Source of the DNA: Botryllus schlosseri
Lineage: Eukaryota
Length of the DNA: 64,000 bases
Assembly (NCBI GenBank): GCA_051294905.1
Contig: CM119371.1
Location: 39,248,001 to 39,312,000, forward strand
Direction of reading: 5' to 3'
A model generated the notes under the pieces. It was given only the letters and a program-made list of their open reading frames with translations. It had not been told where the DNA came from and searched no databases. Positions 1-64,000 of this stretch are shown one piece after another. How positions within the stretch are numbered: position 1 is the first letter of the stretch; each line of letters starts with the position of its first letter. Position numbers and translations under genes: made by a program.

Positions 1-256
1 GCTGGCGCGATAGCAACTTAAATTTGAGGATTTTGAAAGGGGGTCCGAGCCCCTAATCCCGAATATGCCACTGTATTAAACTCTCGAAGACATGTTTCTG
101 CCACAAGAATAAGTATACTGGGTCGTGCTGAAGATTTAATAACAAGTTGCTGCAATATAGATAAATTAAGCACAAAAATAAAAATTTTGGAAAGAGCCAT
201 ATCTTATGCCCAAAAGAGCCATATATGGCTCGCGAGCCATAGGTTCCCGACCACTG
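1..256 (-). mobile_element. Truncated copy (window edge) of a hAT/Charlie-like non-autonomous element
   Basis: Ends in AGGTTCCCGACCACTG (241-256); reverse complement closely matches about 47998-48250 of the complete copy. Confidence 0.75.
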
Positions 257-719
257 CTGTAGACTGTATTATACACGATTCTATAAATAGAACGCATATA
301 ACACCGAGCCCACATCATGAATACCCCACATAACCTGACTCAAGATTCCTCTAATACATGCTATTCGGTAATCCTATAGTATACGACTAAGGATAATACA
401 GCAATAGTTGCTTCATCCGAAAAGTTGTCAGAAATCCATTCATTTAGACATGCCATGCTGATGCGTGCTTGCGACCATTCATGTTTATTGTAGGTTAGAA
501 CACTGCAAATACACACTAGCTCTACGTTATTACCATTCACCAAAGCCAGCTATTCCAAATTCAATGTAATTTTGCTAAATACCTTCATTTTCCGACCCTT
601 TTCCATAAGAGCTCATAGTAAGTTTGGCCGGCCTTGTTCTTTGTTTACATCCAGCTGCGGCGTGATTGGTTCGCGGCGTGATTGGTTTGTGTCATAGGTC
701 ACGTAAGTGTCTATTGGCG

Positions 720-968
720 GGATTGTCTTTAAACGATAGTAGATAGCAGCCAAAGACTGCGAGGCGGGCGGCGCGATAGTTCAGGCTAGCGACACGACAT
801 CTTGAGCACGAGGAGACCTTTTACCGACCTTTTACGAGGATACCTTGCGATTGCTAATCATTATACAATTAACGGTATTGTCTCTAAACGATATTAGATA
901 CCGTCCAAAGCCTGCGAGGCCGGCGGCGAATTAGTTTAGGCCAACGAACGGACATCTTGCACACGATG
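720..968. repeat. Diverged tandem duplication (about 90-bp homologous cores about 157 bp apart)
   Basis: ATTGTCTTTAAACGATAGTAGATA..GCGAGGCGGGCGGCG..GACATCTTG near 722 recurs as ATTGTCTCTAAACGATATTAGATA..GCGAGGCCGGCGGCG..GACATCTTG near 877. Confidence 0.7.
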
Positions 969-1362
969 CCTGTTACAGGTGCGATCTTTACATAGCCTAG
1001 GCCAAGGTGAGTGTCTGATTCCATAAACAAATCTAAGTCGCTTCGACATCTTCCTGTCTATTCATTGTATCGCATTTTTGTGGTGTTGTAGCGTACCGCT
1101 CCGTGATTAACCTATAATTACCCTCAGTGATCACTAATTGTGTTACTGCTACGTTTTGTTGTGTTGCACTATTTTATGCCAGTCGCTTTCCGTCACCGTC
1201 CGAGGGCAGTCGGCTTTTAGTCACCGTCGGAGGTGCAGTCGCTTTTAGTAACCGTCCGAAGAACATCGCCGTCGTATTTTAGTTGTTCTAATAAAAATAC
1301 ATTATCTACACCGAGCCGCGGACCAAGAAGAACGCGCGCCCTCGACGGAGCACGCTATAGTG

Positions 1363-2086
1363 CAGGGCTGGCCAACCTTTTCGGCCAAAGGGCCACATTC
1401 AAATGACGATCTTTTGCGCGGGCCACTATCCGCGCGAATCGCGAAAAATTTTTGAAGTACATAGGCCAATAATATTGTCACTTGACTATATTGCGAGCCT
1501 GCTGCATATCGCTGGGCTAAATTTGCGAGGACTGGGCTATTCGGCGCATGGACATTTCGATATCGAAAGCTGTGACCAACATGCGTCAATCATTTCGTGC
1601 CTAGGCTTCACGGTGGACGGTCTTACTGCGAGCGCAAACGCAAGGTCGCATATGTTGAACGACACTTTGTTTCGTAATCGCGAATATAGTTAGACTCAAT
1701 CTGATGCATTAGGTGTTCTTCCATTTTCACAAAAGAGCAACAATATTAAATACAAGAAATCGAGTGACAACATATTGCGCTAAGCTTGTAGAAAATTTTT
1801 ACCTTTGATAAATCGATCGCAAATTATTCTGCTTTATTGTGGTGTACGAAGATGCACCAATACGTGAATGGCTGATGGATCTGTCAATGCGTCAGAATTG
1901 ATATTTTAGTCATCACATCTCAAGTATTGCGGCCAGACTAATCAAATTTTGGGTTGGCCTTGCAAGCTCAAAATCTGTGCAATCCATTTTTGATGATATT
2001 AGAAATTTCGGAAATTACCTCGCGGGCCACTCAAAACCTTCTCGCGGGCCACATGTGGCCCGCGGGCCACGGGTTGGCCGGCCCTG
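1363..2086. mobile_element. hAT (Charlie-like) MITE
   Basis: TIRs CAGGGCTGGCCAACC / GGTTGGCCGGCCCTG; exact 8-bp TSD CTATAGTG at 1355-1362 and 2087-2094; subterminal GCGGGCCAC repeats. Confidence 0.9.
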
Positions 2087-2925
2087 CTATAGTGTATCGA
2101 ACTGATAAAATTGCTAATAAACCAATGGTGATGATGATTGCGCCTAGGCTAACGGTTATGTCATGCGCAACTGGTCTGTTGGAGATGCGACTGATTACGC
2201 AAGCGATTATATCTTGCGCAATGCGCATATGGCCTCTTGCATATGTATAAATTGCATATGCGTCTGTTCGGGCCTGTCGTTGACGCGATGAATTGGCGAG
2301 AATGGCCGCGCGCGAGTGTCTAGTGACCTATTTCGCTCGGCAAACCAACTCAGCAGGAGATCGCGTGCTTGTGCACACGACTCTCGTTGATTGGCAACAC
2401 GCTCTCCACTAATTGGCAGCGCGTTACACTTCATTATACGAATTACTAGGCGCGATGGCTGAAAGTGATGCGCGATTGGAAACAAACATGAAGATAGGTG
2501 TAATCTCAAGTTTTTTATTGAGGGATATTTTTTCAAGGTTTGTTGTACCCACCCCCTATTTTAGGGCAAAAAATCGTGAAAATTTTGCGCATTATACATG
2601 TAAAATTACGGTACTTACTTACTACCTTACTTGAGTAGATTTTAGCACTGTTGCTTCTATTTTTTAATTGCAGTAGTTTTGGGGTGTTTTCAAACAGACT
2701 ACTTCGGCTCGTATCTGAGCAGGTTTTTGTGTCAGTACTTCTACTTCTAATTGAGTAACTGCTTTGACTACTTTGACCGCCTCTGCCCCCGGTACTTTCT
2801 GTAAAATTGATATTATTAGGTATATTTTGACTCCTTATGATTTAATATCTGTTGATTTGATATATAACCATGTTTACTCATAAAACAGTATCAGTAATAT
2901 TTTATATATCCTTCACGAGTTATTA

Positions 2926-4583
2926 ATGATCATGGTTCGGATTGTTTCTCGAAACGTGGAGAGGCGTGCAGTGAGAATGATGGAGGAACTACATCGAATG
3001 AAGCAAGATAAGGATCATTGTGATTTCATAGTCCAAGTGGGAAATGATATCTATGACACCCACAGAAATGTCTTGTCGGCGGGTTCGGATTACTTTAGAG
3101 CCATGCTAAAGCACGACACAAAAGAAAGTAACGAAGGAAGAGTCGTATTTAAAGATGTAGATTCCGAGTGTGTAAAACATTGCATCGATTTTATCTATTC
3201 CAGTAAACTTGAGATGGCGGATGGAAAAATCGTTGAACTACTTCACGTTGCAATCATGATGCAGTTGGACGATGTAAAGCATGCGGTATCTGATATTTTG
3301 GCTGAATCAATTACTGTGGAGAACTGTCTCTCTACCAGAAATGTTGGGGATATGTATGGACTAGCTGCCGTGTCTAGAAAGTCTAGAATGTTTTTGCAAA
3401 GAAATATTATGGAAGTCGCAAACCAGGCAGGATTTGGAAGTGTTGATAAAAACGACATTATCAGCATTTTGAAGTCGGTGAAATTGAACTTATGGGAAGA
3501 AGAGAAACTTGAAGTGTTGCTCAAATGGATTGAGACAGATGGAAACAAGAAATATTTGGATGAATGTCTCGAATTGATCGTGTTTGACGAAATCTCTCCA
3601 ACAGTTTTGCAACAACTTCTAGAAATTCACCCCATTATCAGGAATGACTCCAAGGCTTACAAGTTGATCAGTGAACATCTTCAGGAAGCGTCGGTTAGAA
3701 TTGCCCAAACAAAAGAATTCATAATTCTTTTTGAGAACGGCACGGATTGTGTCCGATCACTTAACCCAGTAACCGAGAAAATCACCAAGTTTCACTCTGA
3801 AACGTTCAAGCATTTCATTCCTTTCACACCGATTTCTCTCGGCATGTATGTCTATATTTTATGCGATAATAAATCCTTTTACAGGCTGAATGTTCAAAGC
3901 AAAAATTCCAAATGGGAAAGGATGAACAATATGATTTGTTACCATGGATGCAGACCTCGCTCAGTTTCTCTGTCTGGATCAATTTTTGTTATCGGAGGAA
4001 GTAATCGTTCGAAAGCGGATGATGTGTCAAGTTTCTACCCTATGAGAAATCGTTATGGAGAAACGGATGCTGTGGAAAGATTCGACCCCTCAGTGAATAA
4101 ATGGTTTCTATACTGGAACATAAACCTAGTGCCATTTGCGATACAAGTCTTGTCTCGTTAAATGATTCCGTATATTGTGTTGGAGGTTATCGAGATGGTT
4201 TAGAGGTTTCTTCGTTCAGCAGATTCACTCCATCCTCGTCAGAGTGGGTTAACCTCGAACCAATGAGATACAAGGTGCATGGCTGTGGAGTTGTTGCAGT
4301 TGATCGAAATATATTTGTGACCGGCGGGCTTAGCGGAAAAGATACCCTCAAGAATGTAGAATGCTACGATGTTACTTCAGCTCAATGGACTTCATTGTCA
4401 TCAATGAATTTTTGTCATGGTTTCAATACTCCTTATCACATCGGCAACTGTATTTTTGTAGTGGATAGGTTGCACTCCGATGACATTGAAAAGTACGATT
4501 TATCGACCAAAAAATGGTGTAGCATAAAAAATGAAGCAGAGGGATATTACTCACTCAGAGGATCTGCAGTGGTGAAGCTATAG
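2926..4583 (+). pseudogene. Kelch-like (BTB-BACK-Kelch) protein, intronless CDS with a frameshift at about 4105-4106 (pseudogene or sequence error)
   Basis: BTB motif CDFIVQV..THRNVLSAGSDYFRAM, BACK-like ITVENC, Kelch repeats IFVIGG..VERFDPSVNKW, continuing in another frame as SILEHKP..VYCVGG..IFVTGG..VECYDVTSAQW. Confidence 0.88.
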
Positions 4584-5149
4584 ATCACCGTCTCTTCAAC
4601 TGAAATACGTACCAATATTTAGTGGACGCGAGATATTTAAACGTGGGGTCAAAACGTCTGCGAATAATGTGTAAACAAAAACGTGCATTCTTGATCTTGG
4701 AATGGTCTACTTTTGCTGAAACTTCACTCTGGTTTTTAGTAAGATTAGACGCACCATATTAGGGTTATTCATTTCGATCGGGTATAAGTTATACGGCAGA
4801 TCAACCAGATTTACAGCTCATTTGAGTGATAAAATTGCTGATTGTTGTAGTGACACATTTAAGAGTATTGTTTTAATGGTTTGAATGACAGGAACGAAGT
4901 TTTTCGGGTGATACAATCTCGCATACTATTTGAATCGGTCGAATCCAACCCATATCTAACCTCTATCCCTAACTGCGTCTTACATCTAGCCAGATGTGGC
5001 CAAGATGTAAAACGTGAGTAGTTTTTTTTCGGCAATTTGTTTTATTGGTATGTGATCAATTGTCTGTTGCTTAAGGTGTTGGGTCTTGTGTTGTCGGATT
5101 TGAACTGTACGTATTGTTTAATTCATTTGTTTCTTGTTACAGAATTAGG

Positions 5150-6500
5150 TGTAAAAGGCCTATCTCAAGGTCAGAACAATTTATTACACTTAGCGGATGT
5201 TGATGATTATGAACTTGCCACTGGTTCTTTGAAAGAGCTCAATGTGAAGCAGAAGAACACCGTTGCGGCTAAGCATGGATTACTGCCTGGCGAGGCTACA
5301 GACAGTTATGTCATTCGACTGAAGTCACATAGCAAAAAATGTGGGTGTCGGGCAGTTTCGGCTGAACAATATCTGTTGGAGCTGATTTGCGATGCCTTGA
5401 TCCCGGGATTGCAATGCAATCGCCATTAATCTGCCAGAGACATCGTGAAGAAAGCATGTTGACTTTCTGTGATGCCTGGAAGAAGACACACGCAATGGAA
5501 ATGTCTTTTAAGGGATCCTAAAGCTTACCAAACTACTTCGTCATGTGCCACAAGACTGCATGCGCCGAGACAACAAGGCGGGAATTATACCTAGTGTAAG
5601 GATGGGAGCCCTCGTCGAAAACCAACCTATTGGAAGCAGATCTGTTTCTTTTGTTGAGACGCTATACATCCCGGTATTAATTGCCCGGCAAGATCACTGG
5701 CCATTACTCGAAGGTATGTCAATCTCGCCTAGGAAATCGTCCACGTATCTATACGGAAAGGGCCTCAATACAAGGCCCTGTATCTCCTAGCATAGGAGAA
5801 ATAGAATTTGACCCGCGAATGACTCTATCAGCTACGGATCGGTCAGAATGCAATGTTAAGGTTGTCAATTTGAACGCTTCTTCATAAGATACTGGTTCTG
5901 GGGAATGTTTCATGGATCTACAATTTGGCGACGAATATAGAGAAAAATTGAACATCCAGCTAATCGTTGGTGCGGTTAGGGTAGCCGAGACTTCTATGCG
6001 CATGCTGGTTGAAGGTTAATACCTTGCTCGACACACCGCGGGGAGTAACAACTCTCGGAATCTTTCATTCCACATATTGATGACCTTGACGACTGATGTC
6101 ATCATCGGCCAAACAATATATTCAATTAACACAAACGCGCCACATTCACGTTTTCGTGTCTTATCAAGATAGAAAGTTCCGTATCCGAAACCAGTCAGTC
6201 ACCTTAACCATGATCGCCACCCAGTAGCCAACAAGCAACGGAGGTATTCGCGGGCAGATCTTGCTTTCATTGCAGAATAAATGCAACGTCTGCTTACTGA
6301 CAATCTTAGTGAGCCAAGTAGTTCGCCTTGGAGAGCCCAGGTACTCGTCAGAAAAGAAATATTCTACCAAACGACGAATGGTCATTGCCTACATCAGGAC
6401 AATAACCGGATTCACTCAACTTGACGCCTATAATCTGCCCAGCATTTACGATATTCCGAATAATCATACTCAGTATAAGCTTATCATCAACTCCAACTGA
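5150..6500 (+). mobile_element. Decayed Ty3/Gypsy LTR retrotransposon (gag and N-terminal RT fragments)
   Basis: Gag-like PGEATDSYVIRLKSHSKKC..ELICDALIPGL; RT-like PVANKQRRYSRADLAFIAE*MQRLLTDNLSEPSSSPWRAQVLV and KRRMVIAYIRTITGFTQLDAYNLPSI, with stops and frameshifts. LTRs not resolved. Confidence 0.8.
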
Positions 6501-8064
6501 ATCCGCGTGACCTCAGTTCAGCCGTTCTAGAGAGGAGAGACTAATGAAGGCTTTTCAAGCCTTAAAACTTCTCAATCTCGATTTCAAGGGTCGGTTACCA
6601 AGCGTTACTAAAATGGTTATTTCCCCACTATCGTCAATTAGTATTCACGATTTCCCTTTGTATTTTCTTATGCAGACATGTTCCTATTGCTCCTGTCTTT
6701 CCAGTCTTATGAATATTATTCGAGTTGCCGCGGTCCGTTAATCCACGGCCTTCGGGGTCCAAACGGCATTTATTAGTGGCGTGGGCATATTTATTATACC
6801 ACAACACCAATGAATAGCAAGAAACCACATGTATTTGCTTGTTCTGTATATCCAGGGTATAACATGACTAATAGCACATCGGAGATTGTATACAGGCTCA
6901 AGGTGACAATTGTGGCCCTTGGATGTAATGTCCATCAACACTTAATCCTTGCTCACACTCCTATTTCGAGGCAGGGATCGCGATCGATTCTTATGTCCAT
7001 GATTCGAGTAAAGGTGCCGTTTCAATAGACTCGTTAGGAAGCGTTTCGATTTGCATTGAAGAGGTTTTACAGTACAATATGTTACGGCACATTCGACACA
7101 TTATGTTATCCATCAAGATGATGACGAATAGTTATTGACTAAAGTGAAAGTGCTCATTTACACGCACGCATTACTGGAAGTAGCGCTTTACGGTCTCGGT
7201 GAGGCATGCACGCGTGATTCAGATACACTTAATTGACATCTCGTGTAGTGATACTATTTGCGAGACTCATTTGATTGAGCTCATAATTTCCGCTCGGCGT
7301 TAGGCCACAGATAAGACCGTAACGGCATACGCGACGTAATATGCGAGCTCCAGGACAATGCGCATCATGAGATCTGAAAAGTGATCAGTTGAGAAGATGT
7401 GACTTTGACAGCAGCCGTTATTGGCGACGAAGAAGAATGCGTATTATTAAAGTGTATTTCATAAGAGTTCTTCTTTCGGCAGCGTAGTGCTTTCGGATTT
7501 GCTCACAAAGTTTGTGTGGGGTAGAAACAACGTATATATTCATTACTGACCGTTTCTGCGAGTACTAACGAGTGCTACATTACACCGTATTAGAGCTTAT
7601 TACCGTCCGCTCATCACGTTTGGAAGGTATAGATATAGATATCTATAGGCTCCGTAATGATGGGATTTTCCTTTGCTACTTCGTATTACGGAGATCCACC
7701 GGACATCATTACATGATCCATTAGTATAATGTTAGGTGACCGGCGATGTTCCGTAAATTGTTTAGTCCGAATTTCACTGGTACAGATAGTAGATAAATTG
7801 TTGGGGTTACAAAAAACAACACATTTGGCTCAATTCCACCCAGCAGAATCGCTACAAACTCAAGTTGAATTTCAACAACTTCTGGAAGTAACAGTATTTA
7901 CGTTGATATAAATTTTGTAGGTGTTGAGATTGTTGTACAGTTGCTTGGTACATGCCTATTCATATTTATTACCTGTATGGCTTTTCGAGATAACACTCAT
8001 AACGTTTGTTTTCAACTGCGAGTTACGCGGAATGTGAGAGTTCCGACAGTACAACATATGTAAT

Positions 8065-8445
8065 TTGGGCATGCTACAGAAAACAGAAAAGCTGGCTAAG
8101 ACACTCAACGCCCACTACGATGCACTCCTCCGCTACGCACTCGGCATCCACCACCCGGAGCACATATCCACCAATGCTCTGCGCAGACTCACAAAAACAG
8201 TCCCATGCCGTTTGCTGGCTGCTGAACGACGCTTACGCTTAATCGGTCATCTAGTGCGGCATCAAGACGATCAACCAGCCGCCGCCATCATCAACCACAT
8301 TCCGACAGAGCCATGGCGCAGAGGTGGCTGGAATATGGCGCTCAACAATAGAGACCGAGCTAGCGCAACGCGGGCTATCGCTCGAAGACGCCCACGACCG
8401 CCCACGCTGGAGACGCTTGATAAGGCCCCAAAACTGATATCTTGA
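8065..8445 (+). mobile_element. RTE-like LINE ORF2 C-terminal fragment
   Basis: LLRYALGIHHPEHISTNALRR...RRLRLIGHLVR resembles the conserved post-RT region of RTE-clade LINEs. Confidence 0.7.
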
Positions 8446-11197
8446 TGTTCCTTTGTTTCCTGTTTTCTTTTGCCCTTTTATTTAATTGAAAGCGGATATA
8501 TATATATGCTACAATCCAGCATGCGATACCTGAACATGTGACTTTCTGAATTCCAAACTAACCCTAATCTATACCTTGCTCTATAACTTGACATCACCAA
8601 AACTATAATCTGTGTCGATGGAGTAGAGTATTAAAAGTGGAGGTAGTTTTAAATTTGAGGACATGGCAGTATGCATATAGTCATCAAATTGGTGAACTGC
8701 CACTGAATATTGATAAATACTTTTTTTAAGATACCTACCAACATCAAACAGGCCACCATTCTTGTACTAAATCCAATCATTGGTGTCAATATTTGGAGTA
8801 AGCTAACATATAATCTCCGTAATTTAGATTCTTGTTACTTCAAAAAACAATGTCTTGATTCTCTGATCTCAAACTACCGCTAAATTGTATTTGCACTGAC
8901 CTTATTTTATTATATAAGATAATTGTTCCATGGTCCTGTGTTTCGTTGTTCCTAAGTTTTTTTTCATTCTTAGTGATTAATTGTTACCCATCCGCTGGAA
9001 TCGTGCTTTGATATTCGTGTTGATTCATCACGTTGTAGATGAGATGCATATGCCAATTGAAACTGATCTGTTAGCGTGTGCGCGCAGGATATTCACGGTA
9101 TATTTACACCTAAACACCCACGAGCAATGCGCACAAGTTGTATAGCATTGCACTCAAGCTCAGACCTTGCAAAACACAGAAACACGATTAGGCACGGCAG
9201 AAGATCATTGTTCTGCAATGTGATCTTACGCCTAAGAACGTATTTACTATTGAAATTCTGCTGGTAATCATTGTGTGATCCTCGTGACACATTTCCTGCG
9301 CGATGAAAAGGCTTTCGTCCGCCATTCATTTCTTACCAACCAACGAGTCCTCACATAAATAGATAAATGCCGATCCTTTGCCAGGTCTGTCGAAATTCCC
9401 TATACGATGAGATAGGTTGCAAGGAATTTTCCCCGTTGTTTATACCGAAATTTACGCCATACGCACTGAGGCTATTACTGCCAGTCGAACCGCGCTAGGA
9501 AATCAATACGTAGCTGAGAGATTTGAGAAGAGGTCCATCATGTCGTCAGCTCTCATTTTAAGCTCGAACTCATTATAAATCAATGGTTCGACAGACATTC
9601 TCAAAGCAACCATCGTAAGCAGACATGGACAATTGGACAACTAGAAAATATCGAGCTTTTTAAAACTGGAATAAGATTATAATTCGAATTATAGCTATAC
9701 ATTTTTTGGAATTCGACTAGAATTCGACATATGGCTACACAGTTTTCAAGATTACAGTATTATTATTATAATTGCTGAATTCGCGATAACTTCTTAACTT
9801 GAATGAAAATCAGTTCATATCACATCAGAGTTCATTGTCATAAGCACGAGAAGGACAGATGTCTGCACAGCAAGCTAGGCTCGTTTCGCACTATACAGTG
9901 GTGCTGTAGCATTTTCAGGAAAACCACAAATTATATTCGATTTAAAATAGGAGCATATAGAAGCATTGCACAAGTTAGATTGGACTTAGAATTGGAGCCA
10001 AGACACATTTCACAAATTAGATTACCGGCATGACGATCCAATTAGTCTAAATTAGACCGCTAGAGCTATCTAGAACCTATCTAGATATAGTTGTAGAAGT
10101 CTGATCGTAAGAACGTTGCTGATTCCACGAGTCTTGTCGTTGTAGCATATGTGCCAACGTAGAATATAGAAGGACTGCTGCTATTACTGCTGATGGTTAA
10201 ATTATCGCTAAATCCTGATTCCAAAGACTGCCATCAGGTGTGCATCGAACTGCGTGTGCTCTGGATCGATTACGCTAATTCGGAGGATTTAATTGGAAAA
10301 GTCAACATTACTGATGTAATTCACTTAGAAATGAGGTTCTGTATCGTGCGATCTAACGTTACCTTGAAAATTTCCAAAATCTACGAACGAAACTGGTGGA
10401 CGAGGTGGGAGTAGTTTTATAAACATCATCTTTTATCATAATAAGTGTGGTTGTCGGCGTGATCTGACGAATTAACGTGACGCGAATCGAAGTTGAATTG
10501 CAAAATTTCATATAGCTCACAATTGTAAGTGTAAAATGATAGGTGGAATTTAATATCTGCATAGTGAGCTGCAGCGTATCTATTTCAGTACTAAGATGAG
10601 GTGTAATCCGTTTTCTAATATGAATTTTCTGCTTATGGAAAACAGAGCTTCTTGGAGGCACATAACTTCAATTTACAATTGAAAAGTATATTCATATTGA
10701 AATGAACCCGAATATTTTCGAATGACACTCGTCAGGGGTAATCGTCAGCAACTAGTAGAGAATTGGAAAGAACATAGTATATCAGCAATCGTATTTCGAA
10801 AACAATCTGTGGTGTAGGCTATTATTATCAGTATTAATAATGATTCCATCATTTCAAAGCACCGCAAGACTGCGATACAATGAAAAGATAGGAAGGTGTC
10901 GAATAGACTTGGAGTACTCGCTGAAATCAGACACCCACCTGGGCTTAGGCGACGTAAATAAGAGACCTGTACACTGGATGGAAGTAATGAACAGCTCAAA
11001 AAGACTATAGTGATGAATACGAATGGCGCATGTGTCGATAGGCGAAGTTGATATGTCAGATCGAGGTCCGGTCATTTTGGAGGTTCACTTGTCAGGATTT
11101 GGCCTGGAACTCAAAGTCAATTCTTTTCGCATACTAATGAAGCGTATTTCTCGGTAATTCCAATGTGCGTTACAGCATACAATATATTATCTTGCAT

Positions 11198-13382
11198 ATG
11201 ACGATGGCTTTGCCCAGTAAAGTCGTCGTGTTTACGTATTCCGTAACATTTCTGGTAGCTCTTCTGCCGCCACGCTGCGGAACAGTAAAATCTTGCGATC
11301 CATCCGTTAGAGACAGCTGTGGTTTCGGAGCGACATGTACTTCTGCCATGAAACTGGAACAGTTCAACTCACAGATGAACCCGGCACTGCACTTGTGCGT
11401 ATGCGAACCAAAGAGTTGCTTCGAATATCCGATGGATTTAACGTGCGCGAAAGTCCACAGTGAACCGAGGTGAGTGAAACTCTTAGGTTCAACATGTGAA
11501 GCCGAAGTATACACGGGTCATGACTCGTGAGTATTTAGGGGCCGAACGATATCGGGTTTTTGAGCGTATACCCATAAAACCGATTACTAGCACCTGCACC
11601 GATATCCCCAATATATTCTGCCGTTACTGAAAAAAATATGATATCCGTAGCTTGAAGTGCATTTCCGAAATTTCGGAGCATTTATTTGAACAGCCCTCGA
11701 GTTTACCGGACCACGGCCAGGCATATCGATCTCGCCTTTCGACGAATGCCACATCTTTTTGTCGCCGGTTCTTTCATAATATATTATTTTATTTCTCCTT
11801 CTGTGTGTATTAAGGGTGTTCAAAAATGATTATTTTTTCTCAAATTGCACTGGCTACTTGATGCAATAGTTAAATTACCTAATTGAAGTCTGCCCGCCAA
11901 AGTTGGTTCAACTCCAACCAGTAGCCGCATTGTTAGGAGAAAAGAAAGGTAATTATTTATTATATAAGAATAATTTTGTTGTTTCAAATTCTCTGTTTTT
12001 CCCATGAAATTGTTATAGAAATGATTCTCATCAAATTTGGCTCAATTCCAACCAGTGGAAGCGGATGAGTTATTGTAGTTGAAAAATTTGGATTTGAATG
12101 AAATAGTATTTACGGTGGCGAATTCTTTAATTATTTATGATAATTCTGCCCACAGTAAATACTCTGATTGGATATCTCAAATTTCGAACATCAATAAGTT
12201 TGTTTGTACTGGTTTGAATTGTGTAGAATTCGTTGTGCATGGTTTTATTAGACAATCTAACAATTTCATTCTGTAGCCATTAAATTTTTATTTATATTTA
12301 ATAAATCCAAACCTTTTGCTCTTATAGCAATGCCACAACAGATTGGAATTGAGTCAAAATTGGGGTGCAGCGTTGATTAGGTAACCTAATTATCAAGTAG
12401 CGTGCATGCCTCTTTTTTTACATCGCATAGGCCGTGCGGGTGTATGATTCCAAAGCTACTCCAAGTCGATTCGACATATTCCTATATTTTTATTTGAAAA
12501 GCTTCTTGGAGGTACAGAACTTCAATATACAATTGAATAGTATATTCACATTGAAATAAACCCGAATATTCTCGGCTGATACTCGTCAGGGGTGATCGTC
12601 ACAAACTAGTAGAGAATTGGAAAGAACATTGTAAATCAACAATCGTTTCACAATGTTGACGTCATATTTTGTGATACGATCGTGGATATACAATGCTCTT
12701 TCCAATTCTCTACTAGTTGCTGACGATTACCCCTGACGAGTGTCAGCCGAAAATATTGGGGTTTATATCAATATGAATATACTATCCAATTATATATTTT
12801 TATTGTATCGCAGTCTTGTGGGGTATTGTCATGATGAAATTGTTAATGATAATTTGATTGATTGATTGATTGATTGACATCTTTCCTACCATTGCTATGC
12901 TTGGAAATCAAATAAATGATAAAGGCTGCATCTTGACACCTGTAATCAGAAGTGGTCAGTAACGAAGTAGGCTACTTCTACTATATTATTATTCGAGTAG
13001 GTTTTGCCTCACTTACACCCGCAGTTGCTCAGGTGCTTATGATTCTACACTACTGACTTAACAGTTTTCAGTTTTTAAAGCAAAACTAGGCCCCAAAAAC
13101 GCACTTTTTACTTACTTGGAAATCACTACTTTTACTTGTACTCGAGTCGAAATGTACTACTTTAGCTCTACTTCTATTTGAGAACCAACGATGGGTACTT
13201 TAACCATCTCTGAGTGTAGTCACGCTTGAAGATGTCCGAATTTCGAATTTCCATGACGTGTTGTCTTACTGATTTGCAGGCTGTTTTTCAACCGGGAATG
13301 TGTCGCTATGAAAGAGTGTGAGAAGCAGAAGAGTGTACGAATCGTTGGCTTGAGAGAATGCAACGCCACCGCAACGACATAA
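11198..13382 (+). CDS. Small secreted follistatin/Kazal-domain protein, about 124 aa; exons 11198-11469 and 13280-13382
   Basis: Hydrophobic N-terminus, then CDPSVRDSCGFGATC..LCVCEPKSCFEYPMDLTCAK. Donor AG|GTGAGT at 11470 and acceptor TTTGCAG| at 13279 join in phase 2 to give RLFFNRECVAMKECEKQKSVRIVGLRECNATATT*, completing the Kazal cysteine pattern. Confidence 0.85.
12525..12797. repeat. Palindromic fold-back element in the Kazal-gene intron; half copy at about 10645-10800
   Basis: CTCGTCAGGGGTGATCGTCACAAACTAGTAGAGAATTGGAAAGA is mirrored by TCTTTCCAATTCTCTACTAGTTGCTGACGATTACCCCTGACGAG, centred on TGACGTCA near 12660. Confidence 0.85.
12947..13212. mobile_element. MITE with TACT-rich subterminal repeats (related fragments near 2600-2785 and 63490-63590)
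   Basis: Termini CAGAAGTGGTCAGTA / TACTTTAACCATCTCTG; repeated CTACTT and GAGTA motifs. Confidence 0.5.
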
Positions 13383-13642
13383 TATACAAACCTAGGAGTA
13401 GGCCTCTAGAGACTTTGCGTTAATGCAGTTGTTCCTAACCTTTGTTGACGAGCGGAACACTTAACGGCAATCTTCAAGACTCCACGGAACCCCAGATATC
13501 CTGATTCATCAAACCAAAACCCGCCGCAATACATATCGTAAACATTACTAGAGGTTATTGGTGTACAAAATGATCTTTGTGGAAAATGTATGGCCTGCAT
13601 CGACAAAGTGTCAAAATAACAAAACCATTTAAACATACATAT

Positions 13643-15254
13643 TAGGATTGTCCATATTTTGGAAAATCTCAAAATTCATGCGTATCCATGTCTCATTCCA
13701 TAGATTATAGGTAAAAAACGTCAATGAACCTGCAATAAGCTCACAGGAAAGTCGTTAACATTTGTCTAAATGCATTTGAAAGTAGCTGCCGTAGAGTGGG
13801 CGTGTTAGCGACCATAGAACGGCAAGCAGACTAGTAATCACGAAATCACGGCGTTTGATTGGCTAATCTGCCATGCTTCAATGATCACGATGTTGGCGGC
13901 TTATTGATCAGCTGGTCAAGGAGTCGGCTGACGGCGGTGATTCTGTAAGTGCATTGTAGGTTGGTCCGCAACTAATGATTTAGGATTAATTCAGAACATG
14001 TTGAGTTACGAAATACATGATGAACTAAGAACAGCTGCTTCACAATATCTTTAAATACATGACTGGATGGCTTATTTTGAAGGTAACCGTTGTAGCCAGT
14101 ATGCCTTGATTTCATTGATGGAAAGCACAAAAAACATTCGGAAAAATAGTGCAAAGGCGCTTATGCAAGTGGCAAACGAGTTTCTAGTTTCAGAGGGGAT
14201 GTACCATAATTGAATACAAATATAAAGCTTGACATTGACACTACTTTGTCTGATCTTATTAGGCTGTTGTCGTGGTACATAATTGAAGTCTTGAATGCTG
14301 TAAGGGCTGGATGAATCAGTCATTTATGCTTGGCACTTGTCAGATTCTTGCAGCATAATGAATCATGCCCGCAAGTGCTTTCAAAGTCATCAATGATGCC
14401 GGGCAAAGAAGTCTGAAGATAAGCACAGACTATGCTGGTAGGACCAGCAAAATACAATTTGCTTGCATTGGTTAGCATGTCCTTAATGAATGTTATATCA
14501 TTACCGGCTGCATAACGACTAATACTTGAATCAAATTAGACATGGACATAAAGAGGCTGGATTGAAGCGGTGTGGTAGTTACACTCTTCTTCAGAAATCC
14601 AATGTAAGCTACCTGGTCGGCCCACATGTCTTCTGAACATACAGGACGGTGTCCAGCATCCATCTCACATGTCATGCTGCACCAGTTTGGTGATGTCTTA
14701 TATGCCATACCTGCACCCAGAAAAAGCAGGACCACTTGGCATAATCTCAAGCATATCATATAGGTATTTCTTGGATCTTTACTTAGTTCTATAAGTTCAC
14801 AATCATTTGCTGTTCCACCTCTGTCATGCCTGTAAGAGGCTATTGTTGCTCTAAACCTATCGTTACCTAGTTTTAACACTAAAACATTCAATGACCAGAT
14901 GTCTCATTTTATTATTAAATCACCAATGTACAATGCGCTTACAGAATCATTGCCGTTAGCGATCTCCTTGGACTAGTAGAAGCACATAATCAGCAAGCCG
15001 CTGAGTTCGTGATCATTCAAGCATAGCTGAAAAACCAATCAAGAGACGTGATTTCGTGATTTCTAGTCTTCTCGCCGTTCTATGGTCGCTAACACGCCCA
15101 CTCTACGGCAGCTACTTTCAAACGCATTTAGACAAATGTTAACGACTTTCCTATGAGCTTATTCCAGGTTCATTGACGTTTTTTATCGATAATCTACAGA
15201 ATGAGACATGGATACGCATCTTTTTTGAGATTTTCCAAATTATGGACAACCCTA
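13643..15254. mobile_element. Non-autonomous hAT-type element with about 270-bp TIRs
   Basis: TAGGATTGTCC...GGACAACCCTA termini; long inverted homology between 13643-13908 and about 14988-15254; exact 8-bp TSD ATACATAT at 13635-13642 and 15255-15262. Confidence 0.9.
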
Positions 15255-16992
15255 ATACATATACAGTTCAGAAATGCGAGGCTTTACCTTGGAAAGTGTA
15301 ATCGTATTGTTTCTTTAAAGCGTTGTAGCGTGGTACCAATTGCTATATTACAAAAAACCCTTATCAATATTAGACATGGAACTGGCAATTTAAAAAGACG
15401 GGATTTTTATTTCGAACCCCGATCCCCCCTGCGTAGGCCACTGAACACGCCGTACCATTACAACAGTCCCAGTTCGATTACTGGTTTGGCCTAATTATAC
15501 GTACAACCAACTGTAGCTAAACGGGTGTATCATCATAAATCATAGGTATATGGGTTGATTTTAGGTAGTTACTTGCATAGGGAACTCCCAAGTCCAACTC
15601 GGAGAACCCCCTAGTGTTCCATAGAACACCACTAAGAAAAAAATCGTTGATGTTACCTGTTTTTGATTTAGTTATACATCAGTTTGGCTCCGTGAATGTA
15701 TATGATCACAAACAACATGGCTTTTGCTACACTTCCACATCCTTACCATCCTTTCAACACGCAACTTCAGCTATCTCGTATCATCATCCCGCTCAACTCT
15801 ATGGCTGCGGACGCATGTTGTTCGAACTTATTTCTCGTATTATAATTTCCTTTATTGCCGATGATTTCCTTTCCGGCGTGGTAAACTGCTTTTGTGTCCT
15901 TGCTTCGCTAACACGAGTGCACGATTTGCAGCATTCATCGTAGCAAATATTCAATCTAGTAGCATCCAAAATAGGCAAGTGACACTGGTTCTGGTAGAAA
16001 TAATCGGAAATCTGCAATAGGCTTGATAGACTAATCACCGTGGCTGTTGAGAGACAGAAACTGACTATAGTGTCAATATTTCGACGCGACACTTCAATGA
16101 GCCGATTTATCAGTGCGTCGAATCCTGTCTGCTCAGTGCTCATCTGTAAAATCTACTTTTGGACTCGACAAATGCTGCGTATCGGTTTTATATTCCACTT
16201 AATCCAACCAAACAACTTGGTATTTCGTTATAGAAATACAACGACGATCGCAATAGTGCTTGCTCGTCCGATACTCGATGGAATAGATGAACAAGAACAG
16301 ATGAGCGAGGACAGTATATAGCACGGACGTAGATACGGATAAATCAGTAATCAATTAATCAAATCGCATAGAAACGGATAAAAAGCGCCCAGCACGCAGG
16401 CGAACCGTGCTCGATTCCCGTCGGAGGTTTATCTGGGCTCCTCTTCCCCTGCCGTTGCCGTTCTTACGGCGACAAAAAAGCCCAGAAAAAGACCCGACGA
16501 AAGAAAGCACTCACAAAGAATGGAAAAGAACTAGTAGAAAGGGCCGCGGCTTCAAAGATATCAACATCGAAAAAGAACTGTGACATCGGGCACTCTAGGC
16601 CGAGGTGGATGTTGGAGTAAAGGATCGCTACTGATGCGTGTCGTTCTACATCCTCCTATCTGTTCATGACATTGCATTGTGTCAGATAAAAATATAACCC
16701 AACCATGTTATGTTATGTTAAACAAAATACAGAGGACAGTTGAATCGCAAACAGATTCCCTAAAAAGATGAGTCGCCTCACCATCAAATGAAATGATGAT
16801 AACAAAAAAAAAATAATGACAAATTACATGCACAATTGCTAATTGAATTTAGTTTGGGCGAGTATGATTACATTACCCAGGGATGCGAAAGCTAATGTAC
16901 CACTTAGTAAAGCAATGTAGAACACTATACGGTTCACGTCATAGGCTGAAACTATTTTCTCGTTTGTCACATAACAATTGGTATCCGGTCAA

Positions 16993-17090
16993 TACCGAGA
17001 AAACCATTACCGAGAATGGACACCACCAAGAATGGACATTGCCGAGAATGGACAATATTGAGAATGGACACCACCGAGAATGGACATTAA
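16993..17090. repeat. About 20-bp minisatellite (CCGAGAATGGACA core, about 5 units)
   Basis: Repeated GAGAATGGACA / AAGAATGGACA units. Confidence 0.75.
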
Positions 17091-17714
17091 CCAAATTTGG
17101 TGTGCAGCGTTTTTTAGGGTAACCTGACAATTTAATCAGTGAATGGCTGGAAGTCGGTAAAAAAAGTTATTTTTGAACAGCCCCAATGGATATTACCGGT
17201 ACAATTCGGGCCTTGTTGCAGTCACGGGCGATAGCAGGTCGAAATTAGTGATTTTCAAACGGCGACTACGAGCCGTTCGTAAATCCTATCGTCTTCGGGT
17301 CACTTGTTCCGGCTGGATCCGACCTAGACGAACGCGATGACACTCGAGAGGTGTCTAGGACCAAGACAGGCCTAGCGTTGGTCAAGTAAAGTCTTCAATT
17401 TTGATAAAGTTTCGAAATCTTTGATTTTTCAAACGAAGATTGCGAGACCCCTATACGGCCGATCTTCGCCGTGTCCAATATTATCTTAAGAGCTACGCTA
17501 GACGAACTCAAGGACACCTTGGAAGGGTGTCTGCGATCAGACACGACTGAGCAAACGTGCGCGAAAGTCTTCGGTTTTTGACCAATCGACCAACAAACCG
17601 TTACCGGCAACCTGTTGGGGCAAATGCAGCCATCTCGAATCTGCTATTCTCAGAGCTCTCCGATGCTTAGTTACGGAGATACAGGTTATTCGTGTATAGA
17701 ATCGGTCTCATGAG

Positions 17715-18287
17715 TAGAGGTCGACCGATATTGATTTTTGCAGGCCAATACCGATACCGATTATCGACACATTCGCAAGGCCGATAACCGATATTACAGG
17801 CCGATATTAATATGGAAGGAGCAGAGGACCATTGCGCCAAAAATATTATATATTAGGCAAGATGGCACTTGTATATGCCACAGGAAGCTAAACAACAAAC
17901 GGGAAAACTGGTATTAAAGAGAATTATTACCTAATTGTGCACATTCATTGAAATTTTGGATAACTCAAAAAGCAAAACCTGATGCAGAATCGCACATTGG
18001 TCCAGTAGAGGTAGATTGTAATGCAGGAAGCATAGTTTCTCTCAGGGATAAATTGAAACTCTATATGCATGCTCACGCAGTTAAACAATCGTCCTGCAAA
18101 GGTAAATCTGTCACGTATCGCCAATTATATCGTTGGCTTCTTCAAGAACACGGAGCATTTAATTTCCAATATTTTTGAATTTTTCTACATATAAAAATAT
18201 CGGACATCATAAGCCGATATCAATATTCGGGAAAGTTCCAAATAGCTGACTCTATAATCGGCCATGTCGATAATTGGTCGACCTCTG
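17715..18287. mobile_element. hAT-type MITE inserted into an older tandem-repeat element
   Basis: TIRs TAGAGGTCGACC / GGTCGACCTCTG; TSD CTCATGAG / CTCACGAG (1 mismatch); CCGATA subterminal repeats; both flanks carry a related CAGAGCT..GTTACGGAGATAC..GTATAGAATC unit. Confidence 0.8.
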
Positions 18288-18631
18288 CTCACGAGTCCCT
18301 ATGTCACATTTCGAAAATGCTATTTTCAGAGCTTTGCGGCGCTTCGTTACGGAGATACGAGTTATCAGGGTATAGAATCTGTTTCACGGGTCCCTGTATC
18401 ACTGTTCCGGTATCGTGACTCAGTGTGGACTTTTGCATTCTCGGAATTTGGCGTCAATGTCACCGACTTTGTCCTAATACTAATTCGACCAGAGTGAAAC
18501 TGCAACACTGCTGTCGGATGAGTATAATGTGGTCCATGCACAGTGCACAGGTTCCACATTTGTTGTCTTTGATTCTTACAAAAAACTAAACCTTTGTTTG
18601 AAATAGGCTGAAAAAGAAAAGTATTTTTCAA

Positions 18632-19375
18632 TTGCTCTACCTCATGTACACAAAGCCAATCGGAGATATTTGCTGTCGCCATGGTTTCTTCCACCATTGC
18701 TACGCGGATGATACACAGGTCTACGGTCTTATAAGAAATAGCAATGATTGGGAGAGCGTGTCATCCAAGTTACAGCGATGTCTTATTGATATTGAGCTCT
18801 GGATGACACAAAATCGTCTCAAGTTAAACAAAGAGAAAACTGAACTCATCATTTTTACGCCAACCAGACGCAACATCGACCACAATCAATTCACCATCAG
18901 ATTCGGACCAGACACCATCCAAGCCAAGACCTGTGTACGTAACCTAGGTATTCACTTTGACGGCATGCTCTCAATGGAAAAACATATCGACCATACATCA
19001 AAGATCTGTTTCATGTATATCCACAATATCAGTCGAATCAGGAACTACCTATCTGAGGATGCATGCAAAGCCATAATACTGTCGCTGGTGATATCACGGC
19101 TTGACTACGGAAATGCTCTGCTTAACGGGGTAAACCAAAATTGCATCGACAAGCTACAAAAGATCCAGAACATCGCTGCTCGTTTGGTAACTCGGTCAAG
19201 GAAGCGTGATCACGTAACACCGATTCTTAGATCCCTACATTGGTTACCCGTGAAATTTAGTTCTGAATACAAGCTTCTTCTGCACGTCTTCAAATGCATG
19301 GAGGGAAGTGCACCAGCGTATCTTCGTGAGCTAGTGTCAATGTATAATCCCGGAAGAGCGCTACTCAGCGCTACT
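18632..19375 (+). mobile_element. L2/CR1-clade LINE reverse transcriptase fragment
   Basis: YADDTQVY catalytic motif, WMTQNRLKLNKEKTE, VRNLGIHFD, LVISRLDYGNALL, HVTPILRSLHWLPV. Confidence 0.92.
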
Positions 19376-19379
19376 CAGC

Positions 19380-21470
19380 GCCTCTCAGCAACTCACTGAG
19401 CGGAGCTAAGCTGAGGCAGAATAGAAGTGGTGAGAGTGAGTCGCCTTGGAAGATACCATTGCATATCTGAATTGTACAGGTTTCTGTTTCACCTTGGTCA
19501 TGTTTGATCAACAGTTTTGTATGCCAATTTTTCATTGAATTTTCAATAAATCTGATGATGATCGGATTCATTTTGTACATACGCATTGTTTTCAGTATCC
19601 ACGTGTGAGGGACTGAATCGACAGCTTTTTCGTAGTCTATCCATGCCATGCTGAGGTTAGTGTGTCTCCTCTTGCAGTTTTCAAGAATGGATTTGTCAAG
19701 GAGCAGGTGGTCCTTACAGCCAAGGGCGCCTTCCTTGCAACCTTTCTGCTCAGGCGGTAGAAGATTTTCTAGGTGTTTGTAGCTTCGTTTTGCCATGATT
19801 TTGGTCAGTGTTTTGAACATGGTTGTCAGGCATGTTATTGGCCTGTAGTTCTTGGCGTCCCTGGTGTTTTCATTTTTTGGAATAAGATAGGTGATCCCTT
19901 GTGTGAAACTGTGAACCAGGCTGGGATCTCCTGCGAGCTGGTTGAGGATAAAAGCTCAATGTAGGTCACCGCTAGGTAACTATGTGTTGCAGTTAGTTTT
20001 TTTAGCCAAAAGCTTTTGATCTGGTCAGGACCAGCTGCTTTCCAGTTCAGTGAACTTTTTAGGGCCTCCTTGATTTCTTGTTTTGTGATTTCGGACCATT
20101 GTTGTTCTGGTGTTTGTAGATGGTCAGTATGGAGGACTTGTATCCAATTTGCATTTGAGTTGAGCAATTTTTTGGTTTCCCATATTTTCTTCCAAAATGA
20201 TTCCACATCTGCAGTGGCTAGTATTTTGCTGCTGGTAATTTTTTGATTTGACTTTTGTTTCATCATTCGAAAAAATTGTCCAGGTTTGCGAGCAAATAAC
20301 AAATTTTGGCGATATTGTGTTTCTCGTTTTTTATATCGTTTCAATCGTTGTGCTTTGGCGCATATTCTCATTTTTATTTCTTCTTGCAACATTGTCACTT
20401 TTTCTGTTGACTGCAGTTTGGTTTGGTGCTCCAGTTCTATTCTTTTTACTTTATTTTTTACTTTGCGGGAAACATTTCCTTTTTTTAGTTTTGAGAGTAT
20501 CGCAACTTCACACCTTAGTTTTGCGATTTTGTTTTCAATTCTGCGTTGCCAAGCTGGCGTATGGCTTCCCCTTTTTTTGTTGACAGTTCTTGGTATTTTG
20601 CAGTGCCTTTCTGAGATAACTGCCGCAGTGCTGTAAATGAGGTTGTTGATTGTTGTCAAGGGACATTGTGGTCTTTCTCCTTGTTTGTCATTTAGAGTTG
20701 CAGGTAGTATGGTTTCTGTCAAAATTTTTTTCGCTACTGCAATATCAGTTTTCAGGTTCTTTGTAATTTGTAGGTCAGGTAACTGCACTCTGTCATTTAC
20801 ATTCAATGTGGATTTCATTCTGTCGATGATTTGATTTTTGATCTCCAATTCTAATTCCGTGTCTATGTCGCCATCTTTAGGTGTTGTTGATTCATTCGGG
20901 TGCCCGGTGGTATTTTGTAATTCTATTTCTGCGATGTTCGGGTCATCAAGTGATTGTTGTGGGTTCAGGTCATCTTGGCCGAATTGCAGTTCCAGTGCCT
21001 CAAAGTTTTCTATGTTTTTGTTACACATTTCTTCCTCGATTTCTGCGAGTTCTTGTTCAGATAATTTTTTATTACACAACGTCTCATTGTTGCCAAGGTA
21101 TTGGCAGTCATGGTTGGAGAGTTGTTTGTTCTCTCTTTCCATTTTTGAAAAGTTCCTTCGGTTACTCCTGCCGAGTTTTCAAATTTGGCTAAGAAGTAAC
21201 ATCTCATTATTTCTTTATACTCTTCTTTACTCCATCTGTGTCCTTTCTTTTTTTCTTTTGCAGCAGAGCTGTTTTGTGAGCCACAGTTCGGTGTTGCACA
21301 GGCGCCATGTTGAGAAATATCTTCTCTTTGGTGTTGCTGTGTAGTCGGAGCTGACGAGTCCTCTGGGGTCATCCGCTTGGTCCCAGGGCGGGTACGTCCA
21401 GGTGCGATATATCCAGATCGTTTCGCAGGCATCCACAGCAGTGATGCGTCAGTTCAGAAGTTAGGTTAAT
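19380..21470 (-). mobile_element. R4/Dong-like non-LTR retrotransposon, 5-prime part with frameshifts, truncated within RT
   Basis: PAWQRRIENKIAKLR, RLKRYKKRETQYRQNLLF, NWKAAGPDQI..FWLK, EQKGC..GCKDHLLLDK, AWIDYEKAVDSVPHTWI, GIFQGDSLSPLLFCL; the 5-prime end abuts a (TAA)n tract. Confidence 0.88.
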
Positions 21471-21478
21471 TTAAAGTA

Positions 21479-21506
21479 ATTATTATTGTTATTATTATTA
21501 TTATTA
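21479..21506. repeat. (TTA)n/(TAA)n microsatellite
   Basis: ATTATTATTGTTATTATTATTATTATTA read directly. Confidence 0.9.
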
Positions 21507-24249
21507 CTCAGAATTGCTTCGCAGGCTGAACTACAGCGTCTGGAGGGCCGTATGTTTGACACCGCTGCTCTATAGGTCAAGATGGGTGTCTGGTTAAAAA
21601 CTAATTGAAGTCGTTTCGACACCTTCTTATCCTTTCATTACATTGCAATCTTGTGGTGTATTGATTTGTTTAAATTTTTTTTAAATGATGACTAATGCTG
21701 AAGAACTTCATCTCTGATTTAATTGGGCGATTTTTTTGACGTGTCAAAAAAAGTCAAAATTTTGTCAAAATTGTAGCGTTAGGTTAAATAATGGAAAAAT
21801 TGTGTAGAAAGTTTAAAAAAATTGCAACCTGCATTTCGTTTGAATTGTAGATTTTGCACTGTCGCTGAACTTATCATGTGACATGTTACAGCTTGTAGCC
21901 TACTTTATACTTTATATACCTTTGTAGACGCCCCATTGTCTGCTCATTGTGAATCATAAACATTCAAATGAAACAAATACGTTGACATGGTGTTATGCTC
22001 AACGCACCGCAATATCCTAACTGATGACTGTGACTGAACAAGACTGTGTGAACCAATGTTCCCTCTGAGCTGCGAACGTGCGCAAATGCGCGGTGCTGAA
22101 ACAGTCTCTGCGCACAGAAAATCTTGGCTGCGCACAAAAAATCCGAAGTGATGACTTTTTTCAGTCGTTGCGCACTGTTGTCCAAGGGACCGCGCAGGCG
22201 CGCAGAAAAATTATAGGGAACATAGCCAGGGGAAAATAGTACTCTCGCTGAAGTCTGAAGCCGGGGTACAAGTGCTGCCCGCAAAGGTAGATATTGCGCT
22301 CCGTGAAGAAATGAGAATCTGCAATCACGTGCGCCTCACGAACGAGATTTTTCTTTTAGTATGGTGTCCTACGCGTGAGCGATACTGATTTCATTTCAAT
22401 AGCGCAATCGTTTCTGGGAATGGCGAAATAACATGGTTTAACAAAGTTATAGGTAACAATGGGCTAGCTCAAAGTTAATCTGCGAGAAACTAACGAATAG
22501 TCTTTTCCGCGTGGCATGAACATTGCGTAAGATTTACTGTACAATTACATGCCGTGAATTTTCGAAGTCATCACCTCCATCAGGCGAATGTGATCACGTA
22601 TGGTGAGATAGGATAATATGCAAGCCAAATTAACAAATAAGTGCGATTCGTTTAACATGAAATGATTGTCGGAGCATGTGAAAACGGAAGAAAAAATTGT
22701 ATAATTAGTTGAGAATTTTTCTTTTTCGAGCGAGAAAGGTCTGCTCTGCAAAATATGTCTAGAAGCAAAATATGGAAAAGAATAGCATACATTTTCTTAG
22801 GAAAGCCACCGCACTCGTACTGAAGGCAAATCACCTTCAAAATATGCACCCAAGCACACATGCGATATCCATGATGTCGAGATTTATCGCCATTGCACGT
22901 GAATGCTTCTTAAACCTTTGCGACACCACAGAGTCGCACGTGTGTTATGGTGCATATCTTGAAAATATTTGAACGCGGTGGCTTTCTGCAAATAAATGCC
23001 CTCAATGGATCAACTTCAAGTCGAGACCACATCGTGTTTAGAGCGTAGCTCCCCTTCTTCACTCATAATGTGATTATCTGGTGTCATGCAATAAAAATAA
23101 ATGTAATTGCTGAACTTTGATTCTATCAATGAATCATGTGACTCGAATGGATACACGCACGTCTGGGTTACGCACAGGACCCTAACGGCCGCACCCTAAA
23201 CCCCCCAATTGGGGGACCCGATCTCAAAAAGAAGCCAAAATTATTTCGTGAATAAACATGAATCATGGAGTATTTTTTTGGAAATTAATGCAATTTTTTC
23301 AAAGAAATGACAATTTGAAACCGCGTACGTCTTAGTTTAGTACGTTTGGGTGATTTCAATATCTTCTGACACAGCAGATAGGAGGACATGAAATAGCATG
23401 TACCGAAGTCATTATACCAACGGGTACGTCCGAAGATGTTTGATTATTATTTAGGGGCCCTACCTTTTCGAACGCACTTCACTCGATCAGCTCTACCGGT
23501 AAATCTGATTACGTGAGCAGAGAGAGGATAAGTGTTAATAGCAATATATATGCAATTCCCGATCATATTGACCGATTCAATCATGAATTATATAAAATTT
23601 TCGCGCTGTGCGCGTCTAGGCTATAGACCCACTAAGGGACACCCAACGTAGGCCTAGATGATGAGTTGTGGCAAAAAACGTAGGTGCCGAGAGGGGTCTG
23701 GGGGGGGGGGGCGAATCCCCAGAAGTTCGGCTTACCACCATATGAGGGGCCTGGTTGCGCACTGTTGTTCATGGGCTTGCGCAGTAAGTTGACGTGTTTG
23801 CGCAGACTCGTGAAAAATTAGAGGTAACATTGGTGTGGACACTGCATGGTTCATATATCAAGAAGAGCAAAAGAAAAATTTTGATGCAAACAGTCTAGAC
23901 ACCAATGTCAGAATGAAGCAATATGGTTTGTCACCAGCAGTGTACGCACAACCTCAGGTACGTGATGTCTGGAATTCTTCATAGGGTCTGAAAATGAAGT
24001 TTTTTTCATGTAACAATTTGTCAGATTTAGAGTCAAAAACAGTTTTTCAGGCCAAACTGCTTCGTAAGGACAGACAGTTCCAACCAGAAATGTCTGTTCA
24101 ATTCTAACCATATGTGGGAAACACCTAATTTGCATACGTTAGGTCAAAATAAAGTTTTTTAACCTTCCATTCTTACGACCCTGAATCACTGAAAAGCCCC
24201 CTGAGCTCGGTTCCACAAAATGTATAAGAATGATGGTGTTCTTATACTG

Positions 24250-24720
24250 CAATAGAACTGCAGAGGAATATATAGGAAGTTACCTGAACTGAAGAACTTT
24301 TTAGAGCAACTTCCTAGGCCTCCTGATATTATGTTAATTCAAGAGACGCACCTTATTGATAAATATGTTCCAGAGATTACTGGATACAATATGGAAAGGA
24401 AGTATGAGGTCTAGCCAATCAATTGTCTTATTGAATTCTTGATATTCAGTCACCCGGTAGTGGTATGGATAACCTGTACATTGAAGTGAACGGTTTGCGG
24501 ATCTGCAACATATACTGCTCTCCCGAGTACCGAGTTCTTGATGGTGACCTAGACTTCTTGGGTGACCTGTCAAATAGGTCTTTGATATTAGGGGAGTTCA
24601 ATGCCCATCATTGATCATGGGGTGCTTGAAACTGGAGTCGCAGAGGTCACATATTGTATGATTCAATAAAACGGCGTGAAGTGGTAACTCTGAACGCAAC
24701 GAGTCCAACTCGCATCAATA
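24250..24720 (+). mobile_element. Decayed LINE AP-endonuclease fragment
   Basis: Manual translation gives KLPELKNFLEQLPRPPDIMLIQETHL..ITGY and ILGEFNAHH*SWG (QET and GDFNAHH-like APE motifs). Confidence 0.7.
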
Positions 24721-26076
24721 CTGCAAACAACGCAGTACTTGGATTGCACGATACCTTGATTGACGAAAGAGAATAGCAGACATAGCTACATTTGTAGAAC
24801 AATGCAGTTTTCAAATACATAATGTCTTCCTGATTCACACCGAGAAATAAAATGCCTTTGAAGTGACATTCGCAATTACAAATTCAAATTAAAAACAACT
24901 CTATACCTATCCTTTTTCTTGATTGGTTATTAGCTATTTAGCACCGCCGTAAAAATATGAGTATGTAACGCAACGTTACGTTACGCCGAATATTTTAGGA
25001 GTCGATCAATACTTAGATTTTCAGAATCAGCGTGACAAATACATTTGATTAATATCAGTGATTATAAATTCTACGCTATTTACGATGAGTTGCGCTGTCA
25101 CAGGTGAGGCTTGGCCCGCCTGTGCCTCATGTGAGTCTTACCTCTCCTTTCGCATTTTATTTTCGAACAATAAATATGAAAATTCCGTGATTTTGGGAAT
25201 AAAAATGTTCAGAATCTTGTCATTAATAAACATCGATAGAAGATACCAATAACTATTGAAGGGTTCACAATTTTCCTTCACTCATCCCTGACGACATGTA
25301 AGGCACTGCCTCAATTGCCTCCACTAATCTCACGTCACTGACGTATCTCACTGTGGGTATGTACTGCTGTAGTGACCATGTTTGGCTCGACCCACGTATG
25401 TGGGCAGAAAAATGGCAAACACTACGAATCCCATATATTAGTGCTACCAATAAGTTACGGATGTTCAATTGTGACGTAGCAGTTGATTGACATGTATGGC
25501 TCTTTGGGAGTTACAATTGAAAATATTGGCCCAATATGGCTCTTATGGGTCGAAAATGGTTCCCGACCAATGCTATAAACTATTTCTACTTTGGGTCTGT
25601 TCTATTTTATTTGCATAACAAAGAACTATATGATGGATTAGCTGCATCTCATTGTTATCTGAGGCATAATACACTCATAATTCAACAAAATTATAAATGC
25701 AACGTATTACTGCAACAAAAACTTGCCCTGCTGATGACCTCTGGTCTGTATAATGACGATAGAGAGATATATGTTGAACCTGCACGTGCATACGGCCAAA
25801 TACTAACTTGATGAAAATGATGTTTTCCAAGAAGATGAAAGAAAAGCTGTCAAAAGTCTGCTATTTCTTCAGACACGATTGACCGACAAGCGAATAAAAT
25901 CAACGTCAAAGTTGCTCGCTATCGACGTAAAACATGTATAATTTTATATAGGTCACAGGTGAGCAAACAGATGTACCCACTGCGCAGCAGCCACATGTGG
26001 CCCACGAGAAGGTTACCGGATGGGCATAAGTTCTAAAATGGTATATGAATTGCGATATCAACGCGTGAGTGGTGAC

Positions 26077-26686
26077 TAGGGTTGTTCAAAAATAACTTTA
26101 TTGCGGCTGTTGGGAATTCAATGATTAAATTGCTAGGTTGCCTAAAAACGCTGCACACCAAATTTGGCTCAATTTCTACCAGTAGAAGCCGACGCAGAGT
26201 CGAATGAAATTTAATTCTTTACTATCAAAATAATTAAACTGATTTTTCAGATGTTACTGTAAACCCCACGGAATTGTTGAGTTGTGTACGAAAACGATGC
26301 AAAACACATTTGATGCAATGCCAACCCGTAGAAGCCAAGTTATTTGAGTTTTTCATTTATAATTCTGGGTTTTCCCACCGTCAATGCTATTTTTGCAAAT
26401 TTTAAACTTTCAACTGCAATAACTTCGCCCCTACTGGTTAGAATCGAGCAAAAATCATTACCCATCGTTCTTTTCAACAACTTAACAATTTTATGGGGTT
26501 GACAGTACAATTTAAAAAAACAACTATTCATTTTTTTATGATAAATTCAAAAATTCAATTGACGCTGCGTGGGCTGTTACTGATTGGAATCGAGTCGAAT
26601 TCAGTGTGCAGTCTTCTTTAGGCAACCTAACAATTTAATAAGTGAATTCCCGGAATCCAAAAAAAAATTATTTTTGAACAATCCTG
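26077..26686. repeat. Fold-back (palindromic) MITE family with internal CAAATTTGGCTCAATT-like subrepeats; relatives near 11812-12400, 17090-17184, 49280-49880 and 56280-56586
   Basis: AGGGTTGTTCAAAAATAA..CTAGGTTGCCTAAA..TGCAC is mirrored by GTGCA..TTTAGGCAACCTA..TTATTTTTGAACAATCCT. Confidence 0.75.
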
Positions 26687-26764
26687 GTTGTTACCCTATG
26701 ATTTACCGTTGCCGGCCTCATTTGACCACGCAGGTCGTGTTTTTCCCAAGCCTAATCTATCGAT

Positions 26765-29457
26765 GCATCAGTGGGGTAATCGCGATTAGTAATCGTAATC
26801 GATTACGACGATTACAGCATTTTCAAGTAATCGTAATCGCAATCGATTACATTCGGGAAAATTCTAAAGTAATCGTAATCGACTACTTCCCATAACTAAT
26901 CGATTTCTTTGCGGAAGAACGATTACTTTTCATTTGTACCAGGACTATGACATAAACTGAAAATTCGTGAAGAAGGAAGATATATTATACCACGTTAGTG
27001 AGAGAGAGAGAGAGAGAGTCTTTATTTTCATCGAACCAAAATACATAACAAACGGCAGTGATGGTGGTACAGAAAATATGCGTGCACAGTATTCGGTATT
27101 AGATAGGAATGATCGATAAGACCGTGAAGGTCATCTAGTCTGATCACACCAGCATCAAACAGGTACACTTGACTCTGAACAGTCTGGCTGTAAAGAAATG
27201 TTTAGTTAAAGGGAAATAGAAAAAAAATTAAACAATGGTGGCAAATGATCAATGAAGCAATGTCTGGGCGAGGTAGGGCAACAGTGTTAGTGTAACGGCA
27301 AGAGGTGATCAAGTATAGGGCTTTTTTGAATCTATTATAAGGCAATTCACGGATATGTGGTGGTAATGCATTCCAGATGATAGGTCCCGAGTAGTCGATA
27401 GATCTCTTAGTTAGGTTGCTATTGGGTGGGGGTAAGTAGATGTTCCCTTTAGACGAGGATCTCGTGTAATGGGAATGGACATGTTTAGCAGGTATGAAAA
27501 AGTCATCAAACACAGTAGGCAGACTATTGGAAAAATATTTGTGAACAACTTTTGATACTTCGAAGCGATATAGTTCATCAACTCGCAAAATTCGATGCTT
27601 ACGGTAGTAAGGCGATAAATTGGTACGTAAAGGTACAGATGATAGCACAAACGCATGATTTTCATACGCCACTGCTCATTATTACGTCAGAAGTATTAGC
27701 CTTGCTGGTCATTGCGTAAGAAGTATCCACCCACATGTAGTAAATAGGTATTCGATGTACATTGTAGCGTGATTGTAAGAACAACCGCTATGCTGTATAT
27801 CAGGTCATCAATACACTTCAGACGCCACTACCTCGCTGCAGGATAATAATCACCACTCGTCCTAGTTTCAAATAGCAACTTACGTATTGATGTTAATGTT
27901 AGCTTATGCTTAATTACGCTTTAGATTCCTAACCGACGGCTACCGTAGGTTAGCAATCTATAGCTAAACGCAGTTCGACCGCTGCTGGTTGGCGAGCAGT
28001 AGGCCTATGTACTGTATGTACGTAAAAAAACGACAAAGATTTGAAATTTTGTACTCGTCAAATGAAACATTACGATTTCCGCAACGAAGCATTAAATCAA
28101 CAGCTGCTGATACATATCATAACAGAGCCGTTCTTTGCCGTTTCTCGTAATGGCAGCTTGTAGAATATGTACTAAGTGGACGGCAGAATTGTTTGTTCAC
28201 TTTATCTTATTCTCATATGACTCTATTTGAAACAAGCGCCAATTGTTATTTCCCAATTCTTTACTCAACATTCGAACCTGCCATCATAGTCATCCGCTTC
28301 TCCCCCAGGTTAAAGCGTGGGTTGTAATTGTAATGTAGCTAGAATCAGGACCAAAACAGCAATTCGTCCCCGCTTTAAAACTTGATCTTGAGCCCCCATT
28401 TGGATGTCCTGGTCATTTTTCAAGTTGATGACTGCATTTCGTCAATAATATTGGTACTTGCATTATATTATTACTCTCATAGCCCCCCGATGGTCAGATT
28501 TACCTGTAGAGCTGGGGGCACGTATATTGATAATTATAACTTCTGGCATGTTGTTATAATTATATTATTGTATGTTGTTGATTCGTTACCTCCCGTCTGT
28601 TATATAATCAAAAGATATTGTAGTCGCCCAAACGCAGCACACTAAAAGAAAAAAACTTTCGTGAGACAAATTGTCATATCTTCATTCCTTTGTGGGTGCG
28701 CCGGGTGACATTTGATTTGGGGATCTGAGATTGGAATGACAGGACTGTTCGTCACTCCCACCCAGCGCGGCTATTTACATAGGACACATACCTAAAGTTC
28801 CGGCCAATGTATTTGGTAGCATACTTCGTGGAGTCGTCGGATGTTAGCCGAAACTGCATATCTTCTTTGGTGTGTTATGGCGCGGTATTGACCGGTACCC
28901 GAAATGCCTATTTCTATAAATCCTGCTTTTTTCTTGAGGGGGAGGGTTATGCATTTCAAAATCAAGCAATCTAGAGGCATTAAATCGCGAAGCTCGACGA
29001 AAGTTTCCATGTTAATATAATCTCTCGAAAATACTCTATAATTTATGTTGAGGTATGAAATACTTTTGACCCCCCTTCAAGCTCGCTTCCCACCCGATTG
29101 TGGTGTTTGGGGTGCGACAGTTACGAAGCAGGGAGGAATGCAAATCGTTGGGTGCGATAAATCGTCCCCTATAGATTGGGGCAGTTGGTATATTATGACG
29201 TAACAAGCAAAGGACGTCACATTTATAAAGAAAGTTGTTATCTCATATAGGCCTTTTCATCTCAATCCCTAATTGCTTATATTTCTTTCAATATATTTTT
29301 TAAGTTTAGTTGTACGAAGCAAAACTATTGTAATCGTGAGTAATCGTGATTACTTTTCCAATGTAATCGTAATCGTAATCGACTACTTCCTGATTTCGCT
29401 GTAATCGTAATCGCAATCGTAATCGATTACATTCATGAAGTAATCACCCCATGTCTG
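26765..29457. mobile_element. hAT-like element with GTAATC subterminal arrays, containing a nested LINE fragment
   Basis: GTAATCG arrays at 26775-26905 and 29330-29447; right end GTAATCACCCCATGTCTG; left end TGGGGTAATC appears partly deleted. Confidence 0.6.
27000..27660 (-). mobile_element. L2/CR1-like LINE 3-prime end with (CT)n tail
   Basis: ORF similar to the C-terminus of 42374-43447 (HVHSHYTR, LTKRSIDYSGPIIWNALP); (GA)n at 27000-27018; shared 3-prime UTR motif GGTGTGATCAGACTAG. Confidence 0.85.
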
Positions 29458-30018
29458 TGCATCACCGTCTTCCATAAGCGAGATAAAAGCCATACTCATG
29501 CTGACTGAATCCAGATCTAACATGACAATGCTGTATCAAGACAGTTGGAATACATTTGGATCCGATAGACACTGTGACTGCGTTTCCATTACCGTTAATC
29601 TCAATTGGCAAGCCTTACCAGCTAACCCAAGTTATGAAACCTGATATACATGCCAATGTTGTATGGTATTTTGACATCATGCATTTACTGTGCATTCATT
29701 TATATAGAATCCCATAGCACGGCCTCTATCGAGTCTATAACAAATTGCGCAATTACAAATTTCCAACATAATAAGCATATATTCAAGTAAAATTACTTTA
29801 TAGTACTTATCTAGTCGTATCAACAACCAAATTTCCATTCTACAAGTCTAAATCAAATCATATATCATCAGCATGACATATTTTACTATTGGAATTGTAG
29901 TGCGTCACGTAGGCTAATTGCCATGCAATAATAAAATCCGTTGCTTCATCACAGAATACACATTGCTATACGACAAGTTTGATGCCGTCTTCGGGATATT
30001 TACTTTGGGTCATGCAAT

Positions 30019-33000
30019 TCACTTAATTTCGAATAAATTTTGACAGTTGGTGCAAAACACCATTCCGGTCTTTGCATACATAATTACGTGTCCACATCGG
30101 GGACAGCTTTCCGGTCTGTTTTCTATCTGACAAACTGCGTATGCTTGCGCTCCTCTTTTTGCATTGAATCCTAAGGTGAAGTTCACGCGTTGCTTTGATT
30201 TAGCGTGATAGCTCATGAAGCGATTTTTTGTTGTGAATGGTAATTCCATGCGATTGCCGCGCATCTCAATTGTTCCCATCCACGTCCTCACGTCAATTAT
30301 CTGACCGTCAAATCTGTGGAGAGGCTGTCGCTTTTCGTTAGCATCATGTAATACAGACAGGTTGGTATCACCATTGAGATCCTTTATGAATTCGATAGGC
30401 TTTCGGACTATATTGGACCTGAATAGCCTCTGACAATCATCCAAACGTTTTTTGCACTTGTCTAATTCTGACCGATTCCCCGGTGTGTAATCCAGCAACG
30501 TCATTACGTATTGGATGATGTATCTGTACAGCGGAGCAAATGATCCGCCCTCATTCCTCATATCCCAGAGATCGGCATAGTGCTTAGCATAACGTAGTGA
30601 GGCTGGTTGCATTAGATTGCGCGAAATTCTCATCCAATCCTCCATGTATGGAGATATTTTTATGTGAGATGAATCTTCGTGATTGATGATATCTTCAAGT
30701 AACTTGATATATTCAGCATGTTTATATTCCGGTAAATTCTTTATTACATCGATATGTTGATTCCCCCCCTCGCATCTACAGGAAAGACGCATTAATGCTG
30801 CTCGACAACGTTTCGAGGTGAGTGATGTGGCCGAATCTATCCTCAACACAAAGTCCCACAAACGATCTTGAGCAGAAGCAAAACAGGACATGTAGTCATC
30901 TATCTCATTCTGGAATTGTAGCTGACCTTTTCCTCCTTCTGACAGCTCAATACATTGTTCGAAAAGATACTCGATTTCCGCGAAGGTGTCGAGAATAAAA
31001 TCCCACATGAAATGTAAAGAATGCTCCGGAGATGAGATCGTCATTAGATCGCGTGCATTGTGATTGAAACAGTATTTTGTTATCAGCAGACGGACCTTGA
31101 TCTCTCCGATGTAATCATGGAATCGGATGACACCTGAGCAGAATTTGTTCCGACTTTCTGCGAATACATTGACAGCTGCTAAAGCTTTCTCTTTTGCTTG
31201 TTTGAGTTTTCCGATATCCGGAACGTCTGTGCGGGGATACTTGTTTGAAATCATATGACGTAATATTTCAAAATAGGCGAAGCCAAGCATGTTTCGTACT
31301 CGTTGAAGCTGCTCATCATCCGTCGGCATATTACCGCTGGTACTACTCTTCCTCAAATTGTCACTTCTGATTTTTACAGCTTCATTTAGAGCATTTTCAG
31401 CCTCTGTATTATAGGACGTGTTCGTGAACTTCTTGGCCACAAATCTCCCGAAGTGCGCATGAAATTCCGCATTATACGGGAATGCTTCCACCAATAGCTT
31501 GAACACTCCTCTCTGCTCATCTTTGTTGCCAATATCAGTGATAAGTCGTGAGAAAGCTGATTTTCGCCCGGCCATGTCATCAACATACTTCCCGTTGCGG
31601 ACGATGAATACGTTCGTCAAAATGTCGATGAAATTACTTTGTAGGGTATCTCCAAACCTTTCGTGTTCTTTCATGCATATGATGAAATAACGGGCCAATT
31701 CTGCAAGATTTTGACAAGCGATTTGGCTAAGTTCTGGTTTATTTTTATCACTTGGAATGCGGCCAAGATATTGTTCCAGTACCTCTTTTGCAACTAGGTA
31801 GTGTGATATTCTCCACTCCTCGCCATCGGAACATTCGCGTATTAACTGTTGTCCTAATCCCGGGATATCATTTTCCAAGATCACCCTTTCAGTTTCATTT
31901 TTTTCCAGAATGATTGAAAAGAATTCTGCTGGCAAATCTCGATTTCCGTAGTAATTTGTCAATGATAGCATCGCAACGACGTGGTGCCATTTGCTCTTGA
32001 TGTCTTTCAGTCTCAGATGATTTTCGACATACTTTCCGATCCCTCTGAAATCTGAGTTGAAAGCAGTCAGTCCATATTCAAACAGAGAGTGTTGGTTGCC
32101 AGATAGAGTACTTTTTGTCAGTTTTTCCAAGGATTTTTTGGTTCCAGCTGTGGCACTTCGTAGAAATGCAACTTCGAAGTTATGAGCTTCGTTTGACGAA
32201 ACTCTATCATGAAGAAAAAAATGGTCATTGTTGTCTTGTTGGTTAATAATGTCGTAATTCCGTTCCACCTGAATGATAACAATGCTTTCATCTTGGAACA
32301 TGCTCATAATATTTTTTGCTTCTTGACTGGACCGTCCATCGAGTAACAATAGGACGGGTAAGCCTGATATCTCAAGTATCTTCTCAAGTTTCTCCTTGAA
32401 GTCGTGTCTAAGTTCTATTCTCTTATCAAGGGCCAGGCAAGGAACTTCGGACCTGAAACTCCATAGTAGCTGTCGTCCGAGTGTTGTTCCACCACTTCCA
32501 GGGGAATGATGTAGGGTCACGATTCCTGTTTCACGATTGTTGACTAATTCCTGGATCCGTTGCTTTATTACATCGAATTTGACCCTTTTAACGGCGAATC
32601 CCCCATACTTCAGAACTTCCCACGTGAGATCTCCACCCTTCAAGAATTCGATTCCTTGGGCTTTAACTTTTTCGTCGTCAAACTCTGAGATAGGTCCTTG
32701 GAAAAACGATAGTGTTAGTACATGAAAATCCACGGTTAGCCATGCCAATATTTCTTGGTCGAGTTCACAAGATGATACTTATCCTTTATCGTCTTCTCCC
32801 TTCGATCTTGGCAATAGTGTGGCTTCAACGTCATGATCTACGGGAATCAGATCATCTTTCAAGCTTTCGATCCACTCACAAATTCTATTTAAAGGAGCGA
32901 CGATTGTTTCGTCTACTTGTTCCTTAGATACTTTGCTCATTTTGCCACTGTCTTGAACTTCCTTGGATAAGCAAAGTATAATCTTGATAGGCCTATTCCC

Positions 33001-33497
33001 AAAGCTTCCTTCCACTTTGGAAATGAAATCTCGAACATTCTCTTCCATTTCGTCATTGACATCATTATGATACCAAAGAATTACCATGGTAGCTGATTTT
33101 CGTCCCGAGCAAAATTTCGCCAACGACGAGATATGCTTTTGCAGTTGCCTTTTCACCTTTCTATTCCCACCTTCTGCAATGCCAACCCAATTGACTATTT
33201 TATCTCTGATTTCCCCTACTTCTTTTTGATCAGACGTCGTCAGAACTTCCAGACGACTTGTTGGTAATGATTGTCGTAAAATATTTAGCAAACCTGAGGT
33301 TTCATCGGTTTCTCCGTCAAAGTCAAATACTTTGCTCCAGGGTACTAAGGAAAGTGCGTTGTAACAGCTTTGATCAGTGGAAATATGTTTAACGCAGCCG
33401 GTCAGTACGTACAGTCTTTTTCTATCAAATCTTTCTACAGCGCCAAGAAAAACATCCTTGTCCCGGTCCGGGTCTTCCATTGATCGTACTAGCGATT
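30019..33497 (-). pseudogene. Last exon of the SAMD9-like gene: SIR2-like domain, STAND NTPase, helical/TPR-like region, OB-fold, Zn ribbon; in-frame TAA at 32779-32781
   Basis: SAMD9-family motifs in order: VPWSKVFDFD, EFLKGGDLTW, FAVKR, Walker A HHSPGSGGTTLGRQLLWSFR, Walker B LPVLLLLDG, WRISHYLVAKEVLEQ, C-terminal RVNFTLGFNAKRGAQAYAV. ORFs 32779-33480 and 30019-32748 are the same frame separated by one TAA. Acceptor TTTTTGTAG| at 33498. Confidence 0.87.
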
Positions 33498-33563
33498 CTA
33501 CAAAAAGTATTGCGTTATTTTATTGAAGAAAAAAACTGACAATATATATACCTCCATAAGTAC

Positions 33564-34944
33564 CTGTATGTTCTGCCGTTGGCGATATAATTTCAGGCTC
33601 GTTCGACACGTGACTTGAATTCTTTTTAACAAATTCCAAAATTCGGTCCGTTATTTCCTGAGCGTCTGGTTTAGGGCGCATAGGCTTCACTGGCAAATCG
33701 AGTAGCAATTCCGGGATCCTTTTCTTGTGTGCGTCGCGACAAAGTATCAAAGTGTTTTCCCTTGAAAAGTGCTCTCTCTTGAACACGTCTTTGTATGCAG
33801 GTTCGTTCAGATCGTTTTAAACGAATGCGGTGTTAATGAAGAATATCCTGCGAAATGTTTATGAAATGGATAAGTATAGGCCTACTTTCCATTGACCAAG
33901 AAAACTTTTAAAAAATGAGTATCATTAGGTATAGAAGGCTATTATCAGATCTTCGCGGTTTAAATGGAAATCTGAAGTATAAATATAGTTCAGACAGCAT
34001 CATCAAAAAACTTGTCTTGGAATACAAGTGCATGTTTATGTCTGTCGCAATTTGACGAATATTTGTCGTATGTTCGTGTATCTTGAAATGAATAAGCTGG
34101 AATGTTGGCATAGTAGCATAGGCTACTTATCTACATAGATGTAACATTCCAGACAAAGAACTCATGCTACTAAATTGGAGTTCTTCCACACTTGTCCACT
34201 TTGGTAGAACTTAGGAAGCTAAGAATATAATTTGAGACTTGACTTGGAATTAATTCATGACGCTAACGTTAGTGCGAATATGAGTCACCACGCAAGATTT
34301 GAAATTTGAAAACGTAACATTCAGTTATTCTAGACTAGATGTTACGGTGCAGCTAAAGGATTCAGGAGATTTTTCGATATCGAGAAGCCAATATCGACTT
34401 GATCACGGCAGTGCCGTAAATGCCTCACGTGGGGGTTTATATCACATTGTTACAAAAGTTACCAATAGCTTCATATTGAATCCCACTCAATTGATTTACA
34501 GCAGAGGCTGGACTGATATATCAGCGCCCAAATCTGCCTTATTATCATTAATCCAGGACCCAGATTTAAACACTGAAGTCCAGCAAGAAATTTCCGGGAA
34601 AATCCAGACATATCGCTACCCTTATTATCTGAGACCAAAGCATTGCCGACAATTCATCACATACCCGTTCGAGGTTTCGGAAATACGATGTCGATTATAC
34701 TTTTGTCAGTCGTCTTTATTAAAATCTAGAAATTTTGTTTTAACTTACTTGCATCTACTCGATAATGCACTGAAAACGGCTTGCTTCGTAGTTGAGTTAG
34801 CAGCATATGTGCATTGAATATTCAATCCCTTTTGTCGTAGACGACGTATAGCATCTGCAACTGGCTCCGCAACATTGCGGTGGCAAAAAATATGGGCATC
34901 ACTTCGTTCCTGCTGAGTCACTGCAACCGTTGGTGAATTGAACT
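33564..34944 (-). pseudogene. Two exons (34944-34749 and 33847-33564) encoding a divergent TIR-like domain; in-frame TAA at 33817-33819
   Basis: Phase-matched splice AA|GTAAGT..TTTCGCAG|G gives DAHIFCHRNVAEPVADAIRRLRQKGLNIQCTY..KQAVFSALSSRCKIFFINTAFV*NDLNE..NTLILCR..IPELLLDLP..QEITDRILEFVK; a 66-bp intron (33498-33563) then joins it to the NTPase exon in frame. Confidence 0.6.
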
Positions 34945-35386
34945 CTGAATATAAGCAAGATTTGCGAAGATGGTGAGCCTAATTCTCCATTACTACTCCA
35001 CAGATGTTGTGAGTTGGATGATGAGATGATATGGTGAGACGTATATAACGAAAACGTGATTCAATTGCGGATCTTTGTCGCATACAAAATATGTACCAAA
35101 GCAGTGTACGTACGTGTGCAAATCTGTTCACGGGTGCACATTATACAGTGTTTACCCGCGGACAAAACGTGAATTTGTTGGGACCATTTCTCGGATACAA
35201 ATAAGTAGCGTGCTATGTCAACGCACGATTGTTTGACGAAGGTTCTGTGCGTTTACAAATGTACATTTTACGTTATACACAAGCTACCGTTGAACGTCAA
35301 AACATGGAATCGTTCTCAGTTGTGAGTAGGACACTGTTGATAAAAATATCGATTTGAATGAAACAGCTTTATTTAAACCTATAGGC

Positions 35387-36253
35387 CAGGGGTGTCAAAC
35401 TCAAATTGCGTCGCGGGCTGGATTCAAGCCTTCAAATCGCTCGCGGGCCAGACCAGTCAACAGATTCCAAAATGTTACCTCGTGCTCTTGCTTTTCACTT
35501 GAATACCTTAAAAGCATGTACAGATAATACACAGATCATGGGGTTTTCAAAGTAGCAATGCGCAACCCCTTTTTCGCGAACAATGGAATTGTCAAAAATA
35601 CGAGGATTGTCTGGTTGAATACAGTTAAGAACCGCCAAAACAGTGACGCCAACGACGATATAAGTTGGCATATTCTTTACTATGCTCCCTTTGATTTAGT
35701 CGTAATCTGGCGTCAGCCCTGCATAAATGCGTTGTGAGCGATACAAAATATATTTAATTAAAAACGCGGACGTTGGAAATTGGTTTATTAGCATTAAACC
35801 GTGAGTCTGGTTTATCTTATGTCTGGGGATCTATTGGGTCGAAAGTGACACCGCAGTGCGATCATAGATATTTCAATTATATATATGTGCAACTAATATA
35901 TTTTCCATGTAAACTGCATATAACGGTTTCTCATCTGCATTTCGCTTCTGTATAAGTAGCTGCTTTTTGATCCATGTTTGTATAAAACTCAGAACTCTTC
36001 TTGAAATTGGATGTCGATTTCAATGACGTGTTATTAGTGGTAACTATAGAGTGAAATCAGCGCCGTTGTCGGGTGCATGGTTATAATGGGGCCAATGAAC
36101 ATTGAAGCAGTTCCTGCAAAATATCTCAACATTTGTTGCAAATGTGCTGGAAAATATAGGAATTTTTCAATTTACTAAGAATTGCTTCGCGGTTCGGATA
36201 AAATCGTCTGTCGGACCGGATGCGGCCCGCGGGCCGTATGTTTGACACCCCTG
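35387..36253. mobile_element. hAT (Charlie-like) MITE in an intron
   Basis: Perfect TIRs CAGGGGTGTCAAAC / GTTTGACACCCCTG, GCGGGCC subterminal motifs; TSD degenerate. Confidence 0.85.
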
Positions 36254-37913
36254 GTATATACCTAACAACAATCAATCAGCGATAACGATTGGGAAATTGT
36301 ACATTAAATTGCAGCTGATCAAATGTTGCGGTTTATGAATTCTTCATCGCAGCGAGTAACACCTTAGAGCAGTGGTTCTCAACCATATTGTCTTCGCATA
36401 CCCCTTTTAGGCCATCGCGGACCCCCGCCGATCCCAAAATAAGTTTTTGTTCTAATTTAGCTCGATTATCGTGCAGTGGTGTAGCCGTGTCGTGTATCGT
36501 GTCTTGTGCAAATATTAACTGTAGGCTAGTGATAAAAAGCAATAATATGACTTATCATGAAAATAGCATCATAATATATGTGGGAATTGTGTATATTTTC
36601 ATCCTTTCAAAGCAAATATTGCAGCTTCATCTCTTGAAATACATGACCGTGTCCTGAAAATCCGCGCTTTCGATTTTAAATGCACGAGAGCCGAAAATAC
36701 GTTAGCCACAACAATGATAAGTGAAGCGAATAAAATAACAGCGTGTAACGCTTACGACAACACCTTTGATCGCATATCGCATGATCGCATCTTAGGCCCA
36801 ACAACAACGACAACAACAACGACAACACATAACCAGCCCAATCATTTCTATCCAGCAGCTCATCTCGAAGTTATTCTGGGATAGCACAGCACTGGAGAGA
36901 ACAGTTAGAGATTCCGTGCTGAGGTTTCAATTCCTTTGGTACAGATTAGAAATGAAACTTTAGGAATGATCATTTCAAACGATTGTCCACAAATAAAAGA
37001 CTCTACGGCAGGGGTTCTGAACTCGCGGCTAGCGACATCTTCCAATATGAACGCAATTACTACTGGCAACGCAAATCCACTATGACCTCACAATTGAATA
37101 TTCCTGACGTCATGGCTTAAAAAAAAACTATAAAAACATGTTTTAAAAAGGACCTTGTTTTAAACATGTTTGTTTTAAATTGATTTTTGTTTTAATTGTA
37201 ACCCTAACCATATACCGAATATCATCTATCATTGGCGGCACGCAGAAGGCCGGGAACGGAGACAGGCGCCGCTGCTAACTCACCATTAATAAATGATACT
37301 GATAATAATATTATTATCAGTTGCGGCTCGTTACGTAGGACAACTGAGGGCATTGCTCCACCTATAATTCTTTTTGAAACCAACAATTAAAATTTATCGA
37401 TGGAGAAAAATGAATATGGCGAAATTGAGGGGGAAAGAGCGGTACAATGTGCTAATAAATAAGAATTGATTGGCATCAAAGAATTATACATGATTGGGCC
37501 ACAAAGAAAAAAAAGGTTCTCTCAGTAGCGGGGAACTTTGAGATTTTATTGATTATATACCGTCGACGGATGGCATTTTTCGCTGGCATATCGACACCAC
37601 AATTGTAGCAAAGGCTACTATCAATGTACATTCTCACGGCACACTAGTTGAAACGCACTACTCTGGACTATAGTACTGATATTAATTCCACCACTAACAT
37701 ATAAATGTCACAAATCACATTACGCCAATATTGCTAAAAGTTGTCGCGCTATCCGCCGCGAAATTGTTAGTCTCTGCTCCGCTATCCGATCTTGAGGGAG
37801 CGGCCGCTGTTATCTGTGATCAAAGGAAGCGTAATATCTGGCATATGACTTGAGTTTCAAGTCACAGTAATTTCCAAATTCAAATACATTAGATATATAG
37901 TTAAGAATTTCAC

Positions 37914-38603
37914 CTTCCGCTTGACCATCCTTGATCTGTTCTCTCCTTTGTGTTTTCTCAGAGGTTTTTGGAACTTGAGAACTTTTTGTGATGAAGACAT
38001 TCTCGGGTCCAATATCTTAAATGAGAAGCAATAAAACAAGCACCTATAAATTCTCTCTAAGTTACCAAGTACCATATATATCGATATCGACAAAGTATTA
38101 CTCGGTAGCGGTAGCAGTAGAATTTTAGACTCTATATGACCCCCATTGCTGTCCCTTTTCCGTGCCTACCACGCAGCAATACTGACCATGGGTTATTTGT
38201 GGCGAAAGAGAAGATTGTCATTGATTCAAGAGAAATTTGGCTAGCTAAAGTACAATCGTAACCAACGCCACAATGTTGAATAATTCGACTGGACGCTGAC
38301 CTCTTATCAGTCAGCAGGTAGGTGGACGACGGTGACATGTACATCTGAAGAGTATATCGCACCCCCTCAAATAGTCGGCACCCCTGCATCAGATGTATTC
38401 ACGCACATGATTCGCAACTCGATGCATATATTGATATTCGGAGAGCAGGCCAGATTATGAAGGTGAATGGTCATGGTCAAGTTATCTAATAATTGTATCT
38501 TTATTTCGAGTAGGCTTTTCAACTGATTTCTTGGTTGATTCATCATTTTGTTATGAGATGCTTTTCAACTTACTTCGTTCTTTCTTTTGGCTCTTTTCGT
38601 TTG
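37914..38603 (-). CDS. Two linker exons (38603-38574, 30 nt; 38015-37914, 102 nt) of the kinase-SAMD9-like gene
   Basis: Both are phase 1-1, open and bounded by AG/GT (donors GTAAGT and GTGAAA); they encode ANEKSQKKER and NIGPENVFITKSSQVPKTSEKTQRREQIKDGQAE. Confidence 0.6.
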
Positions 38604-38701
38604 CTAGTTCGCACGGAGAACTTTTTGTATTGCCGTCATGTTGAATGCCTGAACGTGAGTAAATTTGGTAAATACATTCGTCGCAAAATGACAATACTTA
38701 C

Positions 38702-39523
38702 CATCGAAAAAGATATCATCGCGTATTTCTTTAGCAGTAGGCCGTTTTGCGGGATCGTGTTCCAACATGCGTTCAAGCAAATGTTGCAATTTGTACCTTT
38801 TGTAAGATTCATCGGGAAAAATTGGGATGCCAGATAAATCACGCTCCTTATTTTCCTTTATGTTTACGGCCCATAATAATGGGTCAGGACCGAAGGGGTG
38901 ACGTCCATGCGTAACGATGAAATAGGCAATTATGCCCATGGGATAGATATCCGCTCGATATCCGAGCTTCTCCACTTTTGTATATGTCTCAGGAGCTCTA
39001 AACCCATCGGTTCCAGCACTTGATTGTGTCACGGTGACGTTAGTTGCGTCGTCCGGGATTTCTTTGCTGATTCCAAAATCGGATACCTTGATCCTTTTCT
39101 TGTCTTTTGAAATGAGAACATTGCTAGGCTTCAAATCTCTATGCATAATTCCGCATTGATGGATATGTACCATTGCCATAACCATTTGTAGAAAGAACAT
39201 TAAGGCCTTATGGAGGTCAAACTCACTTTCCTGTGTATATTCATTAAGATTTTGCGAACATCGCTCCATTGCGAGGTATATTCTCGGAATGAAACCCGGT
39301 AAGATTCCGGAAGTAACAATTCGCATGACGTATGGGTCACTGTCCATCTTTTGTAAAATTTTAATCTCATTCTCAAGTTCTTTTGTCTTGCGCACAAGTT
39401 TAATTGCGAGTTCCTGCTTATGGCCATTCGCATGCTTCTGATATCCGAAGTAAACTTCTTTCCCTTTACGTATCGGTTCAAGAATGTTCATCCATATGTT
39501 GCTTCCGGGAAGGTTAGTACAAC
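38702..39523 (-). CDS. Exon encoding an IRE1/RNase L-like Ser/Thr protein kinase domain
   Basis: LAIK, alpha-C Glu (ENEIKIL), YLAMERC, HRDLKPSNVLI, SDFGISK, GTDGFRAPE, DIYPMG..YFIVTHGRHPFG; donor G|GTAAGT at 38701 and acceptor CATAG| at 39524. No KEN ribonuclease domain follows. Confidence 0.9.
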
Positions 39524-40189
39524 CTATGACATACAATCATTGTAATTACCAGAAGCTTGTGGTTAAGAATGGTTATAATATATTATTGCTGTGGCACCAG
39601 TCTGCGTCATTTGCTGAGAGACTTCTCCAAAAATACGTCTTTCGTGCCGAATGTTACAATCGAAAAGCGACAATGCCTGTCAGTTTGTAGGGAGTAACTA
39701 ATTCGTTCTCTACCAATGCATAAATCACCAGTACGCACAATTTTCCAAGCATTTACAATCCTCGGTATAGAACCAATGAAAGTCAGTGATGTCAAACTAT
39801 ATAAAGCATGTGCGCTTTTATTTAACCGGAAAATCTGTCCAGCATATGCAGTAACTATATCTGAATAATATACTTGTTTACTTAACAGTTAGCCCCATAA
39901 TATAGCACCGTATAGCGATAAAGATGTAGACCCGAGCACAACAGATAAATTAATCTCCCTATCCATGCGCAAGACTGGCATTAGTTGACCTGACAGGAAT
40001 GATTATTAGCCACATCGCACATCTCCGGAAGTCGAGCAATCTCTGATTTCTTATATGAAATTAACGATAATCTGCACGTCACTATACCATTGTTGAAGGC
40101 GCAGACATGTTTTACTGAATCGAGAAACATTCCCCGCATAAATTTTGAGCTTGGTGTTCTACAGATGAGCTGAAGTTACTCCCACTCAC

Positions 40190-43100
40190 CGTCATGAGAC
40201 ACTCCTTCGTGTACATTTTCACTTCCTGTGCTCCGTTTTCCGTCGCAGTTTTCACCTACATGTACCCCACAACGTTAATTCATTGAATTCGAACCAATCC
40301 ATTTTATTCGGAACAATTTCTACTTCAATATGACTGGCTGCGTGGCGAGAGTTGGTACTTAGCTGTCGTCGCGGCAATGATATCAATGTATTACTTCTGA
40401 CGCAAAAGGTCTCCGACATTCAAAGAAGTTCAAATACCTAATTCTAGCGTCACTGTTCAGTTTAATCTCCTATATTCCTGACAAGGGGGCTTCAATAGAG
40501 CATTCCAGTGAAAAACAAAGATGTTAGGGTTTGGTGTTAACATTTCGGAATCATTTGACTGGTCCGGCTCGCAAGCTATCTAATAGAGGATTGAATACGG
40601 ACCTCGACGCTCGACCCCAGTTTAGTTCGACCCGCTGCTATAAACCTATAATCAGCATTTTACCTGCTGCATTCGCGGACTAAGTCCTATCCATACAGGT
40701 CAAGGAAACGCTAGTAATGTGTGCTCACACTTATCCAAAGCAACTATAGAAAGTACCGACACCCATCATCAACAGCGCAACGTGTCCCTAGAGCCCTACA
40801 CAACAAGCGGGCTAAGCCAATCGATATCGTAATAATCTGATATATCAAATGAATACAGCTACCTTGACGGAAAGATCTCTCTATACCAGTGGTTCCCAAA
40901 CAGTGTTGAATTCAATGGTTTCTGATGGGGAATAGACGCATTTGTTCAAAATCATATACAGGACTGTCGACATATTCACGGAGACACATGCGCAATTACC
41001 GTTACCATTTAACTGCTCTGGATCGAAAACTATGTTGCGTGTTGTTCACAAAACCTCCTTTTCAACTAACTCTGGATTGCCAATGATGGCCTCACAAACG
41101 CATCCAGCACGACTAGTTGGACATGAAATAACGCTTTTGCGAAATTTTGAGCGTTACTGGCATCGGTTCGCAATACGTTTTATGTTGCAGTTATAAGCGA
41201 TTGTCTTGCGTACTGGTGTGGTTGTGAAGACAAAAGTGCTGGGTAGTGGAAAACAGGATCGTAACTGTCGCACTCAAAACCCTCCAATTGGGGGGCGAGC
41301 TCGAATGGGCCCAAAATTATTTCGTGAATTATCGTATTTAATTAAAGTATTTTTTTTAATTCATGCCACTTTTTCAAAAAATTTCCACGGTGGGTGCACG
41401 ATTTAATATTGCCGAATATCTGGTTATTAGGTACCCTTCCCCCACGAAAATACGCAGAATTTATAGAAATGGCCACTTGGGCGTCGGGCATTACTGCGCC
41501 ACGACGCACCAAGGCATATGAAGTTATAGGCCATGTAAGATGCAACTCGGAGAAGTGTACCAGAACGATCAGCAGCGAGAAGACCATGGCCGAAAATGAA
41601 GGCCCTTGTGGTGATCAAAAACTTCGATAGATATAGGCTACAATATACATATATGTTTAATTGGTTAATGGCTGGCGCCGAATGTTCCTATCTTGGCGAT
41701 CTGAACCCCATAGGACAAATGCCATCCCGCAAGGAAAAATTATCTGCCAGTAAAGCAATAACAATTTGGAATCTTGTGTGTCTTTTACTTTTGGCGATCT
41801 CCATATCTTTGACATAGCAGATATAGGAGGTCACGAAATAGCATAATGTAACGAAGTCAATATACTAATGGAAACGCCCGATGATGTTCAATTCTTATTT
41901 AGGGGTCCTACCTTTTCCAACACACCTCACTCAGCTTTACCGGTAAATCTAATTACGTGACAGAGAGGGGAGGCAAAATTGACAGCAAAATATATGCAAT
42001 TCCCGATCATATTGGCCGACTCAAACACGAATGATATAAATTTCTCGCGCTTCACGCGTTTAGTCAAAATAAGGCGATGCACTAAACAATAGACTCAATG
42101 TAGCTATAACTTGCAGAGAAAACGCGTACAGGCTCATCGGGGCTGAGAGGGTTCTGGGGGCCTAAGACCAACGTTTTGGGCGGGGCAGAAAAGGTGCTAT
42201 TACGGTTCTGGTGGGGAATGAAGACTCGGAATAAATCTGAAGTGGGGAATGAAGACAAAAAAGTTGGCAACCTCTGCTCTATACGTTGAATGACAATGCA
42301 CGAAAATTTGTAGGGCCCAAATGCATTCTGTAGACACAGTTCTACCGCTACAAGTGAAGGAAAGGCTGGTAATTTGTGTACTCATCAATACCGAACGACT
42401 ATAGAAAGTATTAACTGCGCAACGTTTCTCTGCGACGCGATTGCACTTCGAAACACAAGCTCATTTCCCAGCTGGGCAGTCACTCTCGCTGCGCTGTCAC
42501 TCATTTGCTCCTCGGTAGAAATGGATGTAAAGTGTGGAGTGCCTCAGGGCTCAGTTTTAGGACCGACCCTATTTTTGATCTACATCAATGACATTATCAA
42601 CTGTTCCTCCTTTTATACTACACTGTTTGCCGATGATACCCATCTTTTTCTTTCATCCGATACTATAAGCAACCTACAAAGTTCTGTGCAGAGTGAACTT
42701 ACAAAAGTCTCTCAATGGCTTGCTGCTAACAAACTAAGTTTAAATACCGATAAAACTGTGATGATGCTCTTTAATACTGCTTCTGATAACCTTACTGTGA
42801 ATCTAGATAATAACTGTATCTCACTGTGTGACTCAGCAAAATATCTTGGAATCATCATTGACTCTAAATTGTCATGGAAACCGCATATTGCTCATACCAT
42901 AACACAGCTTTCTAGATGTGTAGGTGTAATGACAAAACTCAAGCACATAGTTCCTAGATCTGTGCTTAGGACAATTTACTTTTCGCTTTTTTACTCGTAT
43001 CTACAGTATGGCATAATTGTATGGGGGAATGCTTGTACTTCACATTGTTCTAAAATTCGTACCCTGCAAAACCGAGCCATGCGTTTGATGGCTGGCTTGC

Positions 43101-46100
43101 CCCAACGAACAAGATTATCCCAGTACTACCGCAAATACAAAATTCTAAAATTTGACGATATTTTTACATTTGAAGTAGCTAAATTTATGCATCAATATTT
43201 TTCAAATGAATTGCCTCCTGTGTTTAATGATTTCTTCGCCCTTGCTCAAACTGTTCACTCACATAATACCAGATTTTCTTCCCAAGGTAACATCTATTTT
43301 CATCGACCCACAAGTAACCTCACAAAGAAATCGATCGACTATGCCGGTCCTGTCATATGGAATGCTATACCCTCATCAATACGGGACCTCCCATACCACT
43401 CCTTCAAAAAGGAATTATTCAGTCACCTCCTCTCCCGTTACCAATGATCCGCTTGTCTCACACCAATTTTTTTAGTTTCTTCAGTATTTTATTTTTATGC
43501 TGAGCTGAATTGATTGATCCCAACCAATGCATCCAAATTTATGACACGATATCTGTATTTGTTAATGCAGGGTGTGATCAGACTAGTTGACCCTACCCAG
43601 AGTCATATCGGTCACACCCTGTCCTATACCGTTAAGTTCATTTATTGTTGTTTCATGTGCCAATGATGTTTTCTTTACGGTTGGACAAATCAATAAATAT
43701 CTCTCTCTCTCTCTCTCAGCTACGCTCTCGTTTCGCCAGACAGCATTGCTGCGTCACTATGTCACTCTGTATAACAAGGGAATATTCGAGGCTGATTGTG
43801 GGAGTTCAAGTGTCAGGAGCGGAATGACATTTATATTTTCGTAATCAGTACAGCGGCAGCTTTCGATTGATACCCGTTTTATCAAATTTGATGCTCGATA
43901 AGCCGGTCAAAAATAACCGTCAAATTTCCTTTATCCAAATGAAAAATGTGACGTATACCAATTTCACTGAGCCGTGTGATTTGATTGTGTCCACACCATA
44001 TAGGACACTATGTTCAATCGAAAACCAAATTGCAAAGAATGGCGCAACAATGCAATAATAAAAATGAACGCTACAGGCAAAGTCATCTGTACCGGTAGTC
44101 ATTACAAAGAAGAGAGAAAATTAAATTATACAATACACATAAGACATTACACAGACAAATAGCGGTATAAAATTTTGGAATTTTTTTAAGAATTGTATAG
44201 AAACTGTTTCTGCCGGCATAAATTAGGATTGGTCAATTTTATGATAGTCGACTTCAACACAGACATATGGAAGGCAGATTTACATTCAACCAGGACCGTA
44301 ACAGCACTTCGTCACCCCCCCCCCATAAGAAAAAACGTTTGTCTTGCCCCCCCCCCAATTGGATGATAATCCAAGCTTCTGGGGGGCTTGTCCATCAGTT
44401 TGGTCGTGTTTGCTGCGACTTGTCATTGACAATTATTGTAGTGTTTAGTGACACGACCGTTACATCGCCTATACGCGCGAAGCGCGAATATTTTCAGCAG
44501 TTCCTAACTAAATCGGGCAATATTATCGGGAATTGCATATATACTGCTATCAATTTTTTATCCTTCTTGCTCACGTAACAGATTTCCCGGTAGATCTGAA
44601 TGAGTTGTCTTGGAAACTGTAGGGCCCGCGCGTAAATAATATTTAAACTATAAGCATATTCGGGTGATATAAAAACTTCATTACAGGATATTGTTTCGTG
44701 ACCTCCTGTCTGCTATGTCAAAAGATATTGAAATCGCTCAAACGTACTAAACTAAAAGAGGGACAGGATTCCAAATTGGTGTTTCTTCACTGTCAATTAA
44801 ATTTTCCTTTGGGGTAGGCATTTGTCTTGTCGGGTTCAGATTGCCGGGACAAGAACATTCGGCACCAGCCTTTTACGCGCCTATGGACAATTAAACAAAT
44901 AGGACTACGTATATATAACGAAGTTTTCGGGCGGCATAAGGGCAGTCATATTCGGCCTCGGTTTTCTCGCCGCCGATCGTTCTGGCACACTTCTTGGATT
45001 CGCATGTTACATGGCCTAAAACTGTGTATGTCTCGGAGCGTCGTGGTGCGGTAATGGCCGACGCCGAAATGCCCATTTGTATAAATCATGCCTATTTTTC
45101 GTTTTTTTTTAGGGGGGGGGTAGAGTACCCAATAAGCCAGATATTCGGCAATATTAAATCGCGCGGAGCGCGAAAATATTTTTAAAAGTTGCAAAAATGT
45201 TCAAAAAGTAACTCTATAATTTATGCTAATTTACAAAATAATTTTGGGCGCACTTCGAGCTCCCCCCCAAAAATTTGGAAGTTTTGGATGCGGCAGTTAC
45301 GGTCCTGTATTTAGCAATCACAGTGAACATGCCGTCATTGTAATGACTGGCACAGACATGATACTTCATAATATGTTGGCCGATTGCTGAATTCAACGCT
45401 GTAACCTCGTTATACGAACCAGAGTCGACCGCTTCCCTAAACCACAAGTACAGAACGATCGATAGGTTAGTTTACTGAGCTAATCGATTTAGGCATATTT
45501 TGGTTCCCTCGTCCAGCCAACCGCAAAGTTGTGCGTCCCACATACCGACTATCACAGTCTCATGGGAAATTATATATAATATTACTCTTTTAAAAAGCAG
45601 GAAACACATCCTTGTGGGTGTGAGGCTTGAGCGGTCTAGTCATAAACACCACTCGAGGAATGAGCATAAAATAGGACGATTGCATAGTTGACCTAATCTG
45701 ATAAGCAAAGCGGTCTGACACTGACACACGCGAATGGAAGTGTATGTACACTGTACCGTAGTACCAGCGGCTGTTTGAATTGCCATATTTTCTTTGTAAT
45801 TCAGTTGCCCAATCTGGATATCCATTGTCGATCAAAATGGACTTGATATTATAAATTTCCACCACAAGCCGAACATCGGGACAGATCATTAGCGCACGGC
45901 AGTGAAGAGCCCGGAAAAACCTAGCAGTTGGTCAGTACCGGGATCCAAACTCACTTCGTGACTGCAGCGCGTAACCAACTGCGCCACTCGCTTCCCGTAT
46001 AAATATATAATTTCAAAGAGTCGGCAGTAAATATAGCTTCGAATATTACATTAGATATGCATACATTTGTCGCAATGAAATTTAGGTTTAATTTTGAATT

Positions 46101-49100
46101 TTTAAGGTTCACCGCCGCGCAACACTTATTTTAAAGTTTTATCGGTCCGCTAAATCAAAAAGGTTGAGAACCACTGGATTAGAGAATCCAAGGAAACATT
46201 GCCGTCGTCTTGACTGTCTAAAATTGCAAATGTGTCATCTACATTTTTAAAATACATATGCGGTTTGCTTACATTAGAAAAATCGCTTTCTTAGAAACCA
46301 GCGAATAAATTCGTCAACCTAGGCCCAAAAAGTGACCCCATGGCAACATCATCAATTTAGCGATACATATTGTTGTTAAAGCTTTACTTTCATGTCGATT
46401 TTATAGTCTGTAGTCTGAAAAGAAAATGGACAGTCATATTTTGCGGCCCTCGACGTGATTTGAGATTTCAGAAGAAAACTGAGAAAACGATTTTGAAATG
46501 CAGTTTCAAGTATTGTTGTGGTTGTTTCGAAATAAGCTATTCTCATGTGCCCAACATCACTATTCGTCACATAGCTAAAACGGCTTTGGAGATGACAACA
46601 GCATTCCATCGAGGGAGAATAATCTGCTGGAACGAATGGGCTGGGCATATTGCCTTGACGTGCAATGACCAAAACACTGCCAAGATCGAGACGCCTATAA
46701 AACGGCATACGGCAGTGGTTCACTGGGCTGCGCGCTCCTCTTGTGGGGGCGTGAAAGCATCTGAAGAGGGTGCGGGGCTTCGGTCAACTGAAAAATTTTT
46801 CGCGCTCCGCGCGATTTACGTCAAGTTTGGTTTTTGTGGATGTTCCGTGTATTTTGTGTATATCAACAGTCATAACCTTCAATGCCATGAAACTATCCGT
46901 TGGGATTGGTAGCAATCTGGTTGCATTTTGTTATATGACGATAAGGGGGGGGGGCGAAAGTTTTCAGTATCATTATGGGGGGCGTGTCTAAAAATGTTTG
47001 AGAACCACTGGCTTAGGGCTTCCCCACAAGATCAAACTTTACGTGGAGATGGTATTTCAGCTAGTACCGTATCTCGCTAGCCCCAATATCGAGTCCTTAT
47101 TCGCTGAAAAGCGTTTCCAGTATCGTGCACAGCTCAGACTTCAAAATAAAATGAAAAGATTGATATGATTTTTTGTTGTAGTTGTATTTCTTTGATGAAA
47201 TATTACTTCTTTTGTGGTCACTACGCCCATTGCCTAAATTAAGTAGCACGGCGTTATACTGACGTAGAGTTCCGAAACGATGGTTGCCTAGTTTATACCG
47301 ATATTGAATTCATGCGGCCCGCGGCCGCTGCGAAATTTGAAAAGTGGCCCGCAACCCGATTTGAGTTAGCGACCCCTGGTCTATACTATGATTATAGTGA
47401 GATTATTGTGATAATTGCTATAAAATGTTCAGTAGTACTTTTGCATATGGGAAGCGAGTGACGTAGTGGTCACACAGATCACTGCAGCAACATCACTGGT
47501 AACTGATTCTAGTCTTGGCTTTGTGAGGACTCTACGAGTCGGATATTTATCTGGACTTCTCATGGCCGATCCTCATGTAGGCTACTAACCGTGTCCCGAA
47601 AAGCCCAAAACTAATCGAGAATGTTCGACCAGTCAGTAGCAAATACTCCAAATTTGGTCTCACTGAAGAGTCTAAAAGTGTATGATGGGACAAGTGAGCG
47701 ATTGAAAGTCTTACGCCGATGAATAATACAATTGCGAAACTTATGAACTGTACAATTATTAATTTCTACTTAAGACCGATAAGAGCCGGAAATCATCTCA
47801 CGATCAACAAGGGAGGATAAATGGAGATCGAGAGAAGTCGACTGTTAGGTATATTCGAATATAGACAATTAATTAGCGTTAGAAGCTTACCAGATCCACC
47901 ACCAGACGTTGATATGTTGACTGCACTGTTGTGGATTCTGAAATATTTTATAAGATATATTTCCCCATAAACTATAACGTCTACCAACAGTATACGGCAG
48001 TGGTCGGGAACCTATGGCTCGCGAGCCATATATGGCTCTTTCGGGTATAGGCTCTTTGACTTATTTTTAATTTTGTACTTAGTTTTATCGATATTGCAGC
48101 AACGTGTTTGTAAATTTTCATAACGGGCAGAATAATTATTCTCGTGACAGGATAAACATGTATTTAAGAGGTCAAGACAATGGCGTATCCAGGATTAAGG
48201 GCTTGGACCCATTTACAAAATCCTCAAATTTAAGTTGCTGTAGCGCCAGCGACCGATATCCCTCGCGAATTCGATGTACCGGACATCGCGCGCTGCGTAA
48301 TCTTGGATTGCGCCATGCGTTGGTTGATAAGAGAATAGCAGACGTCTGTATGACGATCTAGTTTACAAATACACATTGTCCTCCTAATCTACGCCGAGAA
48401 ATGAGCTGTGAAGGGCATGTTAATTACAAATTCAAACTACAAACAACGCTTCGTTATCCACTGTTTTCATTGGTAAGTCGGCCTAGCTTACTATTAGCCT
48501 ACTGCTTTTAAAATGTAGGCGTGTAGTGCAACGCTTATGTTACCGCCGAATACTTTAAGAATTGATAACTCGATCAATTCTTAGATTTTCGGAATCAGGG
48601 CTATAGTTATATTAAATGAATATCAGTTATTATAGATTCTGAGCTACTTACGATGAATTGCATTATCGCAGGATGATTAGTAGCCTACCAGTTTTTACAG
48701 AGGACACATGGCGCCCACGACAAATCCCATGTACTGAGTTCGAATTAGTACTACCATGACATCACGAATTTTCAATTGTGACGTAACAAGTGGTTCACAT
48801 GTATGGCTCTTTGGGAGTTAAAATGGACAATATATGGCCAACATGGCTTTTCAGATGAAAAAGGTTCCCGACCACTGGTATACGGACTTCCGGCAGCTCT
48901 TGCTCGTACGCGAGGATTCAAAATATTATTGCGTACCGCGTGTTTGACGTACCCAAAATGAGAGCAGTTACGTGGTACATTGCACTTATTGCTCACGAAT
49001 GAATGCTCTTAGTAACTTAAGGCCCGTGTACCTGTACATAGTTAGATAAGGTGGTCTCGAAGATGAATTGTTTTGGATTGACGTCACGAGAAGGCTTGCC

Positions 49101-50006
49101 TACGTTTTAAAAATATGATCAGGTTTACATGGGCATTGCCCATTGGGCAATATATTTGTCGCAGTTCGAGAGTTACCGCCGTTCATGATTGATATTGAAG
49201 GTTACGCTGCACCTTTTGCGGCAACCAGAGATACATTTACCAGTTCTTGAATGACTAATTGACTATTTACACGAGCTCTATTCAAAGAACTCCTTTTCCA
49301 AATCTTGCGTACTATACGATTAAATCGTCAGGTTGCCCAATGAAAAACGATGCACATCAAATTTGAACTTTTTCCAACCGGTAACCGCGAATCTCTTACA
49401 CCTATCAGTTTAGAAATTTAGAATTTATTTTAAAAGATTTTTGAATTTGTTTTTTCAAATTTCACTGGGTAACCCATCAAAATGATACGTTGTCTACAAT
49501 GCAAAACAAATTTGACTCAATTACAACCGGTAGAAGCCACGTTATTTTAGGTTTTCGGTGATAATTCTGGGATTACTTACCGACAATGCTGTTTTTTTTT
49601 TCAAATCCAAAATTTATAACTGCAACAACTTCGCTTCTACCGGTTGCAATTGATTCAAATTTGTTTTGCATTGTTTATGTTGACAACTTATCAATTTCAT
49701 GGGGTATCCAGTAAAACTTTAAAAATTAATATTCTACAATGAGTTCAAAATTTCAAAACTGTAAGAGCTTCGCGATTACCGGTTGGAAGGATTCAACTTT
49801 GGTTTGCATCGTTTTATTAGCCAACCTGGCGATTTAATCATCTAGCAAGAAAGATTTGAAAAATAGTTTTGTAATAGTCCTAATTCGCGCAAAATATTTT
49901 TTGATACTTCTGCTATCTCTTCTTTTGAAAATCCATTTTTTTCATTTACTTACGTGATTGGCTGCATATTTCCACTTTTTTTCATTTCGTCATTACCCTC
50001 TGCCAT
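40190..50006 (-). CDS. Candidate 5-prime coding exons of the kinase-SAMD9-like gene (50006-49954, 47937-47891, 40255-40190)
   Basis: ATG exon MAEGNDEMKKSGNMQPI with donor GTAAGT (phase 2); TTTCAG|..|GTAAGC exon TIHNSAVNISTSGGGS (phase 2 to 1); TAG|..|GTGAGT exon (phase 1-1). All are phase-compatible with the kinase exon; no homology support. Confidence 0.45.
41254..42210 (+). mobile_element. hAT-like non-autonomous element; inverted sister copy at 44291-45307 and partial copy near 23175-23640
   Basis: TIRs CAGGATCGTAAC / ATTACGGTTCTG, and CAGGACCGTAAC / GTTACGGTCCTG in the sister copy; interior homology in opposite orientations. Confidence 0.75.
42510..43718 (+). mobile_element. L2/CR1-clade LINE, 5-prime truncated, open RT C-terminal ORF, 3-prime UTR and (CT)n tail
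   Basis: GVPQGSVLGPTLFLIYIND, FADDT, WLAANKLSLNTDKT, KYLGIIIDSKLSW; AATAAA followed by (CT)n at about 43701-43718. Confidence 0.93.
47998..48877. mobile_element. hAT (Charlie-like) MITE, complete
   Basis: TIRs CAGTGGTCGGGAACCT / AGGTTCCCGACCACTG; exact TSD GTATACGG at 47990-47997 and 48878-48885. Confidence 0.9.
49280..49880. repeat. About 600-bp fold-back palindrome
   Basis: GATTAAATCGTCAGGTTG..TTCCAACCGGTAACCGCGAA is mirrored by TTCGCGATTACCGGTTGGAA..CAACCTGGCGATTTAATC. Confidence 0.8.
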
Positions 50007-50309
50007 TATCATTCAATGCAGGATATAAAGCGAGCAATGGTACAGCATTAACTATTGGTCGATTGTTACGTCACGTGCTGAATCTGCGAAGAATGGATCA
50101 GGGTGAAACAATAGCACACAGTAAGATAGATCCATCCGAACCCTCCTGAATCGGAAATAAGTTTGGCTTGTCAGCATACTTACAATATACACACCCTGTC
50201 CCAGGCTAAGCCTATTCATTTCATTATATTTAAACATGTCAGTGCATACCATCCAGTCATACGAAAAACTATCATACCAAGACGATAATTCACACTCAAA
50301 TCACTCGAT

Positions 50310-50530
50310 GCGGCGAGATAGCGCAGTGGTATAATCCGCGGCTGCAACACCAATGAGTGCGGGCTCGAGTCCGACCGAGGTCGACTTACGAATATCGATA
50401 CCTAAGTGTTGGAGGTTTACCTAGGCATGCACCTCCTAGCCACCTCATCCGCGTCAGCGGTGTCTTACAAAAGTCTAGAGGTGGGCCGTGCTATAAGTCG
50501 GCAGTTACGGAAAATAAGAAGAATATTGGT
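50310..50530 (+). mobile_element. tRNA-derived SINE-like element (related heads near 45930-45997 minus and 47448 plus)
   Basis: A-box-like TAGCGCAGTGG and B-box-like GGCTCGAGTCC at tRNA-like spacing; no complete cloverleaf. Confidence 0.45.
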
Positions 50531-51184
50531 CTGGTGTATATGACCATAGTAGTCGCTAACACCATGAATACCCCAAAACAAGCAAACACTCGATGCCACA
50601 GATCACGAACGGAAAATATCCAAAAAATCGGCACCGACAATATTATAACTACATTTAGATTCTAACAATGCAGTTCTAACAATCAATTTCCTGATACGAT
50701 AAATCGTCGATCTACTATGTCTTTGAAAGCAACTTATTTCCGCAAGTCACATTCGGACAGTCACATTCAGAACCAATAACGCCCTGATTGGCGCATTGTA
50801 ACTATTTTCCTCTTCAATCGTGTTCTGAAAGGTCGCTTGGTCGTGTTTCTACGGATGATGTGTAATCTAAAGAACGCCAAAGCAATTAATTTTGAAACCT
50901 TTCATGACGTTTGCGCTCTTTGCCAATGTAAACATGGGTAACGGTAGATATGACTCGAGTAATGCAGAGCTATTCATCATTGCTATGTCTACTATATTCC
51001 TGTCACGCCCCGCTAACGAAGCGCAATTATCTGTCGCTGAAGCTACTATCCTGGCTTTTCGGAATGAGGCTGGCAGTAAAACAACTGATGTCTGGCTATT
51101 CTCGCGCGTACGCACACACCATTAAAGTCGTTGATGAACGCCTCTGTATTCGTTATTGGTGATCGTGGTCTGTTTCCTGTATGC

Positions 51185-52170
51185 CAGTGGTCCTCAAACT
51201 TTTTCAGACACGCCCCAACCCCAACCCCTTTATCATAGATAAATATTTCGCGCCCCCCTTATCGACATATCATAAAATGCAACCAGAATGCTGGTAATCC
51301 CAGCGGATAGTTTGCTGGCATGGAAGGTTAAGACTATTGATGAGAGAAGTCTAAATATGAAGTTCAAACTATAAACAGAGCAAAAACTATGAATTATAGC
51401 TCAATCGCGCCCAGCGCGAAAATATTTTTCAGGTAACCGCAGCTTCGTGCAGTTCAGATACTTTCACACTCCCCAGTTTGAGAGCCACTGCTGTATGCGA
51501 TGGTTGATTACATCAAAGATGAAACAGCTTATGACAGAAGTCGCCCACTCAAAACGGGTCGCAGGTCACTTTTTAAGCTTCGAGAGGTCGCCGGCCGCAT
51601 GAATTCAATATCGAGAGGAAATAGGCCACACAGTTCAACAACCACGTTTTGGAAACTTTACGTCTCTGCAGCGTCGTGTTCTCCAACATGGGCGTTGGGC
51701 AAATATTTCTACGGCCAAACAGTTTCGTGCAGTGTGAGCTGCGCACGATACCTGACAACTCTTTCGGGCGACTAATGAAGCGCTGTTGGGGTTAGCCAGA
51801 CACAGTACATGCTGGAATACTATTTCGTCGTGACGGTTTATCTTGTAGGGAAGCTCCAATTCGTTTTCTAAGCGTCACATTTGCGGTAGTGTCTGGGACA
51901 ATGCACGTCAAGGCAATATGCCCATGCCCAATTGCCCATTCATATCAGCTGATTGTCCTTCTACAGAACTCAATACCGTCACCGAAGTCGTTTCAGCTAA
52001 TGAGGAATAGTGATGTTGGGCACATGAGAATAGGTTACTTTGAACAGCAATAATGTTAAACTAAAATCAATTTCAGTATTTCGAAATTATTTACTAATCG
52101 TTCTTCAAAAATCTCAAATCAGTTCGCGGGGCGGGCCGTAAAATATGACCTCGCGGGTCGCGTGATGAGA
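51185..52170. mobile_element. Composite hAT MITE-derived repeat; inverted homologue at about 46430-47010
   Basis: CAGTGGTCCTCAAACTTTTTCAGACACGCCCC start matches the reverse complement of about 46975-47010; CACGTCAAGGCAATATGCCC and GTGATGTTGGGCACATGAGAATAG are shared in inverted orientation. Confidence 0.65.
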
Positions 52171-55100
52171 CCCATAGTTTTTTGGTGAATAACAAACCTT
52201 AGCAAATGGTATTCCGCCATAGATAAGTAACCTACCTTTAGGTTATTATTGAGGTTGCACACTGCAGAGCACACACATGGCTAATCGCGAGTTGATTTCT
52301 TACGATCTAGACTTACGCGAAGCAGTGAAACCACGTTTGATCGTAATGGAACAGCGTTTAATGTTTTATAGTAGTTAGCTAAATCACACCTTCTTGATTC
52401 AACACCATATTCATGCATGTGTCTTGTGTCTGAAACTTTATCTTACCATTGTTGTTACAATTGCGAGCTGTGAGGAAAGTTTCTGAAAGCTCAAAATGAT
52501 AAAGCCATATTTACGCTCTTTCATCAATGATGATGATCGGCTCTGTCGATTCGTTCTATAGAAAGAGACTTCGTTCAAACACCTACATTTACCGATATTA
52601 TCGCTGATATTGCTTAAGGGAATGCTCGAAAATACCTATTTTGGGATGACTGTTGATCTTTTATTGCCTAATACATTTGTTCTTCATTTTTGTCTCCTAT
52701 TATTGGCCTTACCGCTGAGACTGTGAAGCTTCTTTCTCAAGCTGTATAGAATTTCAGAGACGCGGCACATTTATTTTTATTGTAAAAATTGGTTGAAAAT
52801 TAATCTATTTCAAATTTGCTGCAGTCTACTTACGGCGGCGTTTTCGACGAATATGCTCCTACTCCACTGCTATCAACGTCAGGGGTTCTTAAGCTAGTTT
52901 TAGTGGGTACGATTTTCGAATCATAGCTCCCTTATCATGTTCGACACAAAATTTCACCACCCCATATTTACGGATCCCAAAATAGAGGACATATAAACGT
53001 AACATTTATTCACCTAACTCTGATCCCTGCTGAAGTGACTAAAAAAAGGTCATTTATCCGAGTGTTTGCTCAGAAAATGGGTTTCGCGTCTACTTTCCGT
53101 TGAGTTGACCTTTCTTTAGTCAACTTTCGCGTCATATATAGAACAAGCCATTTGCGCGTGCTCTGGTCGTGTTTAGAAAATATATCTCACTGGAGCTTCT
53201 AATATTTCGCCCCCTTTGGTATTGTATCAACATTGGTTCTCAAAATCGCCTACTGGGGACGATATGGCCCATATTGGAAACCCTTGGTATACTTATCATG
53301 TTTCCAAGTAACGATAAATATATAGCACATAGGTTATCAAACCGGGCCCGCTAGAGATTTTTTTGGTAAGGGGGGGGGGTACGCGAGCAACTTCATTTTA
53401 TGGCACTGTAATAATATTCTGCGACATTTTGCGTTTAGGTGACAATCGAGAAAAGAGTATAAATTCTACAAATGCAGAGTTTCTCAAGGCTTAAAGCACC
53501 ATGCATTTACATCGCCATGCAACGTTACGCACCTCATCTATACATTACCTGAAGTGAATTTCTATTTCTTTACTACCTCAGTGATGGGACTTACTACGAA
53601 GCCTTCCGGGGGCCCAAATCCCTGGTTAGTTCTGCCAAAAATACTGTCATCTGCTTATTATGAAGGCCGATTGTTGGTGATATAGCAATCTTCGGTGTTT
53701 TGCTTGTGCATCGAATAGAATACATAGAATAGATCTACTCGTGGACTTACGTCAAGCTCATCTATCGCAGTGAAATGTTTGAGAGTGTAAATACATAGTT
53801 TCTTTATGTGTTCTGTCTTTTAGTTAGTGTTCCCGTTATGCAACAAGTTGAAAAAAGCCAAACTAGCCAAACTAACAACAGCGAACATGAGAACAGAGGT
53901 TCACCGTACATTTGGTTGTCTTCCCCAAGTATCAGCCATTCTGCTACCATTAAGGGTAAACCAGATTCAGAGCCACTGTATTACGGTAGTTAGTGGCCAA
54001 TGAGAAACGAACCAGAAATATGTTGCACAGCACTTGTTGATATAGGCGGTGAACTTGCGTATGCCTGCAATTATTTTTGGTATGCGGCATACCTGGAATT
54101 TCGTCGTCGATTGTACCTTTACTTATTAGTAATCAAACGAAGCAACGCGACAGGATAATACGCGGCATCGCTGGATGTCAATTTCGGCACGAGCGTTTAG
54201 AAACGCCATCGTATATAATAGTCGTTTGACGACCACGTTCACGCGCGTTCTCCTACTCCAAATAAATCACATTTGCATCGATAATGGCCTGCAAGCCGTG
54301 CTCAAAATGTGTTGTGCTTCATGTGTGGAATATGTATTTTATCGGAGCGCAAAATTCGACACTGTTTATGTCTGGATTGGATTTCATTCCTTCCCATAAT
54401 CGTTACTTCCATAATGCTTTGCGAACGTATATAGGAAACGGACATGCAGCAATACAGCCAATATCGCCGTTAAAATCACTAAACAGTTGCCGCGATGCGA
54501 GCTACTCAGTGCGAAATCGGAAATGCATCATCTTGGCGGCCGTACGAACAATCACGGAATGAATACGCGCTGTCTCGTTTGTCATCATCAATCTTCTCTG
54601 CCTGGCACATTCGTATTCCACAATTGTCGCGCCGTGTTACTTGACATTGCGCAGGTTAATTCGTTCTTTACTCACATGGCGCATTGTGTTTGAACTACGT
54701 TCTCAGATATGGATGCGACAATAAATTCTCAGTGGCACGAAATATGATTTTATTCGATGCCTTTGAACGGAGACCTTCTATATTCCAATAAATCGATCGC
54801 CGTCGGACGGACTGGTAACGCAGTTCCACTTTGGACTATAATCGTAACGTTATAATATTCCATTTAATAATTCACCTGTGTGAGTGCAGCGTCGATGGAA
54901 AAACGTAGCATGCGTGGTAGTAAAGTGCATTCTAGTGTGGCTATAACGTCATCGATTAGGAATGATGTTGACGTTACATGATTCCGCATACCCACTCAAA
55001 ATGACAATTCAGCGCCTATGCTAGTTGATATGTCGTAGACCGAATAGAAAAGGTTGTAGACCGCTGCACTTTCCCTAGACTTTGGTACGGTAAACTAATT

Positions 55101-55248
55101 TGTTCGTGACTCGTGTAAATAACTTGAATAAGTAACTTATTGTTTGTGTAGACTACATCGGTACGAACTCTACACACAATACAATACCAAATATCGTTGG
55201 TATGTCTTAAGTATATAGCCTACGCATCGAAACCTTCGCGGAAATCAC

Positions 55249-57306
55249 CACGGTTGTAATGACTCGAGTCATGACTCGACTCGAGTCAGACTCGAGTCAC
55301 GATTTTTTTATGACTCGACTTGACTCGAGTCATTTTCTTGAAATGGGAAAATGACTCGACTCGACTCGAGTCAATATTTGGATTGACTCGACTTGTACTC
55401 GAGTCATTACGCATGAATCGACCCAAGTCATTGACTCGGCTTATTTTATATGACTTGAAGATGAAGAAATTTGCGAATCGTAATGGCTAGATCAATGCAT
55501 CCGACGAATTCTGCCGACATCGCTATTTGTCAATACTGCTTTCGTTGCACTTGTCTGATATCAGATATGCCACCGTAAAAACAACAGAAAATGATACATA
55601 GTAGCAATAATGCATTGTACAAAATCGTCCAGTGATGAAGAGGTAATAGATCCTCCGCAATTAAAGTACTCAAGACTTTTCAATTATACAAGCAAACAAT
55701 TGAAGCAAAGTTCAATTAGAGCCAATGAAATGACTCAGATTGTCAAGAGACTGATAAGCTCATGTGTAGATTTGAAGGCGATGATTCTTTGCATTTTTGG
55801 GCGACTAGAAAGAATGAGTATTCAATGCTCTTCAGTGTGGTTCAAAAATGCTTGTCAATTCCTGCATCTAGTGCACTAGTGGAACGTGTATTCAGTAGAT
55901 GTGGATTCATTCTACGGCCATGCCGCTTTAACATATCTGAGGATCTCCTTTCCACATTAGTATTTTTGAGGTGTAACTCATTGATTTGATCTGCTGTCTG
56001 TGATAACACACAATGCCCCTCGTCCATTCGATGTTTTGTTAGGTATGTGCATTGTGCACGTGAGCATAATGATGAATGGCTAATGTTGTGTGATGTTTGT
56101 ACAATATGCTGTTCTAAAATAACTTCTTTTTTATTTTACTGGGTGGTTACTTGATAAAATTGTTATGTTGCATAAAAGGAACACTGAATCTGGTTTAATT
56201 TGAAAAAAGTGGAATCAATGATGTGAGAGGAGAATATTTTGGATTTGAAACTAAATGGAGTATTTTAGTGAGAAATTCTTTCATATAATATAATTACATA
56301 GTAGCAAGCCGACTATTTTTTCATATCCAAAACATTCTACTCTAATAACTTCACTTTTTCTAGTGGGAATTGAGTCAAATTTGCTATGAATCATATTTTT
56401 ACACAATGTAACAATATCATGAGATAGCCGGTAAAATTCTAAAATCTCTAATTGTAATTAGTCTAAAATTTTCTTTCATAGCATTGCTTTCTACTGGTTG
56501 GAATTGAGCCAAATTTGATTTTTTAGGCAATCTAGCAATTTAAAGAAGTAGCCGGAAAATTCGAAAAAAATGTTTTTGAACAGCCCCGTTGTACAATTAT
56601 TTATCCAATGCTGTAACTGCGATGTAGTCTGTAATGCAATTGGGAAAACCTCTAGTATAATCAAAAGGTATCTGTTCTGTTGTCACTGCACAATGCACAT
56701 AGTTGCATGCACGCTTTTACAGCATGCTGGCCTGTTGTAAATACCTCTACATAAACATGCATCAATTGATTCTCTATCTACTAGTATCTTGACGTGAATT
56801 TGTTGGTTCTCTATCAGATAGTATGTAGACGTGAATTCGTTGGTTCTCTATCAGCTATTCGTGAGCTATCGTCAATGTGCTCATAATAAAAACTGAATGC
56901 TTGTATTTGTGATATATCAGACTGACAAGAGAGATATTTGATTTTAAGTTCTAAGATTAGTAAAGTTATATTTAGCATCGGTAAATGAGGCCAGGACCTG
57001 TCCGTTATCTGCCTAAATAAACACGTGCCAAGACTCTGATAGGGACAAAATGAGCATGTTTCGCAAACAAGGAATTCGATATCACCCAAGCAGGATTGAA
57101 AACATGAGATGAACATGGCTTCAGTACTGTGACTTGGACTCGACTCGAGTCATAACACCATGACTCGGACTTGGCCCTTTAAACGGTGACTTGGACTCCG
57201 ACTCGAGTCTGTGATGAATTGAAAATGACTCGACTCGACTCGAGTCAAAACCACAAAAGTATGATTGACTCGTGACTCGGAACCATGTGACTTGGTTACA
57301 ACCCTG
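55249..57306 (+). mobile_element. Internally deleted hAT transposon retaining the transposase C-terminal dimerisation domain
   Basis: TIRs CACGGTTGTAA / TTACAACCCTG; exact TSD GAAATCAC (55241-55248 and 57307-57314); GACTCGAGTC subterminal arrays; ORF SLHFWATRKNEY..SIPASSALVERVFS. Confidence 0.92.
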
Positions 57307-57367
57307 GAAATCACACAATGTAATTTCTCTGATTTTGTGCTACGCAGCGCTACATCATTGTCTAATG

Positions 57368-58284
57368 CAGTGGTTCTCAACCTTTTTGTGGTCGCGGACC
57401 CCTTTTGGACCGTCACAGACCCCGCGGACCCCCTCAAGTTTTCGTTCAAAATTAGCTCATTTATCGTGCAACCGTCATCTGTCATGTGCAAATATTAATC
57501 GTAGGCTAGTAAGAAATAGCCACAAAATGACTTTTATTGAAAATAACTCCATACTATATGTGAAAATTTGCTAGGCTTTTAATATTTCGAAAGGAATTTT
57601 CCAGCTGTATTTATTGTATAGGAAATCCGAGTCTTCGATTTGATATGAATGAGTGCCAAAATCCATTTCCACCAAGATATATTGGTGGCGAATGTAATAT
57701 TACCGCGTAACGCCTCCGACGACAGCTTTTATTGTGAGTTTTTAATGAACATATCACGTCCAGCCTAGTCATTTCTATCTAGCATCTTATATTGAAGTTA
57801 TTTAGTGGTTATATCACAGGAGAAAATGGATTTCGTGGGGAGATTTCAATTCCTTCATTGGGGCAGATTAGGAAAAAATTCAGGAATTTATATTTCAATT
57901 TGCTGAGACTGATAACTCCAAATCCAAAATGTTTCGCAAACATTTAGAAGTCACCCTGTTTGACCTTGCTATCTCCAACATTTCATTTTTCCACAAACCC
58001 CAACAAAAATCTCTAAACAGCAATATAATTGCTTTAGCAGGCTATTGGCAATTTGACAATTAAAATGAATTTGCACATTCGGATATTTTATATCAGACGA
58101 CCATTTCGATGATGCGAGTCCTAAAGTCTGAGCAATTATGAAGCGAAACTGGCTCATGCTTATTCTAATTAAAATAAATAAAAAGTAGGTTGTCGATCAT
58201 TTAAAATTTTAGAGGCTTCGCGGACCCCCTGAAAATGCTTCACGGACCCCCACGGGTCCGCGGACCCCCGGTTGAGAACCACTG
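57368..58284. mobile_element. hAT (Charlie-like) MITE, complete; partial relative near 36370-37000
   Basis: TIRs CAGTGGTTCTCAACC / GGTTGAGAACCACTG; exact TSD GTCTAATG at 57360-57367 and 58285-58292; GCGGACCCC repeats. Confidence 0.92.
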
Positions 58285-60996
58285 GTCTAATGTGTATATT
58301 CGAAGTGTTGTCAACTCTATAACAAGGGATATCCAATTATATATCGACTTGTCCGATACAACAGGGCAAAGAAACGACTATGTAACAACGAGCGAAATAG
58401 GTAGACCTGTTTGCACTGTCGCATGACAGTCATGGCGAAAAGCAAAAACAATGATATTGCTGACTTTTCGATAGTAAGTCATATTGCAAATTTTTCCCGA
58501 ATGATTGTGGTGATCGCTATCGTCTCATTTCTCTCTTTTTATTATTGCTGAATTGGTTGATTGTCTGAACGTTATCTGCTGTAGGCTTAGGTACAAAACT
58601 ATTAGGTTTCGGTTCGCTGTTTGTCCTAATAAATTAAGTTATTAAAAGCCTTGGATGTAAAGAGGTGTATTCGATTTACAACAATGACCACCACCTTGAT
58701 TTATATTTAATATATGATGGTTTGTAGCCAATGGTTTAGGACAGTGGTTCTCAACCTGGGGGGCGCGGGGGGCTCTCAGGGGGGATTGGCGCGAGAAATA
58801 TACGAAGTCTGTATGAATTCTGACTAAACATGAGCTTCACAACCCTTCTGAGAGGAAGATTGTTGAAGATTAAATTTATTTTGTATTCAAGAAAGCACGC
58901 CAAATTCAAACTCCAGCAGTCGCGATCAACGGAGTGTTAGGTGATTTCAACTTCGTTTGAGAAAATGTTTGATATTCTTTGAAGATTTATACCAATTCCC
59001 ACGTGTAAGTCACTCATTAGTTCATATCTTTGGCAGTAGCCTAAAGCTCTGAGCGCTGGGTAGCTGTTGTAAATAGCTGGTGAACTGCACTGCCTAAGAC
59101 AGATTTTGATGCAATATAAGTTGTCCGATTTCGCCCTCAATTAGGCTACCCTAAATCAACACAATTTAATCCAATTCTAAAACTGATCAAATTTAGCATG
59201 GCAATACAGAACGACGTCGTGCTCACTGTAGTCACTACCAGCATTAGGATTAGTCTCAGTGCCACCTACCTTGAAATAAATTGATGTCCTGTTCAATGTT
59301 TTTGCTCCGTTCAAACAGGTTTGGGGAAATTTGTCAGAAATATTAAAGACCCAACCACTGGAATGCGGATTCAAAGTTGCCGTAAGACATACCATATGTA
59401 TACTATTAGATCAGGGTTGTGCAGCCTGCGGCCGTAGAGGGGAATTTGTACGGCCATCGACGCACCTGATTCAATTAGTATGTGTTGGCGGCCGTCGACA
59501 TGAAAATTGAAATTAGGAATTCACTCCTCAATTTTTGAAAGATTTTAATTATTCTTAAAATATTCCTCGCGCCCCGTGCAATTCAATATTACTTCATTTT
59601 TTGATTTTGATATAATACCGCCATTCTCAATCTGAGCCGGAATCGGAATCGTGTGCTCCTCACGTAAGAAATTTGTTTATAGTACATTTGAGCGATTTCA
59701 ATATATTTCCACTATATCCACTACCGATACAATCGACAATCCTGATGGGGAAGGATCAAGAAATAACAGCATGCAACAAAGTGACTGATAACAATTCGCC
59801 CATCCCAAGATGCAATATCATTTATATAACTTGCCCTATATTATCTAAAGCACTACCTTCATAAACTCTACCTGTGAATCTGATCATATGGGCTGATGAG
59901 AAAGGATATATATTTGATTGTGATATGTGATACTTTTACTATTAAATACGGATTTCATTCGTGAATATGAAAAATTCACCAATGCATGCTAATATGCTTT
60001 TCTGTATTAGGTATCTCTGGAGGATGTCGATGGGAATAATGCTAGAAAAGTTTGCCAATGCCTTGCTTACAGGCTAATGAACAATGTTCAAAGTGGTCTT
60101 CTACCATTCCGGCTGTAAATACTAGACAAAATCAACGATCAGCAATCCCAGTTCTAACGCATTCTAGAAACATGCCCCGTAACTTCTATAGAGAAGTAGT
60201 ATGCGCAATTATGGCTGCGAGCAAAATCGAGTATCGGAGTGATTCGATTGAGGATTAGGCTCTGATTCCTCAGATTCGACGTGAGTGCTGTAGAATCACT
60301 CATTATTACTTCACAACACCAAAGAATGTATTGACAAATCTACATCATACTGAACGGTATTTGCAAAAATATTTCAACTGTAGGCTACTTAAGAACCTAA
60401 ATCATTGCGTGATCCTATCACCAACAGCCACAAGGGCAGCTCTCAAACTATACAGAGCATATTATTGTTGTTGCTAAGTCTGTAGATGTCGTATCGCTTC
60501 TAAACTATGAAAGACAACATAAACATAATTCAATAAGTTATCTTGGCGCCAGTCAGTATTACATAGATACCACCATCGTAACTGCTCAGATAGGCATTTC
60601 TATTCGTTAAAAGCCGTTTATAAATACTACAAGAGTTGTACAGTTCTGCCTATGTACCAAATAGCAATGAATGCCCTCGAAGTGTATCTCAAAAATGACC
60701 TTCATCTCCGCCCACACCAGTAGTTGTGTGGAGAGTCAATGCGTCACGCTCAACGAAGCTCACCTGAAACTAGAGTTTCATATCTTATACAAACACGTCG
60801 TATTTAGTGCGTGTAATGGGAATGGCAGGGTCCACTACACTCGAATCAAAATCACATCGGACGCAGACGGTTAATTCAAATTTAAAGCCACATGCATTTC
60901 CTAAATTCCTATCAAATGAAACTAGCAATAGCTAGTCAATCTTTATTGACAATGTTGAAGTTGATTATTATGGGGGTGGTGGTTCATGGTGAAACC

Positions 60997-63118
60997 CACG
61001 GTTGTAATGACTCGAGTCATGACTCGACTCGAGTCAGACTCGAGTCACGATTTTCCTGTGACTCGACTTGACTCGAGTCATTTTCTTGAAATGGGAAAAT
61101 GACTCGACTCGACTCGAGTCAATATTTGGATTGACTCGACTTGTACTCGAGTCATTACGCATGACTCGACCCAAGTCAATGACTCGGCATATTTTATATG
61201 ACTTGAAGATGAATAAATTTGCGAATCGTAATGGCCAGTTCAACACATCTGACGAATTCTGCCGACATTGCTATTAGTCACCCCTGCTTTCGTTTCACTC
61301 GTCTGATATCCGATATGCCGCCACAAAAACAACAGACAATGATACCATAGTGTCCTATATGGTGTCGACACAAGCAAATCTCACGGCTCAGTGAAATTGA
61401 TTCACGTCACAATTTCCATTTGGCTACAGGCAATTTGACGGTCATTTTTGACCGGCTTGCCGAGCATTAAATTTGGTAAAACGGGTATCAATCGAAAACT
61501 GACTCTGCACCCATTACGAAAATATAAATTTTATTCCGCTCGGGGCCCTGGAACTCCCACAATCAGCCTCGAATTTTTCATTGTTGTGTAGATTGGCATT
61601 GAGACGAAACAATGCTGCCTAGCACTTTTGCTCTTGAGCTACTCTCTCGTTTCGCCAGACAGCATTGTTGCGCCCCAATGCCAAGCAGGGTCGTACCAAC
61701 CCTGCTCTCAATCTACAACCATGCGAATAGGCACATCCTCACTGTAAATTTATATAGATAATTAACCTACGTAGGTTAGTTATCTATAGTCAATTACTTG
61801 CACGCATTGGTTGAAGCATTGAAAAATTCTATTTCAAAGCGTTTTGCAGGAGTGTTTGAGAATGTGAACATGATCACAACTGATGCGTCTTTGGATAGGC
61901 CTATCGGTAATCCCGAACCGTTTGGTGAAACCATCTACCTCACATCTTGCGTGCTCGATCCGAAATTTGCTTTCCATTGGCTTATGGATCTAAATTGCTC
62001 AGAACAATCCCGCATTGCACTGCGGCAGAAAATAATCGAGTTGACTCAGATGGTCAAGTACTTGGAAGAGACTGATAAGCTCATGTGTAGATTTGAAAGC
62101 GATGATTCTTTGCATTTTTGGGCGACTCGAAAGAATGAGTATCCAATGCTCTTCAGTGTGGTTCAAAAATGCTTCTCGATTCCTGCATCTAACGCACCAG
62201 TGGAACGTGTATTCAGTAGAGGTGGATTTATTTTAAGGCCATGCCGCTCTAATATAGGCCTATCTGAGGAGCTCCTTTCCACTTTGGTTTTAAAGTGTAA
62301 CTCATCATTGATTTGATCTGCTGTCTGTGAAAGCACACAATACCCTCTGTCCATTTGAGGTTTTGTTGGTATGTGCATTGTGCACGTGAGAAATAATGAA
62401 TGGCTAATGCCGCGTGATGTTTGTACAATAGGACTGTTCAAATGCAATTTGGAAAATCTTAAGTAATATCAACAGGTATCTGTTTTTTTCACTGCATAAT
62501 GCACATTGCACATAGCTGCATGCGCGCTTTTACAGCATGCTGGTCTGTTGTAAATACCTCTACATAAACATGCATCTGTTGATTCTCTATCAGCTGGTAT
62601 CTTGACGTGAATTGGTTGGTTCTCTATCAGATAGTATATAGACGTGAATTGGTTGGTTCTCTATCAGCTATTTATGAGCTATCGTCGATGTGCTCATCAT
62701 AAAAACTGAATGCTTGAATTGCTGTTGTATCAGACTGACAAGACAGATATTTGATTTTAAGTTCTAACTTAGTGAAGTTATCTGTAGCATCGGTAGATGA
62801 GGCCAGGACCTGTCCTTTAACTGCCTAAATAAACACGTGCCAAGACTCTGATATGGACGAAATGAGCATGTTTGGCATGCAAGGAATTCGATATCACCCA
62901 AGCAGGATTGAAAACATGAGTTGAACATGACTTCAATACTGTGACTTGGACTCGACTCGAGTCATAACACTATGACTCGGACTTGACCCTTTAAACGGTG
63001 ACTTGGACTCGGACTCGACTCGGTGCTGAATTGAAAATGACTCGGCTTGTCTCGAGTCAAAACCACAAAAGTAAGATTGACTCGTGACTCGGATCCATGT
63101 GACTTGGTTACAACCCTG
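60997..63118 (+). mobile_element. Second internally deleted copy of the same hAT family
   Basis: Same TIRs and GACTCGAGTC arrays; flanking direct repeat GTGAAACCC overlapping the termini; ORF 61798-62316 with VLDPKF and hAT dimerisation motif SIPASNAPVERVFSRGG. Confidence 0.92.
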
Positions 63119-63740
63119 TGAAACCCGATTAGTCACCGGTTATCACGATAATGGGTTTATTCCGTATCAGAGCCAATGCGACACCTTTGACGAGCATATC
63201 CATGTGGGATCGATGCGTGCATTGAAAGAGATACTGCAGTCTGAAATCCGGTTTCCCTTTCTTTTAAACGCAGGACTAGATCCTGACCGGTTTTTGATTT
63301 TTGATAAAGTCGATATCTACCCCCTTCATCGATACATTTAGCAGATATTTAAAAATAAGGCATCTAAATTTTATTAACGCGCATTTCCACAACTCCAGAC
63401 CAGTTCCAGGGTACTCAACTGATTTGCCTATTTGCACTGATTAATCATGTGGTTATGATTTCAGAATACTCAATAGTTTTCCAAACGATACCTAGGATAC
63501 TTACTTTTCAACTTATTCGGAAATCCTCGTTTCTACTTGTATACTTGAGTGGAAGTGAACGACGTTAGTTACACTTCACCTTGAGTACCGACGGGGCCTA
63601 CGGTATCAACTATGACTACTCTGAATACTTCAGCTTGTACGGACGATTCCCAAATCAAGCGTATTTTTTCGCAGCACAACGAAATCACGGTTTTCCCGCT
63701 ATCGGCACGAACCCAATCGTCAGTCCTCGTACGTCTTCAG

Positions 63741-63920
63741 CAGGGTTCTAACCATGTCACAAGGCCCCGAGTCAGAAGTCAATCTCAGTTTTACAGTTTT
63801 GATTCGAGTCAAGTCGAGTCATTCTGAATTCACCACCGAGTCAAGTCCGAGTCCAAGTCAACGATCAGAGGTGCTAGTCCGAGTCATGGTATTATTACTC
63901 GAGTCCGAGTCCAAGTCATC
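63741..63920 (-). mobile_element. Terminal fragment of a related hAT family, inverted
   Basis: CAGGGTTCTAACCATGTCAC start and CCGAGTC repeats resemble the reverse complement of the right end of 55249-57306. Confidence 0.6.
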
Positions 63921-64000
63921 GTGTTGACTGTTCAGTTTCCAGTTAAAGTCTTCTTAAACCCACTTTTATAACTGTGTTTGGTGATATCAAATGGTTCGCA

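Follow-up and report, generated by a model that had tools for sequence, protein, structure and literature searches.

Introduction

The SAMD9 proteins are the closest described relatives of the protein reported here. They carry a STAND NTPase in which a His residue lies upstream of a GGT/S Walker A motif (PMC5445408 and PMC13600222, available text). The N-terminal heads described for the family are SAM, CARD/Death/Pyrin/FIIND and a bacterial kinase (Mekhedov et al. 2017, PMC5445408, available text), and the same text treats AlbA_2 as a SAMD9 core domain that has been lost in some members. In SAMD9, an antiviral protein of humans, according to the available part of Mou et al. 2026 (PMC13600222), the core is closed on ATP, and its opening leads to oligomerisation, by which the flexible N-terminal tRNase domains are brought together. 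Plant TIR-NLRs and TeTIRs are NADases with a catalytic Glu, joined to ATPases of the NB-ARC or NACHT type; the TeTIRs span 200-350 residues and lie directly upstream of NACHT (10.64898/2026.09.21.753143, available text). For catalysis, TIRs depend on a Glu in helix alphaC (10.64898/2026.04.20.719644, available text).

A TIR-headed SAMD9 was not found in the literature from titles and the beginnings of abstracts; figures and bioRxiv supplements, such as the table of ~71,000 TIRs of 10.64898/2026.04.20.719644, may bear on it. The word TIR is absent from the whole text and three text supplements of PMC5445408, the available text of the TeTIR preprint (10.64898/2026.09.21.753143) makes no mention of SAMD9, and the terms TIR, kinase and tunicate do not occur in the available text of Legrand et al. 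(preprint and PMC12680541). The pairing of TIR and SAMD9 was not found in print, and head swapping in SAMD9 and the pairing of TIR with STAND proteins are themes already known. In the present study, we describe a tunicate locus in which a predicted TIR-fold head precedes a SAMD9-type core.

Results

A TIR-like segment divided between two exons

The window, by which we mean the whole stretch of 64,000 nucleotides from Botryllus schlosseri that was analysed, is animal DNA with spliced genes and many repeats. An earlier note on this DNA had proposed that a TIR-like domain was split over two exons and invisible among the open reading frames, and had quoted seven peptides. All seven were found in order on the minus strand:

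34900-34880, minus strand: DAHIFCH, peptide of the TIR-like segment
34870-34817, minus strand: AEPVADAIRRLRQKGLNI, peptide of the TIR-like segment
34786-33820, minus strand: KQAVFSALSSRCKIFFINTAFV, peptide crossing the intron
33816-33802, minus strand: NDLNE, directly after the TAA at 33819-33817, which sits between FINTAFV and NDLNE
33756-33736, minus strand: NTLILCR, peptide of the TIR-like segment
33717-33691, minus strand: IPELLLDLP, peptide of the TIR-like segment
33660-33625, minus strand: QEITDRILEFVK, peptide of the TIR-like segment

The exons and introns of this part of the gene are as follows:

34749..34944, minus strand: exon, linker and first half of the TIR-like domain (predicted betaA, alphaA, betaB and alphaB), domain start at ~34909
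33848..34748, minus strand: intron splitting the domain, 901 nt, GT-AG, phase 2, ends GTAAGT...TTCGCAG
33552..33847, minus strand: exon, second half of the TIR-like domain (predicted betaC to alphaE) and linker, domain end at ~33613
33498..33551, minus strand: intron, 54 nt, GT-AG, placed from splice signals and frame, with no RNA joint seen
30019..33497, minus strand: last exon, SAMD9-type core (SIR2-like region, STAND NTPase, putative helical repeats, OB-like end and C-terminal zinc ribbon)

The two exons (34944-34749 and 33847-33552) joined in frame between GT-AG signals and gave a segment of 132 residues with a TAA in its middle, as the proposed division over two exons required. The domain was also hidden in the way described: the first exon yields no open reading frame of 80 aa, and the part after the stop appears alone, in a 98-aa frame. 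Among the 28 frame-keeping GT-AG pairs close to the junction that were scored against the homologue from Styela clava, the proposed pair tied for the top score (66.6 bits), gave the highest identity (29.5%) and required one stop, against three in the tying pair.

Four of 24 sequencing runs (X1, X6, X9 and X23) were compared with the window. X6 and X9, from two studies, are not recorded as RNA and were treated as such solely because their contigs follow exon ends. It was observed that X9 contig 20 ceases to match the genome at the TIR donor (34748); the 131 letters that it has left would explain the depth measured across the following exon (2.20 expected, 2.2 seen). The 34749-33847 joint itself was not among the 15 contig joints listed, out of 166. 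A tblastn search within the 64-kb window matched only the gene itself and revealed no further copy. The exon structure and the pair scores, with the alignment to the homologue given below, confirmed that the split-exon observation was more than a product of chance.

Predicted fold of the head

The joined 132 residues aligned to residues 38-165 of an intact S. clava protein, XP_039249109 (LOC120326828; P0003), with 29% identity and an E value of 1.7e-17. This protein is named SAMD9-like in UniRef/nr, and the fold was modelled on its domain, not on the window's own joined segment. The S. clava domain was searched against 1.84 billion representatives, which returned four further homologues. One of them, P0008, is like P0003 a full-length SAMD9-like protein and agrees with it in head and core. 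The other three, P0009 (138 aa), P0010 and P0011, are short proteins or fragments that share the degenerate TIR, each of which may be a stand-alone TIR or merely a gene call the size of an exon.

An AlphaFold2 prediction for the S. clava domain, from an alignment of eight family rows that included two window pieces and no known TIR, reached a pLDDT of 89.6 and a pTM of 0.86, with five strands alternating with helices. All 17 Foldseek matches of this model at E<=0.001 were TIR domains or TIR-bearing chains, among which were TLR1, TLR6, RUN1, MAL, IL-18R, SARM1 and MyD88. VIA-align gave TIRs in the top 14 of its 50 rows (best Z 13.4, rmsd 3.3 over 133 residues), and the best non-TIR flavodoxin-like fold there had a Z of 10.7. 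Besides SARM1, plant TIRs and TIR-STING were found among the fold matches. By ESM features, TIR clusters scored 0.91-0.92, behind one unnamed cluster at 0.94. A sub-threshold Pfam TIR match was obtained in one of the four new homologues (P0009, E 0.0074, 16.5 bits against a cut-off of 21.3).

Sequence profiles gave a different picture. No match to Pfam TIR (PF01582) or TIR_2 (PF13676) was obtained in the window pieces or P0003. A three-row profile matched TLR2 weakly (E 0.65-0.94), over the pattern from betaC to the Ile-Pro after betaD, and this match was not reproduced with the eight-row profile. With hhalign, the comparison set consisted of seven bacterial TIR_2 matches (the shortest of eight was left out) and 56 ThsB-like proteins; bacterial TIRs scored 15.6, less than the highest of 60 shuffled controls (16.4), and nothing in the set rose above shuffled or reversed controls. 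Neither phmmer of the S. clava domain against the PDB nor the eight-row profile found a TIR, and the ESM Atlas returned no usable match for the window's first exon piece alone. A single-sequence AlphaFold model of the S. clava domain was discarded as poor (pLDDT 42.6); with it, Foldseek found nothing at E<=0.001 and VIA gave only thioredoxin-like rows with Z<5.

The TIR assignment of the earlier note therefore stood on structure prediction of the homologue, two fold searches and language-model features, and found no significant sequence profile behind it. The check it had named beforehand divided in the same way, with TIR matches to the S. clava model by Foldseek and no significant match by profile. 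We considered whether the head might be another flavodoxin-like fold, such as a SEFIR domain, a decarboxylase wing, a receiver or a MilB-type hydrolase. The missing TIR profile counts for this reading, as do the non-TIR rows of VIA (arginine decarboxylase, Z 10.7; MilB, 10.5; prokaryotic SEFIR, 10.0) and a Foldseek match to lysine decarboxylase at E 1.2e-3. However, the best matches of both fold searches (17 of 17 and the first 14 rows) were TIRs, and the ESM features and the Pfam hint in P0009, which are independent of the model, agreed on TIR, so that another fold appears very unlikely. The S. clava model showed the five-stranded parallel flavodoxin-like core of the TIR-fold superfamily and matched TIRs above other folds. 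Taken together, the model-based results strongly suggested that the segment has a TIR fold, and by its sequence the head is classed as TIR-like, outside PF01582 and PF13676 membership.

The best fold matches were animal adaptor TIRs (TLR1/2/6, MAL/TIRAP, MyD88 and IL-18R) and metazoan TIR-STING. The head differs from these in its low identity (8-20%), which is beneath Pfam detection, in having no conserved BB-loop Pro-Gly, and in its placement on a cytosolic STAND sensor instead of a membrane receptor.

The catalytic glutamate and the role of the head

The catalytic register was taken from a sequence alignment to TLR2, not from superposition. The Glu of TLR2 WCKYE, which we take to be equivalent to the catalytic TIR site, aligned 12 positions past the end of betaC. 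Positions 11 and 12 after betaC were P/A in the window and H/G, H/G, H/L and H/L in the other family members, and thus Glu was absent from both positions in all five sequences. The earlier note had offered the Glu of NDLNE as a candidate catalytic residue. This Glu falls at position 10, two before the TLR2-register site, and is replaced by H, R, Y or F in the four relatives. Since no family member has Glu at the site and the residue of NDLNE is not conserved, the candidate was not borne out, and NADase activity appears unlikely from the alignment. His occupies position 11 in four of the five family members, and the window has Pro there. Adaptor TIRs of the TLR/MyD88 type are marked by homotypic TIR binding and by a Pro-Gly motif in the BB loop; this motif was not conserved in the head alignment, which weakens a MyD88-like docking mode.

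An enzymatic head would be a TIR NADase or a nucleotide hydrolase that is switched on by SAMD9 oligomerisation, with catalysis through the Glu of NDLNE or through the His that four relatives share near the site. The retention of this His at position 11 in four of five members fits such a reading, and so do the matches of the model to SARM1, plant TIRs and TIR-STING. Many non-TLR animal TIRs retain Glu and some are active (10.64898/2026.04.20.719644, available text), and TIR-like NADases (TeTIR) head animal STAND proteins (10.64898/2026.09.21.753143, available text). However, positions 11 and 12 are without Glu throughout the family, and the window's position-10 Glu varies as described, with Pro in place of the others' His. 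We therefore judge both the activity and its proposed residues to be unlikely.

The TIR-fold head might instead have no signalling partner and serve as a structural or autoinhibitory cap, or as a decoy for pathogen TIR-binding proteins, in which case the output would arise elsewhere in the protein or at the kinase. The head has changed more quickly than the NTPase (38/123 against 116/251 identical residues in comparison with P0003, and 21/46 against 197/251 with P0001), the catalytic Glu and the BB-loop motif are both missing, and P0002 starts headless at the SIR2-like region, though it may be a fragment. These observations favour a cap or decoy, whereas the retention of the head at the N-terminus in relatives of just 27-35% identity speaks against it, as does human SAMD9, in which the N-terminal domains are flexibly linked effectors outside the closed core (PMC13600222, available text). 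We regard the cap or decoy, and an output from elsewhere in the protein, as rather improbable, and favour a docking head without catalytic Glu.

The protein shares with plant TIR-NLRs and TeTIR-NACHT proteins a design in which a TIR-type head sits on a STAND switch, and like them it would be activated by induced proximity. None of the marks of a TeTIR was found (200-350 residues, adjoining NACHT, RWG loop, catalytic Glu); the head has 132 residues, no Glu and no RWG, and a SIR2-like region separates it from an ATPase of the SAMD9 type.

The SAMD9-type core and its relatives

The core matched four relatives among 5,156 candidates, namely two unnamed proteins at 74% (P0001) and 46%, S. clava XP_039249109 and a flatworm SAMD9-like protein (P0004). 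The S. clava protein aligned from the TIR to the end of the model, with 35% identity over 1,336 aligned columns, and at 36% in the search with the core. The nucleotide-binding motif was found at the following position:

32508-32482, minus strand: Walker A HSPGSGGTT, SAMD9-type, with the upstream His and GGT

The H, P, G, S, G, G and T columns of this P-loop were invariant in the family alignment. A five-protein profile matched SAMD9 structures only (six of six PDB matches, E 1.5e-16). A short stretch of the SIR2-like region aligned weakly to SAMD9 (i-E 8.7), and this region of the window protein had no Pfam match. Sub-threshold TPR matches were obtained in P0003 and P0008, and Pfam gave none in the window protein. 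The AlbA_2 nuclease had no Pfam match in the window, P0003 or P0008; the flatworm relative P0004 carries it. With a STAND NTPase, the upstream His, a GGT/S Walker A and homology to the family, the window protein is classed on its sequence as SAMD9-like and AlbA-less.

Compared with SAMD9/SAMD9L (human structures 9zjr and 37ht), the likeness consists of the HSPGSGGTT NTPase, with its significant structure match, and of an apparently shared succession, in which a variable N-terminal head is followed by a SIR2-like region, the NTPase, putative helical repeats and an OB-like end. The window protein differs in lacking SAM and the AlbA_2 tRNase, in place of which it has the TIR-fold head, and in its extra C-terminal zinc ribbon and two stops. 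S. clava XP_039249109 is alike in head and core, with 29% identity in the TIR-like part, and differs in being intact, starting 30 residues before the TIR, having no kinase and carrying a head without Pfam annotation. Searches with P0003 against plasmids (tblastn) and a pattern scan of bacterial genomes found nothing.

Three observations concern the relatives. The zinc ribbon (CxxC...CxxC, 30019-30110, minus strand) lies past the OB-like region, and three of its Cys are invariant in all five aligned proteins. Residues 60-90 of P0001 seem to continue across the counterpart of the 54-nt intron and meet no stop there, and P0001 is thus probably a gene call on genomic DNA or the product of a retained in-frame intron. 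In the SAMD9-like protein XP_018668123.1 of Ciona intestinalis (PMC5445408, supplement 1, rows 53-54), the SIR2-like region begins at residue 215 and the first 214 residues have no assignment, which is about the length of the TIR head with its linkers.

The upstream IRE1-type kinase

Upstream of the TIR exons, the following features were placed:

49954..50006, minus strand: predicted first coding exon, with ATG at 50006, prediction only
47891..47937, minus strand: predicted second exon, 47 nt, prediction only
38702..39523, minus strand: exon, IRE1-type Ser/Thr kinase, with Lys, HRD and DFG kept and no KEN RNase downstream
38574..38648, minus strand: exon, 75 nt, from 75 extra letters of X9 contig 22
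37914..38015, minus strand: exon, 102 nt, donor 37914, in frame to the TIR exon; also the last exon of a kinase-only transcript
34979..34990, minus strand: in-frame ATG at 34990 with TAG at codon 4, a possible decayed start of a kinase-less form

The resulting gene model has eight exons from 50006 to 30019, with all introns GT-AG, and reads in one frame of 1,689 codons that encodes the Ser/Thr kinase, linkers, the TIR-like segment (residues ~379-510) and the SAMD9-type core in this order. The kinase was closest to IRE1 (E 7e-26), and the match stopped at the kinase end. No KEN ribonuclease was found after it, where the next exons are short linkers, and in this the protein departs from the kinase-KEN proteins IRE1 and RNase L. 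With bacterial kinase-headed SAMD9 relatives and Avs5 it shares an AlbA-less SAMD9-like core under another head. An N-terminal kinase would be a further likeness to the kinase-headed relatives if the long isoform exists; here, the kinase is IRE1-like, spliced and followed by a TIR, and may or may not be linked to the core.

In X9 contig 22, the kinase exon is connected to 38015 by the 75 extra letters, and X6 and X9 contigs run through donor 37914 to 37577 and 37523. Such read-through would give a kinase-only product of 400 residues, with a stop at 37812-37810 and a poly(A) signal, AATAAA, at 37550. The kinase might thus be a separate gene, with the TIR as the true N-terminus, as in S. clava, and the kinase-TIR joint absent or minor. 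Apart from the passage of the contigs across the donor, the AATAAA is the sole one in 37913-37300, and no contig across the joint was needed to account in full for the X9 depth in the flanking bins (9.29 and 4.84 expected, 9.29 and 4.85 seen). The start of X9 contig 20, at 35053, is 109 nt upstream of the TIR acceptor. An in-frame ATG precedes the first TIR strand by 30 codons, which is the spacing of the P0003 start, and P0003 and P0008 are without a kinase.

On the other side, donor 37914 and the acceptor are canonical and keep the frame, and translation from the upstream ATG would meet a TAG at codon 4. X6 contig 14 starts exactly 30 nt ahead of the donor, the mark of a graph branch with words of 31 letters, which we take to be the assembly word size of the run contigs. 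Intronic contigs are present in X6 and X9, and the read-through could therefore stem from unspliced RNA. Searches by word index for longer proteins that carry the head returned P0003 alone and no intact kinase-TIR protein, which is weak evidence. On balance, we put the chance of a kinase-TIR fusion slightly above even and that of a separate kinase gene just short of even. The TIR-SAMD9 pairing is independent of the kinase link.

Premature stops, alleles and expression

The earlier note had recorded the stop within the domain, which was correct, and had missed a second stop downstream and the position of the domain at the head of a SAMD9-like protein, which relatives have intact. The two internal TAA codons of the 1,689-codon model, 442 and 770, are as follows:

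33817..33819, minus strand: premature TAA 1, codon 442; Lys in P0003 and P0008; present also in the X1 contig
32779..32781, minus strand: premature TAA 2, codon 770; X1 contig with GAT (Asp), X6 and X9 with TAA; P0001 with Asp

Of the 132 TIR residues, 63 precede the first stop, and since this stop falls 265 nt upstream of the last exon junction, decay of the long transcript would be expected. We considered whether the gene might be functional despite the stops, through read-through or through splicing that avoids the first stop. In favour of this are the transcription and splicing of the locus and the existence of stop-free acceptor choices, for example from donor 34749 to 33775. However, two independent TAA codons would need to be bypassed, the second of them 716 nt into the last exon, and relatives carry sense codons at both sites. 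At 47-53 bits, the seven stop-free pairs fell short of the 66.6 bits of the proposed pair, and they remove the strand and helix at the centre of the domain. X9 contig 20 matches one base beyond the donor, which fits the 33847 exon (first base G) and not 33775 (A). A functional gene on this haplotype is accordingly most improbable.

The X1 DNA contig, which may come from the source sample of the window, spans both stops and was found to keep stop 1 and to have GAT (Asp) at stop 2. In X6 and X9, TAA was seen at stop 2 at low depth (3.2 and 5.2). In the allele comparison, which covers 40 of 102 difference rows, 15 codons of a diverged stretch differed between the X1 contig and the window, 9 of them silently, 5 in the amino acid and 1 by the stop. 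Because an Asp allele exists at stop 2 and the haplotypes differ mostly at silent sites, the sequences suggest constraint during the divergence of the alleles and a recent loss. The RNA run X23 (bulk, recorded as RNA), of which ~6 in 100 was covered, had no exon reads and is silent on other tissues.

It was also noted that two of the three codon positions distinguish the stop-2 alleles, TAA and GAT. Among the differences listed, the 15 of the X1 contig cluster in 31886-32914 and none lies in the next 2 kb; this clustering hints at recombination or gene conversion.

Proposed explanation

We consider it reasonably probable that the two exons encode a predicted TIR-fold head without catalytic Glu ahead of a SAMD9-type core, that this head serves for docking in intact relatives, and that the copy in the window is cut by stops and likely non-functional. 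By analogy with human SAMD9, the core would rest closed on ATP, and would open and oligomerise upon infection or stress. In intact tunicate members, the oligomerised core might then cluster the N-terminal TIR heads, and the clustered heads could nucleate a TIR-TIR assembly with a partner, either an adaptor or an active TIR enzyme. Such an assembly would replace the tRNase output of SAMD9, and if there is a long isoform, its kinase would be brought together as well. On the window haplotype, translation would halt at the first stop and the long transcript would be a target of decay, leaving no functional sensor.

A wider proposal is more tentative, and we would not expect it to hold in full. Sea squirts may have a lineage of SAMD9-like antiviral sensors in which the tRNase head was swapped for a cryptic TIR without Glu that nucleates TIR assemblies; in B. 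schlosseri, the gene may further have gained an IRE1-type kinase by read-through splicing, and recently killed alleles may be segregating. If this is true, the Glu-less TIR-SAMD9 protein would be an animal counterpart of the TIR-NLR design, and segregating killed alleles would be as expected of a costly, self-activating immune gene.

The significance is limited by the known themes and by the broken copy in the window. Within these bounds, the range of heads on SAMD9-type sensors would be extended by a TIR, in the invertebrates most closely related to vertebrates. S. clava XP_039249109 offers an intact natural test case for the SAMD9 core as a general proximity switch with a swappable output. 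Since the head is invisible to Pfam, similar heads may have been missed elsewhere.

Other features of the window

A 177-codon stop-free frame at 34284-34817 (plus strand) runs opposite the gene, mostly inside the intron that splits the TIR, and has no Pfam match. Between the kinase and TIR exons, at ~35390-37250, lie high-copy repeats with contig depth in the thousands, and within this interval is a putative element of ~870 nt, bounded by inverted ends close to 35390 and 36255. Non-LTR retrotransposons are represented by reverse-transcriptase fragments at 18602-19399 (plus strand), 19371-21453 (minus strand) and 42314-43447 (plus strand), the last of them within the 8.4 kb predicted for the second intron of the gene. 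The C-terminal dimerisation region of a hAT transposase was identified at 61780-62316 (plus strand, E 8e-10). A BTB-BACK-Kelch gene at 2884-4583 (plus strand) is read in two overlapping frames (2884-4161 and 4101-4583) and is thus probably frameshifted.
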